Counted from the first letter of the stretch, positions 1-64,000 are shown. The stretch: DNA of 64,000 nucleotides from Spirochaetia bacterium (GCA_963675665.1 OY776510.1:5024001-5088000), one strand, 5' to 3'. Translations and numbers: made by a program. The notes: a model not told the origin generated them from the letters alone.

Positions 1-1
1 C

Positions 2-532
2 CTTGGATTCATACAGACAATCGGGATGCTGGTTACAATCTTCGGAATTCTTCTGGTTGTTTATTTTGAAAATATCAGTTCCGGGATAGCCAGACACGAA
101 CTGAAGGGATTTATTTATGCCGCGGCAGGGGCACTTGCCCAGGCCGCAGCAATGGTAATGTCGAAAATAGGATTGGGCAATGATGTTCACCCGGTTTCGG
201 CAAATGTGATCAGAATTTCCGCAGGGCTTGCCGGACTTGTAATTTTCGCCGCCCTGAAGGGCGAATTCTTCAACGATTTCAAAAAAATGAAAGACAGAAA
301 AGCCCTTTTACTGATTTTTTTCGCAGCGCTTATAGGCCCGGTTCTTGGAATAATCATGACGTTGTACGCGCTTCAGCTGGCGCCCGTCGGTATTGTAACC
401 ACGCTTACCCAGATCAGCCCGATACTTCTGCTTCCGGTTGAGGCCGTATTTTTTAAAAGAAGAATAAGCTTTCCGATTCTATCCGGTACTTTTATCGCAG
501 TTTCCGGCGCAGTTATATTATTTCTGCTATAA
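2..532 (+). CDS. DMT/EamA family transporter (5'-partial, frame open to window edge)
   Basis: Multi-TM hydrophobic protein with EamA-type C-terminal repeat (YALQLAPVGIVTTLTQISPILLLP...GTFIAVSGAVIL); the frame is open upstream of ATG 26 (LGFIQTIG). Confidence 0.8.
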   Translation, partial: LGFIQTIGMLVTIFGILLVVYFENISSGIARHELKGFIYAAAGALAQAAAMVMSKIGLGNDVHPVSANVIRISAGLAGLVIFAALKGEFFNDFKKMKDRKALLLIFFAALIGPVLGIIMTLYALQLAPVGIVTTLTQISPILLLPVEAVFFKRRISFPILSGTFIAVSGAVILFLL

Positions 533-540
533 TAACGGTC

Positions 541-2862
541 ATGATTGAAACCGGATTTATTCTAACGGCGCACTGCCTTGATGCCGGCGGAAGATGCGAA
601 CTGCACTATTACGGCAAGGGTATCAACGGACCGTTCAAGCTTGTGTTCTCGCCGCATAAACCGGTTTTTTTTATCAGGCGCGATACGGAACAGAAATTTA
701 CTTCCGGAATTGAACGCCGTGAAGTAAACCTCACCGATATCGGCAACAATCCGGTCGACGCGCTTTATTTCAATACTTTGAACGGTTTCTTTGAAGCCAG
801 AAGACATTTCAGGGACACCGGCGTCAGAATGTACGAATCCGACATACGGGCCGAAGACCGCTTTCTTATGGAACGTTTTATAAACGGCAGTCTTGAAATT
901 AAAGGTAACCCGCAGAAGAAGGGGCCTCTGGATATATACTATAACCCGGGAATCAGGCCGTCCGGCAGCCGCCCGTCTTTCACCGTCCTTTCACTCGACA
1001 TAGAAACGGGCACTGACGGAAGCATCTACTCAATAGCGCTTCACTGTTCGGGTGAATATGCAAATGAACAAAAAACGGTTCTGATGCGCAGCAAAACCGC
1101 CGCCGGTGAAGAGTTCATCGCGGGCGGCACAATAAATATTTGTTATTTCAGCGACGAGGACCTTCTGCTGCGCAAATTCAACAGTTATATTAAACTGAAT
1201 GACCCCGATTTAATCATCGGCTGGCATGTTATAGGCTTTGATCTCGACTTTATCCGCCGCAGGTGCGAACAGCTCGGAGTCCAGCTTGATATCGGTAGGG
1301 GTCCGGGAAGATTAAAAATAAATGAAAAACGGAACGGGATGTTTTCGGCGGAAATAAAAGGACGCGTTGTTATCGACGGCCCCCAGACATTGAGGACGGC
1401 ATTTTATAAATTTGAAAACTACCGTCTTGAAACAGTCGCCCGCAAGCTTCTCGGAAGGGGCAAGGACATAACGCCTGATACAGACAAAGTTGCCGAGATC
1501 GAGCGCCGATTCCGGGAAAACAAAAAAGCTCTTGCATTTTATAATATGGAAGATTCCGTACTTGTAACGGAGATATTCCGGAAAACAGCAATAATAGAGC
1601 AGATGGTAACGCGCAGCCTGATTACCGGGCTGACGATTGACAAGGTACATATGTCGGTAGCGGCATTCGATCATTTCATGCTGCCCCAGTTTCACAGAAA
1701 AGGTATTGCCGCGCCTGATACGGCCGATGTTGTTTCCGGGGACCATGCCGCGGGCGGCCATGTCTTCACATCGGCCCCGGGGCTTTACCCCCACGTGGTT
1801 GTACTGGATTTTAAAAGTCTGTATCCGACCATCATGAGGACCTTCTTCATCGATCCGTACTCCAGGCTTAAATCCGAAACAGATACAGTTGAAACGCCGT
1901 CAGGCATCGCGTTCTCCCGCACGGAAAACATACTCCCCGATTTTCTTGAAGAACTTATGGAAAGAAGGGCCAGGGCCAAGCTTAAGAATGACGGACACCT
2001 TTCCCAGGCGGTCAAAATTCTGCTGAACAGTTTTTACGGAGTAATGGGAACAACCGGGTGCCGCTTTTATCACCCGGATCTTCCCACGGCCATAACAGGA
2101 ACTGGCCAGTGGGTGCTGAAAAACTGCGCTGAATTTCTCCGAAATAAAGGTTATAACGTGATTTACGGGGACACAGATTCGGTATTCGTTCAGCTTAAGC
2201 ACGGCGAACAGCAGCAGGCCGCACTCTCCGGAACCCGCCTCGCGGAAAGCGTAAACAGGTATTTCTCGGGCAGGCTTGAAAAAGAATATGATGTCGAGTC
2301 TAAACTCGAGATCGAATTTGAAAAGTATTACCTGAAGTTCTTTCTGCCGCCGATGAGGAACACCACCGAAGGAGCAAGAAAAAAATATGCGGGGCTTCTC
2401 GAGAGCGGTGAAATAGAGTTCAAAGGACTTGAAATAGTACGGTCTGACTGGACGGAGCTGGCCGGAAACTTTCAGCAGGAACTGTTTCGGAGATTCTTTA
2501 ATGATGAGGACCTTAAATCATGGATACGTTCTTTTGTCGAAGATTTGAAAAACGGCAAATTTGACGAACAATTGATATACCGGCGCCGCCTGAAACGTTC
2601 CGCGGAAAAATATGTAAAAACCAGCCCTCCTCACGTGAAAGCAGCACGGAAACTCGACCCCGAAGGTATAAAAAATCTTACCGAGATAAGTTACCTGATA
2701 ACCGCCGACGGCCCTACTCCGCTCGAACTGGTTCAGGGCCCCCCCGACTATGCTCACTACATTGAAAAACAGATTAAACCCATAGCGGACGGCGTGCTTT
2801 TTCTCTCCGGGGACAGTTTCGATTCGCTCATAGACGGCCAGCAGCTTGACCTGTTCGACTAA
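541..2862 (+). CDS. polB: DNA polymerase II (family B)
   Basis: Exo I SLDIETG; Pol B motifs VLDFKSLYPTIM, KILLNSFYG, VIYGDTDS, KKYAG, KGLEIVRSDWT; C-terminal beta-clamp motif QLDLF. Confidence 0.95.
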   Translation: MIETGFILTAHCLDAGGRCELHYYGKGINGPFKLVFSPHKPVFFIRRDTEQKFTSGIERREVNLTDIGNNPVDALYFNTLNGFFEARRHFRDTGVRMYESDIRAEDRFLMERFINGSLEIKGNPQKKGPLDIYYNPGIRPSGSRPSFTVLSLDIETGTDGSIYSIALHCSGEYANEQKTVLMRSKTAAGEEFIAGGTINICYFSDEDLLLRKFNSYIKLNDPDLIIGWHVIGFDLDFIRRRCEQLGVQLDIGRGPGRLKINEKRNGMFSAEIKGRVVIDGPQTLRTAFYKFENYRLETVARKLLGRGKDITPDTDKVAEIERRFRENKKALAFYNMEDSVLVTEIFRKTAIIEQMVTRSLITGLTIDKVHMSVAAFDHFMLPQFHRKGIAAPDTADVVSGDHAAGGHVFTSAPGLYPHVVVLDFKSLYPTIMRTFFIDPYSRLKSETDTVETPSGIAFSRTENILPDFLEELMERRARAKLKNDGHLSQAVKILLNSFYGVMGTTGCRFYHPDLPTAITGTGQWVLKNCAEFLRNKGYNVIYGDTDSVFVQLKHGEQQQAALSGTRLAESVNRYFSGRLEKEYDVESKLEIEFEKYYLKFFLPPMRNTTEGARKKYAGLLESGEIEFKGLEIVRSDWTELAGNFQQELFRRFFNDEDLKSWIRSFVEDLKNGKFDEQLIYRRRLKRSAEKYVKTSPPHVKAARKLDPEGIKNLTEISYLITADGPTPLELVQGPPDYAHYIEKQIKPIADGVLFLSGDSFDSLIDGQQLDLFD

Positions 2863-2986
2863 TCAAACCGCCGGGCAGTCTTGAAAACTGTATTATAAAA
2901 TCCTCTTTTTTTTATTTTTTATAGTTGACTTCATACTGTTTTTTGATAAAGATGGTATTATATGTTTAAAAACATAAGGAGAATTT

Positions 2987-3376
2987 ATGAAAAAGATTAA
3001 ACTTTTTGCGGTACTTGTGATCCTGCTTGTTGTAATGATGTCATGTCAGACGGCAACATTTTCCGGTCTTCAGATGACAAAGGATATGGATTCCTTTGTT
3101 GTAGTTAAAGATTTCGAAACAACGGTATCTGTATGGGAATTCCTCGGAACTCCTGCCGGAGGGAACCTCTTCAATATTACAGCTGACGCCATGGACGATC
3201 CTGTTTTCCAGGCTGTTCAGAATGAGATTCAGAAACTCGGCGGAGACGCTGCTGTGGATATCACACTTGTTCAGGAAGCAACTCTTGTCGATATGATTAT
3301 CGGCGGCGTAACCGGTTCTATTCTTGCTCCATGCAAGGTTCATATCACCGGTACAGTTGTAAAATTTGCTGATTAA
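2987..3376 (+). CDS. Small lipoprotein, unknown function
   Basis: RBS AAGGAG; signal peptide with lipobox-like MMSC; GGDAAVDI motif reminiscent of YbjQ/TRL-like small lipoproteins. Confidence 0.7.
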   Translation: MKKIKLFAVLVILLVVMMSCQTATFSGLQMTKDMDSFVVVKDFETTVSVWEFLGTPAGGNLFNITADAMDDPVFQAVQNEIQKLGGDAAVDITLVQEATLVDMIIGGVTGSILAPCKVHITGTVVKFAD

Positions 3377-3809
3377 TTACCTAAATCCGGGAAGAAAGCT
3401 CTTTTTTCCCGGAAAAATTTTTATCTTAATACTGACAGTTCTTCTGATCTCATGTTCATCCGCATCCGTAAAGAAAGAATTGTCCGCTAAAACCGACAGC
3501 CTGATGGAATCGCTGATTAGCGGAAATTATTCGGGTTTTCCCGAAATAGAGTCGGCTCTAAACAGTCTTGATCCTTCCGAATCTGAAAACATAAAAAATG
3601 CCCTCTCCGGAATTGAAGATTGGAAAACGGAAATCAAAATTCTTTCAGAAAACCGGGCCGCAGCGGAAGTAAAGGCGGACATAAACAAGAGACAAACAGT
3701 TTTTATTTTTACCTACTCAACAGTCGATAATGAATGGGTTCTTGACGAAAAGATTTCACTTAAGCAGAACATAGAAGTTATTCCCTTTATAGGTCTTGAG
3801 CAGGATTAG
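3366..3809 (+). CDS. Hypothetical lipoprotein (NTF2-like C-terminus possible)
   Basis: Hydrophobic stretch followed by LISC lipobox; overlaps the upstream gene; start codon uncertain. Confidence 0.55.
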   Translation: MLINYLNPGRKLFFPGKIFILILTVLLISCSSASVKKELSAKTDSLMESLISGNYSGFPEIESALNSLDPSESENIKNALSGIEDWKTEIKILSENRAAAEVKADINKRQTVFIFTYSTVDNEWVLDEKISLKQNIEVIPFIGLEQD

Positions 3810-4692
3810 CCAACCGGATCTTGCCTGCGGCGAGCCCGGCCGCGATGAGTATTATTCCGATTATCTTTTCAACCGCAACAGCATTGCCGTTATACAAATC
3901 AAGCAGAATTCCCGCAGAGAGCTCTCCGGAGTAGATGCCCAGAATAACCGGTAGCGCTGGAGATTTCAACAGCATGAAGGCAATGGACCCTGTTGTAAAA
4001 ACTCCAATCAGCCCGCCCCCGGCTATTACATACCATGGAAGCTGCAATTCCGACAGTACTGTTAAAACAAAACCGGACTTTCCGATATGGAAACTGCCGC
4101 TGATAAAAACCGCCATCGGTATAATCACTACCAATGCTGAAAGGTAATTAAATACAACGGTCAAAGGCGTTCCGTAATGCGCCGTATTACGGGCATTCAT
4201 CGACTGCTGGATCATGAGGAATATTCCGGGAATCCAGGAAATCATAATCCATAACGGAGAAGCCCCGACTTTCAATCCTATAATAACCGAACCGGGAAGC
4301 AAAAGCGCCGGCGAAAGTATTCGCTGAAAAACCGGGGAGCGCTTCCGGCCGCCACGGTAAAATCCTTCGATAACAGATGCAACCAGGGTCTGTCCCGCAA
4401 GCGAACCGCTTAGCGAAAGCAGAATACCGCCTTTTCCAAAAGATACGCTTGCAAGAAACACAATAATCGTTCCTATTGCTCCGGCTCCAAGAAAAACTCG
4501 CGGCACCGGCTGCGACTTATCTCCTAACATTCGGCGGCGGAATATTACGAACAGCAAGCCTGATGCGCCAAGACCGAATATATGTATCAGCATCAGTGAA
4601 TTAAGGCTTCCGGCAGTTGCCTGCAATATACCGTTCAGCTGAATCATTACCGCTACAAGCATCCCTGTAAATATTGATAATGCCAAAATCAT
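3787..4692 (-). CDS. DMT family transporter (YdcZ-like, two repeats)
   Basis: Two repeats of 'Q..NG/NA.L' and 'GGLIG' with multi-TM pattern; divergent from a Crp regulator. Confidence 0.75.
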   Translation of the reverse strand: MILALSIFTGMLVAVMIQLNGILQATAGSLNSLMLIHIFGLGASGLLFVIFRRRMLGDKSQPVPRVFLGAGAIGTIIVFLASVSFGKGGILLSLSGSLAGQTLVASVIEGFYRGGRKRSPVFQRILSPALLLPGSVIIGLKVGASPLWIMISWIPGIFLMIQQSMNARNTAHYGTPLTVVFNYLSALVVIIPMAVFISGSFHIGKSGFVLTVLSELQLPWYVIAGGGLIGVFTTGSIAFMLLKSPALPVILGIYSGELSAGILLDLYNGNAVAVEKIIGIILIAAGLAAGKIRLANPAQDL

Positions 4693-4765
4693 CTGCCCCT
4701 CCCGAAAACATCCGACTTGAAATCTGTCTTATAGTAAAATATAATCGAACCGGAAGGTAGGACAC

Positions 4766-5461
4766 ATGTCCCATAAAAAAGAGATAATTGATTTTTTTCA
4801 TAATTCTTCGGAAACGGAACGCAAAACCTGGAACAAGGGCGACTACATTTGCCGTGAAGGTTGTGAAATTAATCATCTGAATCTGATTATAGCCGGAAGA
4901 TTCAGGGTTTTCAGAACGCTGAGCAATGCAAGAGAGATGCTTTACAGAATTTACCTTCCCGGATCAATCATAGGCGATATGGAAATCTTTACCGGCAGTG
5001 AAGCCGCATCATGCTCTGTTCAGTGCATTGAACAGGCAGTTACGCTTTCGCTTCCCATGAATCTAATCAGGGAAACTCCGGCAGTAGCTCCGGAGCTGAT
5101 TTTTGCTCTCGGTTGCGGTATTGCACGAAAGCTTCATGAAAATTCCGTTTCAGAAGCTGTAAACACAGCTTACCCGCTGGAGATACGCCTTGCACATTAT
5201 TATCTGTCCTATACCGACCCGGCGTTGAAAGCTGATTCACTGGGACAACTTGCCGGGTGGATGGGATGCAGTTACCGGCATCTGACGCGCAGCCTCGCAT
5301 CGCTTCGCGATCGGGGAGCAATAGAACAGTTTACTGAAAAAACAGGCAAAGGGGCTTCATCAGTTTACAGGGCTGCAGATACGGATCTGTTGAAAAAACT
5401 TGCAAAACCGATAATTTCCGAGGAGCGGGGAAGATCCTTTTTTGAACCGGGTGAAAAATAG
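4766..5461 (+). CDS. Crp/Fnr family transcriptional regulator
   Basis: cNMP-binding fold (IIGDMEIF) and C-terminal HTH (LAGWMGCSYRHLTRSL), similar to YeiL-type regulators. Confidence 0.85.
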   Translation: MSHKKEIIDFFHNSSETERKTWNKGDYICREGCEINHLNLIIAGRFRVFRTLSNAREMLYRIYLPGSIIGDMEIFTGSEAASCSVQCIEQAVTLSLPMNLIRETPAVAPELIFALGCGIARKLHENSVSEAVNTAYPLEIRLAHYYLSYTDPALKADSLGQLAGWMGCSYRHLTRSLASLRDRGAIEQFTEKTGKGASSVYRAADTDLLKKLAKPIISEERGRSFFEPGEK

Positions 5462-5478
5462 AGACTGTTGAATTCGTA

Positions 5479-6378
5479 TCAGATTATTTCAACCGTTTCT
5501 TTCCCAAGCATGCATGTGAATGATTTTTCCGTCCAGCGCCTGTATATACAGTTATAGCAGCTTTGAGAATCCCCATCGACAAACTCTTCCGGAACATCGG
5601 GTTTAAAATGCCCGCAAGCCCGTTTAACTGCCCTGGCCTCTCCAAAACGCCGCATTTCATTCTTTACCAGCGTTAACCAACAGCTGTTTTCAGGATTCCG
5701 CCGGACAATCAGCACGGGCCGTCCGGCATGCAGAACAGGCTTGGCTTTCCAGCTGATAACAACTTCTTCATTGAAACCAAGCGGCTTCATATCTGTCGTA
5801 CAGACTTCAGCAATATGCGAATTCGTTAAAAGCGCATCGACGGTGAATCTCCCGCCCTGTTCATAATCCGCAATACCGCCTTTCACCTCTCCGTCATAAC
5901 CGTGAAGCCGCAAACCTGCTCCGGCCAGCGCTCCAATAATACCATCGCCGGTGCCGCCGGTTTCTTCAAGAAAGATCCCTGCCTGTCGGGAAAGACTGTA
6001 AGCATGCTGCTTTGTCATAACTTCAGTCTTGGCCCTGTATCCGAATTCAATAACCTTGCTGCGTTCTGTAATTCGATCAATATCGGCAATACAGATACCG
6101 GGATCCGAACCGGCAGCCATCTCCGCAGCCAGATATTCGGTAAGCCCGGTTTTCAACTGCTCAAAGTAACAATCTTCTGCTGTTGTATTAAAACACATTG
6201 AGCTGTTGTGCGAGGTATAACGTACATCCTTGTGCAGCACAAGCTGATGCCGGGATATAATTCCGCAGCGTCCCCACCCCTTTCGTTCAATCAGTTCAGT
6301 CATTTCGGCTGCAATGGAGCCGGTGCCTCTTGATTCCAGATTGTCGGTGTCATCAATGCAGATAAGCAGATTCATCAT
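5479..6378 (-). CDS. TiaS/DUF1743 N-terminal-like protein with C-terminal Cys-rich domain
   Basis: ICIDDTD...RHQL...YTSHNSSMC...SDPGIC...GIIGALAG motifs; C-terminal C-x2-F...CYNC-x-YRRW...C. Confidence 0.65.
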   Translation of the reverse strand: MMNLLICIDDTDNLESRGTGSIAAEMTELIERKGWGRCGIISRHQLVLHKDVRYTSHNSSMCFNTTAEDCYFEQLKTGLTEYLAAEMAAGSDPGICIADIDRITERSKVIEFGYRAKTEVMTKQHAYSLSRQAGIFLEETGGTGDGIIGALAGAGLRLHGYDGEVKGGIADYEQGGRFTVDALLTNSHIAEVCTTDMKPLGFNEEVVISWKAKPVLHAGRPVLIVRRNPENSCWLTLVKNEMRRFGEARAVKRACGHFKPDVPEEFVDGDSQSCYNCIYRRWTEKSFTCMLGKETVEII

Positions 6379-6478
6379 TAAAGCTCCTTAAGCCGATAAA
6401 AGATAATTCTGTTTTCGTGATTTCCTTTGGTATCAAAAACCTGGTAAAATCAGGGAACCTCTGATATGATGTGACCCA

Positions 6479-6484
6479 TGTCAA
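6479..6484 (-). promoter_or_regulatory. -35 box (TTGACA) of the IS circle-junction promoter
   Basis: Joining the right end to the left end at the core gives TTGACA-17 nt-GACAAT pointing into the transposase. Confidence 0.7.
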
Positions 6485-6525
6485 GTTAAAATATCCAGGT
6501 TTTATCTATAAGATCCCCCCCCTGT

Positions 6526-6724
6526 CCAGGACAGGAAGAAAGATAGAACAACGTTTATGCGGCGATAGACCACTCTGATATTCGCGGATTGGTTACCGCA
6601 GGTCAATGGGATCGTCGGGAGCTGCCTCTGTCTAAAACCGAGGATCAATATTATTATTGCCTCATAGAGGTGCCGAGGGTTCTCCTTTATCACTGTTGTT
6701 GTTCTATCCATCCTTCTGTCCTGG
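6526..6724 (-). ncRNA. Putative bridge/seek RNA in the IS right end
   Basis: ~27-bp imperfect closing stem (6526-6552 with 6698-6724) enclosing two stem/internal-loop/hairpin units whose loop strands match the insertion target and the donor junction. Confidence 0.8.
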
Positions 6725-6748
6725 TAGCTTATTAACCAACTATCGAAG

Positions 6749-7852
6749 TCATGCGACTTCTGTTCTACCTACCATCATTCCCCAAATAAATCCTGATAAT
6801 TCTCTGGCAACTGCCGTAACAGTTTTCTGAGGGCATACCCCTCTACGAATCATCCTGAAATATTTCTTACTCAACCTTCTGCCGGCTTTATCAGCATAAG
6901 CTATTGTTTCAGCAGATTGTCCTTTCCTTCTCGCTGTCAGTCGTTTCGATGGCGAATACCTTTGGTAATGCCAGCTTGATTCCACTAACAGCCGTCGTAG
7001 CCTGGAGTTGCCGGCCTTCGTAATCCCGCCAAGCTTCCGGCCCTCTCCGCTTGAGTATTCTGACGGCACAAGTCCAAGATACGCCATGAAGGATTCCGCT
7101 TTTTTAAATCTTCTGAAATCTCCTATCTCGCATACAAATGTTAATGCTGTTAATGTCTCTATACCTTTGAAACATCGAAGCCGGGATACCCTTTCTTTAT
7201 ATCTGTCTTCAGCAGCAATCTCTTCTATTTTTTCCTGCAACCGTTCAATCTTTTCCTCTAATTCCACAATCGCAAGATAATATTCTTTTAAAACTTCTTT
7301 ATGCATTACCTGTTCAAACTGCAAGTTTTTCAACCAGGTTCGATGCGCCCCTGTCCAGTACTTTTTCCCAATATCATATTTCTTCCCGTTCCTTAGCAGA
7401 AACTGTAAGAGCCTCTGTTTCTGTTTCCTCAAATCAATTTTCATATCGTTACACATCCTCATGTAATCACGAACTGATTCATCTGTGCGTGTCGGTATAT
7501 TCACCGGTGTTATTTCCTGATTCCTTAATGCTCTGGCTAATTTGACTGCATCCCTCTTGTCTGTCTTTATTCGGTCTCCGGGTTTCCTCGGCAATAATGA
7601 TGGTGCTGCTACGTAACAGATAATTCCCATATCTTCAAGTAATCTATAAAGTGTAAATCCTGTAGGGCCTGCTTCGTAACAACACAGAATATTTTCTCCA
7701 TTCTCTTTAAGTCGCTTGAAGAATCTTTTAATATTTCCGGGTTCGTTCCTGAGCTCTCTTTCAAACTCAGGATTCTGATAATTATCTCTGAATACCGCTA
7801 CTGCGATTGATTCCTTGTGGACATCCATCCCTACATAAATTACACTATTCAT
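6749..7852 (-). CDS. IS110 family transposase / bridge recombinase
   Basis: RuvC-like DEDD domain (VGMDVHK, CYEAGPTG, KTDKRDA); C-terminal Tnp domain (YLGLVPSEYSSG, GGITKAGNSRLRRLL, AVAREL); start set at ATG 7852 with RBS GGAGG. Confidence 0.95.
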   Translation of the reverse strand: MNSVIYVGMDVHKESIAVAVFRDNYQNPEFERELRNEPGNIKRFFKRLKENGENILCCYEAGPTGFTLYRLLEDMGIICYVAAPSLLPRKPGDRIKTDKRDAVKLARALRNQEITPVNIPTRTDESVRDYMRMCNDMKIDLRKQKQRLLQFLLRNGKKYDIGKKYWTGAHRTWLKNLQFEQVMHKEVLKEYYLAIVELEEKIERLQEKIEEIAAEDRYKERVSRLRCFKGIETLTALTFVCEIGDFRRFKKAESFMAYLGLVPSEYSSGEGRKLGGITKAGNSRLRRLLVESSWHYQRYSPSKRLTARRKGQSAETIAYADKAGRRLSKKYFRMIRRGVCPQKTVTAVARELSGFIWGMMVGRTEVA

Positions 7853-7956
7853 AGTGGCCTCCGTTCCTTTGTATGTGGCGTGTCTGCGCTTTGCCATTAG
7901 CCATTGTGTAGGCTAATCCACGATTTTGCAAACACGGCGGTCACTTCATATTGTCT

Positions 7957-7990
7957 AAAAATCCCACTTTCGGGTTATTTGAGGTTCCCT
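7957..7990. repeat. Right part of a REP-like palindrome interrupted by the IS (left part 6452-6462)
   Basis: Reconstructed AGGGAACCTC-TAAAAATCCCACTTTCGGGTTATTT-GAGGTTCCCT with a perfect 10-bp outer stem; lies immediately 3' of the nitroreductase stop. Confidence 0.8.
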
Positions 7991-8512
7991 TCAGATAATC
8001 CTTACTCTTTCGTTAAAAGATTTTTTCTCACGGCGAGGATGCTCTTCCAAAGGCTTTCCAACAGGGATTAGTATCCGAATTACCCTCTCGGAATCAAGGC
8101 TGCATAATTCGCTGATTGCATCAGCTCTGTTCCCGGTTCTGAGCCAGCCGTCAATCCAGACAGCGGCATAGCCGAGGGCGGTTGCACCAAGCAGTATATT
8201 CTCGGCGGCAGCTGCGCAGTCTTCCACGACGAATTCGTAATCCAGGTTAGATTTATTTGGAACCCTGTCGACATGGCAGGCAATAAATGCAGGCGCGGTT
8301 GACATTGCTTCATTTCCGCCCGGCATTGTGTTTATCTTTTTAACGACATCGGGATCTGCAATTATAAGAAATCCGGTTGTCTGGGCATTTTTACCCGACG
8401 GGGCATCAACACCCGCCTGAACTATTTTACGCAGATCGTCAAGCGGTGGTGCTGCCGCGTTCAACTTCTTTCTGTAACTGAAACGATTGCCTGCAACCTC
8501 AAAAAAATCCAT
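7991..8512 (-). CDS. Nitroreductase family protein
   Basis: RFSYRK, APSGKNAQ, DCAAAAENILLGATALGYAAVWI motifs. Confidence 0.9.
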   Translation of the reverse strand: MDFFEVAGNRFSYRKKLNAAAPPLDDLRKIVQAGVDAPSGKNAQTTGFLIIADPDVVKKINTMPGGNEAMSTAPAFIACHVDRVPNKSNLDYEFVVEDCAAAAENILLGATALGYAAVWIDGWLRTGNRADAISELCSLDSERVIRILIPVGKPLEEHPRREKKSFNERVRII

Positions 8513-8581
8513 TGAAATTCTCCGTAGTTATTTATGATTACAGAATTATATACTATCCTCAATGGTTTGTAAGCAGGATCT

Positions 8582-9298
8582 TTAAAACTGTTTCAAATCA
8601 GACGGGAAAACAACGTCGACGCCGCCGGTATTATTTGTTCCGCGATAATAACAGGTTGAAGCATCTGATACAGTACCGGAAAGAACACCGTCAAGATTAA
8701 TCCACGCGGTGCTTGCCCCGCTTATTTCAATATCGGCATCCGCAGCAAGACATCCGCTGAAATCGGCCTTGCTTGCATCGGAGCAGATCAGCAATAAATT
8801 CCCGCTCATGGACTCTGCTTCGATAAGACAATCCGAAGCGCCGGAAATTATCGCGGAGATATCCCCTGCCGATGTCAAATTAATATCCGTTTTGGCAGCG
8901 TCAGACACAGTCAACTCAAATACACTGTTCACATTAAAGCCCGAAACTGTAACGTCGGCGGCATCACATGCGGTCAAGGCCTGCAGCTCCGGCATAATTA
9001 CCGAGGCTCTGAAAGTGACATCATTGTAAACAGCATACGGCATAAGAGAGATCTGCAGTTTGTCGCCGATAAGTTTTACATCAAGATAGTCAATAACATT
9101 ATCGTCGCAGCTTATCGTAACGCCGTACTCGGCACCTTCAGTCAGGGTAACCTCACAAAATGAACCTGCTTCCAGGTTTTTAAAGCCCTCGGCATCAAAA
9201 GATGTTTCCACAATAACACCGGATCCTCTCATCATGTTACATCCGGTAAAAATAAACGCCGCTGTAATAACAGCTAAAATAAATATTGCCTGTTTCAT
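8582..9298 (-). CDS. GIN-domain / DUF2807 lipoprotein (adhesin-head-like beta-solenoid)
   Basis: Start at MKQAIF with lipobox FTGC; GSG..V..., repeated 'SGAS/SDAS' coils, ending YYRG. Confidence 0.8.
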   Translation of the reverse strand: MKQAIFILAVITAAFIFTGCNMMRGSGVIVETSFDAEGFKNLEAGSFCEVTLTEGAEYGVTISCDDNVIDYLDVKLIGDKLQISLMPYAVYNDVTFRASVIMPELQALTACDAADVTVSGFNVNSVFELTVSDAAKTDINLTSAGDISAIISGASDCLIEAESMSGNLLLICSDASKADFSGCLAADADIEISGASTAWINLDGVLSGTVSDASTCYYRGTNNTGGVDVVFPSDLKQF

Positions 9299-9409
9299 GA
9301 TTGTTAAACACAATTCCAGTCGCAATCTGTTACTTTCCCGGGCAATTAATATTTTCAGGATAAAAACCGGGACTTCAGGCTTTACCTCTGATTCATAATA
9401 CCTTAGAGT

Positions 9410-10021
9410 ATGCAAATGATAATTAAAAGCGATTCAGAAAAACTAAAAAGGCAGTTGGAGTTTATCCGCGAAATAGACAAGGTAAAAAGCATCTTCAGAC
9501 AGACGCCCCTAATCGATAAATCACGCAAGGAAAATGATGCCGAACATTCATGGCACCTTGCAATGATGACAATAGTTCTTGCCGAGTATGCGCCTCCCGG
9601 AACTGATCTCAACCGCGTTATACAGATGGTTCTTGTTCATGATCTGGTTGAGATTGATGCCGGAGACTCCTACCTGTTCGACGAATCTGCACAGCTTGAC
9701 AAGGAAGAAAGAGAGCAAAAAGCAGCTGATAGAATTTTCGGCATCCTGCCTGAAGAAACCGGCTCGGAAATAATGGATCTTTGGCAGGAATTTGAAGAAA
9801 GGAAAACAGATGAAGCACGATTTGCCGCTCTGATGGACAGAATCCAGCCTTTTATTCACAACATCAGCACCGACGGAATTTCATGGCTGGAGCATGGTAT
9901 AAGCCGCTCGCAGGTCCTGGGCCGGATGAGACCCGTTGTCGGGCAGTTCCCCCTGTTCTGGGAATTTCTTACGGCGAATGTCGACGGCGCGGTAAAAAAA
10001 GGATGGCTAAAGCCGGATTAA
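9410..10021 (+). CDS. HD-domain phosphohydrolase (YfbR/HDDC2-like)
   Basis: ENDAEHSWHLA, LVHDLVEIDAGD, EARFAALMDRIQP. Confidence 0.9.
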   Translation: MQMIIKSDSEKLKRQLEFIREIDKVKSIFRQTPLIDKSRKENDAEHSWHLAMMTIVLAEYAPPGTDLNRVIQMVLVHDLVEIDAGDSYLFDESAQLDKEEREQKAADRIFGILPEETGSEIMDLWQEFEERKTDEARFAALMDRIQPFIHNISTDGISWLEHGISRSQVLGRMRPVVGQFPLFWEFLTANVDGAVKKGWLKPD

Positions 10022-11361
10022 TCAGCTGTCCGGGCAATGCGGAAGCCGAAGTATGCATATGCATTAGTAGTCCAGCCCGATGGGTAATGATAGCCAAGTT
10101 TACGCCCGTTGCCCAGGGCAAAGGAAATGGCGCCGCCTCTCATTAGTTTATGCATGCTATCGACAGTGTCAAAAACCCATTCATTCATATTTCCGCTCAT
10201 ATCCCAGAGCCCCAGCGCGTTTGAGTTTTCCACTGTTGCCACTTGCTGAACAGTACTGGTAAAGTTTGCCACTTTTGCAGTCTCAATAGTATCATTGATA
10301 TCCGCAGTCGCCCCGCTGGCGTAACCTCCGGGATAATAATCTCCAGCATCCCTGATATCGTTTAATGTTCCGGTATCCTGAATATATCTTGCGGCCAGCC
10401 CCCATTCATCTCCGGTCAGAAGTCTGAATCCGGTTTTATAAGCGGGAACGATGTCGTCATAATCTACCGTTGTGGAGTCCCTGACCGGGATCCCTGCATC
10501 CTGGTAAACACATTCATATGACGTTGAAAAAAATGTATTCATATACTCAGTCAGAGCATTACACCAGACCATTGAATCACGCCAGTTAATATAATGTGCG
10601 GGATATAACGGACCTGCAGGCGGGGTTGCGCCGTCGTCGGTACCGGAATTTGCGAATGTATATGTTCCGGCAGATTCTCCGCCGTCGATGCTACCGTTCA
10701 TATCAGTATCGCCTGAAGCCCACTTATAAACCTCGCTCCACAAACCGTAAGTCACTTCAGTTTCACCGATCCAGTAGGCATCATCAACCGTTGCAATACC
10801 GTCCGGATCATCATTCGTACCGTCCCCGTCCAAATCGCCTGCATCATCAACACCGGTAGGAAACGTAATCCCGCCGGGGACATAAATCATATCAAACGAA
10901 GCTGTACTCAGCGTAAATGTTTCCGAATCACCTGCATTGTATGCAGGCGGAGTATATGCATAATCCGCAATTACAATTGAATCTAAAGTTACTGATACCG
11001 AACACATATCGAATATGCCGGTATTGTCGGCGGATGTTACTGTAATTTCAGCAGCTCCGCTGCTCTTTACCGTTACCTTGCCGAATGCATCAACCGAGAA
11101 AATGCCTTCATTGCTGCTTACCCAGGTTACGCCTCGCTGGGTCGTATTTGCCGGGGAATATTCTACGGCAAGTTCAAACTCTTCGGCCCTCGCAATTGTT
11201 CCCTCCGCTCCGGCAAGTGATAAAGCTGTAAGAGGTATTTCAATAAAAGAAGGATTATTCGGATCAAGCGGGTTCGACGGTGCATTCGGGGTTAATGTAA
11301 ACAGCTCGCAGCAGAGTAATAAAACAGCGGCTATCAAAGCGGCAATGATTATCTTTTTCAT
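10018..11361 (-). CDS. Surface lipoprotein: Ig-like (Big_2) + FGE-sulfatase/CLec domain
   Basis: Signal ending LLCC; VTWVSSN Big_2 motif; IGETEVT, NWRDSMVWCN, GFRLLT..EW, NALGLWDMSGNMNEW, RGG...GFRIAR. Confidence 0.85.
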   Translation of the reverse strand: MKKIIIAALIAAVLLLCCELFTLTPNAPSNPLDPNNPSFIEIPLTALSLAGAEGTIARAEEFELAVEYSPANTTQRGVTWVSSNEGIFSVDAFGKVTVKSSGAAEITVTSADNTGIFDMCSVSVTLDSIVIADYAYTPPAYNAGDSETFTLSTASFDMIYVPGGITFPTGVDDAGDLDGDGTNDDPDGIATVDDAYWIGETEVTYGLWSEVYKWASGDTDMNGSIDGGESAGTYTFANSGTDDGATPPAGPLYPAHYINWRDSMVWCNALTEYMNTFFSTSYECVYQDAGIPVRDSTTVDYDDIVPAYKTGFRLLTGDEWGLAARYIQDTGTLNDIRDAGDYYPGGYASGATADINDTIETAKVANFTSTVQQVATVENSNALGLWDMSGNMNEWVFDTVDSMHKLMRGGAISFALGNGRKLGYHYPSGWTTNAYAYFGFRIARTAD

Positions 11362-12476
11362 CTGAGAACCCCCGCAGGATAAAATTTCCATAAAAACGTA
11401 AGTTCACCCGGTCCGGGCTGCAGGTTAAACGACAATTTGTCTGAACCATTCTGCAATTCAGTATCTTCATTGCCCTGCGGCAGCAGAAACAGCAGCGCCG
11501 ATGCCGCCAAGGAGAGAATACCTCCGCCGGTCACGGACAATGCAAGTATACTCTTACCTTTAAATATATCAAAAACAGCGAGATATTCAGAGTATACCTG
11601 GTTAAAATACTCATCAGCAGTAAGGCTTCCGTAATTGGGACTGTCGTCCAGATAAACATCATTATAAGCCGGATCAACATTCGCGGTCTTGTACGCAAGA
11701 GCATCATAGATCAGATACCCGCCGACAGCTGCTGCTGCAGCGCCGATTCCAAGAGTACTCCAGGCTGCAATTTTCCTGACATCCGGGCCGCCGGTTTTTT
11801 CTTCTTCAGTCAGAATATCGGCGACATTTTCCACTTCCTCAGGAACGATTTCTTCAGCTTCAGGCTCCGCCTGTTTTGGTTCCTGCGCTGCGGGTTGAGC
11901 CGGAGCTTCTGCTACCGCCGGGGTTTCTGCTACCGCCGGAGCTTCAGGCTTTACAGGCGCATCTGCCACATCCGTTCCGACGGCGGTGTTTGCCGGCTCC
12001 GGCTGAGGTTCTGATATGCCTGAATCAGAAAGTTTTAGCGCAAGCGAATCAATATTATCCAGCAATTCATCCATATCGGCAAAAAGCCCTCTGGCTGTAT
12101 TTATGGTTTGTGAAGACTCTGTTTCAATCATTTTGGCATTCAGGATATATCTTGTTCCAACCCTGCTGACATCGCCTACAATGATATACTCGGCGGCCAG
12201 AAGCTTACCGATTTCAAGCTGACATGATTCATCCGCACAGCCGGAAACTGAAAACTCAAGCTCCATCAGTATATTATCACGCTGGGCTTTATCTATGACA
12301 CGAAACCGGTTTGTTTCGAAGACCGATGAAGTCAGAAAAGATACTATGGCGTTTGCATCGCTTTCGGCAATTCCGTTTGCCGTGAAATCCAGAACGGTTA
12401 TGATAGGTTTTCCCTGTGAAAAAGCACTCAAGACAAGCAAGAGAGAAAAAACCAGGATGAATATTGTTTTCTTCAA
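11358..12476 (-). CDS. CsgG/HfaB-like N-terminal domain protein with Pro/Ala/Glu linker and C-terminal membrane segments
   Basis: ITVLDF...RFRVID...E.EFSVSGC.D.SC..EIGKLLAAEYII.G; 4-bp overlap with the downstream FGE gene. Confidence 0.75.
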   Translation of the reverse strand: MKKTIFILVFSLLLVLSAFSQGKPIITVLDFTANGIAESDANAIVSFLTSSVFETNRFRVIDKAQRDNILMELEFSVSGCADESCQLEIGKLLAAEYIIVGDVSRVGTRYILNAKMIETESSQTINTARGLFADMDELLDNIDSLALKLSDSGISEPQPEPANTAVGTDVADAPVKPEAPAVAETPAVAEAPAQPAAQEPKQAEPEAEEIVPEEVENVADILTEEEKTGGPDVRKIAAWSTLGIGAAAAAVGGYLIYDALAYKTANVDPAYNDVYLDDSPNYGSLTADEYFNQVYSEYLAVFDIFKGKSILALSVTGGGILSLAASALLFLLPQGNEDTELQNGSDKLSFNLQPGPGELTFLWKFYPAGVLR

Positions 12477-12570
12477 ATTTCATTCCTCGGATAAGTCTTT
12501 GCTCTCAATGATAATATGTTAATTATCGGTTTGCAACCGGTTAATTAATTATTTTATCAGATTTGTCATG

Positions 12571-12604
12571 TAAAAAAAACCGTCCGGAAAATCATCCGGA
12601 CGGT
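12571..12604 (-). terminator. Rho-independent terminator of the ABC operon
   Basis: ACCGTCCGGA-6-TCCGGACGGT hairpin followed by a U-run on the minus strand. Confidence 0.75.
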
Positions 12605-12655
12605 CTGAAATAAATTAACACTTCTCCTGAAATATCAACAGGACTTTCACAATTT

Positions 12656-13714
12656 TTATTCGGCATCGGCTCCTTTCTGCTGTTTAAGCGCCGCTTCATT
12701 CTGCTTTCTGAGCTGGAACTGGTCTACAACAACAGCAATTACAACTACAAATCCCTTTATTACCGTCTGCCAGAATGATGAAACACCGACCATTACAAGT
12801 CCGTCGTTAAGAACTCCGAGAATCAGCGCGCCTATTACCGAACCTCCGATCGAACCCCGGCCGCCGGAAAGCGAAGTACCGCCGAGAACGACCGCGGCGA
12901 TTGTGGTCAGCTCATACGATTCGCCCGTGGCAGGATGAGACGCTACCAGCTGGGATGAAAGAACAAGGCCCGTCAGGGCAGCTGTAAACCCCGAGAACAT
13001 ATAGGTTGCCATCTTGATTCTGCGCACCCTTATACCGGAAAGTTTTGCCGCATCGGCATTGCCGCCTACTGCATATACATGGCGGCCGAGCGGAGTTTTC
13101 TTTGAAACGTAAGCAGCTATAACGGCAAGCGCAATTGCAATCCATACTACAAGCGGAATTCCGATTATCGTGCCGGCGCCCAGTTTGGGAAACCCGGTGT
13201 TACCGAGGGAAGGATCACCGATCAGGTTAGGAAAGGTTTTCCCTCCCGAACGGAGCATTGCAAAACCCCGGGCCATATACATCATGCCTAGAGTTGCAAT
13301 AAACGGCGCAACTTTCAAACGGGTAATAAGAAGCCCGTTAACGGCTCCAAGACCCGTACCTATCAGAAGAACAATAATAATGATCATCCCCGTATGGAAA
13401 TAGATAACCAGGTCAAACATCGGCAGTCTCAGCCCTTCAACAATGAAACCGCCGGCAAGCATACCGCACAACCCGGCGATTGAACCGACCGAGAGATCAA
13501 TTCCGTCGCCGATTATTACAAATGTCATACCCATTGCAAGAATTGTCCATATTGCCGAATGCTTGGCCATTGCAACCAGGTTTGCAAACGAAAGAAAATT
13601 CGGAGCTATAATTCCAAATACTACCAATACGGCGAAAAATGCAATCAGTGTTCTTAGTTTAAGAAGGAGCATTCCAACGGAGAAATCCCCTTTCAATTTA
13701 TTTTTGGTAACCAT
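12656..13714 (-). CDS. Monosaccharide/polyol ABC transporter permease (RbsC/EryF-like)
   Basis: GIDLSVGS, APFIATLG, AVGGNADAAKLSGI, YELTTIAAVVLGGTSLSGG. Confidence 0.92.
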   Translation of the reverse strand: MVTKNKLKGDFSVGMLLLKLRTLIAFFAVLVVFGIIAPNFLSFANLVAMAKHSAIWTILAMGMTFVIIGDGIDLSVGSIAGLCGMLAGGFIVEGLRLPMFDLVIYFHTGMIIIIVLLIGTGLGAVNGLLITRLKVAPFIATLGMMYMARGFAMLRSGGKTFPNLIGDPSLGNTGFPKLGAGTIIGIPLVVWIAIALAVIAAYVSKKTPLGRHVYAVGGNADAAKLSGIRVRRIKMATYMFSGFTAALTGLVLSSQLVASHPATGESYELTTIAAVVLGGTSLSGGRGSIGGSVIGALILGVLNDGLVMVGVSSFWQTVIKGFVVVIAVVVDQFQLRKQNEAALKQQKGADAE

Positions 13715-13730
13715 AAGTCTGTTCCTCCTT

Positions 13731-15287
13731 TTATGCTATTGAAGTAATTCCATGACCAATTTCCGAAGCCTTTCGTACCTTTTCTTCAGTAGCTTCCGAA
13801 CGGTCAAATACTCCGGTCACCTTACCCTTTGAAAGTACTATGATTCGGTCGGACATCGAGAAGATTTCTTCCAGTTCCGACGAGACAAGAACAATACCGA
13901 ATTTCTCATTCGCCATGCTGTTTGTAATTTCAAAAACATCGGATTTTGCTCCGACATCAATTCCCCGGGTAGGCTCGTCCATCAGCAGTACTTTCGGTTT
14001 TGTCAGAAGACCCTTGCCTATAACCACTTTCTGCTGATTTCCTCCGGAAAGGGCGTTAATGGATATCTGCGGACTGGCAACCTTGATGGCAATCTGCCTG
14101 ATCGTTTCAATAACAGATTCATTCTCTTTCTCTTTATTTATATGAAAAATTCTGGTAAATGCTTTTAAACTCGACATGGTCAGATTGTGATCAACAGCAA
14201 GGTTCAGAAACAAGCCTTCTCGTTGCCGCTCTTCAGGAATAAGAACCAGCCCCCGCTCTATTCGCCCTTTTGTATCAATTCCGTCTATCCGTTCGCCCGA
14301 CAGCCATATTTTACCGGTAGTTTTTTCCATTGCCCCCATCAGGCTTTCGAGCAGTTCGGTCCGGCCGGCCCCCATCAGGCCGTAAATTCCCAGAACTTCG
14401 CCTTCCTTTACCTCGAAAGAAACATTATCAAGGGTATATCCGCCCCCGAATCGGGGCAAGGTCATATTTTCAGCCCTGAGAAGGACTTCGCCGGTTTGGT
14501 GAGCTTCACCCTGGAAAAACTTCTTCGGATCCCGTCCCACCATCTTTTCAATTATTTCATGCATCTCCATAGACGCAATTTCATTAAAATCTATCAGATT
14601 CGCATCTCTCAATATTGTTATGTAATCTCCGATCTCCTTAATTTCTTCAAGCCGGTGTGATATATACACAATGGCAACATTCTGCGATTTGAGATCATCA
14701 ATTACATCAAACAGGACCTTTACCTCCTGTTCGCTCAACGAAGACGTTGGTTCGTCCATTATCAGTATTTTCGGTTCATCGATCATGGTTTTTGCTATTT
14801 CCACAATCTGCTGCTGTCCAAGCCTCAGGTCACGCACAAGAGTCTCCGGTTTTATGTCCTGACCCAATCTTCTCAGAACTTCTACAGCACGTTCTTTCTG
14901 GCTTCCGTGGTCTATACTAAAGGCGTTTTTCTTCAATTCCTTGTTCATGAAGATGTTTTCAGCAACATCAAGATCGGCAAAAAGGTTAAGCTCCTGATGC
15001 ACTATACCTATTCCCTTCTGAACGGCATCACGGGTTGAGGAAAAAGAAACAACCTCCCGCGAACCGTTATCATCGTACATGATAAGTTCGCCGGCCGTCG
15101 GCTGCTCAATTCCGGCAATTATTTTCATAAGGGTGGATTTGCCTGCGCCGTTTTCTCCTACAAGAACATTTATCTTTCCCTTGTATATCTTGAAATCAAC
15201 ACAGTTTAATGCTTTGGTTCCGGGATATACCTTGTCTATCCCGACGGCTTCCATAATCAGCCCTTCTTTTGGTTCAATCATAAGCAA
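13731..15287 (-). CDS. Sugar ABC transporter ATP-binding protein (RbsA-type, tandem NBD)
   Basis: GENGAGKST, DEPTSSL, LSGGNQQK, DEPTRGIDVGAK. Confidence 0.95.
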   Translation of the reverse strand: MLMIEPKEGLIMEAVGIDKVYPGTKALNCVDFKIYKGKINVLVGENGAGKSTLMKIIAGIEQPTAGELIMYDDNGSREVVSFSSTRDAVQKGIGIVHQELNLFADLDVAENIFMNKELKKNAFSIDHGSQKERAVEVLRRLGQDIKPETLVRDLRLGQQQIVEIAKTMIDEPKILIMDEPTSSLSEQEVKVLFDVIDDLKSQNVAIVYISHRLEEIKEIGDYITILRDANLIDFNEIASMEMHEIIEKMVGRDPKKFFQGEAHQTGEVLLRAENMTLPRFGGGYTLDNVSFEVKEGEVLGIYGLMGAGRTELLESLMGAMEKTTGKIWLSGERIDGIDTKGRIERGLVLIPEERQREGLFLNLAVDHNLTMSSLKAFTRIFHINKEKENESVIETIRQIAIKVASPQISINALSGGNQQKVVIGKGLLTKPKVLLMDEPTRGIDVGAKSDVFEITNSMANEKFGIVLVSSELEEIFSMSDRIIVLSKGKVTGVFDRSEATEEKVRKASEIGHGITSIA

Positions 15288-15290
15288 CCT

Positions 15291-15980
15291 CTACTCTTTA
15301 ACTTCAATCACAGCAGGGGTCAGTATAATATCTTCGACCGCATCAGATTGTTCAAGTTTGAACGCTGCATAGAAGCTTACTGTTTTTCCGGAAAGGTTTT
15401 CCAGGTCAAGCGGTTCAACAACTACCTTTTTCATTTTATTATTCAACTCATCAGCAAGGCTGGCAAACTGCAGCTGGTTTCCGACTTCGGAAAATTTGAT
15501 AAAATCCAGCGAATCACGAAGCGCGGTCTTTTTTATAACCGGACCTACCTGAATGGCTGTATCCCTTACGCCGTCGGCAGGTACAAGATCTATGATAAGA
15601 AGTCCGTTTCTCGAGCTGCTGTCATATTCAAGAACAACTGCTTCACCTTTTACCTTAAACGCGAAACTTGCGGCTCCCTGAGTTTTTGTCAAACCATAAT
15701 CAGCTGTAGCTTTCTCCCTGTCGGACTTCAGCGCGTTGATAATAATATCGATATCTACACATTCTTCCTTAAAAGCCGGTACAAGCCTGGAATCCCAGAT
15801 TCCTTCTACATATGAAACAGGCTCAAACTGGCTTCCGCTTTTTGTCCAGGTTGAATACTCTCCCTTTACTTCTTTTGCTTCGACTTCACTTAATTTCCTG
15901 ACAGTACATGATGTAAAAGCTAAAAAGATGACTGCAATCAAAGTAAGGAACAGCAGACCTTTCTTATTCGTTTCGATCAT
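15291..15980 (-). CDS. DUF2291 family periplasmic lipoprotein
   Basis: Start MIETNK; lipobox FTSC; IQVGPVIKKTALRD..F.E..NQLQFA..A.ELN motif typical of DUF2291 in erythritol/apiose-type ABC loci. Confidence 0.8.
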   Translation of the reverse strand: MIETNKKGLLFLTLIAVIFLAFTSCTVRKLSEVEAKEVKGEYSTWTKSGSQFEPVSYVEGIWDSRLVPAFKEECVDIDIIINALKSDREKATADYGLTKTQGAASFAFKVKGEAVVLEYDSSSRNGLLIIDLVPADGVRDTAIQVGPVIKKTALRDSLDFIKFSEVGNQLQFASLADELNNKMKKVVVEPLDLENLSGKTVSFYAAFKLEQSDAVEDIILTPAVIEVKE

Positions 15981-16010
15981 ATTTTGACTCCAGATATATT
16001 GATTTACATT

Positions 16011-16040
16011 AAAAAAGGAATCCGGTCGAAACCGGACTCC
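16011..16040 (-). terminator. Hairpin/terminator after the binding-protein gene
   Basis: GGAATCCGG-TCGAAA-CCGGACTCC stem with a U-run on the minus strand. Confidence 0.55.
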
Positions 16041-16059
16041 CCTTATTCTATCATGAGAA

Positions 16060-17019
16060 TTAATTGATTGGTGCGAAACCTTTCCATTTGGTCGCATTTT
16101 CGGGAGTAATGAGGAAGCAGTCGTTAAGAATTTTTTCTTCACTCATGCCGGTTGAACCGGTTTTGATATATTTGTCGGCAAGTTCTACTGCCATTTCCGC
16201 GTTCTTTGCATTCGGCTGCATAACAGTTCCGTCGATTTTACCCTGAAGGATCGACTGAAGAACATTATCGTTTCCATCAAAACCCATTACAACTATATTG
16301 CCCTTTCCGGCTGCATCAATTGCTGCCTGTGCGCCGAGAGCCATTGTGTCGTTACCACAGATAATACCGTTAATGTCGGGATTTGCCTGAAGTATTGATT
16401 CAATATCAGCATATGCTTCTGTCTGGCTCCAGTTTGCTGTTTCTCTTGCAGCCATTACCATGTCAGGATACTGATCTATGATATTGTGAAAACCTTTGGA
16501 TCGGACACCTGCATTTGTATCTGATTCTTTTCCAACCAGCTCTACATATTTGCCTTTTTCTCCGAGAAGCGAAACAAACCTTTCAGCGCCGAGTTTTGCC
16601 CCCTGGAAGTTATTTGAAATAAGCTGAGCCTTTGCAATCCCGGTTGCATTTATCTCTCTGTCCATACAGAAAACAGGAATACCTGCATCTGTGGCTCTCT
16701 GAAGGTTATTCGGTGAAGCATCGGCATTTGCGATATCAATGATAATAGCTGCAGCATTTCTTGCAATAGCTGTATCGATTATATCACTTTCAGCATTAGG
16801 ATCATCACCATGAACCGCAAGCAGCGTTTCATAACCAAGAGATTCTGCTTTGGCTTTAGCAGCATCAGCTTCCGCTGTAAAGAAAATATTGTCTTTATCA
16901 GGGGTTACTATTACCATAAGATTTGATGACGCTTCAGCTTCCTGCTGACCTCCAGCGAACACCAGTCCTGCACCCAACAGGATTGATACAAGTGCGAAAA
17001 TAAGAATTTTCTTAGACAT
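16060..17019 (-). CDS. Polyol/pentose ABC transporter substrate-binding protein (RbsB/EryG-like)
   Basis: FAGGQQE N-terminus; NIFF, DRE, GKESDTNAGVRSKGF, ANWSQ, NDTMALGA, GFDG. Confidence 0.9.
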   Translation of the reverse strand: MSKKILIFALVSILLGAGLVFAGGQQEAEASSNLMVIVTPDKDNIFFTAEADAAKAKAESLGYETLLAVHGDDPNAESDIIDTAIARNAAAIIIDIANADASPNNLQRATDAGIPVFCMDREINATGIAKAQLISNNFQGAKLGAERFVSLLGEKGKYVELVGKESDTNAGVRSKGFHNIIDQYPDMVMAARETANWSQTEAYADIESILQANPDINGIICGNDTMALGAQAAIDAAGKGNIVVMGFDGNDNVLQSILQGKIDGTVMQPNAKNAEMAVELADKYIKTGSTGMSEEKILNDCFLITPENATKWKGFAPIN

Positions 17020-17132
17020 AAGCCCTCCTTAAATATAAACGCATCAACGATACGTAATGTACCAACGGCACATTGCACGCCTGTAGCGTGTTATCCACAT
17101 TAAAAAAATTGCGATATCCCAGAGCAAAACTC

Positions 17133-17146
17133 TGAAACCGATTTCA
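17133..17146. promoter_or_regulatory. LacI-type operator (copy 1)
   Basis: TGAAACCGATTTCA just downstream of a TTGACA-16-TAAACT promoter for the binding-protein gene. Confidence 0.7.
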
Positions 17147-17220
17147 TTGATGTTAAAAGTTTATCATACCCAACCCGTTTGTCAAGGAATATAACTCAAA
17201 AATCTTAATATTTTTGCGTA

Positions 17221-17245
17221 AGTTACCAGCTTTTTGGTAACTTTA
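17221..17245. promoter_or_regulatory. TACCA-N6-TGGTA palindromic site (copy 1)
   Basis: AGTTACCA-6-TGGTAACT; 17224-17245 is 19/22 identical to 33368-33389. Confidence 0.5.
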
Positions 17246-17293
17246 CACCATTACCTTACCAGTTTTGTCAGGTATTATTCAATGAAAGCGTTA

Positions 17294-18199
17294 TCAAACA
17301 GCTCCAATACCAATATCCAGACCAAGCATCCGGCCATAATCCGTATAGCCTGCGCATTCCGTTTTTTCAACATTGCTGAAAGATGCCCAGGGATATTCAA
17401 AACCGAGACCATCATATTTTCCTGATCCAAGCCGGTGAAAAGGCAATAATTCAACTTTTCTGATTGCGGTTTCCCGATAAATAAAATCAAGCATATGCTT
17501 AACGGTTTTTTCAGAATGGTTTACTCCGGGAATTACCGGGATACGAACCACAACATTATCATGGCAACGGCTGATCCCGGTTATATTCGCAAGAATTTTT
17601 TCCATACCGACTCCGGTATATTTCAGATGTTCAGCGTTGTCAATGTGCTTGAGATCTACATAAAAAAGATCAATTACATCAAGCAGGCTTTCGATTATCT
17701 GCCAGTCTACTGCAGCTGCTGTTTCAATTGCGGTATGTATACCTTCAGCTCTGCACCTTTCGGCAATTTCCCTGACCTCCCGGTGCTGCAGAAGGGGCTC
17801 TCCGCCGGAAAAAGTTACACCGCCCCCGGATTCCCTGTAGAAATGCCTGTCGGCGAGAACAACCTTCATAAGCTGCTCAATATCATAGTCCTGCCCCACT
17901 ACCCTTCGGGCATCAAAAAAACAGGCATCTGCGCATCTTCCACAACCCGTGCAGGCATCATGATCAGTTATAAAGCCGTATTTTTCCGAAAGAAAAACCG
18001 CGCCCTCAGGACAGACTTCAATGCATTTTCCGCAGCCGCTGCATTTATTTTTATAGTACATCAGCTGCTTTTTGAAACTCCAGGATTCCGGGTTCTGGCA
18101 CCAGCTGCATCTGAGGTTGCAGCCCTTGAAAAACAACACTGTTCGGATCCCGGGGCCGTCTTTCGTTGCATAACGCTCTATGTCAAAAACATTTATCAT
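17294..18199 (-). CDS. Glycyl-radical enzyme activating enzyme (radical SAM with ferredoxin insert)
   Basis: DGPGIRTVLFFKGCNLRCSWCQNPES; two CxxCxxCxxxC clusters; GGVTFSGGEP. Confidence 0.95.
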   Translation of the reverse strand: MINVFDIERYATKDGPGIRTVLFFKGCNLRCSWCQNPESWSFKKQLMYYKNKCSGCGKCIEVCPEGAVFLSEKYGFITDHDACTGCGRCADACFFDARRVVGQDYDIEQLMKVVLADRHFYRESGGGVTFSGGEPLLQHREVREIAERCRAEGIHTAIETAAAVDWQIIESLLDVIDLFYVDLKHIDNAEHLKYTGVGMEKILANITGISRCHDNVVVRIPVIPGVNHSEKTVKHMLDFIYRETAIRKVELLPFHRLGSGKYDGLGFEYPWASFSNVEKTECAGYTDYGRMLGLDIGIGAV

Positions 18200-19605
18200 A
18201 TTGTTGCAGGTTCAAAATCGCTCATCGCCGGCCCGCCCAAAAGCTGATGGTTTATATCCACGTTGCTGCGGAACTGGGCAATTCTTTCAACTGATGAGGC
18301 GTTATGCGCCCCCTGCTCCAGAGTTGTCTCGCCGGTGGAAACCACTCCTATTCCGGCAACAATACAGCACCCCTTATACCATCTAAGCATATTCAGAAGA
18401 GGGTTCTCGGGAGATCTGTCCAGAACAGTCCTGGAATCTATTAATCCGACGCGGGGATTAAGATATATGGCTTCAGCATCAATAGGATAAAGAACTGTAT
18501 GGTTATCCTGGGTATATACAACATTACTGTTGTCTCCGTAAAGAACCTGCTCGCCGTATTTTTCAGCGAGCACCGCCATACCCTCTGCATTCCCCAGAGG
18601 GTTCTGGGTTATCATACATGTATTCTGGTTCATATTATTATAAACAAGTTTATGAATGTGCAAATCAAGCGAGTCGTCATCAGAGGGTTTTATACTTTCC
18701 CGTCTAAGCGGAAAATCCATATTCTCGGGAACTGCGGACATGGGACAGTAAACCATTTCATCAGCGGAAATTCGCTGGCTCATCGAACCGGTGCCGTACC
18801 CGCTTATAAGATTATTATAATTATAGTTAAGACGCTGGGTAAAATCAGCTACCATTGCCTCATCGGCGACATCTCTCCGGGACAGTTCCGCTTCATTCAG
18901 CGGCTCGGGCCTGATACCGTAAAAAACGGCCGGTGTTTTATCATAAATATCGGAAAGCAGTTTAACCACATTAATTCCGCGGCGCCGCAGGTGCATCAGC
19001 GACATTGAACTTATCTCAATAGTCGTAAGCCTGTAAAGCCCGTCTTCAAGTGAATTCCCCCTGGCAAAGGGGCCATGGCCCCTTACAATGGTAAGCCTGT
19101 TATCAGCAAGGTATTTCGGCAGCCTTTCGGTCATCTCCGCAGACCCCACCGGTTGTACATATGTGCCGCAACGTACTTCTCCGACAATGAAAGATCCGTA
19201 GAAATCAACCGGATGAAACATGAATTCTTCACGCCCTTTATCATCCTCGCCGAGATATTTCATAAAAAGCTCTTTTTCTTTCGTATCGAAAGATACCGAA
19301 GAGGTATAAATGCCATGACTGTGAACTACTGCATTGGTTCCAGGATGCATAAGGATTTTACGGTGATTATCAGACTCTGTTGAACCGCGTGTATCACCCC
19401 AGGACACCCTGGAAAAGCGGACAGGTACAATATCATGCGGAACAAGAGCGCCAATCTGAGAACCGCTTGCAGTTATGTAAAATAAATCCGGGTTCTCGGG
19501 ATCCCTGACTGAAAGATTACCGCTATGAGTATTATTGGCATTAACGCGCCCGAGCGCCTCACCTATTGTTCGAAGATTCTTATATGCCCATTCGTGTGAT
19601 GTCAT
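18196..19605 (-). CDS. Tandem class II aldolase/adducin-domain protein
   Basis: N-domain SGNLS...TASG...STES..H...VHSHG...RGHG; second degenerate repeat (GSMS...LHIH..VY...MITQNP...VAGIG). Confidence 0.7.
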   Translation of the reverse strand: MTSHEWAYKNLRTIGEALGRVNANNTHSGNLSVRDPENPDLFYITASGSQIGALVPHDIVPVRFSRVSWGDTRGSTESDNHRKILMHPGTNAVVHSHGIYTSSVSFDTKEKELFMKYLGEDDKGREEFMFHPVDFYGSFIVGEVRCGTYVQPVGSAEMTERLPKYLADNRLTIVRGHGPFARGNSLEDGLYRLTTIEISSMSLMHLRRRGINVVKLLSDIYDKTPAVFYGIRPEPLNEAELSRRDVADEAMVADFTQRLNYNYNNLISGYGTGSMSQRISADEMVYCPMSAVPENMDFPLRRESIKPSDDDSLDLHIHKLVYNNMNQNTCMITQNPLGNAEGMAVLAEKYGEQVLYGDNSNVVYTQDNHTVLYPIDAEAIYLNPRVGLIDSRTVLDRSPENPLLNMLRWYKGCCIVAGIGVVSTGETTLEQGAHNASSVERIAQFRSNVDINHQLLGGPAMSDFEPATI

Positions 19606-21641
19606 TATGCTGCCCCCTCCGCTTTACTTACGCCGACCAATTCGTCAATTTGCAGTTTCTCCAGGGTTTCGGATATCGGAATGCCGTCCGGACTCCAACC
19701 CATTGCTTTATAATATTCCGTATGCATTTGTCCGAAAGCTTTCCGCTCACAAACTACCTTTCGTCCTTCTACTGTTGCAGGTTTTGTGTAAAACCGTTCA
19801 GGCAGCCAGTCATCATCCGTCGTCAGGCCGCAGGCAACATTGAACAGTCTTTCAAGCGTGTAGACCCTGTGACCTATGCGCTGCAGTTTACCGGCATTTA
19901 ATTCCATTCCTGTAATTGCGTTAAGCAGTTTTGCGTAGTCATCCAGAGGTATTGAAAACGAGGTGTATACGCATGAACCTATTGTATCAAAAACAGTATT
20001 GCGGAATGCGGCATTTTTCAGCACCAGCGGCGTACCTTCTATTCGACCGCCGTCCCATTCTCCGTACCCTGCGGCATACGCCTGCGCCGCCATGTAACCG
20101 CCCTCAAGGTGGCAGCCGCCGCGGTTGCTCATCTCATAGCTTAGAGCCTGACTGAATGAAGTTCTGGGATCATATGCGGGAAGTTCCTGTTTTTTCACCG
20201 TCATCGAGAGTTCAGGGTGGCCGTACCGTTCACAAAACCGAAAAGAGCCTTCGGCAAGATACCCGCCTATACCCTTTCGCTCTGCAATCATGTTTATCAG
20301 CGGAAGCAGAATTTCTTTGTTTCCGAATACCGGCTCTCCGACTTCTTTTACAAATAACGCCGAATCAGACATGAACTGTTGTTCTGCTTCATTCAAATTG
20401 TCCAAGGACTTGCAGGTTTCATATAAATCAACGAATGCGGATATTGTCCCGCCCAGGCTGATGGTATCCATGCCCAGACGGTTCGACGCATTGTTGGCAA
20501 GCGCTATAAGCGGAAGATCATAGATTGACAGATTAGCGCCCAGCAATGTTACGGATTCAAATTCCGGGCCTTCACCCTTGTCGAATTCATTTCCGTTCTC
20601 ATCATAGATCGTTATTTTTCGTTTGCAGGCTACAGGGCAGTTGTAGCAGGTACCTTTTTTTGCTTTTATACCGAACTCTCCGTCATGTTTAATATCATCG
20701 TAATAACGGAGAGCTTCACCGCTGATTCTGTCGATATCACTGTCGTTATGAGTTGTGTCTCTCATATTGTTATGAGGCAACTGACCATGATTATGCACCA
20801 TTCCCATAAGGCCAAGCGAGCCGAGAGAGGAAAGAATACCGTAGTCGACCTCTTTTCTGGTCAGTTTCCCGACATCCAGCATTATTTTGGCCTTGAATGC
20901 CGCGCTTTTACTGTTTTTTATACTCAGCATATCGGGATCAGCAACCTTTATTTCGGTTTCCGAATCGGGGACTACGGCAATCGCATGCAGGTTCTTTGAT
21001 CCCCAGACAGCTCCGCAGCCGTTTCGTCCAAAAGCGCGGCCTTTTTCATTTATTACAGCGGAAAACCTCACAAGGTTCTTTCCCGCCGGACCTATCGACA
21101 TTACACGAACACCCTCGGGTAATTCCGAAGCGATACCGTCGTTAGACTCTTCGGTTGAAGCTTCAGCATAAGCTGACGCATCCCTGACTGTAACATTGTC
21201 CTTCTGCACTACAAGATAAACCGGCTTCTCAGCCTTTCCGGTAATAAAAAGAACATCAATACCTGTCTTTTTCAGGGCCACACCCCAGTATCCGCCTGAA
21301 TTGCTGCTTCCGAGACCGCCGGTCAGCGGTGATTTGAAATTCATATGGAAACGGCCCGAACCCGGCATTTTAGTCCCGGTTGCGGGAGAGGTCGTTATAA
21401 TAACCGGATTATCCGGAGATAATCCGTCAATATCGCTAAAAGGATTGCCGTACTTCCCGGAAAGAGAAGCAAAATAACGATACAGCAACGCAATACCCAA
21501 CCCCCTTCCACCGAAATACCTGATCGCTATTTCAGGATCAAGCGGTTCGAATTTGCATTCACCTGAACTTAAGTCTATAAATGCAATTCTTCCCATAAAA
21601 CCAAGGGGCAGTCGTTTCTCTGCTGTTTTCATAGTTTCCAC
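19605..21641 (-). CDS. aor: Aldehyde:ferredoxin oxidoreductase family (W/Mo-pterin)
   Basis: YFGGRGLG, KSPLTGG, SNSGG, GR.G.GAVWGSKNL, CYNCPVAC, GPEFES, GMDTISLG, PAYDPR, NRGGCH. Confidence 0.92.
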   Translation of the reverse strand: METMKTAEKRLPLGFMGRIAFIDLSSGECKFEPLDPEIAIRYFGGRGLGIALLYRYFASLSGKYGNPFSDIDGLSPDNPVIITTSPATGTKMPGSGRFHMNFKSPLTGGLGSSNSGGYWGVALKKTGIDVLFITGKAEKPVYLVVQKDNVTVRDASAYAEASTEESNDGIASELPEGVRVMSIGPAGKNLVRFSAVINEKGRAFGRNGCGAVWGSKNLHAIAVVPDSETEIKVADPDMLSIKNSKSAAFKAKIMLDVGKLTRKEVDYGILSSLGSLGLMGMVHNHGQLPHNNMRDTTHNDSDIDRISGEALRYYDDIKHDGEFGIKAKKGTCYNCPVACKRKITIYDENGNEFDKGEGPEFESVTLLGANLSIYDLPLIALANNASNRLGMDTISLGGTISAFVDLYETCKSLDNLNEAEQQFMSDSALFVKEVGEPVFGNKEILLPLINMIAERKGIGGYLAEGSFRFCERYGHPELSMTVKKQELPAYDPRTSFSQALSYEMSNRGGCHLEGGYMAAQAYAAGYGEWDGGRIEGTPLVLKNAAFRNTVFDTIGSCVYTSFSIPLDDYAKLLNAITGMELNAGKLQRIGHRVYTLERLFNVACGLTTDDDWLPERFYTKPATVEGRKVVCERKAFGQMHTEYYKAMGWSPDGIPISETLEKLQIDELVGVSKAEGAA

Positions 21642-21680
21642 CTTATCTATAAAATTAACGGAGTTTGGTGCTTAAGGGTA

Positions 21681-22691
21681 TTAACCTATCAGTTTTCTGC
21701 AGGTTTCACCTATTTTCAGCTGTGTCGGTACAATTATCCGCTTTTCTTCCTTATCTGTATTATCTCCCCGGATCTTCTTCATCATGATATTGAAAGCACA
21801 CTGACAGAGTTCAGGGATATTCTGCTCTACAGTGGTCAGTTTCGTATTAAAAATTGTGTAATAGGGAATATTGTCAAAACCTATCAGAGAGATATCTTCC
21901 GGCACCGAAATATTTAAAAGCTTTGCCTTATTCAATGCACCAAGGGCCATTTGATCATTCGCGCTGAAAATAGCTGTAGGCCATTCTGACAGGGTCAGAA
22001 AATATTCCATTGCGTTTATTCCTGATTCAAAGCGTAAATCTCCGCGGCTGACCAGTTCCTGATTGAAAGAAACATCGTAAGCTTTAAGTGCGTCGCAATA
22101 ACCACGGAATCTCTCCTCTGCCGACGGCCATTTTGCCGGCCCGCTGATAAAACCTATTCTCCGGTGATTAAGCTGCAGAAGGTATTCTACAGCCTGGCGC
22201 GCTCCGTTATAGTTATCGCTGCTGACTTCAGACACAACGCCTTCCTCGCTGTGCCTGTCGATAAGCACCGTTTCGGTATACTGACGCGCCCGCTCTATCG
22301 TGTTCATCGAAATTCCCTCGGCAAATATTATCCCGCCTATTTTATTGTCCAGCAGATAATCAAGATAAATCCTCTCCTTCTCCTCATTATTTTCCGTGTC
22401 GCATACCGTCAGCGGTATCCCCTGCTCCATGGCAAGATGACTTATCCGGCGCACAATCATGGCAAAAAACGGGTTCAGAATATCAAAGACAAATAATGCA
22501 AGTCCCCAGCGCGATTTGGAACTCAACCTTGATGCAAACGGGTTAGGTTTGTAACCAACCTCACGCATGGTGTTTTCTATCTTTTCACGCAACGGCGCGG
22601 CAACAATATCCGGATTATTTAACACCCTCGAGACGGTTGCAGGAGATGTTCCGCAGAGTTTTGCTATTTCCGTTATCGTATATTTAGACAA
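21681..22691 (-). CDS. LacI family transcriptional regulator
   Basis: TITEIAKLCGTSPATVSRVLN HTH; NDQMALG, PEDISLIGFDN. Confidence 0.93.
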   Translation of the reverse strand: MSKYTITEIAKLCGTSPATVSRVLNNPDIVAAPLREKIENTMREVGYKPNPFASRLSSKSRWGLALFVFDILNPFFAMIVRRISHLAMEQGIPLTVCDTENNEEKERIYLDYLLDNKIGGIIFAEGISMNTIERARQYTETVLIDRHSEEGVVSEVSSDNYNGARQAVEYLLQLNHRRIGFISGPAKWPSAEERFRGYCDALKAYDVSFNQELVSRGDLRFESGINAMEYFLTLSEWPTAIFSANDQMALGALNKAKLLNISVPEDISLIGFDNIPYYTIFNTKLTTVEQNIPELCQCAFNIMMKKIRGDNTDKEEKRIIVPTQLKIGETCRKLIG

Positions 22692-22707
22692 ACCATGCCT
22701 CCTGTGG

Positions 22708-22721
22708 TGAAAACGATTTCA
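22708..22721. promoter_or_regulatory. LacI-type operator (copy 2)
   Basis: TGAAAACGATTTCA between a TTGACA-17-TTTAAT promoter and the lacI RBS. Confidence 0.7.
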
Positions 22722-22777
22722 ACCACACCTATTAAAAACCCCGCCGGAGCATATGTCAAGCGGGAATTATTTACTTC

Positions 22778-23461
22778 CTAGCTGAACAGATCTTTGTTTT
22801 TCTGACCGTAATGATTTTTGGCAAAGTCCTGCATTGCCTTAATTTCATCCTGGCTGAATTTTCGGATGTTATTGCCGAGCAGATTGGCAAACAAAAGAAT
22901 CTGCGCATTTTTCTCAAGCACCATGCTCACTTTTAAAGCCATCTTCATGTCGGTTCCGACAAGCAACGCGCCGTGTCCCGGAAGAAGAACTGCATTATTA
23001 TTCCCGAGTCCGGCAACCGCCACATCTCCGAGAGCCTCAGTTCCCGGAAGTTCATAGGGGCTTGCTACCTTTATTTCAGCTCCTACTATCTGGATAAAAT
23101 CTTCGCTTACCCCGATGAGGTTCTGCCCTGCTACTCCAAAAGCTGTTGAGTAGACCGGATGCGTATGAATGACCGCATTAACGTCCGATCTTGCATTAAA
23201 CACTGCAAGATGCATATGCTTTTCAATTGAAGGCTCTGCTTCTCCGTCGACAATATTCAGCTCAGTATCCATTACAACAACATGCTGCGGTTGTATCTTG
23301 GAATAATCCATTCCGCTCGGGCTTATATAAACCAGATTGGTTTCCGGGTCGCGCGCGCTTATATTTCCCCACGTTCCGACGGTGATTCCTTTAGCGACCA
23401 TCTCAATTCCTGTATCAACAATAAGCTGCTTATAGCTGCCTTTGATACGTCTATCCATCAT
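22778..23461 (-). CDS. Class II aldolase (L-fuculose-1-phosphate aldolase-like)
   Basis: GTWGNIS, SPSG, PSIEKHMH, AVIHTHP, PGT..L, LLPGHG. Confidence 0.88.
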   Translation of the reverse strand: MMDRRIKGSYKQLIVDTGIEMVAKGITVGTWGNISARDPETNLVYISPSGMDYSKIQPQHVVVMDTELNIVDGEAEPSIEKHMHLAVFNARSDVNAVIHTHPVYSTAFGVAGQNLIGVSEDFIQIVGAEIKVASPYELPGTEALGDVAVAGLGNNNAVLLPGHGALLVGTDMKMALKVSMVLEKNAQILLFANLLGNNIRKFSQDEIKAMQDFAKNHYGQKNKDLFS

Positions 23462-23585
23462 ATAACTCCTAATGATTTAATATTATCATACTTATGGTAT
23501 ATTTCTACCTATTTTTACACATTTTTGTCAATATAGTCTCAACTTCTTTATTTACATTTTATTTTTACCATATTATAATCCAATT

Positions 23586-24362
23586 ATGAGTAATAAACAA
23601 AAGCGCCTCGAAGTGCTGAAAAGCATGCTGAAAGTCGAACATTCAATGAAAATCTCGGACATTTCGAACCGGATCGGCGTATCTCCAATGACTACCAGAC
23701 GCGATATTGAAATACTTGAACACGAAGGCTTTATAAAAGTTCTTCACGGAGCCGTCATATATAATGCCGCTGCAGAACCCGGCGGCCTGTCTGATTACAT
23801 GCTGACGGTTGCCGAAAGCAGGCAGAAAGAAAAGAAACAACATATTGCTCATCATGCGTTATCGTATATCGAAGATAATGATATCATTTTTCTCGATGCC
23901 GGATCAACGACAGAATCACTTGCCCGAAGGCTTCCCGAAAATCTGAAGCTTACAGTTATATGCTATACCATCAACATTTTTCTTGCTGTTGCAGATCATC
24001 CAAATATTACAGTCATTCTGCTAGGAGGAACTTACAACCGCGAAACAATGATACTGGAACAGAAAGGCGTTTCTCCCATACTTCAGAACAACCGGACAAA
24101 GAAGGCTTTTATTTCAGCAGGAGGTTTTCATACAAAACTCGGAGTCACCTGCTCAAATGAAAACGAGCGCCTGACAAAGCAAACAGCAGTCAATCAAACT
24201 GCCGAGTCTTTTCTACTGATTGATTCATCAAAATTCGGTGAAGTGAATTCATGTTTCTTTGCAGGGACCAATGATTTCGATCATATAATTACCGACAATA
24301 ATATCCCCGATAATTACAGAGAAGAATTAGCCGGATTCGATACTGAAGTACATTTCGTCTGA
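23586..24362 (+). CDS. DeoR/GlpR family transcriptional regulator
   Basis: VSPMTTRRDI HTH; IFLDAGST; LIDSSKFG. Confidence 0.92.
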   Translation: MSNKQKRLEVLKSMLKVEHSMKISDISNRIGVSPMTTRRDIEILEHEGFIKVLHGAVIYNAAAEPGGLSDYMLTVAESRQKEKKQHIAHHALSYIEDNDIIFLDAGSTTESLARRLPENLKLTVICYTINIFLAVADHPNITVILLGGTYNRETMILEQKGVSPILQNNRTKKAFISAGGFHTKLGVTCSNENERLTKQTAVNQTAESFLLIDSSKFGEVNSCFFAGTNDFDHIITDNNIPDNYREELAGFDTEVHFV

Positions 24363-24399
24363 TAAGATTAAAAACCGTCTGAATGCTGCATATTTTCAA

Positions 24400-24454
24400 T
24401 TGCAGATTCATGTTTACTGTGGTATTCTTTAAAAACGGTCTGAAACCGTTTTCA
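24400..24454 (+). promoter_or_regulatory. Promoter and LacI-type operator (copy 3) of the GRE gene
   Basis: TTGCAG-17-TATTCT with TG extension, then TGAAACCGTTTTCA at 24441-24454. Confidence 0.7.
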
Positions 24455-24477
24455 TAAAGGCTTTATAGGAGATTGAT

Positions 24478-26889
24478 ATGAATACACGAATTGTAAAATT
24501 AAGAGAAGGACTCTTTGAAAATATCCCGGAAATATGCCCGGAGAGGGCGGTAATTTTTACCGAAGAAATGAAAAGAAGCGAAGGGGAACCCATTGTAAAG
24601 CGAAGGGCACAGGCTTTGTATGAAGTCCTTGATAAAATCACAATATTCATAAGAGACGGCGAACTTCTTGTCGGAAACCAGGCCTCAACAGTGCGCGGAG
24701 CTCCGGTTTTCCCCGAATACTCCGTCGACTGGATTGTAGATGAATTCAACGGTAAACCCTACCACTTTGCAGAGAGACCCTGCGATCAGTTCCGGTACAC
24801 AGAAAAAACAAAAAAACTGGTCCTTGAAACAATTGAATACTGGAAAAACAAAACCTTGATAAAAAACGTCTGGAGCAGCCTTCCGGAAGAAGCAAGAACA
24901 GCCTGGGAGATAAATGCCATCGACGACACATGGTGTGCTGCCGCCGGCCTTGGAAATGTTCTGCCTGATCACTCAATGGTTCTCACACACGGTCTTGAAT
25001 ATGTTATTGCAAAGGCTGAACAAAGAATTCAGAACCTCGACCTTACCGAGCCCGGCACAATCAGTCAGTACTGGTTTCTTCAGGCCGTGGTAACGGCAAA
25101 TAAGGCTGTAATAAACTTTGCCTCAAGGTATGCTGCTCTTCTGGAGAAGGAAGCAGCCTCATGCACAGACGCCGTCCGGAAAAATGAGCTTCTGGCTATG
25201 GCCGCAAACTGCCGGCGTGTTCCTGCAAAACCGGCGGAAACCTTCTGGCAGGCCGTTCAGACCGTATGGTTTATCCAGCTTATACTTCAGATAGAAACAA
25301 ACGGTCATGCAATATCCCTGGGACGCTTTGATCAGTACCTGTATCCGTATTACCGCAACGATATCGACAGGGGAATAATAACAAAGGATCAGGCGCTTGA
25401 GATAGTAGAATCGTTCTTTATAAAGGCGAATGAAATAAACAAACTTCGGTCATGGCCTGACAGCGAATATTTTCCCGGATATCATCTTGCGGAAAACCTC
25501 GCCATCGGCGGACAGCTTGCCGACGGAACCGATGCGGTAAATGATCTGACGCATATTATACTTGAGGCGACCGGAGATCTGCGCCTGACAAAACCGTCGG
25601 TTTCACTTAAATGGTACGAAGGAACAAGCGATGAGTTTATGCACAAAGCCCTTGAGGTAATAGATAAACATAAAGGCGGACAGCCGGCGCTTTACAACGA
25701 TCCGGGCGTAATGAAAATACTTGAGGGTATGGGGGTAGCAAAAGAAGATCTTTACACCTGGGCGCCTGTAGGCTGTATTGAAGCGTCGATACCGGGCAAA
25801 TGGGATTTTGCCGCAAAGGGTTCATGGCTCAACGTCGGTAAGGTTTTCGAAATGACGCTTAATAACGGAACTGATCCCAATACCGGAATATGCCTGCTGC
25901 CCGGAGACGGTTACCTGTCCGGGTTTAAAAGCAGCGCTGAACTGATGGCAGCCTTCAAGAAACAGCTTCATTACTATATGGAACTGCAGGTTATCGTAGA
26001 ACACATCAGCGACGAGATGCACATTCTGCATGACCAGAACGCATTCAGATCATCGCTTGTTCATGACTGTATTGAACGGGGGAAATCACTTATCGAAGGC
26101 GGAGCTGTTTATACCGCCGACGGAGGTCCTACAGCGGGCTCCATTTCGGTTGGAAACGCATTCGCAGCAATAGAATATGCCGTTTTCGACAAGAAACTGC
26201 TCACAGCCGCCCAGATAGCGCACGCGCTTGAAACCAATTACGAAGACAGTACAACATCCCCCTCCGGCGAAGAAATCAGGCAGCTTCTTCTCAATAAAGC
26301 GCCTAAATTCGGAAATGATGATGATTATGTTGATAAATGGGTAGTGGAAATAACCGACTACCTGGGCTCAAGCTACCATAAGGATTTCAAGAGTTCCAGA
26401 TACGGCAAGGGCCCGGTCCCGGCCACTTTTGCTCTCAGCATGAGTTCGGTTACCGGAAACGTGGCGTTCGGAAAGTCGGTGGGAGCCCTGCCTGACGGCC
26501 GCAAAGCCACACTGCCGGTAAACAACGGTGTATCTCCAGCAAACGGAACAGAAAAAACAGGCCCTACAGCCCTGATAAATTCAGAAGGAAAACTGCCGAG
26601 CTGCTGGTGTCAGAAGGGAACAATTTTCAACATGAGGCTTACTCCTGAAACATTAAAAACCCCGGAAGGCCGTAACAGAGCCCTTGCTCTCGTAAAAAAT
26701 CACTTTAAGAATAATCAGTTTCATATACAATTCAATGTATTAAGCGATAAAACCCTCCTCGAAGCACAGCAGAAACCTGAAGAATACCAGGATCTGATGG
26801 TACGCATCTCGGGATACAGCGCGTTTTTTACACCGCTGAACGAAGAACTACAGCGGGATGTGATTGAAAGAATGAAGTTTGATTTTTAA
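24478..26889 (+). CDS. Glycyl radical enzyme (PFL2/dehydratase-like), substrate unassigned
   Basis: Cys loop VGCIE; Gly loop LMVRISGYSAFF; SLGRFDQYLYP; GALPDGR. Confidence 0.93.
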   Translation: MNTRIVKLREGLFENIPEICPERAVIFTEEMKRSEGEPIVKRRAQALYEVLDKITIFIRDGELLVGNQASTVRGAPVFPEYSVDWIVDEFNGKPYHFAERPCDQFRYTEKTKKLVLETIEYWKNKTLIKNVWSSLPEEARTAWEINAIDDTWCAAAGLGNVLPDHSMVLTHGLEYVIAKAEQRIQNLDLTEPGTISQYWFLQAVVTANKAVINFASRYAALLEKEAASCTDAVRKNELLAMAANCRRVPAKPAETFWQAVQTVWFIQLILQIETNGHAISLGRFDQYLYPYYRNDIDRGIITKDQALEIVESFFIKANEINKLRSWPDSEYFPGYHLAENLAIGGQLADGTDAVNDLTHIILEATGDLRLTKPSVSLKWYEGTSDEFMHKALEVIDKHKGGQPALYNDPGVMKILEGMGVAKEDLYTWAPVGCIEASIPGKWDFAAKGSWLNVGKVFEMTLNNGTDPNTGICLLPGDGYLSGFKSSAELMAAFKKQLHYYMELQVIVEHISDEMHILHDQNAFRSSLVHDCIERGKSLIEGGAVYTADGGPTAGSISVGNAFAAIEYAVFDKKLLTAAQIAHALETNYEDSTTSPSGEEIRQLLLNKAPKFGNDDDYVDKWVVEITDYLGSSYHKDFKSSRYGKGPVPATFALSMSSVTGNVAFGKSVGALPDGRKATLPVNNGVSPANGTEKTGPTALINSEGKLPSCWCQKGTIFNMRLTPETLKTPEGRNRALALVKNHFKNNQFHIQFNVLSDKTLLEAQQKPEEYQDLMVRISGYSAFFTPLNEELQRDVIERMKFDF

Positions 26890-26913
26890 ACGGATTTGAA
26901 TATACCAAATTTC

Positions 26914-26949
26914 AAAAGCCCCGCCGGTTATCAGGTCGGGGCTTTTTTT
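26914..26949 (+). terminator. Rho-independent terminator (probably bidirectional)
   Basis: AAAAGCCCCG...CGGGGCTTTTTTT between convergent genes. Confidence 0.8.
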
Positions 26950-26962
26950 GATACAGGAAAGA

Positions 26963-27724
26963 TTACAGGTTTCTGTAATGAAAGACTTTGTCGGGAATCG
27001 AATCAGGCATCCTGATCTTTTTAAAGACAAGCCTAGTCCTCGAGTTGTTTTCGAAATCTTCCATCAGGCTTTCATCCGGAAAGATTTTTCCGTCGACATT
27101 CTGTGTTGAAATAACCTTGTACCTTTTAACCAGGGTTGTGCCGTTAAAGTACTCTACTTCACGAATCTGATGCGATTCGCTGTCGATAAAAAGGACTTTT
27201 TTATTCGTCCGATCACTATCGTCAATCGATGAAACTTCAATCCTGTAACCGGGTGATTCATCTATAATTATCCCGGAAGAATCCGTAATTAGAAAATCAG
27301 AAGTCCTGATGGATGAAAAGTCCGAAGCAGTAAAGTCTGAATCGAAAACGCGTTCATCATTTCCGGAAGAGGTAATCTTTCTGGCGCCCCTGCTTGTAGC
27401 AATCCATTGCAATGAGGTTCCGTCTCCTGAACTGAGCTGAAGGAATTTCATTTTTCGTAAAAAAGACGGATCTATAATCTGCATATATAATTTATACTCG
27501 TTGCCTTCATTGCTGATGCTTATATCTATACTGCGGCGTTTTTCCCCGGAAGGATTTTCGATTATCATTTCCACTTCCATCGTCATGTATCGGCTTTCTC
27601 CGAATAACCTCGCCTCTGAAAGGATTGATTCAGCGTCTGCAGGTTCTGCATAAATAGTCATGGGAGCGCAGAGAAATAAGAATAAGAATAATATTCCAGT
27701 CCGAGCAGTTGATTTTTTCCTCAT
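26963..27724 (-). CDS. Outer-membrane lipoprotein-sorting protein (LolA-like, TP0789/DUF1329-type)
   Basis: Signal peptide; P.FLRKMKFL...RKI...F.SDFT..D motif; ends F..RNL. Confidence 0.8.
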   Translation of the reverse strand: MRKKSTARTGILFLFLFLCAPMTIYAEPADAESILSEARLFGESRYMTMEVEMIIENPSGEKRRSIDISISNEGNEYKLYMQIIDPSFLRKMKFLQLSSGDGTSLQWIATSRGARKITSSGNDERVFDSDFTASDFSSIRTSDFLITDSSGIIIDESPGYRIEVSSIDDSDRTNKKVLFIDSESHQIREVEYFNGTTLVKRYKVISTQNVDGKIFPDESLMEDFENNSRTRLVFKKIRMPDSIPDKVFHYRNL

Positions 27725-27774
27725 TAATGTTTATCTCCGTAAGCTAATGCGATAAAATAAAGTATCATAAGGAG

Positions 27775-29970
27775 ATGAATTTGGTAAAGGGCCGTGTTGT
27801 TTATCCAATTCTTTTTATATTGCTGTGCCTGTCAATCTATTTTATCAGTATGATTGAAACAAGCGGTTCGGTGTATCCTGAACAGAAAAAAGGCGAATAC
27901 CGTGATAACAGGGAAACTGCAGCCGAACTTTTCCCGGAGTCTAATTACATAAGGGTTTATTTTCAGCGGCTGCCGGGAGAAACAGCCTTCGAATACTATC
28001 GGGAAATCGATAAATGCGCTGATTATTTCAACCGGCTTGAATGGCCGGACATGGTAGTGGCGGCAACCCGGATACAGGACATCAATACGGAATCGATGCA
28101 GTTCAATTCCGAAAAAATCTACAATTCAAGCAGCAACTCGGCTGAATCACTTGATTATATGCTCCATGAAGTCCCTCTGTTTTCTCAATTGTTTCTGTCA
28201 AATGACAGAACCGGAAGTTATATCTACATTTTTTACCCTGAAGACTCGTGGGAAAAGAGTTTCTATCACGATATCGATACACTTGCAAACAAGTATCAAG
28301 ACCGGCTGGTTTTCCCGATGGGAATAACCATACTCGAAAAGCATATTTCTTTTATTGCAGAGACCGAGCTGGGGAAACTGGGCATTATTGCCGTTTTTGT
28401 TGTCCTGTTGATCGAAATTGTTTTTTTCCGCTCGATTCTTTTCGGCCTGCTTTTTTCACTGGTTTCCTTCATTCCCCCGATATATGTCATGTCGCTTTTC
28501 CCGCTGTTCAATATTGAGTTCTCGGTAATGCTCATTCCGGTGCCCATCCTAACCATGGTGCTGTCAACAACCTATACCCTGCATATTGTTTCCTACGCAA
28601 TTGCCCGACCGAACGATTCATTAAAGAAAAACCTTGTCCGGGTGCTGCCTGTGGTTTCAGCGGCGGCAGCAACAACATTGTTCGGTTTTGCAACAATGCT
28701 TTTTTCTTCATTGGGCAGAATTCAGGAACTGGGTATACTGATGCTGTTCGGAGTTCTAATCTCCATGGCTGTGGCATGGCTTGTCCTTCCTTCCATAATT
28801 CCATGTTACCTGAAAAACAAGCCTCCCGGTAAAAAATTGCTGAATAAAATTCCGATATCGAAATGCTATGCCCTGGGGTTTCTTCTGCTTCTGATTATAG
28901 GTATATCCGGAATATTCAAAACTGAGGATCATCGTTTTTACCTGGAAAGGACTGTAAGAACCACGCCTCTAAGCGAATACATAAAAAACTCGAGAAGAGT
29001 AACAGGAGCAAGCGATCAGTTTTTCATTATTATAGATACCGGCGAAGAATACGGATTCGTATCGCTGTCCAATTACCGGGCCCTCCTCAATGTCCGGAAA
29101 GAACTTGCTGCTTTGCCCTACTCCGGAGACATGCTGTCAATTACTGATCTTGCAGACTGGATAAACGGTAAAATTGAAGGAAGCGACAGCCCGATCCCGC
29201 CTGAAGATGAGATGGAAATAGGGGAATCTTTAGAGCTTCTCTTTTCAAGCGATTCAGGACTGAATCCTGAGTCACTGATAACCCAGGATTATTCAGCGGT
29301 TAGATTTCAACTGCTTGTCGACGCCTCCCAAAGCAATTCATGGAAATCGAACCTTGTTGTCAGTGACGTGAAAGATGAGATTTACAGTATATTTAAAAAA
29401 TGTTTTCCGGAAGCTGAAATCATTGTATTATCCGATTCTATAGGAATATCGGAATCACTTGATTATGTGAGAAACGGAATTCTTAATTCCTTGCTGTTGT
29501 TTTACCCGATTGTTTTCCTGTTTCTTGCAATACTTTTCAAATCTCCGCTTTCTGCAGCCATTGCAATTATTCCTTCGCTTTCCTCAGCCCTCCTTTATAT
29601 AGGTTTGATAGGCTATCTTGGTTTTTACTTCTCACTTTTCGCTTCAGTCTATATCTGCATGCTGATAGGCGTCAGCATAGACGACTCAGTTGTCCTTGTA
29701 CAATTCTTCCTGACTCATAAAAATCAGTATAAAGATACTTTCACTGCCATGCAGGAAAGCCTTAATGAAGTAGGTTCCGTTATAATAAGAACAACAGTAA
29801 TTATTATTTCAGGAGTTTCCGTTCTACTTTTATCTTCATACAGGGAAGCGGTCCAGAATACCATGCTTGTAATTGTCTGTTTTTCTTTTGCGACACTGCT
29901 GACGCTCTTTTTTATTCCCGTTGTCTTTTTAATAAATAAAAAGAAGAAGGTTTCGACAAATGAAAAATAA
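27775..29970 (+). CDS. MMPL/RND family membrane exporter
   Basis: Two repeats of a periplasmic loop plus TM block; TT..GF, IGVSIDDS motifs. Confidence 0.8.
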   Translation: MNLVKGRVVYPILFILLCLSIYFISMIETSGSVYPEQKKGEYRDNRETAAELFPESNYIRVYFQRLPGETAFEYYREIDKCADYFNRLEWPDMVVAATRIQDINTESMQFNSEKIYNSSSNSAESLDYMLHEVPLFSQLFLSNDRTGSYIYIFYPEDSWEKSFYHDIDTLANKYQDRLVFPMGITILEKHISFIAETELGKLGIIAVFVVLLIEIVFFRSILFGLLFSLVSFIPPIYVMSLFPLFNIEFSVMLIPVPILTMVLSTTYTLHIVSYAIARPNDSLKKNLVRVLPVVSAAAATTLFGFATMLFSSLGRIQELGILMLFGVLISMAVAWLVLPSIIPCYLKNKPPGKKLLNKIPISKCYALGFLLLLIIGISGIFKTEDHRFYLERTVRTTPLSEYIKNSRRVTGASDQFFIIIDTGEEYGFVSLSNYRALLNVRKELAALPYSGDMLSITDLADWINGKIEGSDSPIPPEDEMEIGESLELLFSSDSGLNPESLITQDYSAVRFQLLVDASQSNSWKSNLVVSDVKDEIYSIFKKCFPEAEIIVLSDSIGISESLDYVRNGILNSLLLFYPIVFLFLAILFKSPLSAAIAIIPSLSSALLYIGLIGYLGFYFSLFASVYICMLIGVSIDDSVVLVQFFLTHKNQYKDTFTAMQESLNEVGSVIIRTTVIIISGVSVLLLSSYREAVQNTMLVIVCFSFATLLTLFFIPVVFLINKKKKVSTNEK

Positions 29971-31285
29971 ATTCCTTCTGTTGTCTCTGACATTTTTATC
30001 CGTCATAATTCCCCTTTATGCAGAGAATGAAATGTTCCAGGAGTTTACTTTCTCTCTGAACACTTTAATTTTAAAAGACAGCGTTCATAATGCTGAATAT
30101 ACTGCCGATTTCGTCTGGAAACCCGAAATATTCGGATACTCGGATAAGTACGATCTCACATTCAAACCGGTTGTGTATTTTTTAATAAATGACGAGACTG
30201 AAGTTACAGCAGATATCAAGGAACTGGTTATGTCTTTTTCGTTAAGCAGTTCAATTGAAATCAGCGCCGGCAGATATATCCATGACGCGTCTTTTGCTTC
30301 ATTTTTCTCCAGAACAGCATTTGCACGAGTTACAGATTATCAGGAAATACTGGAGGGAAATCCTGATTCTGCCGTTTTACCCTCATGGCTTATAGAGGGT
30401 ACGTATTATTTCGGGGATCTGTATTTAAGAGCAAGTGCGGAACCTTTCAGGACTGAGCTTCCGTTTTTTGAAACCGACTCTGTATGGTTTCCCAATCTTG
30501 GGTTTACTGAAAAAATATCGTCGCCATTCGCTTCCGACGGGGTAATCGAGCTTGAAGGAATCAGTATTATAGAACCTGACCCGTCTACAAACTGGTACAA
30601 TTTCATTGAAGACATAGGCGGCGCCCTCGAATTCGGCGGGCGGCTCGGGCCCTGTGATTTTCTGACAATAATTTATTCCGGGCGCGATACTGTCCCCCTT
30701 TACTCGGCAGAAATAATCCTTAAAAACCTTGTTGATGATTACAGTGTTGTTCTCTACCCGGTAGAACAAAGGATCTATGCTGCCGGCATAGCCGCAAGAG
30801 GCGTGATCGGTCCTGTCGTTTTGTATGGAGAAAGCTCTTTTATTCTAAATAAACCTTTCATCAAAGAGACCTTTTATTCAACTTCCGCAGGGTTCGAAAC
30901 AGAATCTTATACCAGTAAATACATCGGGCTTACCGTCGGTGGAAGATGGGAATGGTGGGAGACAAACCTGTTTATAACTGCGGAATATACCGATGGGTAT
31001 ATTTTGAATGAAGAACCCCGTACAATCATGCCTTTTTTTCAACGGATGGCGCTGCTTTCGCTCCTGTGGACCCCTTTCGACGGTCAGTTATCACTCAATC
31101 TGAATGGGGTGGCAGATATTGAGGAAACAAGTTTTGCAGTCGCAACCGGTATTGAATATGCACCCGGCGAGGGTAAACTTTCCATAAAGCTCGGAATGCC
31201 GCTGTTTTTCGGAGCAGCCGACAGCACTCTCGGCCAGTACAGCGATATTATCTTTCCGACAATCAGCGCCTCAATTCTGTTCTAA
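29960..31285 (+). CDS. Putative outer-membrane beta-barrel protein
   Basis: Signal peptide, amphipathic aromatic-rich strands, terminal Phe; follows the MMPL gene. Confidence 0.6.
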   Translation: MKNKFLLLSLTFLSVIIPLYAENEMFQEFTFSLNTLILKDSVHNAEYTADFVWKPEIFGYSDKYDLTFKPVVYFLINDETEVTADIKELVMSFSLSSSIEISAGRYIHDASFASFFSRTAFARVTDYQEILEGNPDSAVLPSWLIEGTYYFGDLYLRASAEPFRTELPFFETDSVWFPNLGFTEKISSPFASDGVIELEGISIIEPDPSTNWYNFIEDIGGALEFGGRLGPCDFLTIIYSGRDTVPLYSAEIILKNLVDDYSVVLYPVEQRIYAAGIAARGVIGPVVLYGESSFILNKPFIKETFYSTSAGFETESYTSKYIGLTVGGRWEWWETNLFITAEYTDGYILNEEPRTIMPFFQRMALLSLLWTPFDGQLSLNLNGVADIEETSFAVATGIEYAPGEGKLSIKLGMPLFFGAADSTLGQYSDIIFPTISASILF

Positions 31286-31287
31286 CG

Positions 31288-33204
31288 TCAGTTAAATATA
31301 TCCGACAAAGCGGCCGCTCCAAGCCAGAAAGAGCCGGTGCTTGTGTATGTTGCCGTTTCTGTTGAAACAGTGTCTCCGGCAACAGTAAGGCTGTGCCATA
31401 CAGCAAGATTCATCGCCTCCGGAAGAGCAAGATAAAATGATCCGGTGTTATCATCAACCGAAATCGGACGGTCTGTGACAGGCTTAACCGAACCGTTAAA
31501 CTCGTCCAGGGCAGTTCGAAACGCGGTACGGTCTCCGGGATCGGCATAATTATCCAGATCTGCGTCATCAAGATCCAGGGATGAGGTATATTCCGCACCC
31601 CAGTAATGCCCGGCAGGATCTTCAAGAAGTCCATTCAAGTTCCAGTCATCAATATCGAGGATACCGCTGATGTTCGGGTTTACATTGAACGCGGTGATGG
31701 TCTCGCCGGGGTCCCACAATCCGTTGCGCGGCAACCCTGCATCCAACCATCCAAAATCGCCGATTCTGAATACTGCAGAGCCTGCATCGTCTGCGGGCAT
31801 CATTGACGTATCAAGTGTACCGTTAAGGTCGGCGTCATTGATTTTGAGATAATAAAAATGATCGGAACCGTCAAGCGCCGGTATATCCGCAGCGTTTTCA
31901 AACCCGCTGTTATCACTCATCCATTTATAAAAAACAGGCTCGCCTGTATCATGCAGGGCCAAAACTGAACTGAACACGGTTACCGAAAATGTATAAAACG
32001 AACCGAAATCTATTCCGACGGCATTCGCCGAAGGCCAGCCAGCAATGAAAACGTCTTCCATCCAGCTCCATATGTCAGTTATATTCGAAGCCGCAACGGG
32101 AATATAGGCTTTTATTCCCCCGCCTGCAGCAATGGAACTGTTGATTTCGGTAAGCGCGGTTTCAGCAAACTCCGAACCGATCGAAATATCGCTCCATCTA
32201 TCAGATACCTGTATGTCGCTTAGATCGATGTCGCTTTGTCCGACAACAAGAGCGCTGCCGGGACTCAGAGAAAAAGCGCTGCCGGTCCGGTTGCGGATAT
32301 CATTCAGGGCGCCGGTCATTCTCACTATTGCAGTTCGTATATCGGCTTTGGCATCGGACAGTTTTTTTTCCGCCTCATCGTCAGGATCAAAAAAATCTCC
32401 CGAAAAGAAGGATTGTATAAAATTAAAATCCGAAACCTCCCCGTTCAGAAAATCGAGAATTATAAGATTAATATCCGGCAGTATAAACTTGTAAGCCTGT
32501 GCGGTCTTAACCAGACTTCTGAACGCCGGAAGGTAAGAAGCAACAATTTCAATTTCAGCTTTCCCGATTACAAGCTGCTGTAATTGCCCGTTGTTATCCT
32601 CAATTCGTGTAATATCGCCGGGTATAATAATCTGCGCGTCATCGGAAATACTGTTTATTACATCAAAAACAGACTGAAAACGTTCCTGCAATCCAGTACT
32701 CATTACAGTACCGTTATTATCCTGTCCGCTGTTATTGAGAATAAATATCTTAACAGCAGCGACAACCTTTTCCGTAATCTGAATCAGAAAATCCTCCGGA
32801 TCAGAACTTAACGATGCATTTACTCCCTGGTAAGTCATTACAAAAAGTTCATCCAGATTTGAAGGATAATTGGCAAGACCGAAACAATCCCGGGCAAGAG
32901 ACACTATTTCAGGATCTACCGAAATATTTAAAACTTCAAGAACAGCGTACCCCATAAGGGCCTGATCATTGCTTTCATCATACAGCACAGCTTTTGAGAA
33001 ATCGCTCATCGCCTTTTCAAAATCCCTGTTTTTCAGTGCATCAAAAGCCGAGTTTACAGCCTCTGCGGAAGCTTCGGAATCTTTTGTATAATAAAATGCA
33101 CCATCGGCAGCGTCGTCGGATATTACCCCGTTGTTGCAGGCTGTCAATACAGCGATAATAAAAAATGCCGTCAGTAGCGGTAATATCACCCTTGTCAAGG
33201 CCAT
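31288..33204 (-). CDS. Large acidic lipoprotein with N-terminal TPR-like helix
   Basis: Lipobox LTAC; AF.AL...DFEKA..DF.KAV; several DxNxNG/DxD motifs. Confidence 0.65.
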   Translation of the reverse strand: MALTRVILPLLTAFFIIAVLTACNNGVISDDAADGAFYYTKDSEASAEAVNSAFDALKNRDFEKAMSDFSKAVLYDESNDQALMGYAVLEVLNISVDPEIVSLARDCFGLANYPSNLDELFVMTYQGVNASLSSDPEDFLIQITEKVVAAVKIFILNNSGQDNNGTVMSTGLQERFQSVFDVINSISDDAQIIIPGDITRIEDNNGQLQQLVIGKAEIEIVASYLPAFRSLVKTAQAYKFILPDINLIILDFLNGEVSDFNFIQSFFSGDFFDPDDEAEKKLSDAKADIRTAIVRMTGALNDIRNRTGSAFSLSPGSALVVGQSDIDLSDIQVSDRWSDISIGSEFAETALTEINSSIAAGGGIKAYIPVAASNITDIWSWMEDVFIAGWPSANAVGIDFGSFYTFSVTVFSSVLALHDTGEPVFYKWMSDNSGFENAADIPALDGSDHFYYLKINDADLNGTLDTSMMPADDAGSAVFRIGDFGWLDAGLPRNGLWDPGETITAFNVNPNISGILDIDDWNLNGLLEDPAGHYWGAEYTSSLDLDDADLDNYADPGDRTAFRTALDEFNGSVKPVTDRPISVDDNTGSFYLALPEAMNLAVWHSLTVAGDTVSTETATYTSTGSFWLGAAALSDIFN

Positions 33205-33367
33205 AGATTATCTACTCCATTGCTTATATACCAGTTTATCCTTCCGTTCTTCATTATTCAATAATTCCAGGAATAATTATCTCTGCCCCGTATTGGCGTC
33301 CACTCTGCCGATTCCGCTTTGATCTGCTTTTTTTTATAGACAACCGTCCGACAATATGTTACCATAA

Positions 33368-33389
33368 TACCAGTTTGGTGGTAACTTTA
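33368..33389. promoter_or_regulatory. TACCA-N6-TGGTA palindromic site (copy 2)
   Basis: TACCAGTTTGGTGGTAACTTTA upstream of the second ABC binding-protein gene. Confidence 0.5.
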
Positions 33390-33470
33390 TAACAATTAAA
33401 TAACAATATTAGTAAATTACTCACATTTATGTGGTAATAAAAATAAAAAACCAAAAAGGAGAGTGATGTA

Positions 33471-34466
33471 ATGAAAAAGCATGCTGGAATTATTATTCTG
33501 TGCATCTGTTTCATGCTGATTGCCCCCGGATTATTTGCCGGCGGACAACAGGAATCCGCGGACGGACAGCTTGAAATTGCAACCGTAGTAAAAATAACCG
33601 GAATACCGTGGTTCAACAGACTTGAAGAAGGTGTAAAACAGGCGGAAAAAGAGCTTGGCGTAAAAGCCTATCAGATTGGTCCTTCAGATGCCGATCCTGC
33701 CCAGCAGGTAAAGATGGTTGAAGATCTAATCAACAAAGGCGTCGACGCCATCTGTATTACACCCAATGATGCCAAAGCTCTGGAGCCGGCATTCAAAAAA
33801 GCAGCGGACAAGGGTATTGCAATTATCACCCATGAATCACCCGATCAGAAAGGCAAAGACTATGATGTAGAGTTGATTGATAATGTTAAATTCGGTCAGC
33901 ACTTCTGGGACATGCTTGTTAAATACATGGGAGATTCAGGGGATTACGCAATTTTTGTCGGCAGCCTGACTGTCCCCCTGCATAACCTGTGGGCCGATGA
34001 AGGCATTAAATACGCTGCAAAGAAGTATCCTAACCTCAACCTTATTACGGAAAGGATCCCCTGTGGGGAAGATCAGGAACTGGCCAAACAGAAAACTCTT
34101 GAGCTGCTCAAGACCTATCCGGATCTTAAAGGTATTGTAGGCTTTGGTAGTTTGGGACCTCCGGGTGCTGCCCAGGCCCTTAAAGAAAAAGGCCTTGACG
34201 GAAAGGTTACAGTAGTCGGAACCGTATTGCCGGATCACGCTGCTCCTTACCTGAAAGAAGGATCAATGCAGCATGGAATTCTGTGGGACCCGAAAGATGC
34301 AGGTTTTGCCATGACATGGATAGCAAAACAGGTTACCGAAGGGAAAACCATTACAAACGGCATGGAGATTCCTGGATTGGGAAAAGTAATGCTTGACGGC
34401 GATGTAATTAAGGTTGATGCTGTTATAGATATTACTAAAGATAATGTAGACAGTTTCGGTTTCTAA
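33471..34466 (+). CDS. Sugar ABC substrate-binding protein (LsrB/RhaS-like)
   Basis: FAGGQQE; VVKITGIPWFNR; PNDA; LWDP.DAG. Confidence 0.88.
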   Translation: MKKHAGIIILCICFMLIAPGLFAGGQQESADGQLEIATVVKITGIPWFNRLEEGVKQAEKELGVKAYQIGPSDADPAQQVKMVEDLINKGVDAICITPNDAKALEPAFKKAADKGIAIITHESPDQKGKDYDVELIDNVKFGQHFWDMLVKYMGDSGDYAIFVGSLTVPLHNLWADEGIKYAAKKYPNLNLITERIPCGEDQELAKQKTLELLKTYPDLKGIVGFGSLGPPGAAQALKEKGLDGKVTVVGTVLPDHAAPYLKEGSMQHGILWDPKDAGFAMTWIAKQVTEGKTITNGMEIPGLGKVMLDGDVIKVDAVIDITKDNVDSFGF

Positions 34467-34487
34467 TTTTAGCCAGATTAATCTACG

Positions 34488-34518
34488 GCCCCTTTGAGGA
34501 TATCAGAGGGGCTTTTTT
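34488..34518 (+). terminator. Hairpin/terminator after the binding-protein gene
   Basis: GCCCCTTTG...CAGAGGGGC followed by TTTTTT. Confidence 0.65.
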
Positions 34519-34556
34519 ACAGCGTGAATTCGCATATTAACTATACGAGGTAAACA

Positions 34557-36053
34557 ATGGCTTCAGTTTTTCTGGAAATGAAAAATATCAGCAAACGTTA
34601 CGCCGGAGTCCAGGCGCTTGACTCTGTTGATTTCAACATCATGGCGGGAGAAATACACTGCCTTGCCGGCACTAACGGTTCAGGGAAATCCACTATAATT
34701 AAAATAATATCCGGAGTTGAAAAGCCGGATATAGGCTCGGAAATCTATATAGAAGGTGATTTAAGTGTAAACAGGACCTCTATTGATTCCATTTACCAGG
34801 GAATTGAGGTCATTTACCAGGATCTGTCGTTATTTCCGAATCTGACGGTTGCCGAGAACATCGCTTTCACCGATGTTATTGCGGAAAAGAAAAAAGTAAT
34901 CAACCCGGCAGACCATAAAAAAACTGCCGCCGCCGCCATGGCCCGTATAGGCGTCAGGATACCGCTGTCGGCAAAAGTGGAAGAACTGTCTATTGCTGAT
35001 CAGCAGCTTGTAGCAATCTGCCGTGCTCTGACAGGAGACCTGAAACTGCTTATAATGGATGAACCAACAACAGCGCTTACAAGGAAAGAAGTAAACTCCC
35101 TTCTTGCCGTTGTTTCCGATTTAAAAACCAAAGGCATTTCCACCATGTTCGTAAGCCATAAACTCGACGAGGTAATGGAGATAGCTGAGAGAGTAACCGT
35201 TCTTCGGGACGGAAAGAAGATTGGCACATGGCCGGCATCTGAGCTTGACAGCAGAAAACTGGAATTCCAGATGACAGGGGAAAACTTTGAGTACACCCAT
35301 AATAAAGAGGTTGTGTCCGGAAAAGAGCCTGTATTAAAAATTGAGACCCTGTCAAAAAAGGATAACTTCAGAAACATCTCTTTGGACGTCTTTCCGGGAG
35401 AAATCGTCGGAATAACCGGGCTTCTGGGCTCGGGCCGAACCGAACTTGCAATGTCGATATTCGGGATGAATCCGGCTGACAGCGGAACAATAACGCTCGA
35501 CGGGAAAAAACTCAGATTAAAGTCGGTAAAAGATGCTGTAAAACACGGCATTGCCTATGTTCCGGAAAACAGGCTTGTTCAGGGATTGGTAATGGAACAG
35601 TCGGTATCAAAAAATACCATAATTACGGTTATTGATAGACTGCTGAAAAAGACGGGTCTTATTGATCATTCGAACAAGAATAGTAAAATCAACGAGCTGG
35701 TTGAAAAGTTCAAAATAAAAGTCCCGTCAATCGACGCACCGGTGTCTACACTTTCGGGAGGGAACCAGCAGCGCGTGGTCCTTGCGAAATGGATTGCAAC
35801 AAACCCTAAGCTGCTTATCCTGGATGGGCCGACAGTCGGAATTGATGTTGCCGCAAAGGGAAGCATCCATGAATCCATCAAACAACTTGCGGATGAAGGC
35901 CTCGGCGTAATAGTGATTTCAGATGAAGTCCCTGAAGTAATGAACAGCTGTCACCGGATCTTCGTCATGAATCGCGGAGAATTTATCAGGGAATTCATCA
36001 CACGGGATGTAGCCGAACAGGAAATTCTTGACTGCATTTCGCAGGCCGGTTAA
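34557..36053 (+). CDS. Sugar ABC transporter ATP-binding protein
   Basis: GTNGSGKST, DEPTTAL, LSGGNQQR, DGPTVGIDV. Confidence 0.95.
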   Translation: MASVFLEMKNISKRYAGVQALDSVDFNIMAGEIHCLAGTNGSGKSTIIKIISGVEKPDIGSEIYIEGDLSVNRTSIDSIYQGIEVIYQDLSLFPNLTVAENIAFTDVIAEKKKVINPADHKKTAAAAMARIGVRIPLSAKVEELSIADQQLVAICRALTGDLKLLIMDEPTTALTRKEVNSLLAVVSDLKTKGISTMFVSHKLDEVMEIAERVTVLRDGKKIGTWPASELDSRKLEFQMTGENFEYTHNKEVVSGKEPVLKIETLSKKDNFRNISLDVFPGEIVGITGLLGSGRTELAMSIFGMNPADSGTITLDGKKLRLKSVKDAVKHGIAYVPENRLVQGLVMEQSVSKNTIITVIDRLLKKTGLIDHSNKNSKINELVEKFKIKVPSIDAPVSTLSGGNQQRVVLAKWIATNPKLLILDGPTVGIDVAAKGSIHESIKQLADEGLGVIVISDEVPEVMNSCHRIFVMNRGEFIREFITRDVAEQEILDCISQAG

Positions 36054-36064
36054 GGGAGGATTAA

Positions 36065-37078
36065 ATGAAAAAACTGTTGAAACACCATGAAACCTATCTT
36101 GTAATAATCATTATTCTTTTATCCGCGATTATAACCTCCCGGAACCCAAACTTTTTCACATCCGAGAACATGTTTGATTTGCTGAAAAGCAACTCATTTA
36201 CGGGTATTCTTGCTATCGGGGTGCTCTTTGTACTTATAAGCGGCGGTATAGACATTTCGTTTGCCGCAACGGCAACTGTTGCCGAGTATATCACTGCACT
36301 GGTCATCATAAATCTGGGCGGCAATATTATTGCCGCAATACTGATAGCCGTTATCATAGGAAGCATCCTTGGGTTTATAAACGGCCTGCTTGTATATAAC
36401 TTTAAAATTCCGTCTATTATTACAACAATTGCCACAATGAACATTTACTACGGCCTGTTGACCTTTATCACGGGCGGAAAGTGGATATATTCACTACCTG
36501 ACTGGTTCAGGAATTTCGCACAGATAAGGCTTCTTACATTCTACAATGCAGACGGAATACCCTACGGGTTGTCGATTATCACATTTATCTGGATTCTTGT
36601 TGTTATTGCGGCAGTAATTATACTGCGCTTCACTATTCTGGGACGCAGCATCTATGCTGCAGGCGGAGACCGAAAGGCTGCAGTCCGGGCCGGTATAAAC
36701 GTATTTTTTACCGAAACCTTTGTCTATACCTTTATGGGTTTTCTGGCCGGGCTTGCCGGCGTTGTTCAGGCGCTTCTGGTGCAGACTGTTGCGCCGAATT
36801 CAATTGTAGGCAAAGAACTGAACGTTATCGCGGCTGTTGTTCTGGGCGGAGCAAGCCTGTCCGGGGGTAAAGGAAGCGTTATTGGGGCCCTGCTTGGAGT
36901 GGCGCTGCTGGCAATTCTTAAAAACGGAATGACTTTAATGGCGGTCCCGCCTGTATGGTACGAATTTCTGGTCGGAGTAGTTATTCTTATAAGCATAGGG
37001 TTCAGCTCATGGCAGGCCAAGATGAAATCAAGAAATACATCGGTAATTGAATTACTTCCCGGGGAGGCAGCTGAATGA
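36065..37078 (+). CDS. Sugar ABC transporter permease
   Basis: GGIDISF, GRSIYAAGG, ELNVIAAVVLGGASLSGG. Confidence 0.92.
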   Translation: MKKLLKHHETYLVIIIILLSAIITSRNPNFFTSENMFDLLKSNSFTGILAIGVLFVLISGGIDISFAATATVAEYITALVIINLGGNIIAAILIAVIIGSILGFINGLLVYNFKIPSIITTIATMNIYYGLLTFITGGKWIYSLPDWFRNFAQIRLLTFYNADGIPYGLSIITFIWILVVIAAVIILRFTILGRSIYAAGGDRKAAVRAGINVFFTETFVYTFMGFLAGLAGVVQALLVQTVAPNSIVGKELNVIAAVVLGGASLSGGKGSVIGALLGVALLAILKNGMTLMAVPPVWYEFLVGVVILISIGFSSWQAKMKSRNTSVIELLPGEAAE

Positions 37079-38076
37079 AAACCATGCTTAACAAAATGAA
37101 CAACGAAATGAAGATTTTAAGCCTGATCCTTGCTTTTGCATTTTTACTCATGGCCGTGCTCAGTCCGGGCCACTTCCTTAGACTCGGCACTTTTCAGGGA
37201 ATGGCATTCCAGCTGCCCGAGCTTGGACTGCTGTCGCTTGCCATGATGATTACAATGCTCACAGGAGGAATCAACCTGTCGATCATTGCAACAGCCAATA
37301 TTTCTGCCATTTTGTCCGCAATGATCCTGGTAAACAACGTTAATCCTGAAGCAGCAGCAGCCGCAGACGGATGGTATATTCTGCTTGCCGTTCTTACGGC
37401 GCTTGCCGTGTCGGTTGTTATAGGATTGTTTAACGGCATCCTGATATCAGTTATTAATATTCCGCCCATCCTGGCAACCCTTGGCACAATGAAACTGCTT
37501 CAGGGGCTTGCGTTCATTATTACAAAGGGATATGTAATATCAGGCATGCCGAATGCAATAAGTTTTATCGGCAACGGGACAATTGCGGCGGTGCCCTTCC
37601 CGCTGCTCATTTTTATCCTCTTTGCGGCAATAATGTCTGTTTACCTTAATCATACATCAACCGGATTCAATATCTTCATGTACGGCTCCAACCCGGTTGC
37701 CACCTTTTTCTCCGGAACGGACAATACGAAAGTAATAATCCAAACCTATATAATGTCAGGGCTGTACTGTGGAGTCGCCGCGCTTGTAATGATGTCCAGG
37801 TTCAATTCAGCGAAAGCCGGTTACGGTGAATCTTATCTGCTGGTCACAATTCTTGCGGCTGTTTTAGGAGGAGTAAAAAGCGAAGGCGGGTTCGGACAGG
37901 TCTCGGGTCTTGTATTGTCCCTTATCATACTACAGATAATTTCCAACGGACTGAACCTGCTGGGCGTCAGCTCCTTCATGACCATTGCTATCTGGGGACT
38001 GATAATGATAGGCGCCATGGTTATTCACTTTCTGGTTGAGAAAAGAAACCGGTACAAACTCAGTTTAAACCGCTAA
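37075..38076 (+). CDS. Sugar ABC transporter permease
   Basis: GGINLS, PPILATLG, YLLVTILAAVLGG. Confidence 0.92.
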   Translation: MKTMLNKMNNEMKILSLILAFAFLLMAVLSPGHFLRLGTFQGMAFQLPELGLLSLAMMITMLTGGINLSIIATANISAILSAMILVNNVNPEAAAAADGWYILLAVLTALAVSVVIGLFNGILISVINIPPILATLGTMKLLQGLAFIITKGYVISGMPNAISFIGNGTIAAVPFPLLIFILFAAIMSVYLNHTSTGFNIFMYGSNPVATFFSGTDNTKVIIQTYIMSGLYCGVAALVMMSRFNSAKAGYGESYLLVTILAAVLGGVKSEGGFGQVSGLVLSLIILQIISNGLNLLGVSSFMTIAIWGLIMIGAMVIHFLVEKRNRYKLSLNR

Positions 38077-38105
38077 CGCGGGTTTATTCAGCAGACAAGC
38101 TGATA

Positions 38106-38152
38106 AGGAGACCGTACAGATATGAAGAATATCGGAACGGTCTCCTTTTTTT
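38106..38152 (+). terminator. Rho-independent terminator
   Basis: AGGAGACCGT...ACGGTCTCCT followed by a U-run. Confidence 0.75.
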
Positions 38153-38180
38153 GTTTTACACTAATGATAAATCTAAATTT

Positions 38181-38666
38181 TTAAAATCTAAATCCGTACG
38201 TGAGGGTTAAATTCGGTATAAAATCCAAATCAAATCCTGTCTTATCCGGAGATATTATAAACGGAATACCGCCTCCTCCTTTCAGAGAAATTCTATGATT
38301 CGGATTTATTTTATAATAAAATCCGGCAGCAAGACCTGAACTGAGCATTGTCTCCGGCCCGGGTTCAGTAAAAACAGTAAACCCGTCAATTAAACCGAAA
38401 AGCAGTTCAGCACCAAACCTGTTCGCATTTGGAGTAATATTCCAAACGCCCGTTAAATCATATAAAAGAACCAGATCCCCTTCGAATGAAAAGATGTTGC
38501 TTCCGATTCCGGTTCTTATTGCAATACTGTTGTTCAGAGAATATTGAAGTCCCAATTCGATTCTTATATCATAACCCGTGGTTACCTGAAACTCCAGTTT
38601 ATCTTCGGCTGCTGCTGCAGAACATAGAACCAATCCAATAGCTAAAATAAATATTATTTTTTTCAC
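38181..38666 (-). CDS. Small outer-membrane beta-barrel-like protein
   Basis: GTG start after AGGAGA; signal peptide; alternating strands; terminal YGFRF. Confidence 0.6.
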   Translation of the reverse strand: MKKIIFILAIGLVLCSAAAAEDKLEFQVTTGYDIRIELGLQYSLNNSIAIRTGIGSNIFSFEGDLVLLYDLTGVWNITPNANRFGAELLFGLIDGFTVFTEPGPETMLSSGLAAGFYYKINPNHRISLKGGGGIPFIISPDKTGFDLDFIPNLTLTYGFRF

Positions 38667-38825
38667 ATTTTCTCCTAATATTAATAAATAGATTATAGGC
38701 ATATCTAATTTCCCCAAATTGGGCTTGATCAGCAATTTACTTCTTATTATTTCTTTCCTGTTAGATAAGAATTTACATCAGTAATCCTCCTTGTTTATTA
38801 TTTTTACTCTACGATTTCACGCTTT

Positions 38826-39047
38826 TCAGAAACGGCCTATACATATAAGAAAAACTCCCAAAATGAGTAAAAGCATGTTCCTGCCCAGAAATATCAAATT
38901 CGCGGATTTTCTTCCAAAACGATTTCTTAACGAAACCAGACCGAAAAACATGTCCGGGAAAAACACCTGCAGCAGAGTCAGCGCCGAAAAGAAAACTATG
39001 ACGATAATTCCGAAGATCTTTAAAATCACTCTCAGTACTTCATTCAT
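38826..39047 (-). CDS. Small two-TM membrane protein
   Basis: RBS AGGAG in the upstream gene end; two hydrophobic helices around FGRKSA. Confidence 0.55.
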   Translation of the reverse strand: MNEVLRVILKIFGIIVIVFFSALTLLQVFFPDMFFGLVSLRNRFGRKSANLIFLGRNMLLLILGVFLICIGRF

Positions 39048-39050
39048 TTT

Positions 39051-40439
39051 TTACTCCTGGCCTGTTTCCGCTGTCCTGAATGTTAATGACCGCAGACCTG
39101 AATTTATTTTCATCCATTCGCTTGTTGCGGTTATTTTAACTTTTGTGAATTTGTTATTTTCAGATAAATTTAAATGAGATTTCAGCCACGTCTTAACACT
39201 ATCCGGGTAACTGTTAAAATTTTCCAAAAGATTACCGGGCACCTCAACTGCCCCTGTATATTTCCTTGGGTTCTTATCAAGCCCTGGAGATCTTTTTTTC
39301 AATCTTACGGTTCCGACTGAATGAATTTTCAGATTGATGTTTTTAGCCTGTCCAAATGATATTACAAAATCAGCAGGCGTACAGTAACAGTGAAACTCAT
39401 TAATCCTTATTGAAAAATCACGGTACTTTTTCAGGTAATTATAGTACTCACCACGACCGGAATCATCCATGGAGCTGTCATACGGCCTGTTTTCCAGAAA
39501 CTTTCCGGCAAGAGGCAGGTTTGTTATATGAAATTTCCATTCAGCATCGGAAATGTGTTTTTCATAAAATCCGGTTTCACCATTTCTGTTCAGGCCTTCA
39601 ACCCTGAGCACACGATCTGTGCAATATGTTCCGACTTTAAAAATAGTAATACAATCTGTAATCTGCGCATCGCCTCCTGATGTATCAATTTTAGGCTGCA
39701 TTTTCCAGTCTTCAGCGGGAAGCTGCCATTTGGGATTATCCTTTCCCCTCTGGTCCTCGTAGCTGTAGTCGATTGGATAATAAATATTGTGGTACCCTGA
39801 TATATCAAAATCATACAGACGGGTAAACATATCGCCAAATTTATTCATGATAAAATGAGTAGAACCGCTGCTGCTCATTGCTGCCGCGACAAACCTGCCC
39901 CTGTAAGGCAACCCAATCTCATAGCTGTAATCCGCCGGCAGCCACGGGTCATTGAAAATCAGGTGCCTGCCTGCATTGTCAAGAATGATCAGATGCGCAC
40001 AGCTTATTTCGTTTTTCGGCGGCTGTCCCTGATGATTGCCGGCTGGATCGGTATACATAATGTCTTCCGGCGTTGATACAACAGATATATCCCAGGACAG
40101 GATATCTTCCCTGATATTAAATCCGAAGCCCTGGGCAAAAGGGAATCCCCAGCGGTCCGTCCAGAAAAAATCCTCAACAGGCCCTCGAGCATCATCCATC
40201 CTGTAAAGTCTGCGGTTACTATCTATTGCAATCATTTGCCTGCCGTCGATGGCAATTTCAGATACACTTCCATCAAGATCTTTCGGCAGCGTCATTTTTT
40301 CCCAGGGACCGTCGCCGCCGTCGAGGTCCTGATTTGGTTTGATATAGATACTTCCGTCCAGAATTGCTGTGTAGTAACGGGAATTGAATGTATATTTACC
40401 GGTCCTGAAATAGAACCTTTCCGGAAGATCAATCTTCAT
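39051..40439 (-). CDS. Conserved-looking hypothetical protein (beta-rich, possibly a propeller)
   Basis: 462 aa, Trp/Tyr rich, no signal peptide; motif-like DPWLPADYSYE and GDMFTRLYDFD. Confidence 0.65.
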   Translation of the reverse strand: MKIDLPERFYFRTGKYTFNSRYYTAILDGSIYIKPNQDLDGGDGPWEKMTLPKDLDGSVSEIAIDGRQMIAIDSNRRLYRMDDARGPVEDFFWTDRWGFPFAQGFGFNIREDILSWDISVVSTPEDIMYTDPAGNHQGQPPKNEISCAHLIILDNAGRHLIFNDPWLPADYSYEIGLPYRGRFVAAAMSSSGSTHFIMNKFGDMFTRLYDFDISGYHNIYYPIDYSYEDQRGKDNPKWQLPAEDWKMQPKIDTSGGDAQITDCITIFKVGTYCTDRVLRVEGLNRNGETGFYEKHISDAEWKFHITNLPLAGKFLENRPYDSSMDDSGRGEYYNYLKKYRDFSIRINEFHCYCTPADFVISFGQAKNINLKIHSVGTVRLKKRSPGLDKNPRKYTGAVEVPGNLLENFNSYPDSVKTWLKSHLNLSENNKFTKVKITATSEWMKINSGLRSLTFRTAETGQE

Positions 40440-40463
40440 GAATGCCCCTGAATTCCTTTAATT

Positions 40464-41828
40464 TTAATTATTTATATCCTCTTTGATCTTCTCATAGTTC
40501 TCCGGATTGATTGGAAAAAATGAGACCACAACAGTTCCGATTATCAACAGAGCAGAAGGCAGAAGCGTAAACAATGCGGTAATTCCGAATTTTACATCAG
40601 CAGGCTGTTCAACATTGGCTACGTAACCTATCAACTCCAGAATATAACCGACTGAATATCCGGCTATTGCAGAACCGAGCTTGAAAACAAAATAAAAGAC
40701 TCCGTAGATCGGACCCTCATAATTATGTCCTGATTTCAGCTTTGAATACTCCACCGTATCCGGCAGCATTGACCAGGGTGAAAGCCAGTTTGTTGAAAGA
40801 CCTACGCCTCCGAAAATCAGAAGAGGCAGAATCATCGGAATTGAGGAAGCGCTAATTTTTATTTCCCTGTCGCCGACAAAAAAGATCACAATTAGGGCAA
40901 TTACAACCATACTCATTCCGATAATATACGGTTTTTTCTTTCCCAATCTCGAAGACAGTTTTACAAACAGGGGAATACTTATTGCCGCAGATACAAACAG
41001 GCTCAGCAGCGCCGCTGATGTAAGTTCTTCCCTGAGCAGGCAATACTTGAAGTAATAGGCAATCAGAATGGCCATTATTCCCGTTGCGGTCATTACAAGG
41101 AGCAGGGCTGTCGTCAGAATAATAAACGGTTTGTTTATCGAAAGGGCCCTGAGTATCTCCTTTATACCGCTTTTCCTTCTCTTTTCGACTGTATTTCGCT
41201 CTTTTACCGTCAGAAACGTTACAATGGTTACAATACCGATTGCCAACCCGTATACTATCCCGGTTCTTCTGAACCCCTGGACCTGGCTTCCGTTTCCCAG
41301 AACGGATACCAGCAAAAGCGTGACGCCTGCAGCGGTCAGGGTCCCAATAATCCCCAAAAAGACCCTGTAACCCGTTATAACCGAACGTTCATGATAGTCA
41401 TCCGTCATTACCGGCGTTAAAGCCAGGTACGGGACATTGACAACCGTAACCGCCGTGCTGAAAAATGTAAAAGTCAGTAATGCATATATTATTCTGCCCA
41501 GCTCATTCAGATCCGGCGACATGAAAAGAAGAAATACCGACAGCCCCAGGGGAGCGGCCCCGAATAACAGATAAGGCCTTTTGCCGCCCCATCTGCTTGA
41601 TGTATTGCCGACAATATAACCCATAACTGGATCGGTTAAAGCGTCCCAGATTTTTGAAAAAAGAAATATGCCGCCTGCAACGGCAGGTGAAAGCCGGAAA
41701 ACATCCGTATAAAAAAACAGAAGATAAAAAGCCACAACCTGGAAAGCCAGATTAGCCCCGAAATCTCCGACTGCGTACCCGAGCCTGGTTTTCATACCAA
41801 GTTTATATGTACCGACTGCATTATTCAT
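40464..41828 (-). CDS. GPH family (MelB-like) MFS glycoside:cation symporter
   Basis: YAVGDFG, KIWDALTDP.MG, RPYLLFG, NVPY.AL, PWSMLPDTVEY. Confidence 0.92.
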   Translation of the reverse strand: MNNAVGTYKLGMKTRLGYAVGDFGANLAFQVVAFYLLFFYTDVFRLSPAVAGGIFLFSKIWDALTDPVMGYIVGNTSSRWGGKRPYLLFGAAPLGLSVFLLFMSPDLNELGRIIYALLTFTFFSTAVTVVNVPYLALTPVMTDDYHERSVITGYRVFLGIIGTLTAAGVTLLLVSVLGNGSQVQGFRRTGIVYGLAIGIVTIVTFLTVKERNTVEKRRKSGIKEILRALSINKPFIILTTALLLVMTATGIMAILIAYYFKYCLLREELTSAALLSLFVSAAISIPLFVKLSSRLGKKKPYIIGMSMVVIALIVIFFVGDREIKISASSIPMILPLLIFGGVGLSTNWLSPWSMLPDTVEYSKLKSGHNYEGPIYGVFYFVFKLGSAIAGYSVGYILELIGYVANVEQPADVKFGITALFTLLPSALLIIGTVVVSFFPINPENYEKIKEDINN

Positions 41829-41844
41829 TTTTTATTCTCCATGT

Positions 41845-43215
41845 TTAAACCCCGCGCAACTTTCGTTTTTCTATTATTCCGATGATCCTGTTATGCATCC
41901 TTGTATCCAAAGGATAAAAAACCAGGGTAATAACTCCCAAAAGCAACAATATTGCAGGAATCAATGTAAACAGATATTTAATCCCTTCGAGAGTTTTTTC
42001 AGTCTGTGCCATATTCGGATTATACCCCGTTCCCGACAGGACCTTTCCGACTATAAATCCCGCAATTGCAACGCAAAGTTTTTGAACGAAATAAAATATT
42101 CCGTATAATATTCCTTCCTTTCTATTTCCAGTCACAAATTCCGAATATTCAACGGTATCGGCAACCATCGCCCAGGGAGAGATCCAGTTTGTCGACAACC
42201 CTATGCCGGCAAATACAAATAATATTATGGTCAAAGCAGCGCTCCGCTCTCCAACCAGCATTATCATTACCAGGCTTACTATTACTATGGACATACCGAG
42301 GCAATATGCCGTGCGCTTGCTTGTTCTTTTGGAAATGTATATCCAGAGAACCGAAGCGCCTGCCGCCGATACGAACAGGCAGAGGAAAGCAATTGATATC
42401 AGGTTTTCAGCTCCCAGATTGTACTTAAAGAAATAATTTATCACGACGGCAAGAATGTTCATTCCGGTCATATTTAAAAGGACTCCGGCGCAAAGAAGGA
42501 GAAACGGTTTATTGCGTACAATTATCCGGATTGAATCCCTTAAACTGTTTTTGTCGCCGGCGTTATAATCAATCTTTTCCTTTACAGCAAAAAAACACAG
42601 GAGCGTTACTCCGGCGGCAATCAGACCGTATACCATGCCGAGCATCCTGAAGCCAAGTTGCTGGCTGCCGGCTCCAAGCAGGTTAACCAGCGGAAGGGTC
42701 ACAGCAGCAGCCGTCAATGTCCCGAGGATACTGAAAATCGCCCGGAACCCCATCACCGAAGCCCTTTCATCGCTGCTTGAAGTCAATGACGGAGTAATTG
42801 CCTGGTAGGGAACATTTACCACTGTTATTGCAGTACTGAAAAAGATAAAAGTTGCCAGTCCGTACAGGAATTTATACTGTTGCTCTACAGGCGGGGCAGC
42901 CCATAACAAAGCTATGCTGAGCATGAACGGAAAGGAGCCGAACAGCAGGTAGGGTCTGAATTTCCCCCACCTGGTTCTGGTTCTGTCGGCAATCATCCCC
43001 ATCAGCGGGTCGGATACTGCATCCCAAATCTTTGCGTATAGAAATATCGTTCCGGCCAGGGCTGGAGCAAGTCCGAATACATCTGTAAAATAAAACATCA
43101 AAAAAAGGCTGGTAGACTGGAACGCCAGGTTCGCTCCGAAATCCGCCAGGGAATAATTCAGCTTGATCGAAAAACCTACCTTCTGATCACTTTCCATTTC
43201 CAATATCTTACTCAT
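41845..43215 (-). CDS. GPH family MFS glycoside:cation symporter
   Basis: KIWDAVSDPLMG, TRWGKFRPYLL, PWAMVADTVEY; paralogue of the adjacent gene. Confidence 0.92.
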   Translation of the reverse strand: MSKILEMESDQKVGFSIKLNYSLADFGANLAFQSTSLFLMFYFTDVFGLAPALAGTIFLYAKIWDAVSDPLMGMIADRTRTRWGKFRPYLLFGSFPFMLSIALLWAAPPVEQQYKFLYGLATFIFFSTAITVVNVPYQAITPSLTSSSDERASVMGFRAIFSILGTLTAAAVTLPLVNLLGAGSQQLGFRMLGMVYGLIAAGVTLLCFFAVKEKIDYNAGDKNSLRDSIRIIVRNKPFLLLCAGVLLNMTGMNILAVVINYFFKYNLGAENLISIAFLCLFVSAAGASVLWIYISKRTSKRTAYCLGMSIVIVSLVMIMLVGERSAALTIILFVFAGIGLSTNWISPWAMVADTVEYSEFVTGNRKEGILYGIFYFVQKLCVAIAGFIVGKVLSGTGYNPNMAQTEKTLEGIKYLFTLIPAILLLLGVITLVFYPLDTRMHNRIIGIIEKRKLRGV

Positions 43216-43224
43216 ATTTCGTTC

Positions 43225-44553
43225 CTAAATTCCGAGAAAAACATTCTGATTCTTCAGATTAGACTGCAATTCAGCAATATCCAATTCTCTGACAAGCAGA
43301 TCCTTTGCCGAACAGAGAGCGGCGGCAGTACCTGCCGCCTGTCCCGTCAGCATACATACAGGCTGAATTGCCCAGGCGGCCATTGCTTCATACTGTCCCG
43401 AAATGGAGCTTCCGGGTACAATTACATTTTTAATCTTTTCAGGCAGAAGACAACGAAACGGAATAGTGTACCAGGTGTTTATCAGATGTTTGAAGATATT
43501 GCTTCCGCTTTCAGGGTCCCAGATTTCCACACGGTAGGTACCTGTTGCTATCACATCATCAAACTTTTTCCCCGATAAAATATCGTTCTGGGTGATATGG
43601 TAATCACCGTGAATTCTGCGGGTACCTATTGCTCCCAGAGAAGCGCCAGTATTGATTAATTTTGCATCCCTGAATTCCGGAAAAGTTTTTTTCATGTATT
43701 CGACAATGTCCCAGATCTGCTGTCTCTGAACTTTTTCACCCTCTGCAGAACTTTCCGGCTCCAGCGGATTGATATTGAAGACCCTTGTTCCGAATATCTG
43801 TACTACGCCTCTGCTGAATACATGCATGCAGAGGCCCTGCAACGGAATATCAATAATCCCTCTGGAGCGGTCTTTCTCATAGATACCGGATATTTTTTCG
43901 ATATCAATTTTATCGGTGTCTACGCCTGCAATTCTCCACGTTGTTGAACTCGGCATTATGAAGTTTTTCTCAGGATGTCCCAAATCGGCACCGTAACCGG
44001 CCCTGAACACCAGATCGGCACTGCCTGTTGCATCAATGAAAATCTTTCCTTTTACCTTCCGTCTGCCGCTCAGGGTTTCTATTACTATTGATTCAACCAG
44101 ATTATCCGCCATATTTACACCGGTTAAAAGAGAGTTATTCCAAAACTCAACTCCTGTTTCATCCATGAGATCAAAAAAAACTTTTTTTAACGCCTCCGGA
44201 TCATAGATATACCATTTAGCCGACGCAACCTTGTCATCTTCCGTCGGATCGGGAACAAAGGTATCGACTCCGTCCATTTTTATTTCCCTGAGTTCTATTG
44301 CATCGAGAGTCCTCAGCCTGTCAACTATTTCCTGCGGAAACCCGCTGTAGGATTGTTCCATTTCCCCGATTTCGATAGCGGTAACTATAGGCCACATTGA
44401 AACCGGCACAACGGTAGACATGCCACCCGGAAAAGAAAATCTGTCAATCAGCAGGACTTTTGCCCCGTTGCGACTTGAGGATATGGCGGCGCTCATCCCG
44501 GACGGGCCGGAGCCGGCTATCACTACATCAAAATTTAAATTTTCTTCATCCAT
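43225..44553 (-). CDS. FAD-dependent oxidoreductase (FAD_oxidored/PF12831-like)
   Basis: DVVIAGSGPSG, GGMST, IDATG.ADL, IPFRCLLP, GQAAGTAAA. Confidence 0.85.
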   Translation of the reverse strand: MDEENLNFDVVIAGSGPSGMSAAISSSRNGAKVLLIDRFSFPGGMSTVVPVSMWPIVTAIEIGEMEQSYSGFPQEIVDRLRTLDAIELREIKMDGVDTFVPDPTEDDKVASAKWYIYDPEALKKVFFDLMDETGVEFWNNSLLTGVNMADNLVESIVIETLSGRRKVKGKIFIDATGSADLVFRAGYGADLGHPEKNFIMPSSTTWRIAGVDTDKIDIEKISGIYEKDRSRGIIDIPLQGLCMHVFSRGVVQIFGTRVFNINPLEPESSAEGEKVQRQQIWDIVEYMKKTFPEFRDAKLINTGASLGAIGTRRIHGDYHITQNDILSGKKFDDVIATGTYRVEIWDPESGSNIFKHLINTWYTIPFRCLLPEKIKNVIVPGSSISGQYEAMAAWAIQPVCMLTGQAAGTAAALCSAKDLLVRELDIAELQSNLKNQNVFLGI

Positions 44554-44578
44554 AACTTTCTCTCCTCTCCGTTAATAT

Positions 44579-46135
44579 TTATTGTGAAACATCGACACCT
44601 GTCGCAATCATTTCCGAGATTTTTTTCGCAGCCAGAATCTGGGTCCATACGCCGGGTCCGCATTCGCTTTGACTGCCTATAAACCAGAGGTTCCTGAAGG
44701 GAGTTTTATGCGGTATTCCGGCGGTTATAATATCCGGCCTGGCCCCTCCGAAAGAGTGGTGTGAAACCTGATGAACCATCTTCCCGTAATCTTCAGGGGT
44801 TATGACAACCTTTTCAAGAATCGACTGCTGAAGCCCGGGTATTATCCTTTCAGCATGGTTCAGCAGTTTTTCTTCGAGCCGGGCTCTATGACTTTCCCAT
44901 CCGCCGTCAATTCTGTACGGGGCAATGGTATATACGGTCACTGCGTATTTCCCTTCCGGGGCCATGTCGGGCGAGTGAAAAGACGGGATATAAATCAGAA
45001 AACCGTCGTCTCCCTGCTGCGGGACCCCCTGCCTTGTTCGCTTCACTCCGGCTTCCACATCATAAGTATTGTAATAGTACGCCAGAGGCATCGGCTGATA
45101 TTCTGCAGGGTTAAAATCGATTCCCAGGTGGATCATGAAAACCGATTCCATAAGAGGCAGGTTCTCAACCTTGTCTATCCATGATTTATCAAGATACTCT
45201 CTGCCGATCATATTAAAAAAACAGTTTTCAGCCGGGCCGCTGACCGCGACAATATCCGACTCGTGGAAAACACCGTCGGAAGTTTCCACTCCACAGGCGC
45301 AATTATCCTGAATGTGGATTTTCCGGACCGGCGCTGAGGTATGAACACGGCCTCCGTTTTTTACCAGCCGCTCAATAATATTATTGATCAGCACCCCGTT
45401 TCCTCCTTCCACATAACGGTAGGTTATATGTCCGGGACCGAAACAAAAAACCTTTCTCTGCCTGATTTTCCTGTTATATGCATTTTCCTGGTTGGAAAAT
45501 GCCAGCGCAAGCGCCGGGTACTCATCGGGAAGAACCGTCATATCCGCAAGGATCATCATGAAATAGGCTTTTAATTTATCGTTTTTAAAAAACAGATCAA
45601 CAATCTCGCAGCTGTTCATCCGGCTGTACTTTCTAACTGCAAGATATTTAACAGACATTCCGGCTTTGAATAACAGTTTAATGAATCCGTTTTTAAACGG
45701 AATATTCTTCTCAAGTGTTACAAGATCATTAACAGTATCCATCATTCCCAGGAATTTTCTTATACTTTTCCGTTCTTCAGGGAAAATGGAGGACAACCGT
45801 TTCTTTCTCCAGTTTCTATTAAAATCATCGCCCGGCTGTATTGAAAAATCTTTAAAGAAAAGACTGCGGTCTCCCCTGACAAGCTTAAGGTCAAAGTCGG
45901 GAAATACTTCCTTTAACGCTTTTCCTGCCGGTTCCGCCGGAGCAATACCCTCAAGCATCATCGGGCCCAGATCCCATTTAAAACCGTTTGACGACAGTGT
46001 TGCGGTTACTCCGCCGGGCCGGGAATGCTGCTCAAAGACCTCTGTCTGATAACCGTATTTCTGAAGACAGGCGGCAAGACTTAATCCGGCTATGCCGCTT
46101 CCGATAATTATAGCTTTCTTCCCGTTTGTATTCAT
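44579..46135 (-). CDS. Phytoene-desaturase (CrtI)-like FAD oxidoreductase
   Basis: IIGSGIAGL, E...PGG, WDLGP, P.MAPEG, TP..NLWFIG. Confidence 0.82.
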   Translation of the reverse strand: MNTNGKKAIIIGSGIAGLSLAACLQKYGYQTEVFEQHSRPGGVTATLSSNGFKWDLGPMMLEGIAPAEPAGKALKEVFPDFDLKLVRGDRSLFFKDFSIQPGDDFNRNWRKKRLSSIFPEERKSIRKFLGMMDTVNDLVTLEKNIPFKNGFIKLLFKAGMSVKYLAVRKYSRMNSCEIVDLFFKNDKLKAYFMMILADMTVLPDEYPALALAFSNQENAYNRKIRQRKVFCFGPGHITYRYVEGGNGVLINNIIERLVKNGGRVHTSAPVRKIHIQDNCACGVETSDGVFHESDIVAVSGPAENCFFNMIGREYLDKSWIDKVENLPLMESVFMIHLGIDFNPAEYQPMPLAYYYNTYDVEAGVKRTRQGVPQQGDDGFLIYIPSFHSPDMAPEGKYAVTVYTIAPYRIDGGWESHRARLEEKLLNHAERIIPGLQQSILEKVVITPEDYGKMVHQVSHHSFGGARPDIITAGIPHKTPFRNLWFIGSQSECGPGVWTQILAAKKISEMIATGVDVSQ

Positions 46136-47463
46136 ATTGATTTACATACTGCATAATGGTAATCAGAAATCACTTCCGCTATTCTTGCCCTGATTAGTTC
46201 AGAAGGGTCTTTTTTTAATAACTGATTTCTAACATCCCAATATTGTCTTTCAAAAAACTGCTTTAAAAGACCATCCGGTATTTCTTCGGATTCCATATTG
46301 ACAAGAAGCCTGTCAAGGCTCTCTTTTACCTCGGGATCATTCCAGTAATATCTTATTCGATCCGAATAACTGTATTTTTTTGACAGTTCAACTTCATACC
46401 TGCTTCCGCGGTAATAATCTTCCCAGTAACTTCTATTCCTGTTCTCCGCCTTGTTAAGAACCTCTTTAATTTCCGACAGTTTTATATTTACAAAAGACCC
46501 GAACATCTCCTGCTCCATGTAGCCCAAAAGGAAAACAGCCTCGCGCATTGCATATGACAAAGCAGGACCCACTTTTAAAATTGAGAAACCGTCGGCTACC
46601 ATGGATCTTAATTTCTCCGCCGATTGATAATCAGTTGAATGCGCTTCATAAACCAGATTGTAGTTTTTAATAAATTCTATAAGCTTTTCATTTTTTTCAT
46701 GTTCATATGGAAATACGATACTGTCGCCGAATTCAACTCCCGGCTGAACTACAACGGCAATCACCCTTTCCCATGCGTTATGAAGTTTTTCTTTCGCAAA
46801 AGCGGCTTCCGCTTCTTTTATTGTGTATTCAAGATCACTGACCGACGTAACCTCCGGGGCAGCGACATGCCCTTCAACCTCACCTCCGGGAACCGGCACC
46901 TCCGATCCAATTACAAAAACAGGGGGCTCAAGGGCCCTGTTCAGTTTATATTCTTCTTCGAAAGCCTTTTCGGCAACCCTGCATAATTGCGCTGTTCTTT
47001 CGGCTATAAGCCGTATATTTATTCCGCCCCCGGGTTCACGTTCGTCTTCCCCGAGAGGATGGCTGGCATCAAGATGTATCTTGCTGAATCCGGCCCGGAC
47101 ATAGCTGTCTACAAGGTCACAGGCTTTTTCCATTGCTTTTTCAGCCGGCTCTTTCCTCCATGGGTATGGTCCGAGATGGTCTCCCCCCAGAATCAGGGAT
47201 TCGGAACTGATCAGCCCTTTACTGTATATTGATTCTATATAATTTCTGAAATCTGCCGGCTTCATACCGGTGTAGCCGCCTTGCTGATTAACCTGATTGG
47301 AGGTTGATTCAATCAGCACCGGAAGTCCGGCTTCAGCGCCCTGTTCAATTGCAGCTTCGAGAACAAACCGGTTGGACGAACATATTGAAGCAATCCCGGA
47401 GTGCCTTCCGTTCCTGTTGTCGTCTATAATATTTCTGAATAAATCATATGTTGATTTCTTCAT
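46132..47463 (-). CDS. GatZ/KbaZ family protein (tagatose-6-phosphate 4-epimerase-like)
   Basis: ESTSNQVNQ.GGYTGM, GGDHLGP, HLDAS, EVPVPGG, EAHSTDYQ, SDRIRYYW. Confidence 0.9.
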   Translation of the reverse strand: MKKSTYDLFRNIIDDNRNGRHSGIASICSSNRFVLEAAIEQGAEAGLPVLIESTSNQVNQQGGYTGMKPADFRNYIESIYSKGLISSESLILGGDHLGPYPWRKEPAEKAMEKACDLVDSYVRAGFSKIHLDASHPLGEDEREPGGGINIRLIAERTAQLCRVAEKAFEEEYKLNRALEPPVFVIGSEVPVPGGEVEGHVAAPEVTSVSDLEYTIKEAEAAFAKEKLHNAWERVIAVVVQPGVEFGDSIVFPYEHEKNEKLIEFIKNYNLVYEAHSTDYQSAEKLRSMVADGFSILKVGPALSYAMREAVFLLGYMEQEMFGSFVNIKLSEIKEVLNKAENRNRSYWEDYYRGSRYEVELSKKYSYSDRIRYYWNDPEVKESLDRLLVNMESEEIPDGLLKQFFERQYWDVRNQLLKKDPSELIRARIAEVISDYHYAVCKSI

Positions 47464-48425
47464 GCCGTTATCATTTTCCTTACCGAATCCGCGGAGATCT
47501 CGCCTTCCATCGGGCCGAATGCCGAGGCATTTAAAGCCCCTGCAGCCGCAGCAATTCTGCCTGCTTCGGAAACAGACTTTCCTTCAATAATTCCGCATAA
47601 AAATCCTGCGTCAAACGAGTCTCCGGCACCGGTGGGATCTACTTCCCGAATTTTATAAACCGGGATGCTGACTTCATCCTTATCTCTCTGAAAAACAGCC
47701 GCCCCGTTTTTTCCTTTTTTCAGCACAATGATCTCCAGCCTGCTGTTGCCGCTGAACAGGACAGATACGGCCTCATCGATGGTCTCTTTATTCGTCATCA
47801 TTTTAAGCTCATCAATGCCCGGCAGAATTATTGAAGAATTGTCAATAATCGGCCTGATAATCTCTAAAAGGTCTCCGTCGGCAAGCAATTCTTTCCTGAT
47901 ATTGGGATCAAAACTTATCCTGTATCCGGCCTTAATAAAAGTCTCCATCGTTTCAATTATTGAATCCCTGAATTTGTCGGAAGCCAGAAGGGAACATCCC
48001 ATTATATGGAAAAAACCCTTATTGCCGTCCGGATCCGCCGACAACTCCGAAACCAGCGAATCAGGAATCCTGTTGTTCATTACGGCGGGGGTTCCGTCTA
48101 TGTGGTAAATGAACCGGCGAGAGCCGTCTTCAAAATATGTTACGAAAGCTACCGCAGTTGCCGTCTGTTCATATTCCCCGACAAACCTTGTGTCTACACC
48201 GTCATGCGACAGCCTGTCGATTACACATCTTCCGAAATCATCTTTTCCTACACCGCCGATGATTCCGCTCTTGTGGCCCAATCTTGCGGCGGTATCGATG
48301 AAAATTGCGGGAGCGCCGCTGGGAAACGGCCCCCTGAAAATTCCGGTTTCGTACAATGACATTCCCGCGTTCGGCCTCATTATTTCAACAAGGATCTCTC
48401 CCATTGTCCATATTGCAGCCATCAC
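47460..48425 (-). CDS. PfkB family sugar kinase (tagatose kinase-like)
   Basis: GPFPSGAPAIF, SFDPNIR, DPTGAGDSFDAG. Confidence 0.9.
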   Translation of the reverse strand: MMAAIWTMGEILVEIMRPNAGMSLYETGIFRGPFPSGAPAIFIDTAARLGHKSGIIGGVGKDDFGRCVIDRLSHDGVDTRFVGEYEQTATAVAFVTYFEDGSRRFIYHIDGTPAVMNNRIPDSLVSELSADPDGNKGFFHIMGCSLLASDKFRDSIIETMETFIKAGYRISFDPNIRKELLADGDLLEIIRPIIDNSSIILPGIDELKMMTNKETIDEAVSVLFSGNSRLEIIVLKKGKNGAAVFQRDKDEVSIPVYKIREVDPTGAGDSFDAGFLCGIIEGKSVSEAGRIAAAAGALNASAFGPMEGEISADSVRKMITA

Positions 48426-48917
48426 TCACCTCCCTGAACCGTCGCCGGAGAAATCAATCTTTACACTTTCGGCAAGGGGACAGATTTCAAGATCATCATC
48501 CGGAGTACCGGATTTAAATATGACCAGTATCCGCCCGATATCATCGAGGGGAAAAGGAGACCAGTGCCAGGTCCCCTCATGCATTGCGACGGCTTCTCCC
48601 TGTCGTATGACAAAAGCAGCAAGATCCTCTCCCGCACGCCCCCCCGGTTTTCCGAACAGCACGACTGAATCGCCTTCAATCCCAATCATAATTTCAGGAG
48701 AGTTTTTATGCCTTTCCATTTGGGTTACTATTTTTTCTCTCCGGTATATTTCCAGTATTCCGGTAGATGTGGTCCGGCCCATTTGCAGTTCAGACACCTT
48801 ATCCCAGTATGTAATTTCTTTATTCGCAGCGACCGGGCATCCGTTTGTCAGGGATATAATTTTCCCGAAACGTTCAAATCTGTCCTGCGACAATTTTTCG
48901 ACGTCTATATTTATCAA
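48426..48917 (-). CDS. Ureidoglycolate-lyase-like cupin
   Basis: F..FG, MERH..SPE, GTWHWSPF. Confidence 0.75.
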   Translation of the reverse strand: MINIDVEKLSQDRFERFGKIISLTNGCPVAANKEITYWDKVSELQMGRTTSTGILEIYRREKIVTQMERHKNSPEIMIGIEGDSVVLFGKPGGRAGEDLAAFVIRQGEAVAMHEGTWHWSPFPLDDIGRILVIFKSGTPDDDLEICPLAESVKIDFSGDGSGR

Positions 48918-48942
48918 TTGTTCTCTCCCGTAAATTCCTGTT

Positions 48943-49974
48943 TTAAAGATCTATTATTACCTTTATCGCCTCATCCGGTTTTTCCATCAGCAGCCTGTAT
49001 CCCTTTTCCCACTCTTCAAATTTAAAATGGTGAGTCCTGAGCTGTTCGAGCTTTATTTCTTTTCTGCTTATTAACTCAACCGCCCTGTAATAATCATCCC
49101 ATGTATACATTAGCGAACCCGTCATTTCAATTTCCTTGTCCTGGACCATTACCATATTGGTTTCCGGCTGATCTTCATAAACGCCGAGGACTATCAGCTG
49201 GCCGCCCCTGTCAATAAGCGATATTGAATTATTTAAAACGGCTTTGTTCCCGACACACTCAAAAACGACTTCGGGAGGATTGTTTCCAAGGATTCTATGA
49301 ATATCACCGATTAAGTCTTCTGTCTTTCCGGGATTTATAACTGTGAAACCGAGCTTTTTCGCAATATCCAGCCTGTTTTCAAGCAGATCCGCCAGGATAA
49401 TTTTCCCGGCCCCTGCATTCCCGGCAACCTGGGCAACCAGATTACCTATTGTGCCCGCGCCGAATACGACGACGTCTTTTCCTTCAATGGAATCCACTTT
49501 ACTTACGGCTCTTACCGCGACGGCCGCCGGTTCAACCATAGCTGCATCGTCGGCGGAAACCCCGTTGGGGATTTTTACAACATGCGCAGCATCAACCTTA
49601 AAGTATTCACTGCCGGCCCCGTGAACAGCGCCTCCGATAAACTGAAGTTTATCGCACTGGGCGACTATCCCTTTTTTACATTTCCTGCATTCCCCGCACC
49701 CGATTGCGGGCTGGACCGTTACCAGATCGCCCTTTTCAAAGCCCTTTACCTCGGAACCCAGTTCTTCAATATAGCCGCTGAACTCATGGCCCTGTACAAG
49801 AGGAAAGCTGACCAGCGGATGTTTCCCCTTATACACATGCAGATCCGAACCGCATATTCCGATCCTTGATATTTTAAGCAGTACTTCATTATCATTAATT
49901 TCCGGTTTCTCTACTTCGCGGTACTTGATTGTTAATTTCTCCGGCATGAAAGCTTGCTTCATTTTAATCTCCAT
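48943..49974 (-). CDS. Zn-dependent (MDR) polyol dehydrogenase
   Basis: GICGSDLH, GHE, CGECRKC...C, GAGTIG. Confidence 0.92.
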   Translation of the reverse strand: MEIKMKQAFMPEKLTIKYREVEKPEINDNEVLLKISRIGICGSDLHVYKGKHPLVSFPLVQGHEFSGYIEELGSEVKGFEKGDLVTVQPAIGCGECRKCKKGIVAQCDKLQFIGGAVHGAGSEYFKVDAAHVVKIPNGVSADDAAMVEPAAVAVRAVSKVDSIEGKDVVVFGAGTIGNLVAQVAGNAGAGKIILADLLENRLDIAKKLGFTVINPGKTEDLIGDIHRILGNNPPEVVFECVGNKAVLNNSISLIDRGGQLIVLGVYEDQPETNMVMVQDKEIEMTGSLMYTWDDYYRAVELISRKEIKLEQLRTHHFKFEEWEKGYRLLMEKPDEAIKVIIDL

Positions 49975-49997
49975 AAAAAAAGGTAAACTGCTTATTT

Positions 49998-51110
49998 TTA
50001 TAAGCTGTCAAAAACAACATCAATTATGCTCTTTATTTCTACAGAAGAATTGAATTTTTCCTTTGCATTTTTAAAGGTTTTAACGGAATTCTGCGAAGAA
50101 GTAACCAGAAGCTCTACGCCGTCGTTTTCAGCCTCTTCAAGCACCTTTTTCGCAATTTCGCAGCCTATTTCAGGATGCGTAAAAAACATTGCCGATCCGG
50201 CCCCGCTGCTTTGCGCCTTTTCCCTGTTGAAATACAATTCGGACAGGCTGCCGGAAACACACATTCCGATAACGTCACGCGGCGCATCAAAAACACCCAG
50301 CTTGCGGCCAAGATAGCTTCCGTCGTGATAAGCTGTCTTCTTGCCGATGTTTTTCTTCAAGGCAAGTTTATTCTCTTTGGCCGCTTTTTCAACAAACTCC
50401 GAAAAATGTATTACCTGAAGGCCCTCCGGGAGAGTAATTCCCCATTCCGGAAAAAGCTCTTTTATAGCGCGAAGGCTTGCGGCGCAGTATGATACTATCA
50501 CCCCGGCGTTACTTTCCTTCAGAGCCCCGGCAAATTTCAGGGCCGAACTTTTTGCCGCTTCGTAATACCCCAGATCATAAAGTTCCATACCGCTGCTGAT
50601 ATCCCTGTCAAAGATTGAAAAATCCGAGCCTTCCTTTTTAAGTATTAAAACAGCCTTGTCAACGGCTTCCTGATCCATTTCGCCGAGGGTGTTGCCCGGA
50701 ATAAACAGGACCCTTGAATTCCCTTTGTCAGCATACTTTGACGCCAGTTTATATTTCTTTTCTCCGTAAATATTGCCTTTTTCAATCAGGTTTTCGGCGG
50801 CTGTTTTAACGGAGGCCGGCACAAGATTCTTTTTAACGATCTCGTCTCTTGCGTCGCGTACCATCTGATCTTCTTTCCAGTCGAAAAAGCAGTCTTCCCT
50901 GCATTCGCCGCCAAGGGTACACTGATAAAAATAATCGGCAATAGTATCGGTCCATTCACGTTTACCTTCATCAATTTCCGACAGGAGTATTCCGTACCCC
51001 TTGGGCGTACAGGATTCAAGTTTTGTAGCAATAAAATGAGGGCTTATATATCTGCACATAAAACAATGCTTGCAAGCCCTTACTGTTTCTCTGGTTTCCG
51101 CTATTCCCAT
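49998..51110 (-). CDS. Fe-S/CCG-domain protein (GlpC/HdrD-like, degenerate)
   Basis: CKHCFMC, CTLGGEC..DC; CCG repeats with Cys replaced by Ser (SSG; YHDG.YLGR; SSGAG). Confidence 0.75.
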   Translation of the reverse strand: MGIAETRETVRACKHCFMCRYISPHFIATKLESCTPKGYGILLSEIDEGKREWTDTIADYFYQCTLGGECREDCFFDWKEDQMVRDARDEIVKKNLVPASVKTAAENLIEKGNIYGEKKYKLASKYADKGNSRVLFIPGNTLGEMDQEAVDKAVLILKKEGSDFSIFDRDISSGMELYDLGYYEAAKSSALKFAGALKESNAGVIVSYCAASLRAIKELFPEWGITLPEGLQVIHFSEFVEKAAKENKLALKKNIGKKTAYHDGSYLGRKLGVFDAPRDVIGMCVSGSLSELYFNREKAQSSGAGSAMFFTHPEIGCEIAKKVLEEAENDGVELLVTSSQNSVKTFKNAKEKFNSSVEIKSIIDVVFDSL

Positions 51111-51112
51111 GG

Positions 51113-52558
51113 TTATTCTCCTAATCCCAATTTTCCAGGATTCATAATATTTGATGGATCAAGAGCCTTTTTAATGTATCTTGCCAGCTCATACCCTTCT
51201 CCGTAGGCCTCTTTCATTAATGAGCCCAGGCGCATTCCGACGCCGTGATGTTCGTTTATTACCCCTCCGTTCTTCAGGGAAGCCCTGACGCAGCCGTTTA
51301 CGATTTTTGTATATATCCTCATGGCAACTTTTTCATCCTGCGGGAAATCCTTCAGAATGAAGGAGGGATAAAAACTTGTTCCCCAATCGTACCAGTGAGA
51401 AAAATGCGCATGAAATTTTGCGTCGTATTCCTTAAAATCTTCTTCAACAACTTTCTTCATTGCCCAGTAACAGTCTTCTATGTTCTCATAGGGAGCTACC
51501 GTATCCATAACAGCCATCATCCACGGAAAATAAATATAATCCTTCGGGGGATAATATGACTGGTACCTGTTCTCCCACCAGAGCTTTGCCGTTTTTTCTC
51601 CAAGGTTTTGGGCCCCCATGTCTGCAAGAATTTTTTCCGCCTCGGCTACAAGCACTTCCACGACCTTTGCATTTCCGTCAAAACCGATAACCAGAACACT
51701 GCCGTCGGCATCAAGCCCGTACTGGTCTTTTAAAATGTGCGCCGTGTCTATTTCATCATAAAGCCTCATTAGACAGGGCGTAAGGCCGCTTGTCATCAGC
51801 TTTCTTCCGGCCTCTATTCCCGTCTTCAGATCCGGAAGCAGATAGGTTCCGAAAGATCTTTTTTCGGGAAGTTCATAGATCTTGCAGACTGCTTCTGTAA
51901 CAATACCGAGAGTTCCCTCAGCCCCGAAGAACAGCCTCGAATAATCAGGCCCGGAAGAGTGCCTGTTTACAGGAAGGCTCTTAAAAACCTTGCCCGTCGG
52001 AAGAACAACCTCGATCTGCCTGACCAGGTCCGTCATCTTCCCGTATTTCGAAGAAAGAACGCCGGTACCGTTGGTTGCAATAAATCCGCCGACTGCCGAA
52101 GTTGTAAACGAAGCCGGAAGGTGGTTCATAGTGTAACCCCTTCGGTTCAAATAAACCTCAAGATCTTTCTGAAGTATTCCGGGTTGAACCCTTACGGTAA
52201 GCGAACGCTCATTAAGTTCAATAATCCGGTCCATTCTTTTCATATCAACAACAATACCGCCGTTGATCGGAAGGGTTCCGCCGACATCGCCGGCCCCTCC
52301 TCCGCGGGGAACAAGCGGGATTTTGTGTTCATTACTGAATTCCACCAGCTTCACAACATCTTCAGTAGTCCGCGGGAAGGCTATTGCCATCGGTTTCGGA
52401 ATATCCAGGTTCTTGTTGTTTAAAAGAAACCTTGTAATCCACCATACATCAAGGGATTGGGCATCAAGCTCAACCTGATCCGTAACGACATTTTCCTCGC
52501 CCAGAATATCCTCAAGTTCGTACTGAAGGTATTGTTCCAAAAATTTTGTTTTGTTCAT
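51113..52558 (-). CDS. FAD-binding oxidoreductase, alkyl-DHAP-synthase (YgcU/AgpS)-like
   Basis: PRGGG, H.PASF, SSKYG, GPD...F.GAEGTLG, HFSHWY..G..FY, EHHGVG, DPSNIMNPGKL. Confidence 0.82.
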   Translation of the reverse strand: MNKTKFLEQYLQYELEDILGEENVVTDQVELDAQSLDVWWITRFLLNNKNLDIPKPMAIAFPRTTEDVVKLVEFSNEHKIPLVPRGGGAGDVGGTLPINGGIVVDMKRMDRIIELNERSLTVRVQPGILQKDLEVYLNRRGYTMNHLPASFTTSAVGGFIATNGTGVLSSKYGKMTDLVRQIEVVLPTGKVFKSLPVNRHSSGPDYSRLFFGAEGTLGIVTEAVCKIYELPEKRSFGTYLLPDLKTGIEAGRKLMTSGLTPCLMRLYDEIDTAHILKDQYGLDADGSVLVIGFDGNAKVVEVLVAEAEKILADMGAQNLGEKTAKLWWENRYQSYYPPKDYIYFPWMMAVMDTVAPYENIEDCYWAMKKVVEEDFKEYDAKFHAHFSHWYDWGTSFYPSFILKDFPQDEKVAMRIYTKIVNGCVRASLKNGGVINEHHGVGMRLGSLMKEAYGEGYELARYIKKALDPSNIMNPGKLGLGE

Positions 52559-52578
52559 AACTTCTCCAAGTAAAATAT

Positions 52579-52737
52579 GGGGATCTCTAAAAACTTCAGT
52601 TAAAAAACTTTAGTTTAAAAACTTTAGTTTTAGAGATCTTCCCTAGATTTAATGGAGTTTAATTATTTTCCGGCAAGGAAATAATTAAACTCCAGGGCAC
52701 CTCTGATAATCCCGGTACAGGGTTATTGGAGGCGCCC
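52579..52737. repeat. Cluster of three palindromes (two REP-like, one AT-rich hairpin)
   Basis: 52579-52644 GGGATCTCTAAAAAC...GTTTTAGAGATCTTCCC with ~3 internal AAAAACTTYAGTT units; 52653-52694 TGGAGTTTAATTATT...AATAATTAAACTCCA; 52694-52737 AGGGCACCTCTGATAATCCC...GGGTTATTGGAGGCGCCC. Confidence 0.8.
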
Positions 52738-52743
52738 ATATTT

Positions 52744-53745
52744 CTATAAACCGCTTGAAACCGGGGCCCATTCAATCGGGATTCCGGCGGAAAGCGCGAT
52801 ATCGCGAAGATTCTCCATTGTTTTAAGTTCATCCTGAATTGAAGGCACCGGAACACCGCCGTTTTTTACAATATCTATAAAATGTCTGAATTCACCTACA
52901 TAGCCGTTAAAAACGTGACTCTGGTTCGGGCTGATTGGGTTCCAGTCGTTTGTCCAGTGCGTTCCGTTCTCAATATCGCAGAACTGCACTTCCCTGGCGT
53001 TTGTTATAATCGCCCTTTTCCCCTTATCACTTAAAACCTCAACCCTTTCAACAAACTGACCCGGACCGCCGTAAGTGCCCCAAGATAAAGTTCCCAAAGC
53101 ATTATTTTCAAATCTTAAAAGGGCCGAGAGCGCTCCGGTTCTGTCGCTGTCTCTGTGTGATATTGCATTTATCTCTTTTATGCTGCCTGCAATTGAAATA
53201 ACAAGATCAAGGTTATGGCACTGCCATTCAAGCATGCATGTGTAAAAGGTCGGAAACACCGTAAAGCCGTGCATCTTGCTGTCTATCTGAATTATATTGC
53301 CGAACTCTTCTGTATTTGATACATGTTCCCTGAGCTTGTTATAGGCAAGCCCGTGTCTCTTCTGGTGGCCCACTTGTACGGGAACTCCCGCAGAAGAAGC
53401 CACATCGCTTATCTGCCTGGTCCCTTCGACATTAATGGCGGCCGGCTTTTCAAGGAATACCGGAAATCCCGCCCTGATTACTTCCGAAGCAACCGCAGGA
53501 TGATGTTTTGCGCCCAAACAGACAAAAACGGCATCAGGTTTAACCTCATCAAGCATTTTATGGAAATCGGTATAAACTTTCTTCCAGCCGTATTTGTCCG
53601 CCAGTCTTTCAGCCCTGTTAATGTCCAGATCGCATACTGCCGCCCTTTCGATATCATCAAAGAAATGCAGAGACAGGCTGGGAAAATGATTCGCTTCAGC
53701 AAATATTCCGGCACCGATAATTGCCAGTTTAAATTTATCACTCAT
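52744..53745 (-). CDS. Gfo/Idh/MocA family oxidoreductase
   Basis: IIGAG, AVCD, FLEKP, VGHQKRH, H.LDL. Confidence 0.9.
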   Translation of the reverse strand: MSDKFKLAIIGAGIFAEANHFPSLSLHFFDDIERAAVCDLDINRAERLADKYGWKKVYTDFHKMLDEVKPDAVFVCLGAKHHPAVASEVIRAGFPVFLEKPAAINVEGTRQISDVASSAGVPVQVGHQKRHGLAYNKLREHVSNTEEFGNIIQIDSKMHGFTVFPTFYTCMLEWQCHNLDLVISIAGSIKEINAISHRDSDRTGALSALLRFENNALGTLSWGTYGGPGQFVERVEVLSDKGKRAIITNAREVQFCDIENGTHWTNDWNPISPNQSHVFNGYVGEFRHFIDIVKNGGVPVPSIQDELKTMENLRDIALSAGIPIEWAPVSSGL

Positions 53746-53761
53746 TTATTTACTCCTAAAG

Positions 53762-53817
53762 TTACACGAGTAGCTACTCGTGTAAATCATTATATTTTGT
53801 ATACTTTTATATGTCAA
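53762..53817 (-). promoter_or_regulatory. Consensus sigma70 promoter with a perfect 24-bp palindromic operator
   Basis: TTGACA (53817-53812)-17-TATAAT (53794-53789), then TTACACGAGTAGCTACTCGTGTAA (53762-53785). Confidence 0.85.
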
Positions 53818-53835
53818 CCATTTTCTGAATAATAA

Positions 53836-55374
53836 TTAAATGCTGTTTTCCAAAGACTCCAGAATCTTAACGGCAGCAGTCTGCGCGCCTTTCATTACCC
53901 CCGCAACCCCGCCTCCGCTTTCGCTTTGCGAGCCGATTAACCACAAATTTTCGACCGGTGTTTTATAGGAAGGATTAGACCTGCCCCGCACAGGAGCAAT
54001 TCCACCGAAAGAATGGTGTTTCTGATATACCATGGTTCTGAAATCGGCAGGGCTCACTATTTCACGCGTTATTGTACCCTCTTTCAGGCCCGGCACAAAT
54101 TTTTCCGCTTCCGCGACAAGCCGATCAGCCAGCGCTTCCTGCCGGTCTTCCCATTCGCCGTCCTGAAGAAAATTCGGGGCAACGGTATAGACTGTAACGG
54201 CATGACAGTTCTCCGGCGCCATTCCGGGGGAATGCATGGACGGAACATAGACAAGAAACCCGGACCGGCCTTCATGGTATTTACCGTTTCTGATTTCATC
54301 CACTGCTTTGCCGATTTCATATGTTCCGTAATAATAACATAATGCGCTTTTCTGTTTCGGGGTATAATTTACTCCCAGATGAACCATAAATACCGATTCC
54401 ATATGAACCTGGTCGCGGATTATTTCCCTGTAATCTGCCGTCAAACAATCAGGCCCAAGCAGATCAGACAGCAATTCCTGAGTTCCGCCGGTATAGATTA
54501 CGATATCGGCTTTTTCCGATACACCGTTAACAACAACCCCTGCAACGCGGCCGCTTTCCACTTCAACGCGGCTAACCGGAGCAGAGGTGCGTATCCGACC
54601 GCCGGCGCTTCGTATACTTTCAATAACCGCCGACACCAGGGTTTCACAGCCGTTACTGATATACCGATATATTGTGCCGCAATCCGAGCTGTTATCGGCA
54701 TCCAGGCCGCGGGCATCAAAAGCGCTTTCAATATTAAAAAAGGGTACACCGAGCGCCGGGAATTCATCCGGTTTCACCATCAAATCAGCAAGGATGCCGG
54801 TAAAAACAGCCCGCAACCCGGGAGAATTAAAAAAATATTTCATCAGCCTGTCGGCGGACCATGATTCATATTTTTTTACGGAAAGATAATTCAAAAGCAA
54901 TAGAACCCGAGCTATTGAAGAACCGGCCTTTCTTCCGACATTTGAACGGCGATTGATTTTCATAATCCGGCACATTCTGCGGTAAAACCTGTAGTAACGC
55001 CTGATTCCGGCTGCCTCGGCGGGGAATTCATTTATCAGAAAATCTCTCCGCCACAGATCGCCGGTATATATATCCGGCTTCCACAGGCTGAAATCCGGAA
55101 ACACTATACCGCGATCAGAAGGGGGCGTCGAAAAAACATCATTAATACCAATCTCGCTGAGAATCCGTGTTCCGCTATCTCCTTTCCCGAACCCGTCAAG
55201 AAGAAGAGGCCCCAGGTCCCAGGAAAAACCGTCTTTGTGCAGTGTTCGCGTAACGCCGCCGGGCTCCGAAAACTGTTCATAAACTACAACCTCATGACCC
55301 GCCCTTGCCATATATGCCGCAGCAGTCAGACCGCTCATTCCGGAACCGATTATTGCAATTTTTTTCTTATCCAT
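53836..55374 (-). CDS. Second phytoene-desaturase (CrtI)-like FAD oxidoreductase
   Basis: IIGSGMSGL, WDLGP, MESVFMVHLG, SPGMAPE, HHSFGG, WLIGSQSESG; paralogue of 44579-46135. Confidence 0.82.
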   Translation of the reverse strand: MDKKKIAIIGSGMSGLTAAAYMARAGHEVVVYEQFSEPGGVTRTLHKDGFSWDLGPLLLDGFGKGDSGTRILSEIGINDVFSTPPSDRGIVFPDFSLWKPDIYTGDLWRRDFLINEFPAEAAGIRRYYRFYRRMCRIMKINRRSNVGRKAGSSIARVLLLLNYLSVKKYESWSADRLMKYFFNSPGLRAVFTGILADLMVKPDEFPALGVPFFNIESAFDARGLDADNSSDCGTIYRYISNGCETLVSAVIESIRSAGGRIRTSAPVSRVEVESGRVAGVVVNGVSEKADIVIYTGGTQELLSDLLGPDCLTADYREIIRDQVHMESVFMVHLGVNYTPKQKSALCYYYGTYEIGKAVDEIRNGKYHEGRSGFLVYVPSMHSPGMAPENCHAVTVYTVAPNFLQDGEWEDRQEALADRLVAEAEKFVPGLKEGTITREIVSPADFRTMVYQKHHSFGGIAPVRGRSNPSYKTPVENLWLIGSQSESGGGVAGVMKGAQTAAVKILESLENSI

Positions 55375-55378
55375 TACA

Positions 55379-56812
55379 TTAAATCCCGATTTCTTCAAGT
55401 TTTTTCCGGTTTTCTGCAGCCTTCTCCGGGGTCAGATTATATGAACGGATAAACAGCAAGGTGCTGCCCAGTACAAGTAGAGCAGGTACAAGGGCGGTAT
55501 GAATCCTTATCCCGACCAGGACCGCCTGCCATCCTTCCGGATTGGCCGCCTGCTGGGCAGCCAATGTCGGCGCCCCTTCCACAAAACCGGTTGCAACATG
55601 GGCAAGAGCAATTACAAGTGCCTTAAACGCTTCCCCAAACCTTACTATAAAAGACTGGAACCCGTAATATATTGATTGCTCTCGTTTTCCGTTTCGGGCG
55701 GCTACATCGTCAAGAACATCTCCCATTGTCGGGGGGTCCATAAACCATTGCCCCCCCAGGCTTATTCCAAATAATGCCAGGCATGCTATCCATTGCCACA
55801 ATTCTGAGGCAAAAAGCATCGGAACAAATGAAACTGCCATAACAAACCCGGCAGATACGCTCATTTTTTTATTATTATTTATTCTCTGGGCGACTGCAGA
55901 CCAGACCGGGGTTGAAACCAGGGCGCCGATTAACATTGCTCCCATAAGAAAAATCAGGGAATCATTTTCAGGATCATCGAGTATATAGGTGACAACATAA
56001 AGAGCTGAAGCATTAATCAGCGCAACAGCTGCCTGGTAACCGAAAAAGAAAAAATACTTGGACCTGACGATTCGATCTGACAAAACCTTCTTTGCTACCT
56101 GGGAAAACGACTGATGGACCTCTTTGGAAACACGCTCGGCCTGAATATACTTTGCTCTCAGTCTTTTATTTTCATAAACTCCCGGCAGAATTAAAATGAA
56201 AAAGAGGAGCCCGCCGAACATGGTAACAAATGCCGCCTGCCTGTAACTTTCAGGACGATTCTGACTAACAATCATTCCTGTTATAACGAAGGCAAGAACA
56301 ATTCCCAGAATTCCCAAAATTGTTCCCCAGGTCTGCACAGCCCTTCGTTCATTCGGTTTTGAAAATTTAACGGGAAACAGAGACGCGCAATTAATATCAA
56401 AAAGAGTAAAAAATGTATCAAATATAACAAGCGATACAATATACCAGGCGAAAAGACTGCCTGTATTGCCGTCGGTTCCCCAGTTCAGGGGCACCAGGAA
56501 AATGCACAGATATGACACCATCCACGGAATTCCGCCAATCAGGATCCAGGGAAATCTTCGAAAATGGCGTTTCTTCTGCCACGGCATTTTCAGCTTTTCC
56601 ATAAGGTAGCCGATTATGGGATCGTTTGCGGCATTCCAGATTGCAAAGATCAGAAACGCGGTCAATGCAAGTTCCGAAGGCAATCCTATTACACTTTCAT
56701 AGTAGAAAAAAGTATACAAACTGAATGCTGAAGTAAACCATTGAGAAAACATCTCTCGCGAACCAAAACTGGCATGAACCAACCGTGAATTATCATAGCC
56801 GTTATTTTTCAA
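55379..56812 (-). CDS. GPH-like MFS transporter (divergent)
   Basis: IWNAANDPIIG, RRFPW, 12-TM pattern; TTG start with RBS GGAGG. Confidence 0.85.
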   Translation of the reverse strand: MKNNGYDNSRLVHASFGSREMFSQWFTSAFSLYTFFYYESVIGLPSELALTAFLIFAIWNAANDPIIGYLMEKLKMPWQKKRHFRRFPWILIGGIPWMVSYLCIFLVPLNWGTDGNTGSLFAWYIVSLVIFDTFFTLFDINCASLFPVKFSKPNERRAVQTWGTILGILGIVLAFVITGMIVSQNRPESYRQAAFVTMFGGLLFFILILPGVYENKRLRAKYIQAERVSKEVHQSFSQVAKKVLSDRIVRSKYFFFFGYQAAVALINASALYVVTYILDDPENDSLIFLMGAMLIGALVSTPVWSAVAQRINNNKKMSVSAGFVMAVSFVPMLFASELWQWIACLALFGISLGGQWFMDPPTMGDVLDDVAARNGKREQSIYYGFQSFIVRFGEAFKALVIALAHVATGFVEGAPTLAAQQAANPEGWQAVLVGIRIHTALVPALLVLGSTLLFIRSYNLTPEKAAENRKKLEEIGI

Positions 56813-56855
56813 TTTCTGCCTCCTTTTTCCAACCTAATTCCGCTGTCGATCATGC

Positions 56856-57767
56856 TTATAATATAATCGGCTGGGACCACGCTTTTTTACCTTCCGGCGA
56901 GACAATTTCCAGCCTTATATATTTTTCATGACCGTCAATTTCATAAACAGCTTCGGTAAGAAGCTGATTCTTCCCGGAATATATCTGCTTTCCAAAACAG
57001 GGACCGGTTATAAACGCTGCGGACACCGAAGGTGAAAACCCGGCAACGATCATTCCTCTTTTATTTTCCCCGTATGATTTTTCCGGATTACCTGGTTCTT
57101 CAATCCTGAAATCAAAAATCTCGGGACCCTGGGTTGAATAAAACATACCCTGCTTCAAAGACTGCATAATACCTGCAATAGTCAGGTTACGGCTTTTCAC
57201 CATAATCCATCCGGCATACCTGTCGTCCATGTAATGAGAATCATCACATGCAATACCTAGTACCGGGCCGGCCCTGTCGAGAAGATCATCCCAATGCGAT
57301 TCTGAAAAAGCCCTGCCCATTTTATCGCAGGCTGTATTAAAGACTTCCATTGCAAAGTAACCTTTCAGCGGCAGTAAATCCGTAACGGTATGCCCAGACC
57401 AGTACGGATGCGCAAGAACCGAAAGACCGCCCTGCCCGGCGACCTCTTTCATTATTTCATTAGGATGTCTTTCTTGTACAGGAATTTTTTTATGAATATT
57501 TATAGCAACAATATGATAAAGGGTTCCTCCGTACGGATTATCAGGATGCAGTTCACTGCCGGGAATTACCAGAAAGTCTTCATCTGAATATCCCGAAACA
57601 GTACTCACCTCATGGTGGTCCGTTATTACCACAAAATCATATTTATGCTGTTTATAAGCTTCAACACAGTCTGATATCGAAAAAGAGCCGTCTGATACGG
57701 TACTGTGAATGTGAGTATTTCCGCGATACCATTTTCCGTCTTCTTTGAAAGGATTATTATATTTCAT
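56856..57767 (-). CDS. PHP-family (CehA/McbA-like) metallohydrolase
   Basis: WYRGNTHIHSTVSDG, ITDH, AHPYWS, DDSH, AWSQP. Confidence 0.85.
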   Translation of the reverse strand: MKYNNPFKEDGKWYRGNTHIHSTVSDGSFSISDCVEAYKQHKYDFVVITDHHEVSTVSGYSDEDFLVIPGSELHPDNPYGGTLYHIVAINIHKKIPVQERHPNEIMKEVAGQGGLSVLAHPYWSGHTVTDLLPLKGYFAMEVFNTACDKMGRAFSESHWDDLLDRAGPVLGIACDDSHYMDDRYAGWIMVKSRNLTIAGIMQSLKQGMFYSTQGPEIFDFRIEEPGNPEKSYGENKRGMIVAGFSPSVSAAFITGPCFGKQIYSGKNQLLTEAVYEIDGHEKYIRLEIVSPEGKKAWSQPIIL

Positions 57768-57779
57768 TGTATTTTAAAA

Positions 57780-58604
57780 TTACTCCTTGATTGCGCCCAT
57801 GGTTAAACCGCGCACCAGATATTTCTGTGTAAATGCGATGAAAACTATAGGCGGTATAATCGAGAAAACGGCGATACTGGACAGTCTTCCCCAGTCCAGC
57901 TCAAAAACACCAAGCGAATTATAGAGTTCTATAGGCAGTGTCCTGATTTTTTCACCTGTAATGAAAACTGCAAATAAAAACTCATTCCACAACCCGATAA
58001 AAGCAAGACTGGATGCAGCAAATATTCCGGGCAGCACCATCGGGATAACAACATATCGTAATATCTGAAGCCTTGTACAGCCGTCCAGTTGGGCCGACTC
58101 TTCAACCGAAACCGGAACATCCTGAAAAAAACTGATCATCATCCATGTTATCAGCGGTAAAGCAACAACGACATACATTACAATGAGCGACAGGTAGGTA
58201 TCCAGCTTATCCAGTTTGTACCATATGATAAAATAAGGAATTACCAGCGATATCGGCGGTACTATTCTCAACCATAGCGTAGACTGGGACAGAACCTTCA
58301 GCCACCTGTTCTTAAACCTCGAGATTATATAACCGGTACAGACTCCCAGGCAGGTAGAAATTATTGTGGCGCTTACGCCAATTATCACACTGTTTTTTGT
58401 TGCTTTCAGAACTTCACGATTAGTAAACTGAACGATATAATTCTTCAATGTCGGCGAAAATAACCACTTCGGCGGCATCGCAATAGCATCAACATGGGTT
58501 TTAAATGAAGTAAAAAACACCAAAACAAATGGGAACAATGCAATGCAGACCATTAAAAAAATAAAAACATATTTGGCAGCTTTAATTAAGTTATATTTAT
58601 TCAT
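57780..58604 (-). CDS. Carbohydrate ABC permease (MalG-type)
   Basis: EESAQLDG EAA loop, WNEFLFA, GLTMGAIKE. Confidence 0.92.
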   Translation of the reverse strand: MNKYNLIKAAKYVFIFLMVCIALFPFVLVFFTSFKTHVDAIAMPPKWLFSPTLKNYIVQFTNREVLKATKNSVIIGVSATIISTCLGVCTGYIISRFKNRWLKVLSQSTLWLRIVPPISLVIPYFIIWYKLDKLDTYLSLIVMYVVVALPLITWMMISFFQDVPVSVEESAQLDGCTRLQILRYVVIPMVLPGIFAASSLAFIGLWNEFLFAVFITGEKIRTLPIELYNSLGVFELDWGRLSSIAVFSIIPPIVFIAFTQKYLVRGLTMGAIKE

Positions 58605-58617
58605 TTTATATTTCCTT

Positions 58618-59514
58618 TTACTCCGCGCCGAATTTGCTGTATTTAAGCAATGTGTTTATTAATACCATCACTAAGACGAAGAACATAAATGTAGAAGCGG
58701 AACTGTATCCTGTATGATAATAATTAAATGACTGCGCAGTTGCATACATTGAAATGTTTTCCGTGGTACTGCCCGGCCCTCCCTGCGTCAGGATATAAAT
58801 TTCATCAAATATTTTAATAACCGACATAAACCTGAAAATGCAGGCTACAACTATAACCGCCTTGATATTCGGTATTATCACCTGAAAAATTCTTTGTATA
58901 AAATTAACCCCGTCTATTTCTGCAGCCTCAAGGATGGAAACTGGAATAGCCGTTATTCCGGCATATAAAATAAGCATGATGAACGGCGTTCTTACTATAA
59001 CTTCCAGTACCATAATCGCAATGATAGCGTTAAACCTGCCTTCAAACAGAATGAATGGAGGAAGTTTCAACAGTTCCAGAAAATAATTAAGATAACCGGC
59101 ATAAGGGTGATAAATAAGATTCTTGAAAGTAAAAGCTACAACAACCGGGGCAATAATAAACGGAATCATTAATAAGGTCCTGACTACCGATGAATATTTT
59201 GATGAAAAGTCCTTACCCGCAAGAATATATGCATAAATAAACCCCAGGATCAGTTCAAGCCCGACGGCAACAATACCAAAAATAATTGTAAACGCTATTG
59301 AATATAAAAATCTGGTATCAGAAAACAGATGAAAATAATTTTTCAGCCCGATAAAATTTGTTTCTTTCTGGATCAGGCTGAAATCCGTCAGCGAAACAAT
59401 GAATGAATATAAAACCGGAACAAATCCTATAACCAGGATAATTATTCCGATTGAGATCGTAAATGTGTTTGCAAATTTTTTATCGTCTTTTTTTACTTCA
59501 TTCCAGGTAGACAT
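58618..59514 (-). CDS. Carbohydrate ABC permease (MalF-type)
   Basis: FIGLKNY, EAAEIDG, TQGGPG; start MSTWNE after AGGAG. Confidence 0.9.
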   Translation of the reverse strand: MSTWNEVKKDDKKFANTFTISIGIIILVIGFVPVLYSFIVSLTDFSLIQKETNFIGLKNYFHLFSDTRFLYSIAFTIIFGIVAVGLELILGFIYAYILAGKDFSSKYSSVVRTLLMIPFIIAPVVVAFTFKNLIYHPYAGYLNYFLELLKLPPFILFEGRFNAIIAIMVLEVIVRTPFIMLILYAGITAIPVSILEAAEIDGVNFIQRIFQVIIPNIKAVIVVACIFRFMSVIKIFDEIYILTQGGPGSTTENISMYATAQSFNYYHTGYSSASTFMFFVLVMVLINTLLKYSKFGAE

Positions 59515-59609
59515 AAAAGAACTCCTACATTTGTACACTTCACCTCGGAAATAACAGGACAAAACAGCAGGTCAAAGCGTCCATAATACTTAATTCGCGC
59601 TTCATTTAA

Positions 59610-59635
59610 ATGGAGGGGAGTTATCTCCCCTCCAT
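59610..59635 (-). terminator. Stem-loop after the binding-protein gene
   Basis: ATGGAGGGGA-GTTATC-TCCCCTCCAT perfect 10-bp stem. Confidence 0.6.
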
Positions 59636-59659
59636 CAAACGGAATTTTAAAATCATTTT

Positions 59660-61051
59660 TTATTTCACTGCAGATTTGACACCCAGTGCGGCAAGATATT
59701 TATCCGCGTCGGCGCAGGCTTCTTTTACAGTTTTAATACCGGAAACAACATTGTTCATCTCTTTGGATATGATATCGGCAATTTCAGCATATTTTACATT
59801 TGCTATTTGAGGAGACGGATTAATACCGTTATTCATCATCCAAAGCTGGCTGTCAATGAATTCCTGGCTGGGCATCGCAGCTAAATACTCCGGCGTTTTA
59901 TATGAAGTCTCCCTTCCGGGGGCCCCAAAAATTGCGCCGAATGCTTCATCGACGTTGGGAGAAGTCAGATACTCAATCAATAACCATGCAGCTTCTTTCT
60001 TTTTTGAGTCCTTATTAATACACCACCCCCATTCCCACAGGGGATCCTGTCCGCCGTCTTTCATTACGGTAGGAGTATAACCTACACGGCCGGCAACTGT
60101 TGACTTGGTTTCATCTTCCGCTGTTCTCCAGGATGTGTTTCCGGCGATTGCCATGGCAAGAAGTCCATGATTAAAAGCTTCCGATATATCAGGCCATGAC
60201 CAGTTTGCTGATCCCGGAGGCGCATATTCTTTCAGCCAGCCGGTGTAGAACTCCATGAATTCAATCCCTTTTGGTGTCTGGAGGTTGCTGACCATATTAT
60301 CGAAGTCTACCAAATCCAGCCCGTAACGGCTTGCAGAACAGAACATACTCCATCCGCCTTCGCTTGAACCGGGCAATGCCCTGTCTACATAAGCGTACGA
60401 ATTTATTTTTCCGTCCAGTCTGGCCTGATTAACTGCTTCTGTGACCTTTTCATATTCTTCCCATGTTTTCGGAGGCGACAAATCAAGCAATTCAAAAACA
60501 TCTTTCAAATAATAGATTAGATAATATTGTGCAGTCCACGGGATATATACCAGTTCTCCTGATTTCGCTCTGCCCGCATTCAGAACATCTTTGGAAAAGC
60601 CGTCAAGCTTATACCATTCCAGATCTGTTAATTCAGGATTATTCAGATACGGTTCAAGCGGTTCCAGGTACCCGGGCACTGCAAACTCTTCACGGTTGGA
60701 AATCCCGATAGCGGCGACATCATAATCCCCCCTGCCGGTTGCGAAATCAGCAAGCTGAAGCCTCTTTCTTTCCGAATCTACAATTTGAATAAAATGCACT
60801 TTTATTCCCGTCAGTTTTTCAAAATCTGCAAGCGGGGCCTTGAAATTATCTGTTGTGCTTGAAGCATAACTCAGTAAATTCAATTCCGTTCCGGCGCAAC
60901 GGGTCCAGTCGATATTTCCCCAGTCGCCGGGCAACCCTTCTATTACTATTTCTTCCGCAGATTCACCCTGACCGCCTGCGAAGGATAAAACAGGAGTAAA
61001 AAGCAGAACAATAGTAATTATAAGAAAACCTGTAAAACAGTTCCTTTTCAT
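59660..61051 (-). CDS. Carbohydrate (CUT1) ABC substrate-binding protein
   Basis: FAGGQGE; FEKLTGIKV, PKTWEE, W.INKDSKKKEAAW. Confidence 0.9.
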   Translation of the reverse strand: MKRNCFTGFLIITIVLLFTPVLSFAGGQGESAEEIVIEGLPGDWGNIDWTRCAGTELNLLSYASSTTDNFKAPLADFEKLTGIKVHFIQIVDSERKRLQLADFATGRGDYDVAAIGISNREEFAVPGYLEPLEPYLNNPELTDLEWYKLDGFSKDVLNAGRAKSGELVYIPWTAQYYLIYYLKDVFELLDLSPPKTWEEYEKVTEAVNQARLDGKINSYAYVDRALPGSSEGGWSMFCSASRYGLDLVDFDNMVSNLQTPKGIEFMEFYTGWLKEYAPPGSANWSWPDISEAFNHGLLAMAIAGNTSWRTAEDETKSTVAGRVGYTPTVMKDGGQDPLWEWGWCINKDSKKKEAAWLLIEYLTSPNVDEAFGAIFGAPGRETSYKTPEYLAAMPSQEFIDSQLWMMNNGINPSPQIANVKYAEIADIISKEMNNVVSGIKTVKEACADADKYLAALGVKSAVK

Positions 61052-61171
61052 AAATAATCTCCTTATTTTTATTAAACGCTGATTAAAAAATTAACCTCCT
61101 TTTTCTATTGTTTATGCTTAAACATTAAATCTCATCAGTCATTCTGAATGTATTTTGATGTTTAACCTTAT

Positions 61172-61234
61172 CTACACGTGTAGCTACTCGTGACCATAGA
61201 AGGAAGTATAAGCTCTTGATATAAAATTTGTCAA
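61172..61234 (-). promoter_or_regulatory. Promoter and second copy of the palindromic operator
   Basis: TTGACA-18-TATACT, then CTACACGTGTAGCTACTCGTG (61172-61192). Confidence 0.75.
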
Positions 61235-61295
61235 GCTTTTTGTGTTGACAAATATTCATTTTTTTTATTATATATAACTACCGAAGGGGGCCGCT

Positions 61296-62177
61296 ATGCT
61301 CGCAATCGCATTTGCTGTTATCAGTATGACCTGCGCGGCAATGAACGATTTCATTTTTAAAATATATTCAGGGAAAAAGAAATCAATCGGACTTTACATG
61401 ATTGTAATCGGTATTGTGTGGACATTTTTTTTCTTTTTCAGGTGCGGGGCTTATAAAACATTTCCCGCCTTGCTTTCCAGGGAACTGGTAACCTGGGGCG
61501 TTGTTTCGGGAATATTCTCCGCGGCCGCCAATATTATGCTGATAGAGGGCATGTCAAGAAATGATGTGGGCATATGCTCCGTTATATACAGACTGAATCT
61601 TGCTCCTGCAGCTTTGATGGCATTTATTATTCTAAGCGAAGAGATAACATTGGTTAAACTGGTCGGCATCACTCTTGCAATCGGGGCAACCCTGTTGTTT
61701 TTCAATCCGGCAAAAACCCGGGACGTCAATAAAAAATATCCGGATATCCCCGGCCTGTGGATTGTTGTTTCTGCAGCAATTCTCCGCGCAGGGATGGGGA
61801 TAATATATAAATTCGCATTAGTTCCGTCAGTGGATACCAACGCCTTTCTGGTAATGGGCGGACTGGTCTGGATTATTTCCGGAGTTATATATCATTATGC
61901 AAAACCCCAGGGGGCTTTTGATAAAAGAATGCTTTTTACAATAATTCCTTTCGGTTTGGTTTCAGGGCTCTTTATCTGTGGTATAGTATTATTCACAGCA
62001 CTGGCCCTGAAAGCCGGTCAGGCAAGCACGGTCTTGCCGGTAGCCCAAATGAGTTTTATAGTTACAGCAGCGGCAGGAGTCATTTTTCTTGGCGAATCAT
62101 TCGGGAAACGACAGGCAATCGGATTAGCCATGGGAATTTTGTGTATTGTTTTTATGGGTTTGGAGCATACTGGATGA
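61296..62177 (+). CDS. DMT/EamA family transporter
   Basis: Two EamA repeats, about 10 TM. Confidence 0.85.
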   Translation: MLAIAFAVISMTCAAMNDFIFKIYSGKKKSIGLYMIVIGIVWTFFFFFRCGAYKTFPALLSRELVTWGVVSGIFSAAANIMLIEGMSRNDVGICSVIYRLNLAPAALMAFIILSEEITLVKLVGITLAIGATLLFFNPAKTRDVNKKYPDIPGLWIVVSAAILRAGMGIIYKFALVPSVDTNAFLVMGGLVWIISGVIYHYAKPQGAFDKRMLFTIIPFGLVSGLFICGIVLFTALALKAGQASTVLPVAQMSFIVTAAAGVIFLGESFGKRQAIGLAMGILCIVFMGLEHTG

Positions 62178-62767
62178 AGCGCACAGCTAATAATGAACTT
62201 ATCGAAATCGGAATGAGGATTAAAGAAATACGGACCAGGCGCAACCTTACGCTTGCGGAGACCTCAAAACGGGCCGGACTATCAGCCGGTTTGTTGTCAA
62301 AAATAGAAAATTTCAGGACACTTCCGTCGTTACCGGTTCTGACTTCAATAGCAAGAGCGCTTGAGACGGATATGGCGGACATTGTCAGGGGAATCGGACA
62401 TGAAACAAAGGAAACTTCCTATATCCTTACAAAAGCCGGAGAACGGGAACGTATAAACCGTGACAATGCTGTCGGTTTTTCTTATGAATCATTGGGCTCA
62501 AGATATGAGAGCGATAATATAATTGAAGCCTTTACTCTTACAATAACTCCCGAAAGCAAACGTCAGGCTGTTACCACAGACGGAGAACAATTTCTGTTTT
62601 TACTCAAAGGAGAAATTGATTTTGAATATGGACGTGAGACAATACATATCGGCGAAGGAGACGCTTTGTTCTTCGACGGAAGAATTCCCCATCGGCCATT
62701 TTGCAGAAAGGGAAAAGAAGCGGTCCTCCTTGCACTGTATATTTTAAATAATAAAACTGATCAATAA
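62174..62767 (+). CDS. XRE-HTH + cupin transcriptional regulator (PuuR/SutR-like)
   Basis: IG.RIK..R...LTL...S...GLS...LSKIEN; cupin GEQF...GD.LFFDG..PH; ATGA overlap with the DMT gene. Confidence 0.88.
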   Translation: MKRTANNELIEIGMRIKEIRTRRNLTLAETSKRAGLSAGLLSKIENFRTLPSLPVLTSIARALETDMADIVRGIGHETKETSYILTKAGERERINRDNAVGFSYESLGSRYESDNIIEAFTLTITPESKRQAVTTDGEQFLFLLKGEIDFEYGRETIHIGEGDALFFDGRIPHRPFCRKGKEAVLLALYILNNKTDQ

Positions 62768-62784
62768 TATACAGCTATAAATTA

Positions 62785-63816
62785 TTACAAACATTCATAG
62801 GTAATAATATCAGGTTCAACATAATATTTTTCATTCACAGGTTTAATTTTTCTGAAAACAAATTTGAACAACAACTGAATTGCCATGGAACCCTGTCTCA
62901 AAGGGTTATGACATATGGAAAATTTCACAATTCCCTCTTCCATCAGTTTGATAACCGATGGAGACAATTCATGGCTTATTACCTGAACCTGAGAGTGCAT
63001 TTCACTGCTCTTCAAGGCTTTGCCAAGGCCTTCGGCTCCGGTGCCTGTTATATATATCCCTTTTAAATCAGGGTATTTTTTACAAATTTCAGAAACAAGT
63101 TTAAAAGAAAGCAAATCCTGCCCCAGGTTCTCTGCTGATTCAACAACTGTAATTGATGAGCCGGAACTCCTTAACCTGCGAAAAAACCCCTCTTCCCTGT
63201 ACTTTTGGCAGATAAATTCAGAAAAATCGGATATTATCGCAACCTTACTGTTCCGGGGAAGAATCAAATCAAACAAACCCGATGAAATTTCACCTGCCTT
63301 GCTGTCATCCTGTCCGACATGGCAGATCCGTCTGATGTTATCAAGGTCCTGGTAAAATGTTATAACCGGGATCCCGTTGGCCATTAATTCATTCAGTTTT
63401 TCTGCAACAGACTTTTCGAATACCTGAGCAATTGCAATGCCGTCGATACCCTGCTTTAACAAACAGTCAAGCTGTTTAAGTTGTTCAGAAGCATTAGAGG
63501 CAGTAGTAACTTCAATATTGAGTTCAATACCCCATGCACGCAGTTCTTCCACCTGAATAAAAACTTCTCTGCGAACTTCCTCAATCGAAGTTTGAATATT
63601 CGGCGAGATCATAACACCGAAAAACAGATTCCTTTTCCGGCAGACAAGAGCCTGCCCTGCAACATTCGGCGTATAGTCCAGGGCCTTAATAATATTATTA
63701 ACCCGTAAACGTACATCTTTGTTTACACCCGGCCTGTTATGAAGTACACGGTCAACAGTTCCGCGAGAGACTTCTGCTATTTCGGCAATTTCCTCCTGGG
63801 TAATCCTCATAACCAA
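62785..63816 (-). CDS. LacI family regulator (SRGTVDR subgroup)
   Basis: TQEEIAEIAEVSRGTVDRVLHNR HTH plus periplasmic-binding-fold sensor. Confidence 0.9.
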   Translation of the reverse strand: MVMRITQEEIAEIAEVSRGTVDRVLHNRPGVNKDVRLRVNNIIKALDYTPNVAGQALVCRKRNLFFGVMISPNIQTSIEEVRREVFIQVEELRAWGIELNIEVTTASNASEQLKQLDCLLKQGIDGIAIAQVFEKSVAEKLNELMANGIPVITFYQDLDNIRRICHVGQDDSKAGEISSGLFDLILPRNSKVAIISDFSEFICQKYREEGFFRRLRSSGSSITVVESAENLGQDLLSFKLVSEICKKYPDLKGIYITGTGAEGLGKALKSSEMHSQVQVISHELSPSVIKLMEEGIVKFSICHNPLRQGSMAIQLLFKFVFRKIKPVNEKYYVEPDIITYECL

Positions 63817-63856
63817 TCCAAAACCATTTTATACGGCCTGTTGCTGAAGTTCATCG

Positions 63857-64000
63857 CTATGTGAGAAGATTCTTTACAAATTTCAGCGACTGTTTTATCT
63901 GCAAATCATAATCATCAATCTGCATTATTTCGTGGTACAGGCTGACGGCGGATCCCACTTCTCCTCCCGGTTTAACAAACGGTTCCATTGAAATCGGGTT
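63857..64000 (-). CDS. C-terminus of a D-psicose/D-tagatose 3-epimerase family protein (partial, not in the ORF track)
   Basis: Manual translation NPISMEPFVKPGGEVGSAVSLYHEIMQIDDYDLQIKQSLKFVKNLLT*; MEPFV..GG.VG is the ketose 3-epimerase C-terminal motif. Confidence 0.7.
   Translation of the reverse strand, partial: NPISMEPFVKPGGEVGSAVSLYHEIMQIDDYDLQIKQSLKFVKNLLT

Follow-up and report, generated by a model that had tools for sequence, protein, structure and literature searches.

The window, a stretch of 64,000 nucleotides from the genome of a Spirochaetia bacterium (GCA_963675665.1, OY776510.1:5024001-5088000), contains an insertion sequence read on the minus strand, which carries a transposase gene (tnp) between two non-coding ends. 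The right end, which lies 3' of tnp, is 286 nt long (6463-6748), and the left end is 102 nt long (7853-7954). A long non-coding region 3' of tnp is the layout described for IS1111-type elements (Siddiquee et al., 2024, PMC11187229; Durrant et al., 2024, PMC11208160), and it is within this region that a structured guide RNA is predicted. The positions of all features are listed in Table 1. The upstream neighbour of the element (7991-8512) encodes a nitroreductase-family protein, and its stop adjoins the palindrome that the element interrupts. For the downstream neighbour (5479-6378, minus strand, 299 aa) the only Pfam match, to the TCKD domain of TiaS, is below threshold (20 bits, with a cut-off of 27; E = 7e-4).

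Table 1. Features of the insertion sequence and its surroundings, in window coordinates; the strand is that on which the feature is read.
Feature	Position	Strand	Remarks
Whole insertion sequence	6463..7954	-	1492 bp; left end begins ACAATATGAAG at 7954, right end closes CATCATATC at 6463
Transposase/recombinase gene	6749..7852	-	367 aa from MNSVIYVGMDVHK; in-frame upstream ATG at 7897 would give 382 aa
Predicted bridge/seek RNA gene, structured core	6526..6724	-	From fold, consensus fold, covariance model and paired changes; extent is that of the core, not of transcript ends
Closing stem, 5' arm	6698..6724	-	27 nt, 85% complementary to the other arm
Closing stem, 3' arm	6526..6552	-	27 nt, inverted repeat with 6698-6724
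Right target guide (RTG)	6665..6674	-	GGCACCUCUA = GGCACCU + CU + A; complementary to top strand of T-AG-AGGTGCC (core + right target)
Left target guide (LTG)	6631..6637	-	UUUU + AG + A; same sense as left target TTTT-AG; 4/4 at three copies, 3/4 at four
Right donor guide, candidate	6601..6610	-	CCCAUUGACC; AUUG pairs with CAAT of left end, one C pairs with core G, rest mismatched
Left donor guide (LDG)	6574..6581	-	AUAUCAGA = AUAUC + AG + A; same sense as right end ...ATATC-AG
Core dinucleotide AG, left junction	7955..7956	-	Precedes ACAATATG in 7/7 copies and in relatives having a left end
Core dinucleotide AG, right junction	6461..6462	-	After CATATC in 7/7 copies; AA in the L025 family
Subterminal inverted repeat, right end	6464..6476		1 nt in from terminus; 13 nt, 92% (12/13) complementary to 7939-7951
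Subterminal inverted repeat, left end	7939..7951		3 nt in from terminus; pairs with 6464-6476
TTGACA, -35-like hexamer	6479..6484	-	16 nt from right terminus; read by eye
Left part of interrupted target	7955..7990	-	REP-like palindrome AGGGAACCTC-AAATAACCC-GAAAGT-GGGATTTTT-AG
Right part of interrupted target	6452..6460	-	AGGTTCCCT, 3' arm of palindrome

An earlier note on this DNA, made from the sequence alone, had described the open reading frame as an IS110 transposase, and the domain searches bear this out. The protein matches the NCBIfam model NF033542, 'IS110 family RNA-guided transposase', with 240 bits against a cut-off of 140, and contains the Pfam domains PF01548 (DEDD_Tnp_IS110, 2.7e-13) and PF02371 (Transposase_20, 3.5e-22). 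A DEDD RuvC-like domain forms its N-terminal part and a Tnp domain with the conserved Ser-Gly pair its C-terminal part, as is characteristic of the IS110 family. Among solved structures it matches the IS621 (8wt6) and ISCro4 transposases. In a pairwise alignment to 8wt6, residues D10, E60, D98, D101 and S268-G269 stand opposite D11, E60, D102, D105 and S241-G242 of IS621, the alignment being significant for the C-terminal domain only (E = 2e-10, residues 195-290) and weak in the N-terminal part (i-E 6.7). These residues of IS621 are reported as catalytic (Hiraizumi et al., 2024, PMC11208158). The closest relative of the transposase outside this genome was found in a Spirochaetales MAG, with 76% amino acid identity, in a genome-collection scan that gave six loci. 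The 90% cluster to which the transposase belongs has two members, both from this genome, and shows no name; it is therefore plausible that the system is uncharacterised.

The genome, which is a single contig of 5.15 Mb, contains seven copies of the element. Each is exactly 1492 bp long with identical ends, and the nucleotide identity among them is 99-100%; there is also one relative of 68% identity (L008, discussed below). The transposase reading frame is intact and 100% identical in six of the seven copies, and 99.7% identical in the other. The junctions shared by the copies read ...TT(T/A)TT-AG on the left, followed by ACAATATGAAG...CATCATATC, and then AG-AGGTTCC on the right. All copies have AG on both sides, which indicates insertion without duplication beyond a short core. 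A shared core had been noticed earlier and is indeed present at the junctions; it had been read as TCT, and is better given as AG (CT on the plus strand), because L008 has AG-A at its left junction (CCCGT-AG-A) and AG-C at its right (ATATC-AG-C). The target and donor reconstructed in the earlier note agree with the junctions common to the seven copies and with a contig from a public metagenome run (X6) that contains the site without the element. This 560-nt contig joins position 6459 to 7954 and has 2 differences on one side and 11 on the other. It skips 1494 bases (1492 + 2, with three ambiguous letters), and therefore represents an empty allele in a related strain.

All seven copies and L008 lie on the minus strand of the contig, an arrangement with a chance of roughly 1 in 64 to 1 in 128. 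This bias is not tied to the direction of replication, because the copies flank both sides of the extremes of the cumulative GC skew (0.84 and 3.54 Mb). Most of the relatives examined also have a TTGACA close to their right end. If the element forms a circle, the junction would place TTGACA 17 nt from GACAAT (formed by the core G and the left end), which suggests a putative junction promoter. A promoter scan of the linear copy found no sigma-70-like site on its minus strand. Among the public-run contigs compared, which would rarely show a circle junction, there was none.

When written on the sense strand of the element, the target derived from the seven sets of junctions is TT(T/A)TT-AG-AGGT(T/G)CC. 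The recognition code proposed in the earlier note, GG(C/A)ACCTCTAAAA on the plus strand, is the consensus of these seven insertion sites. To the left of the core the sequence is TTTT at three sites, TATT at three and CTTT at one; to the right it is AGGTTCC at four sites, with AGGTGCC (L005), AGGTTAC and AGGTTTA occurring once each. Six of the seven insertions are at the same position, in one arm of the palindrome GGAACCTCTAATAAGCCC-AATTT-AGGGTTATT-AG-AGGTTCC, and the seventh (L007) is outside any palindrome. A hidden Markov model of the palindrome gave 62 matches at E <= 10 on both strands, which we read as roughly 25-30 loci, some of them unoccupied.

In the predicted RNA a closing stem surrounds two internal loops, a target loop and a donor loop. 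The closing stem of about 27 bp that had been proposed earlier is present, and the closing stem, CCUC/GAGG outer stem, inner hairpin and GCGG/CCGC hairpin described there all occur in the minimum-free-energy fold. This fold, calculated for 6500-6750 on the minus strand, has an energy of -76.5 kcal/mol (z = -2.9, with one of 200 shuffled sequences as good) and a closing stem of 9 + 4 + 12 pairs. No match was found in Rfam 15 at E <= 1 over 6300-8100 on either strand.

Relatives of the element were taken from the six loci of the genome-collection scan and from 14 of 401 same-phylum genomes that had a match at E <= 1e-40, G000 (the present genome) included. As the earlier note had suggested, a covariance model was built, here from the RNAs of nine relatives with a consensus fold made with RNAalifold. 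The model matches the window once, at 6527-6722 on the minus strand, with 213 bits. In a search that took one representative of each multi-copy family (leaving out L001-L007, L015, L016, L029-L032, L035-L042 and L044), it detects the RNA in 19 sources out of 23; the other four (L020, L022, L034 and L043) show truncation or rearrangement beyond the 3' end of the gene. In the resulting alignment of 19 sequences, 89.5% of cells are paired, compared with 72.0% in shuffled alignments (none of 500 shuffles reaching the observed value) and 43-50% when the partners are slid, and 38 of the 52 pairs show changes on both sides; these pair counts favour the structure, because the alignment was fitted to the model. 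Helix 1, the closing stem, has compensatory changes in 20 of its 22 pairs.

The outer stem of the donor loop has a competitor. RNAalifold gives as an alternative a small hairpin pairing A1 columns 169-172 with 178-181, in which column pair 171/179 covaries (GC four times, AU four times and GU once). The outer-stem pair 192/273 of A2 is AU in eight sequences, GC in five, GU in one and unpaired in five. The data fit both arrangements, and the outer stem is kept here tentatively, by analogy.

The four loop strands are found in the minus-strand sequence exactly where the earlier note had put them. On the RNA, RTG (6674-6665), which is complementary to the top strand, lies 5' of LTG (6637-6631), which is complementary to the bottom strand; the same order of guides is described for IS1111-type seekRNAs (Siddiquee et al., 2024, PMC11187229). 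Outside the core, RTG matches the right target at 7/7 positions at L005, at 6/7 at four sites including the one in the window, at 5/7 at one site and at 4/7 at one. The earlier reading of this strand needs a small correction: GGCACCU fits AGGTTCC, the commonest right target, at six of seven positions, and the full match is to AGGTGCC, which occurs at L005 only. Six of the seven occupied sites, including the commonest target, are mismatched to RTG at position +5. Immediately 3' of its core, RTG has an A in the window element, which pairs with the T of the cognate target, and a G in six tabulated relatives. LTG fits the left target and core, as proposed. It has the sense of the left target and core, and would therefore pair with the bottom strand. 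The core of LTG is followed by an invariant ACA, which is the same as the first three bases of the left end. Handshake guides of the IS621 type, as defined in PMC11208158, were not recognised, there being no consistent pattern among the tabulated relatives.

In the donor loop, LDG fits the donor junction as had been claimed, since it has the sense of the right end followed by the core. For the fourth loop strand, CAUUGACC, the pairing to the left end is partial, again as the earlier note had found: the fit consists of AUUG opposite CAAT and one base of the core. In the candidate guide as delimited in Table 1, the bases facing left-end position +1 and the first base of the core are mismatched. 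The left end is nearly invariant, and the right donor guide accordingly showed no covariation. A discontiguous pairing of the right donor guide is reported for IS621, nine RNA bases being set against seven donor bases (Durrant et al., 2024, PMC11208160), and the weak fit of the fourth strand is therefore not out of character for such a system.

The genome contains four unoccupied sites that match 12 of the 13 guide-plus-core positions. A further 70 sites match at 11 of 13, of which seven are the copies' own RTG-coding DNA and most of the others seem to be empty. A second palindrome family, ...CTGCAG-TTTTT-AG-AGATTCC, accounts for many of these and appears unoccupied by the element. This second family (...TCTCTAAAAACTGCAGTTTTTAGAGATTCCC, with the variant ...AGAAGTCCCC) occurs for example at G000:C1:241331, 1885882 and 4206779, and at C1:5076588, near the window copy. 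A match of sequence does not alone predict occupancy, because good-matching sites stand empty; position-specific tolerance of mismatches, hairpin context or simple under-saturation could each explain the empty sites.

The same observations bear on whether the element is still mobile. It might be a fossil in this genome, with a recognisable RNA and transposase and no further movement, and the mismatch of RTG at +5 in most occupied sites, the many good sites left unoccupied and the lack of a circle junction among the contigs compared (where one would rarely show) all point this way. We nevertheless consider it unlikely, given the 99-100% identity of the copies, the reading frame preserved at 100% in six of them and 99.7% in the seventh, the empty allele of the same site in a related strain, and the presence of all the catalytic residues. 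It is similarly doubtful, though worth noting, that the choice of target needs more than a 13-nt match to the RNA, in that the structure of the DNA hairpin or mismatches at particular positions may also be read, and that the ACA after the LTG core may be a bottom-strand 'handshake' of a kind not described for IS621. Such a reading might hold because six of seven insertions share the same position in a hairpin arm, good sites are empty, and RTG is mismatched at +5.

The earlier note had proposed a test of whether the loop strands covary with the insertion sites of other copies, and among the relatives both target guides and LDG do follow the flanks and ends. The comparison of guides with flanks was made without L013, a truncated element in which the target loop is misaligned, and L014, which is a fragment. 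On average RTG matches 4.12 of 7 positions in the element's own flank compared with 1.59 in the flanks of others (n = 16; 0 of 20000 permutations), LTG matches 3.08 of 5 compared with 1.74 (n = 13; 2 of 20000), and LDG matches 4.94 of 6 in its own end compared with 4.52 in other ends (n = 17; 2 of 20000), although these permutation figures overstate the independence of the data because the relatives are kin. The register of the model is shifted by one position in L008 and L026 at least, an error that lowers the own-flank scores rather than raising them. In all 17 elements the LDG base adjoining the core is the same as the last base of the right end, and this holds through four states: C in 13 elements, T in two (L023 and L028), A in one (L017) and G in one (L026).

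The clearest single case is L008, the relative that shares the genome with the seven copies. In scaffold and donor loop it hardly differs from the window element, while both target guides have changed to fit its own flanks: the target strands are UAAAAAGCU and CCGUAGA, and the flanks are AG-CTTTTTT and CCCGT-AG. On this evidence L008 looks like a decayed, naturally retargeted copy. It is located at G000:C1:4456572-4458051 on the minus strand, with its reading frame cut short at about 330 aa, in a non-palindromic site (CCCGT-AG-CTTTTTT). Its donor guide AAUACC has one mismatch to the right end CATATC.

A 224-nt contig from a public soil-metagenome run (X9, depth 4.5) covers the RNA and differs from it within RTG at 6670, 6672 and 6673, giving GAGAUCUCUA; it also differs at window positions 6650 and 6679. 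The altered guide would fit AG-AGATCTC, which is close to the second palindrome family, and the variant is possibly a further natural example of retargeting.

These comparisons allow a different origin for the structured region to be weighed. It could be no more than a terminator, a stabiliser or a translational regulator in the 3' UTR of the transposase mRNA, with no guide role, its likeness to the target and ends being a by-product, for example as remnants of duplicated ends. The poor fit of one of the four strands is compatible with this, and the strong conservation of one half of the donor loop could equally reflect binding of a protein. However, it is the loop strands, and not the stems alone, that follow each element's own flanks; the core-adjoining base of LDG tracks the right end through four bases in 17 of 17 elements; L008 has changed both target strands for a new site on an unchanged scaffold; and the geometry is the published one, as described in PMC11208160 and PMC11187229. 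A plain 3' UTR structure is disfavoured because it leaves unexplained why the loops follow the flanks, and we regard it as very improbable.

A 69-aa open reading frame (6502-6711, minus strand) overlaps the RNA, and its frame is free of stops across the whole RNA in seven of the eight closest sequences, most of which keep the ATG; a small protein is nonetheless rejected as next to impossible because there is no codon periodicity (variable columns fall evenly over codon positions 1, 2 and 3, at 39/65, 36/65 and 40/64), and moreover L021 has an in-frame stop, the frame is lost in more distant relatives, the peptides vary freely at the loop positions, the ATG lies inside the closing stem with no spaced ribosome-binding site, and the stems show compensatory changes.

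We conclude that 6463-7954 on the minus strand is very probably an intact IS1111-type member of the IS110 family, with a gene for a bispecific guide RNA (bridge RNA or seekRNA) in its non-coding 3' end, at about 6526-6724. The earlier note had suggested a bispecific RNA of this kind, and this is upheld: the loop strands, the fourth of them in part, follow the published geometry, being addressed to opposite strands and overlapping at the core, and both target guides and LDG covary with flanks and ends. The analysis supports the view that the bridge/seek RNA system, of the IS1111 type, is complete, and its ends, core, guides and natural targets are mapped. Transcription of the RNA, its binding by the transposase and its programmability would be expected by analogy with characterised members of the family.

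By the same analogy, with IS621, ISEc11 and ISPa11, a mechanism can be outlined. The element would excise as a circle, and the junction of the circle, ...ATATC-AG-ACAAT... (...CATATC-AG-ACAATATG...), would be the donor. The transposase, with its DEDD RuvC-like domain and Ser268, would bind the RNA, the two loops of which would hold donor and target together, and strands would be exchanged at the AG core. The element would then land without duplication, in most cases in one arm of the REP-like palindrome (TTWTT-AG-AGGTKCC).

As ISEc11, ISPa11, ISKpn4 and ISPst6 are described in PMC11187229, they resemble the present element in having a long non-coding region downstream of tnp and subterminal inverted repeats (for which a range of 7-17 bp is given for the class). 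The same account of IS1111-type seekRNA systems gives the transposase motif GL-P----SG, which is shared here as GLVPSEYSSG, and the systems it describes are also alike in the order of the guides, in their overlap in the target and in each lineage having its own target. The transposase here is 367 aa long, whereas 330-350 aa is quoted there for the family. The target here is a REP-like palindrome of this genome, the comparison with those systems being by description only.

IS621, as described in PMC11208160 and PMC11208158 and in the structure 8wt6, is alike in having separate internal loops for target and donor. The cores are also alike, AG here being CT on the other strand, and the DEDD and Ser-Gly residues align. 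Both elements target a REP-type repeat, and the weak, discontiguous pairing of the candidate right donor guide here would be in keeping with IS621. By contrast, the RNA here is in the right end, 3' of the gene, while that of IS621 is in the left end; the order of the guides is reversed; and the subterminal repeats here are long. ISPpu9 (PMC12288879) and ISPpu10 (bioRxiv 10.64898/2026.03.19.712850) of Pseudomonas putida are likewise reported as multi-copy IS110-family elements in repetitive extragenic palindromes. The ISPpu10 preprint puts forward a 'dual-match' idea, in which the hairpin structure adds to specificity. In the present genome, six of seven copies are in one palindrome family and one is outside any, and both the host phylum and the repeat differ from those of the Pseudomonas elements.

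Bridge RNA and seekRNA recombinases are under development as programmable tools for the insertion, deletion and inversion of DNA. The list of parts for such tools grows with every natural orthologue that is well defined, its ends, core, guides and a set of natural targets having been mapped. The system in the window is unusually completely documented in silico, with seven insertion sites, an empty allele and a retargeted sibling in the same genome, and about a dozen relatives indicate which loop positions would be programmable. As a new example of a type of system described in 2024, it is sound but unremarkable. No concept is changed by it: 'RNA-guided transposase' is already the NCBI name of the protein family, and bridge RNAs were predicted in 93% of IS1111 elements by Durrant et al. 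(PMC11208160). Its value lies mainly in being a documented orthologue for engineering and in the small natural example of retargeting provided by L008 and possibly by the X9 variant.

Among the more distant relatives, L017 (G367:C178), which is from another genus and has 52% amino acid identity, carries nearly the same target guides as the window element and sits in TTTT-AG-AGGTTCC, which appears to be a convergent case; its right end closes ATATA and its donor guide is AUAUA. A relative of 39% identity is present as five copies (L025, L031, L037, L041 and L044) within 754-848 kb of G270:C1, spaced about 20-28 kb apart. In this family the left junction has AG and the right junction AA (ATATC-AA-ACCG), and T-AA-ACCGCT is the sequence to which RTG is complementary, so that donor and target may have different cores in this lineage. 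Within the window, the exact palindrome arm motif AGGGAACCTC occurs again at 3160-3169 on the plus strand, about 3.3 kb from the element.

Follow-up and report, generated by a model that had tools for sequence, protein, structure and literature searches.

A 64,000-nucleotide stretch of genomic DNA from a Spirochaetia bacterium (hereafter referred to as the window) encodes a glycyl radical enzyme (GRE) that, judged by its sequence, is outside every characterised class and belongs to a distinct clade. With somewhat less than even confidence, we read its surroundings as a composite island of catabolic genes for a pentose of the apiose type, D-apiose being the likeliest, which would be degraded via a radical step; the cluster is probably a new oxygen-free route from an unusual pentose to ordinary sugar-phosphate metabolism. 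GREs supply anaerobes with chemistry otherwise missing from oxygen-free metabolism, and D-apiose, a branched pentose, occurs in the pectins of plants and seagrasses. The clade is widespread and its active site altered, and the genomic context points to a concrete candidate substrate, D-apiose; a radical D-apiose route, if real, would give central metabolism a new entry and might involve a new type of GRE reaction. The identities of the genes, the separateness of the clade, its recurring partners and the kinship of the importer to an apiose importer are shown by the sequences; which sugar is used, in what sequence of steps and by which reaction is inferred. Among the 25 of 390 matching papers that our literature search listed by title and abstract opening, none mentions GRE action on apiose or another pentose, a search for apiose together with glycyl radicals yielded a single, unrelated CO2 review, and YbiW and PflD are the only sugar-active GREs named in the accessible portion of PMC13450708.

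Pfam and NCBIfam profile searches identified 11 protein genes at positions 12656–26889, among them all the genes that a preliminary description of this DNA had assigned to a single locus. On the minus strand, a CUT2 ABC importer is encoded by genes for a permease (12656–13714; PF02653, E = 8e-41), an ATPase with two ATP-binding domains (13731–15287; PF00005 matched twice), a DUF2291 lipoprotein-like transporter component (15291–16142; PF10054, E = 2e-54, residues 70–280) and a periplasmic sugar-binding protein of the ribose/apiose type (16060–17019; PF13407). Because the called start of the DUF2291 open reading frame overlaps the binding-protein gene, its real start is probably internal. The same strand carries the genes for a GRE-activating radical SAM enzyme with a ferredoxin-like insert (the activase; 17294–18199; TIGR02494, 348 bits against a cut-off of 174), a 469-residue class II aldolase-like protein whose second domain is degenerate (18196–19605; Aldolase_II, E = 7e-26, residues 14–197), a protein of the aldehyde:ferredoxin oxidoreductase family (AOR; 19605–21641; AFOR_N, E = 4e-64; AFOR_C, E = 2e-98), a LacI-family regulator (21681–22691; PF00356 and Peripla_BP_3) and a FucA-like class II (DHAP-type) aldolase (22778–23461; Aldolase_II, E = 3e-45). 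The activase gene start overlaps the preceding aldolase-like gene by 4 nt, and the start of the latter shares one base with the AOR stop. The plus strand encodes a DeoR-family regulator (23586–24362; DeoRC and HTH_DeoR), divergent from the FucA-like aldolase gene, and the 803-residue GRE (24478–26889; PFL-like PF02901, E = 4e-183; Gly_radical PF01228, E = 6e-28). Consensus scans placed a terminator-like hairpin, the putative end of the minus-strand operon, at 12577–12606 on the minus strand (a T run and a 12-bp stem in which 7 pairs are GC; the permease stop lies 50 nt before it), another 3′ of the GRE gene at 26924–26939 on the plus strand, and a putative promoter-like site with 11 of 12 matches at 23551–23579, 5′ of the DeoR gene.

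In Pfam searches, none of the 11 locus proteins matched kinase, bacterial microcompartment (BMC) shell or AdhE families, and aplK, aptA and aptB are absent from 12656–26889. BMC shell genes (PF00936) are likewise absent near the locus, the genome's matches being confined to 0.37 Mb. The earlier statement that the locus has no kinase, BMC shell gene or AdhE thus holds for these proteins, but for the kinase it misleads, since an RhaB-like FGGY kinase is encoded 13.6 kb upstream of the cluster, roughly 1 kb outside the window, and homologous loci contain kinases of the RhaB or XylB type. An IS110 transposase gene and a family-B polymerase gene lie between this kinase gene and the cluster, giving the locus a mosaic character.

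The Cys loop of the GRE, VGCIEAS from residue 431, contains C433 and E435 and so has the CxE motif previously noted as GCIE, and the Gly loop, RISGYS (VRISGYSAFF), contains G779; both loops align with those of YbiW and PflD, to which the enzyme is 38% and 33% identical, respectively. It passes only one NCBIfam model, the broad TIGR01774 (706 against a cut-off of 678), and stays under the cut-off of every NCBIfam equivalog. It scored 486 bits with the PflD model PRK09983 (cut-off 1109), and the choline TMA-lyase, HypD, HpfG/HpsG and arylacetate decarboxylase models gave 476, 509, 514, 486, 394 and 289 bits, with cut-offs at 1000–1150 (HpfG 514/1000, HypD 509/1100, HpsG 486/1000 and CutC 476/1050). 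In a quick tree with 26 clade rows, the GRE clade is separate from the YbiW and PflD groups (stem 1.03, SH-aLRT 100), and the same genome encodes a distinct YbiW-type enzyme. The initial impression that the GRE fits no characterised class is borne out by these scores, identities and tree. Counted as clusters at 90% identity, its relatives number at least 120, are 58–89% identical to it, come from Spirochaetota, Bacillota and Atribacterota, and bear only generic names. The clade is patchy inside the phylum, as none of 250 other sampled genomes contained a member at E ≤ 1e-250.

The active site departs from those of the dehydratases. His166, Phe344 and Gln345 of propanediol dehydratase (PD) align with Asn160, Ala338 and Glu339 of the GRE, and 26 of 26 clade members share the asparagine, whereas 14 of 15 other aligned GREs have histidine at this position; the YbiW-type enzyme of this genome also has the histidine. 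We take His164 of glycerol dehydratase (GD) to be equivalent to PD His166. In the part of PMC13450708 accessible to us, GD His164 protonates the leaving hydroxyl. With this acid histidine replaced by asparagine throughout the clade, a dehydration of the PD/GD type is doubtful. The elimination-promoting base, Glu435, is kept. The 20-residue substrate-pocket segment beginning at W326 differs from those of PD and YbiW in the alignment, as the preliminary description had held; it is kept within the core clade and altered in two related loci (L030 and L050) and in the paralog. Its many aromatic and polar residues suggest a sugar-sized ligand, and where YbiW reads RSGSHSK, the GRE has the acidic RSWPDSE. 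Comparison with solved structures separated the classes less clearly: the best PDB sequence matches were YbiW (566 bits) and its Enterobacter homologue (552 bits), a small gap ahead of PD (522 bits) and GD (515 bits), and structural Z scores of 38.4–39.6 tie PD, CutC, HpzG, YbiW and GD and hence do not discriminate among GRE classes. The AlphaFold model has a mean pLDDT of 73.9, with values below 50 at residues 428–446, 643–716 and 775–788, which include the Cys and Gly loops.

The link to apiose comes from the importer, which by homology is of the D-apiose type with DUF2291, the type of the E. coli and Pectobacterium apiose clusters, in line with the earlier assignment. Its gene set and order (binding protein, DUF2291, ATPase, permease) are those of the D-apiose cluster of E. 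coli SE15, with identities of 50% for the permease, 46% for the ATPase, 37% for the binding protein and 23% for DUF2291, and the locus genes are the best matches in the genome for all four E. coli genes. The binding protein matches PDB entries 5ibq and 4ry0 (E = 2e-106), and its model (pLDDT 89.7) superposes on 4ry0 with a Z of 39.7 at 59% identity. Both entries are of R. etli RHE_PF00037, a 'ribose transporter' binding protein, and 5IBQ is presumably its D-apiose complex. Our searches found no literature on RHE_PF00037, EFI-511357 or Q2JZQ5, on 5IBQ in connection with apiose, or on DUF2291. The E. coli SE15 cluster is supported by growth, according to the accessible portion of PMC13001218. 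In 9 of the 29 GRE loci, the GRE cluster borders on a module of an isomerase, an AptA/AptB-like transketolase and an AplK-like kinase; the present genome has this module at 2.54 Mb, where no transporter gene accompanies it, and in a quick transketolase tree E. coli AptA groups with the copies of locus L019 and of this genome (SH-aLRT 93). The Firmicute, Atribacterota and G015 loci have different binding proteins (29–35% identical) and no DUF2291, and their sugar may differ from that of the locus described here.

Across the 29 GRE loci, many of which lie on short contigs, the neighbourhood is conserved in part. A LacI homologue adjoins the GRE in 25 loci, and the activase is present in 21, the binding protein in 16 and the FucA-like aldolase in 13 (in 11 with at least 49% identity); kinases of the RhaB or XylB type are also frequent. 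The core of GRE, activase, LacI regulator and CUT2 ABC importer recurs in Spirochaetota, Bacillota and Atribacterota, and to this extent the neighbourhood is conserved; the AOR was seen in 2 of the 29 loci and the tandem aldolase in 1. Compact clusters bring the parts together: that of Petroclostridium (L030) comprises genes for a binding protein, FucA-like aldolase, GRE, activase, RhaB-like kinase, LacI regulator, ATPase and permease; that of G015 (L050) combines a FucA-like aldolase, an RhaB-like kinase, ABC genes, activase, GRE and LacI regulator; and L045 has GRE, activase, LacI regulator, ABC genes and XylB. No isomerase gene was found among the genes scanned in these three clusters. The genome under study also has a second GRE–AOR–activase cluster (L049).

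The genome's best RhaB-like kinase is 44–49% identical to the kinases of the compact clusters and nearest to the rhamnulokinase and fuculokinase models, and both it and the FucA-like aldolase remain under equivalog cut-offs. The FucA-like aldolase, whose best PDB match is 6btd (E = 1e-34), has PSIE, HTH and GHG stretches that align with FucA-type chains and retains the Glu and three His residues of the metal site, whose roles we take from work on FucA. The 469-residue protein falls in Aldolase_II clusters of about 470 residues in the Atlas, but its tandem nature is only weakly indicated: the N-terminal half is a clear match, whereas the C-terminal half (E = 0.011) is under the cut-off. The AOR is under the named NCBIfam equivalogs, and in three of three other loci with flanking sequence the gene for the aldolase-like protein directly follows that for the AOR. 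The FucA-like aldolase, RhaB-like kinase, AOR and tandem aldolase form a module of their own, found as a set in three genomes (92–94% complete) without a GRE detected at E ≤ 1e-100. The GRE, AOR and tandem aldolase are therefore not obligatory partners in one pathway, contrary to the preliminary description, and the AOR is likelier to oxidise the aldehyde released by the aldolase than a direct product of the GRE. The tie between this module and the GRE could be one of co-regulation only.

In the route that we favour, the four-component importer would bring in the free sugar, and the GRE, activated by the cluster's own activase, would act, in the committed radical step, on either the sugar before phosphorylation or its keto-isomer, yielding a ketose-type compound. 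The RhaB-like kinase (XylB-like in some relatives) would phosphorylate this product, the FucA-like aldolase, perhaps together with the tandem aldolase-like protein, would cleave it to DHAP and a short aldehyde, and in this genome the AOR would oxidise the aldehyde in a ferredoxin-linked reaction. At the active site, the Cys433 thiyl radical would take a carbinol hydrogen, with Glu435 as the base. In view of the clade-wide asparagine in place of the acid histidine, we favour a redox-neutral isomerisation with ring opening or rearrangement rather than PD/GD-type dehydration. The usual ketyl/β-elimination chemistry yields α-deoxy carbonyls, which suit neither a C1 kinase nor a DHAP aldolase well, so that the proposed product would require chemistry that GREs are not known to perform. 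The retention of Glu435, an elimination-promoting base, speaks against this best reading, and the gain from a GRE route is unexplained, given that a full transketolase module with its isomerase is already in the genome. For the same reason, a simple isomerisation of apiose to apulose by the GRE was rejected on paper, as was a polyol dehydration to 1-deoxy-ketoses, which fits neither the kinase nor the aldolase. A more specific version of the radical step is a long shot: the clade would be the first glycyl-radical carbon-skeleton isomerase, converting the branched pentose into a linear ketopentose by taking hydrogen from a hydroxymethyl branch of D-apulose or D-apiose, followed by a 1,2-acyl shift like that of B12 mutases, with loss of the acid histidine suppressing the competing dehydration. 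Such an enzyme, if real, would account for an importer of the apiose type, for the neighbouring apiose isomerase module and, downstream, for xylulokinase/rhamnulokinase-type kinases with a DHAP aldolase.

Other readings place the GRE differently. It is unlikely, if credible, that the GRE dehydrates or cleaves a free sugar or polyol, for example at the tertiary C3 hydroxyl of apiose, to an aldehyde that the AOR oxidises, with the class II aldolases acting on an intermediate. Such a direct route would suit the eliminase-typical CxE motif, the tertiary alcohol as a natural target for radical elimination, the apparent translational coupling of the AOR to the activase operon and the second GRE–AOR–activase cluster; it fits poorly with the invariant Asn160, with the rarity of the AOR in GRE loci, with genomes that have the AOR, its aldolase partner and the kinase and no detected GRE, and with dehydration products that, as far as they can be drawn, would misfit an RhaB-like kinase and a DHAP aldolase. 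Quite unlikely is an ABC-fed variant of 'anhydroglycolysis', in which a YbiW-like C–O lyase would open an unphosphorylated anhydro-alditol or cyclic ether to a deoxy-ketose for the kinase and class II aldolase. YbiW and its homologue do head the PDB sequence matches, the acidic RSWPDSE would suit a non-phosphorylated substrate, and YbiW and PflD products pass to an aldolase in the available text of PMC13450708; yet the lead over PD and GD is narrow and the structural scores are tied, identity is just 38%, the aligned YbiW histidine is missing while a separate YbiW-type enzyme in the genome has it, a 1-deoxy-ketose would offer the kinase no C1 position to phosphorylate, and the importer and transketolase module indicate apiose.

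Acting late, the GRE might instead dehydrate a small diol or hydroxy-aldehyde of the propanediol, ethylene glycol or glycolaldehyde type released by the aldolase, as in BMC fucose/rhamnose loci. The excerpted text of PMC13450708 describes GRE and class II aldolase pairing in GRM5 loci, and PD structures are top or tied in the structural comparison. This role is nevertheless very unlikely: the locus has neither a reductase nor a BMC shell gene, the compact clusters would be left without an isomerase, PD His166 and Phe344 are changed, and the aromatic, polar pocket suggests a sugar-sized ligand. Scarcely probable is that island shuffling made these genes neighbours and that the GRE serves an unrelated substrate. 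The mosaic locus and the occurrence of its modules apart in other places would accord with shuffling; the recurrence of GRE, activase, LacI regulator and importer in three phyla, and the presence of kinase and aldolase inside compact operons, argue against it.

Comparison of the proposed apiose route with known systems brings out what is shared and what differs. YbiW and PflD are described in the accessible portion of PMC13450708 as GRE 'isomerases', C–O lyases of 1,5-anhydroglucitol-6-phosphate and 1,5-anhydromannitol-6-phosphate, and the role of the CxE motif in GRE 1,2-eliminases is set out there as well. They resemble the present enzyme in the GRE fold, the CxE Cys loop, a sugar substrate (predicted here) and delivery of the product to an aldolase; the present enzyme differs in its separate clade, in Asn160 for the YbiW histidine and in its pocket segment. 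Uptake there is by a PTS and cleavage by an FSA aldolase (in E. coli, ybiW has fsaA as its neighbour and pflD the frw PTS genes), whereas an ABC importer, a kinase and a class II FucA-like aldolase would serve here. The B12-independent glycerol and 1,2-propanediol dehydratases resemble it in their CxE motif, in an activase that carries a ferredoxin insert and in structure (tied scores, Z 38.5–39.6), but His166, Phe344 and Gln345 of PD are changed in this GRE, and the locus has neither a BMC nor a downstream acylating aldehyde dehydrogenase. The D-apiose transketolase pathway of Carter et al. (2018) reportedly comprises apsI, aplK and aptAB with an ABC importer. A figure legend in PMC13753588 gives one transketolase and three oxidative routes for D-apiose and names no radical enzyme. 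The transketolase pathway and the present locus have the importer architecture, including DUF2291, in common; here, however, a GRE, an RhaB-like kinase, a class II aldolase and an AOR are attached to it. The lower pathway of L-fucose and L-rhamnose, in which an FGGY ketose-1-kinase and a class II aldolase produce DHAP and an aldehyde, is similar in its kinase type, FucA metal-site residues and DeoR-type regulator. The present locus has no isomerase or mutarotase, and the aldehyde that passes to FucO or AldA in that pathway would here be handled by the AOR and the tandem aldolase-like protein.

The 803-residue glycyl radical enzyme (GRE) of the window belongs to a distinct, uncharacterised clade. 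Its motifs are as quoted in the preliminary description: C433 and E435 in VGCIEAS, G779 in RISGYS and a 20-residue pocket segment beginning at W326. In the NCBIfam scan, TIGR01774, a broad subfamily model, is the only one whose cut-off the protein reaches (706 versus 678), and every equivalog cut-off lies far above its score (HpfG, 514 versus 1,000; HypD, 509 versus 1,100; PflD, 486 versus 1,109; HpsG, 486 versus 1,000; CutC, 476 versus 1,050). Its best sequence matches among solved structures are an Enterobacter GRE (6xs4, 566 bits) and YbiW (552 bits), followed by propanediol dehydratase (PD; 9rco, 530 bits), Roseburia PD (522 bits) and glycerol dehydratase (GD; 515 bits), and it is 38% and 33% identical to Escherichia coli YbiW and PflD, respectively. 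In a quick maximum-likelihood tree of 41 GREs, with two short rows omitted, the window GRE and 25 relatives form one clade (stem 1.03, SH-aLRT 100). Both the PflD group and the YbiW group, to which a further GRE from the same genome belongs, fall outside it. Thus, the scores below every equivalog cut-off and the separate position in the tree bear out the earlier view that the enzyme is new. A database search retrieved at least 120 clusters of relatives at 58–89% identity, all with generic names; one GRE at 78% identity comes from a cultured relative. The accessible part of a review names only YbiW and PflD as sugar-active GREs and describes whole GRE clades as still awaiting validation (PMC13450708). 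None of the papers listed by our literature search connects a GRE with apiose or with pentose kinases.

Pairwise alignment with PD places Asn160 of the window GRE (GLGNV) opposite PD His166 (GVGHV), which we take to be the equivalent of His164 in GD, and Ala338-Glu339 opposite PD Phe344-Gln345. All 26 clade rows of the 41-row alignment carry Asn160; of the 15 other rows, 14 have His and one, PFL-like, has Arg. The pocket segment is kept in the core clade, including its Atribacterota and one Bacillota member, and deviates in Petroclostridium and the comparison genome G015 (YQMF-type) and in a 56%-identical paralog from the same genome as the window. In GD, His164 is described as the proton donor to the leaving hydroxyl in the same review (PMC13450708).

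The paralog (G000:C1:165400-172000; L048:13399-19935) has the pocket motif YHMAIN; its cluster includes an activase gene of its own and CUT2 ABC genes but no kinase or aldolase gene. Nearby (G000:C1:173500-179400; L049:1509-7371), another cluster beside a LysR gene encodes an aldehyde:ferredoxin oxidoreductase (AOR), an activase, a HAD hydrolase and a 758-residue GRE of another type, whose pocket segment contains a long insertion; the GRE–AOR pairing therefore recurs in this genome. With about 10 PFL-like GRE genes, about 10 split transketolase pairs and more than 20 FGGY kinase matches in 5.15 Mb, its anaerobic sugar-catabolic repertoire is unusually large.

All the genes that the preliminary description had named between 12656 and 26889 were recovered there in the ORF list and in Pfam and NCBIfam scans. 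The minus strand carries, in this order, genes for a FucA-like aldolase, LacI, AOR, a 469-residue class II aldolase-like protein, the GRE activase, the sugar-binding protein, DUF2291, the ATPase and the permease, and the divergent plus-strand genes encode DeoR and the GRE. The stop codon of AOR and the start of the gene for the 469-residue protein have one base in common, and that gene runs 4 nt into the start of the activase gene. Consensus scans identified a strong terminator-like hairpin after the permease (12577-12606), a weaker one after the GRE (26924-26939) and a promoter-like site (11 of 12 matches) 5′ of DeoR. The 469-residue protein had been called a tandem aldolase, and its second aldolase domain is only a weak match (E = 0.011). 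As previously described, no kinase, bacterial microcompartment shell or AdhE gene was detected in a Pfam scan of the locus proteins; the shell genes of the genome lie only at 0.37 Mb. Elsewhere in the window, a long minus-strand cluster (39051-56812) encodes MFS sugar transporters, several FAD oxidoreductases, a GatZ-like protein, a PfkB kinase, a zinc ADH and a GFO/IDH/MocA oxidoreductase, and appears unrelated to the GRE finding.

We compared 29 GRE loci (28 plus that of G015; several come from one MAG or genus), among which absences mean little because many contigs are short. Homologues were found for LacI in 25 loci, the activase in 21, the binding protein in 16 (11 at 75% identity or more), the ATPase in 15, the FucA-like aldolase in 13 (11 at 49% or more), DeoR in 13, the permease in 12 and DUF2291 in 10. 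The refuting condition set in the preliminary description, a neighbourhood not conserved in homologues, thus has a divided outcome: the core is conserved, whereas AOR (2/29) and the tandem aldolase (1/29) are not. A DUF4037–DUF4125 pair, which is not in the window locus, occurs in 12 loci, lying between the binding-protein and activase genes in L019, L020, L032, L037-L043 and L046 (for example, L039:4746-6240). In an Atribacterota MAG (L025:2392-7419), the genes ahead of the GRE encode an LsrF-like thiolase (491 bits versus a cut-off of 297), a class II aldolase, an SDR, an RraA-like protein, a ribokinase-like kinase and RbsD, a gene set that may hint at a diketo-pentose-phosphate branch.

Several relatives have compact operons with an FGGY kinase: Petroclostridium (binding protein, FucA-like, GRE, activase, kinase, LacI, ATPase, permease), G015 (FucA-like, kinase, ATPase, binding protein, permease, activase, GRE, LacI), Oceanispirochaeta (activase, LacI, GRE, DeoR, FucA-like, ABC genes, kinase) and a Bacillota MAG (GRE, activase, LacI, ABC genes, kinase). 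The kinases of the first three are nearest to rhamnulokinase (315–358 bits versus a cut-off of 528), and the Bacillota and Atribacterota kinases pass the XylB model. No isomerase gene was detected among the genes scanned in these compact clusters. The top homologue of the RhaB-like kinases in the genome under study (44–49% identical; 331 bits on TIGR02627) is encoded at genome coordinates 5021540-5023021, roughly 1 kb ahead of the window start and 13.6 kb from the permease, and adjoins an enoyl-CoA hydratase that has a 50%-identical counterpart in the Guaymas spirochaete locus L019. Between this pair and the GRE cluster lie unrelated genes, a family-B DNA polymerase and an IS110-family transposase (window 541-2862 and 6749-7897), an arrangement that suggests an older cluster split by insertion.

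AOR and the tandem aldolase make up a distinct module. Among 200 other genomes of the class, four have homologues of the tandem aldolase (60–62% identical), which directly follow AOR in all three loci with flanks. In G303 (L061:10156-16622), DeoR is followed by a FucA-like aldolase, a RhaB-like kinase, AOR and the tandem aldolase, with housekeeping genes around, and in G328 the order is ABC permeases, RhaB-like kinase, enoyl-CoA hydratase, AOR and tandem aldolase. No GRE match was obtained at E ≤ 1e-100 in G303, G328 or G413 (92–94% complete), and thus the 'lower' module of kinase, aldolase, AOR and tandem aldolase occurs without it; the only GREs of G425 stand at 33% and 38% identity. Of the preliminary interpretation, a new GRE in a sugar pathway stands, but the single GRE–AOR–aldolase pathway gives way to a mosaic of modules.

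The binding protein matches PDB 5ibq and 4ry0 (E = 2e-106), and its predicted model (pLDDT 89.7) superposes on 4ry0 with a Z-score of 39.7 at 59% identity. The 4ry0 entry is titled as the ribose transporter binding protein RHE_PF00037 of R. etli, and 5IBQ is reportedly the D-apiose complex of Carter et al. 2018. In 9 of the 29 loci, the GRE cluster has as its neighbour a module of a FucI-like isomerase, an AptA/AptB-like split transketolase and a GlpK-like kinase; in the genome of the window, this module lies at 2.54 Mb, where it is accompanied by a DeoR gene but no transporter. In this and many other spirochaetes, the importer is apiose-type by homology.

The GREs of this uncharacterised clade and their activases are thus part of sugar-uptake loci, in which a ketose-kinase-like FGGY enzyme and a DHAP-type class II aldolase recur as downstream enzymes; the FucA-like aldolase keeps the FucA-type metal-site residues. 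Where YbiW has RSGSHSK, the window GRE has the acidic stretch RSWPDSE, which disfavours a phosphate ligand. The GRE would act first, on a free sugar, and supply the kinase, thereby occupying the place of an isomerase. The direct dehydration to an AOR substrate put forward in the preliminary description is not the best fit, since the acid His is missing and the ordinary β-elimination products, α-deoxy carbonyls, would be unfit for a C1 kinase and a DHAP aldolase. Glu435 is retained. We therefore prefer a redox-neutral isomerisation, ring-opening or rearranging, that would turn D-apiose or D-apulose into a product of the ketopentose type, which would then be phosphorylated and cleaved to DHAP and a short aldehyde. 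AOR would oxidise this aldehyde, and an aldehyde released by the aldolase is its most plausible substrate. This reading is weakened by the full transketolase route already in the genome, by a chemistry unprecedented for GREs and by the other binding proteins that the non-spirochaete loci use.

Independent evidence for the link to apiose comes from the D-apiose cluster of E. coli SE15, for which growth on D-apiose is reported (PMC13001218). There, the genes for the binding protein, DUF2291, ATPase and permease stand beside aplK and aptAB, and the top matches to these four proteins in the present genome are the window genes (37%, 23%, 46% and 50% identity, respectively). The kinase of the 2.54-Mb module and E. 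coli AplK share a sub-threshold GlpK profile (493 and 495 bits), and, in a quick tree of 14 transketolase N-subunits, E. coli AptA groups with the copies of this genome and of L019 (SH-aLRT 93).
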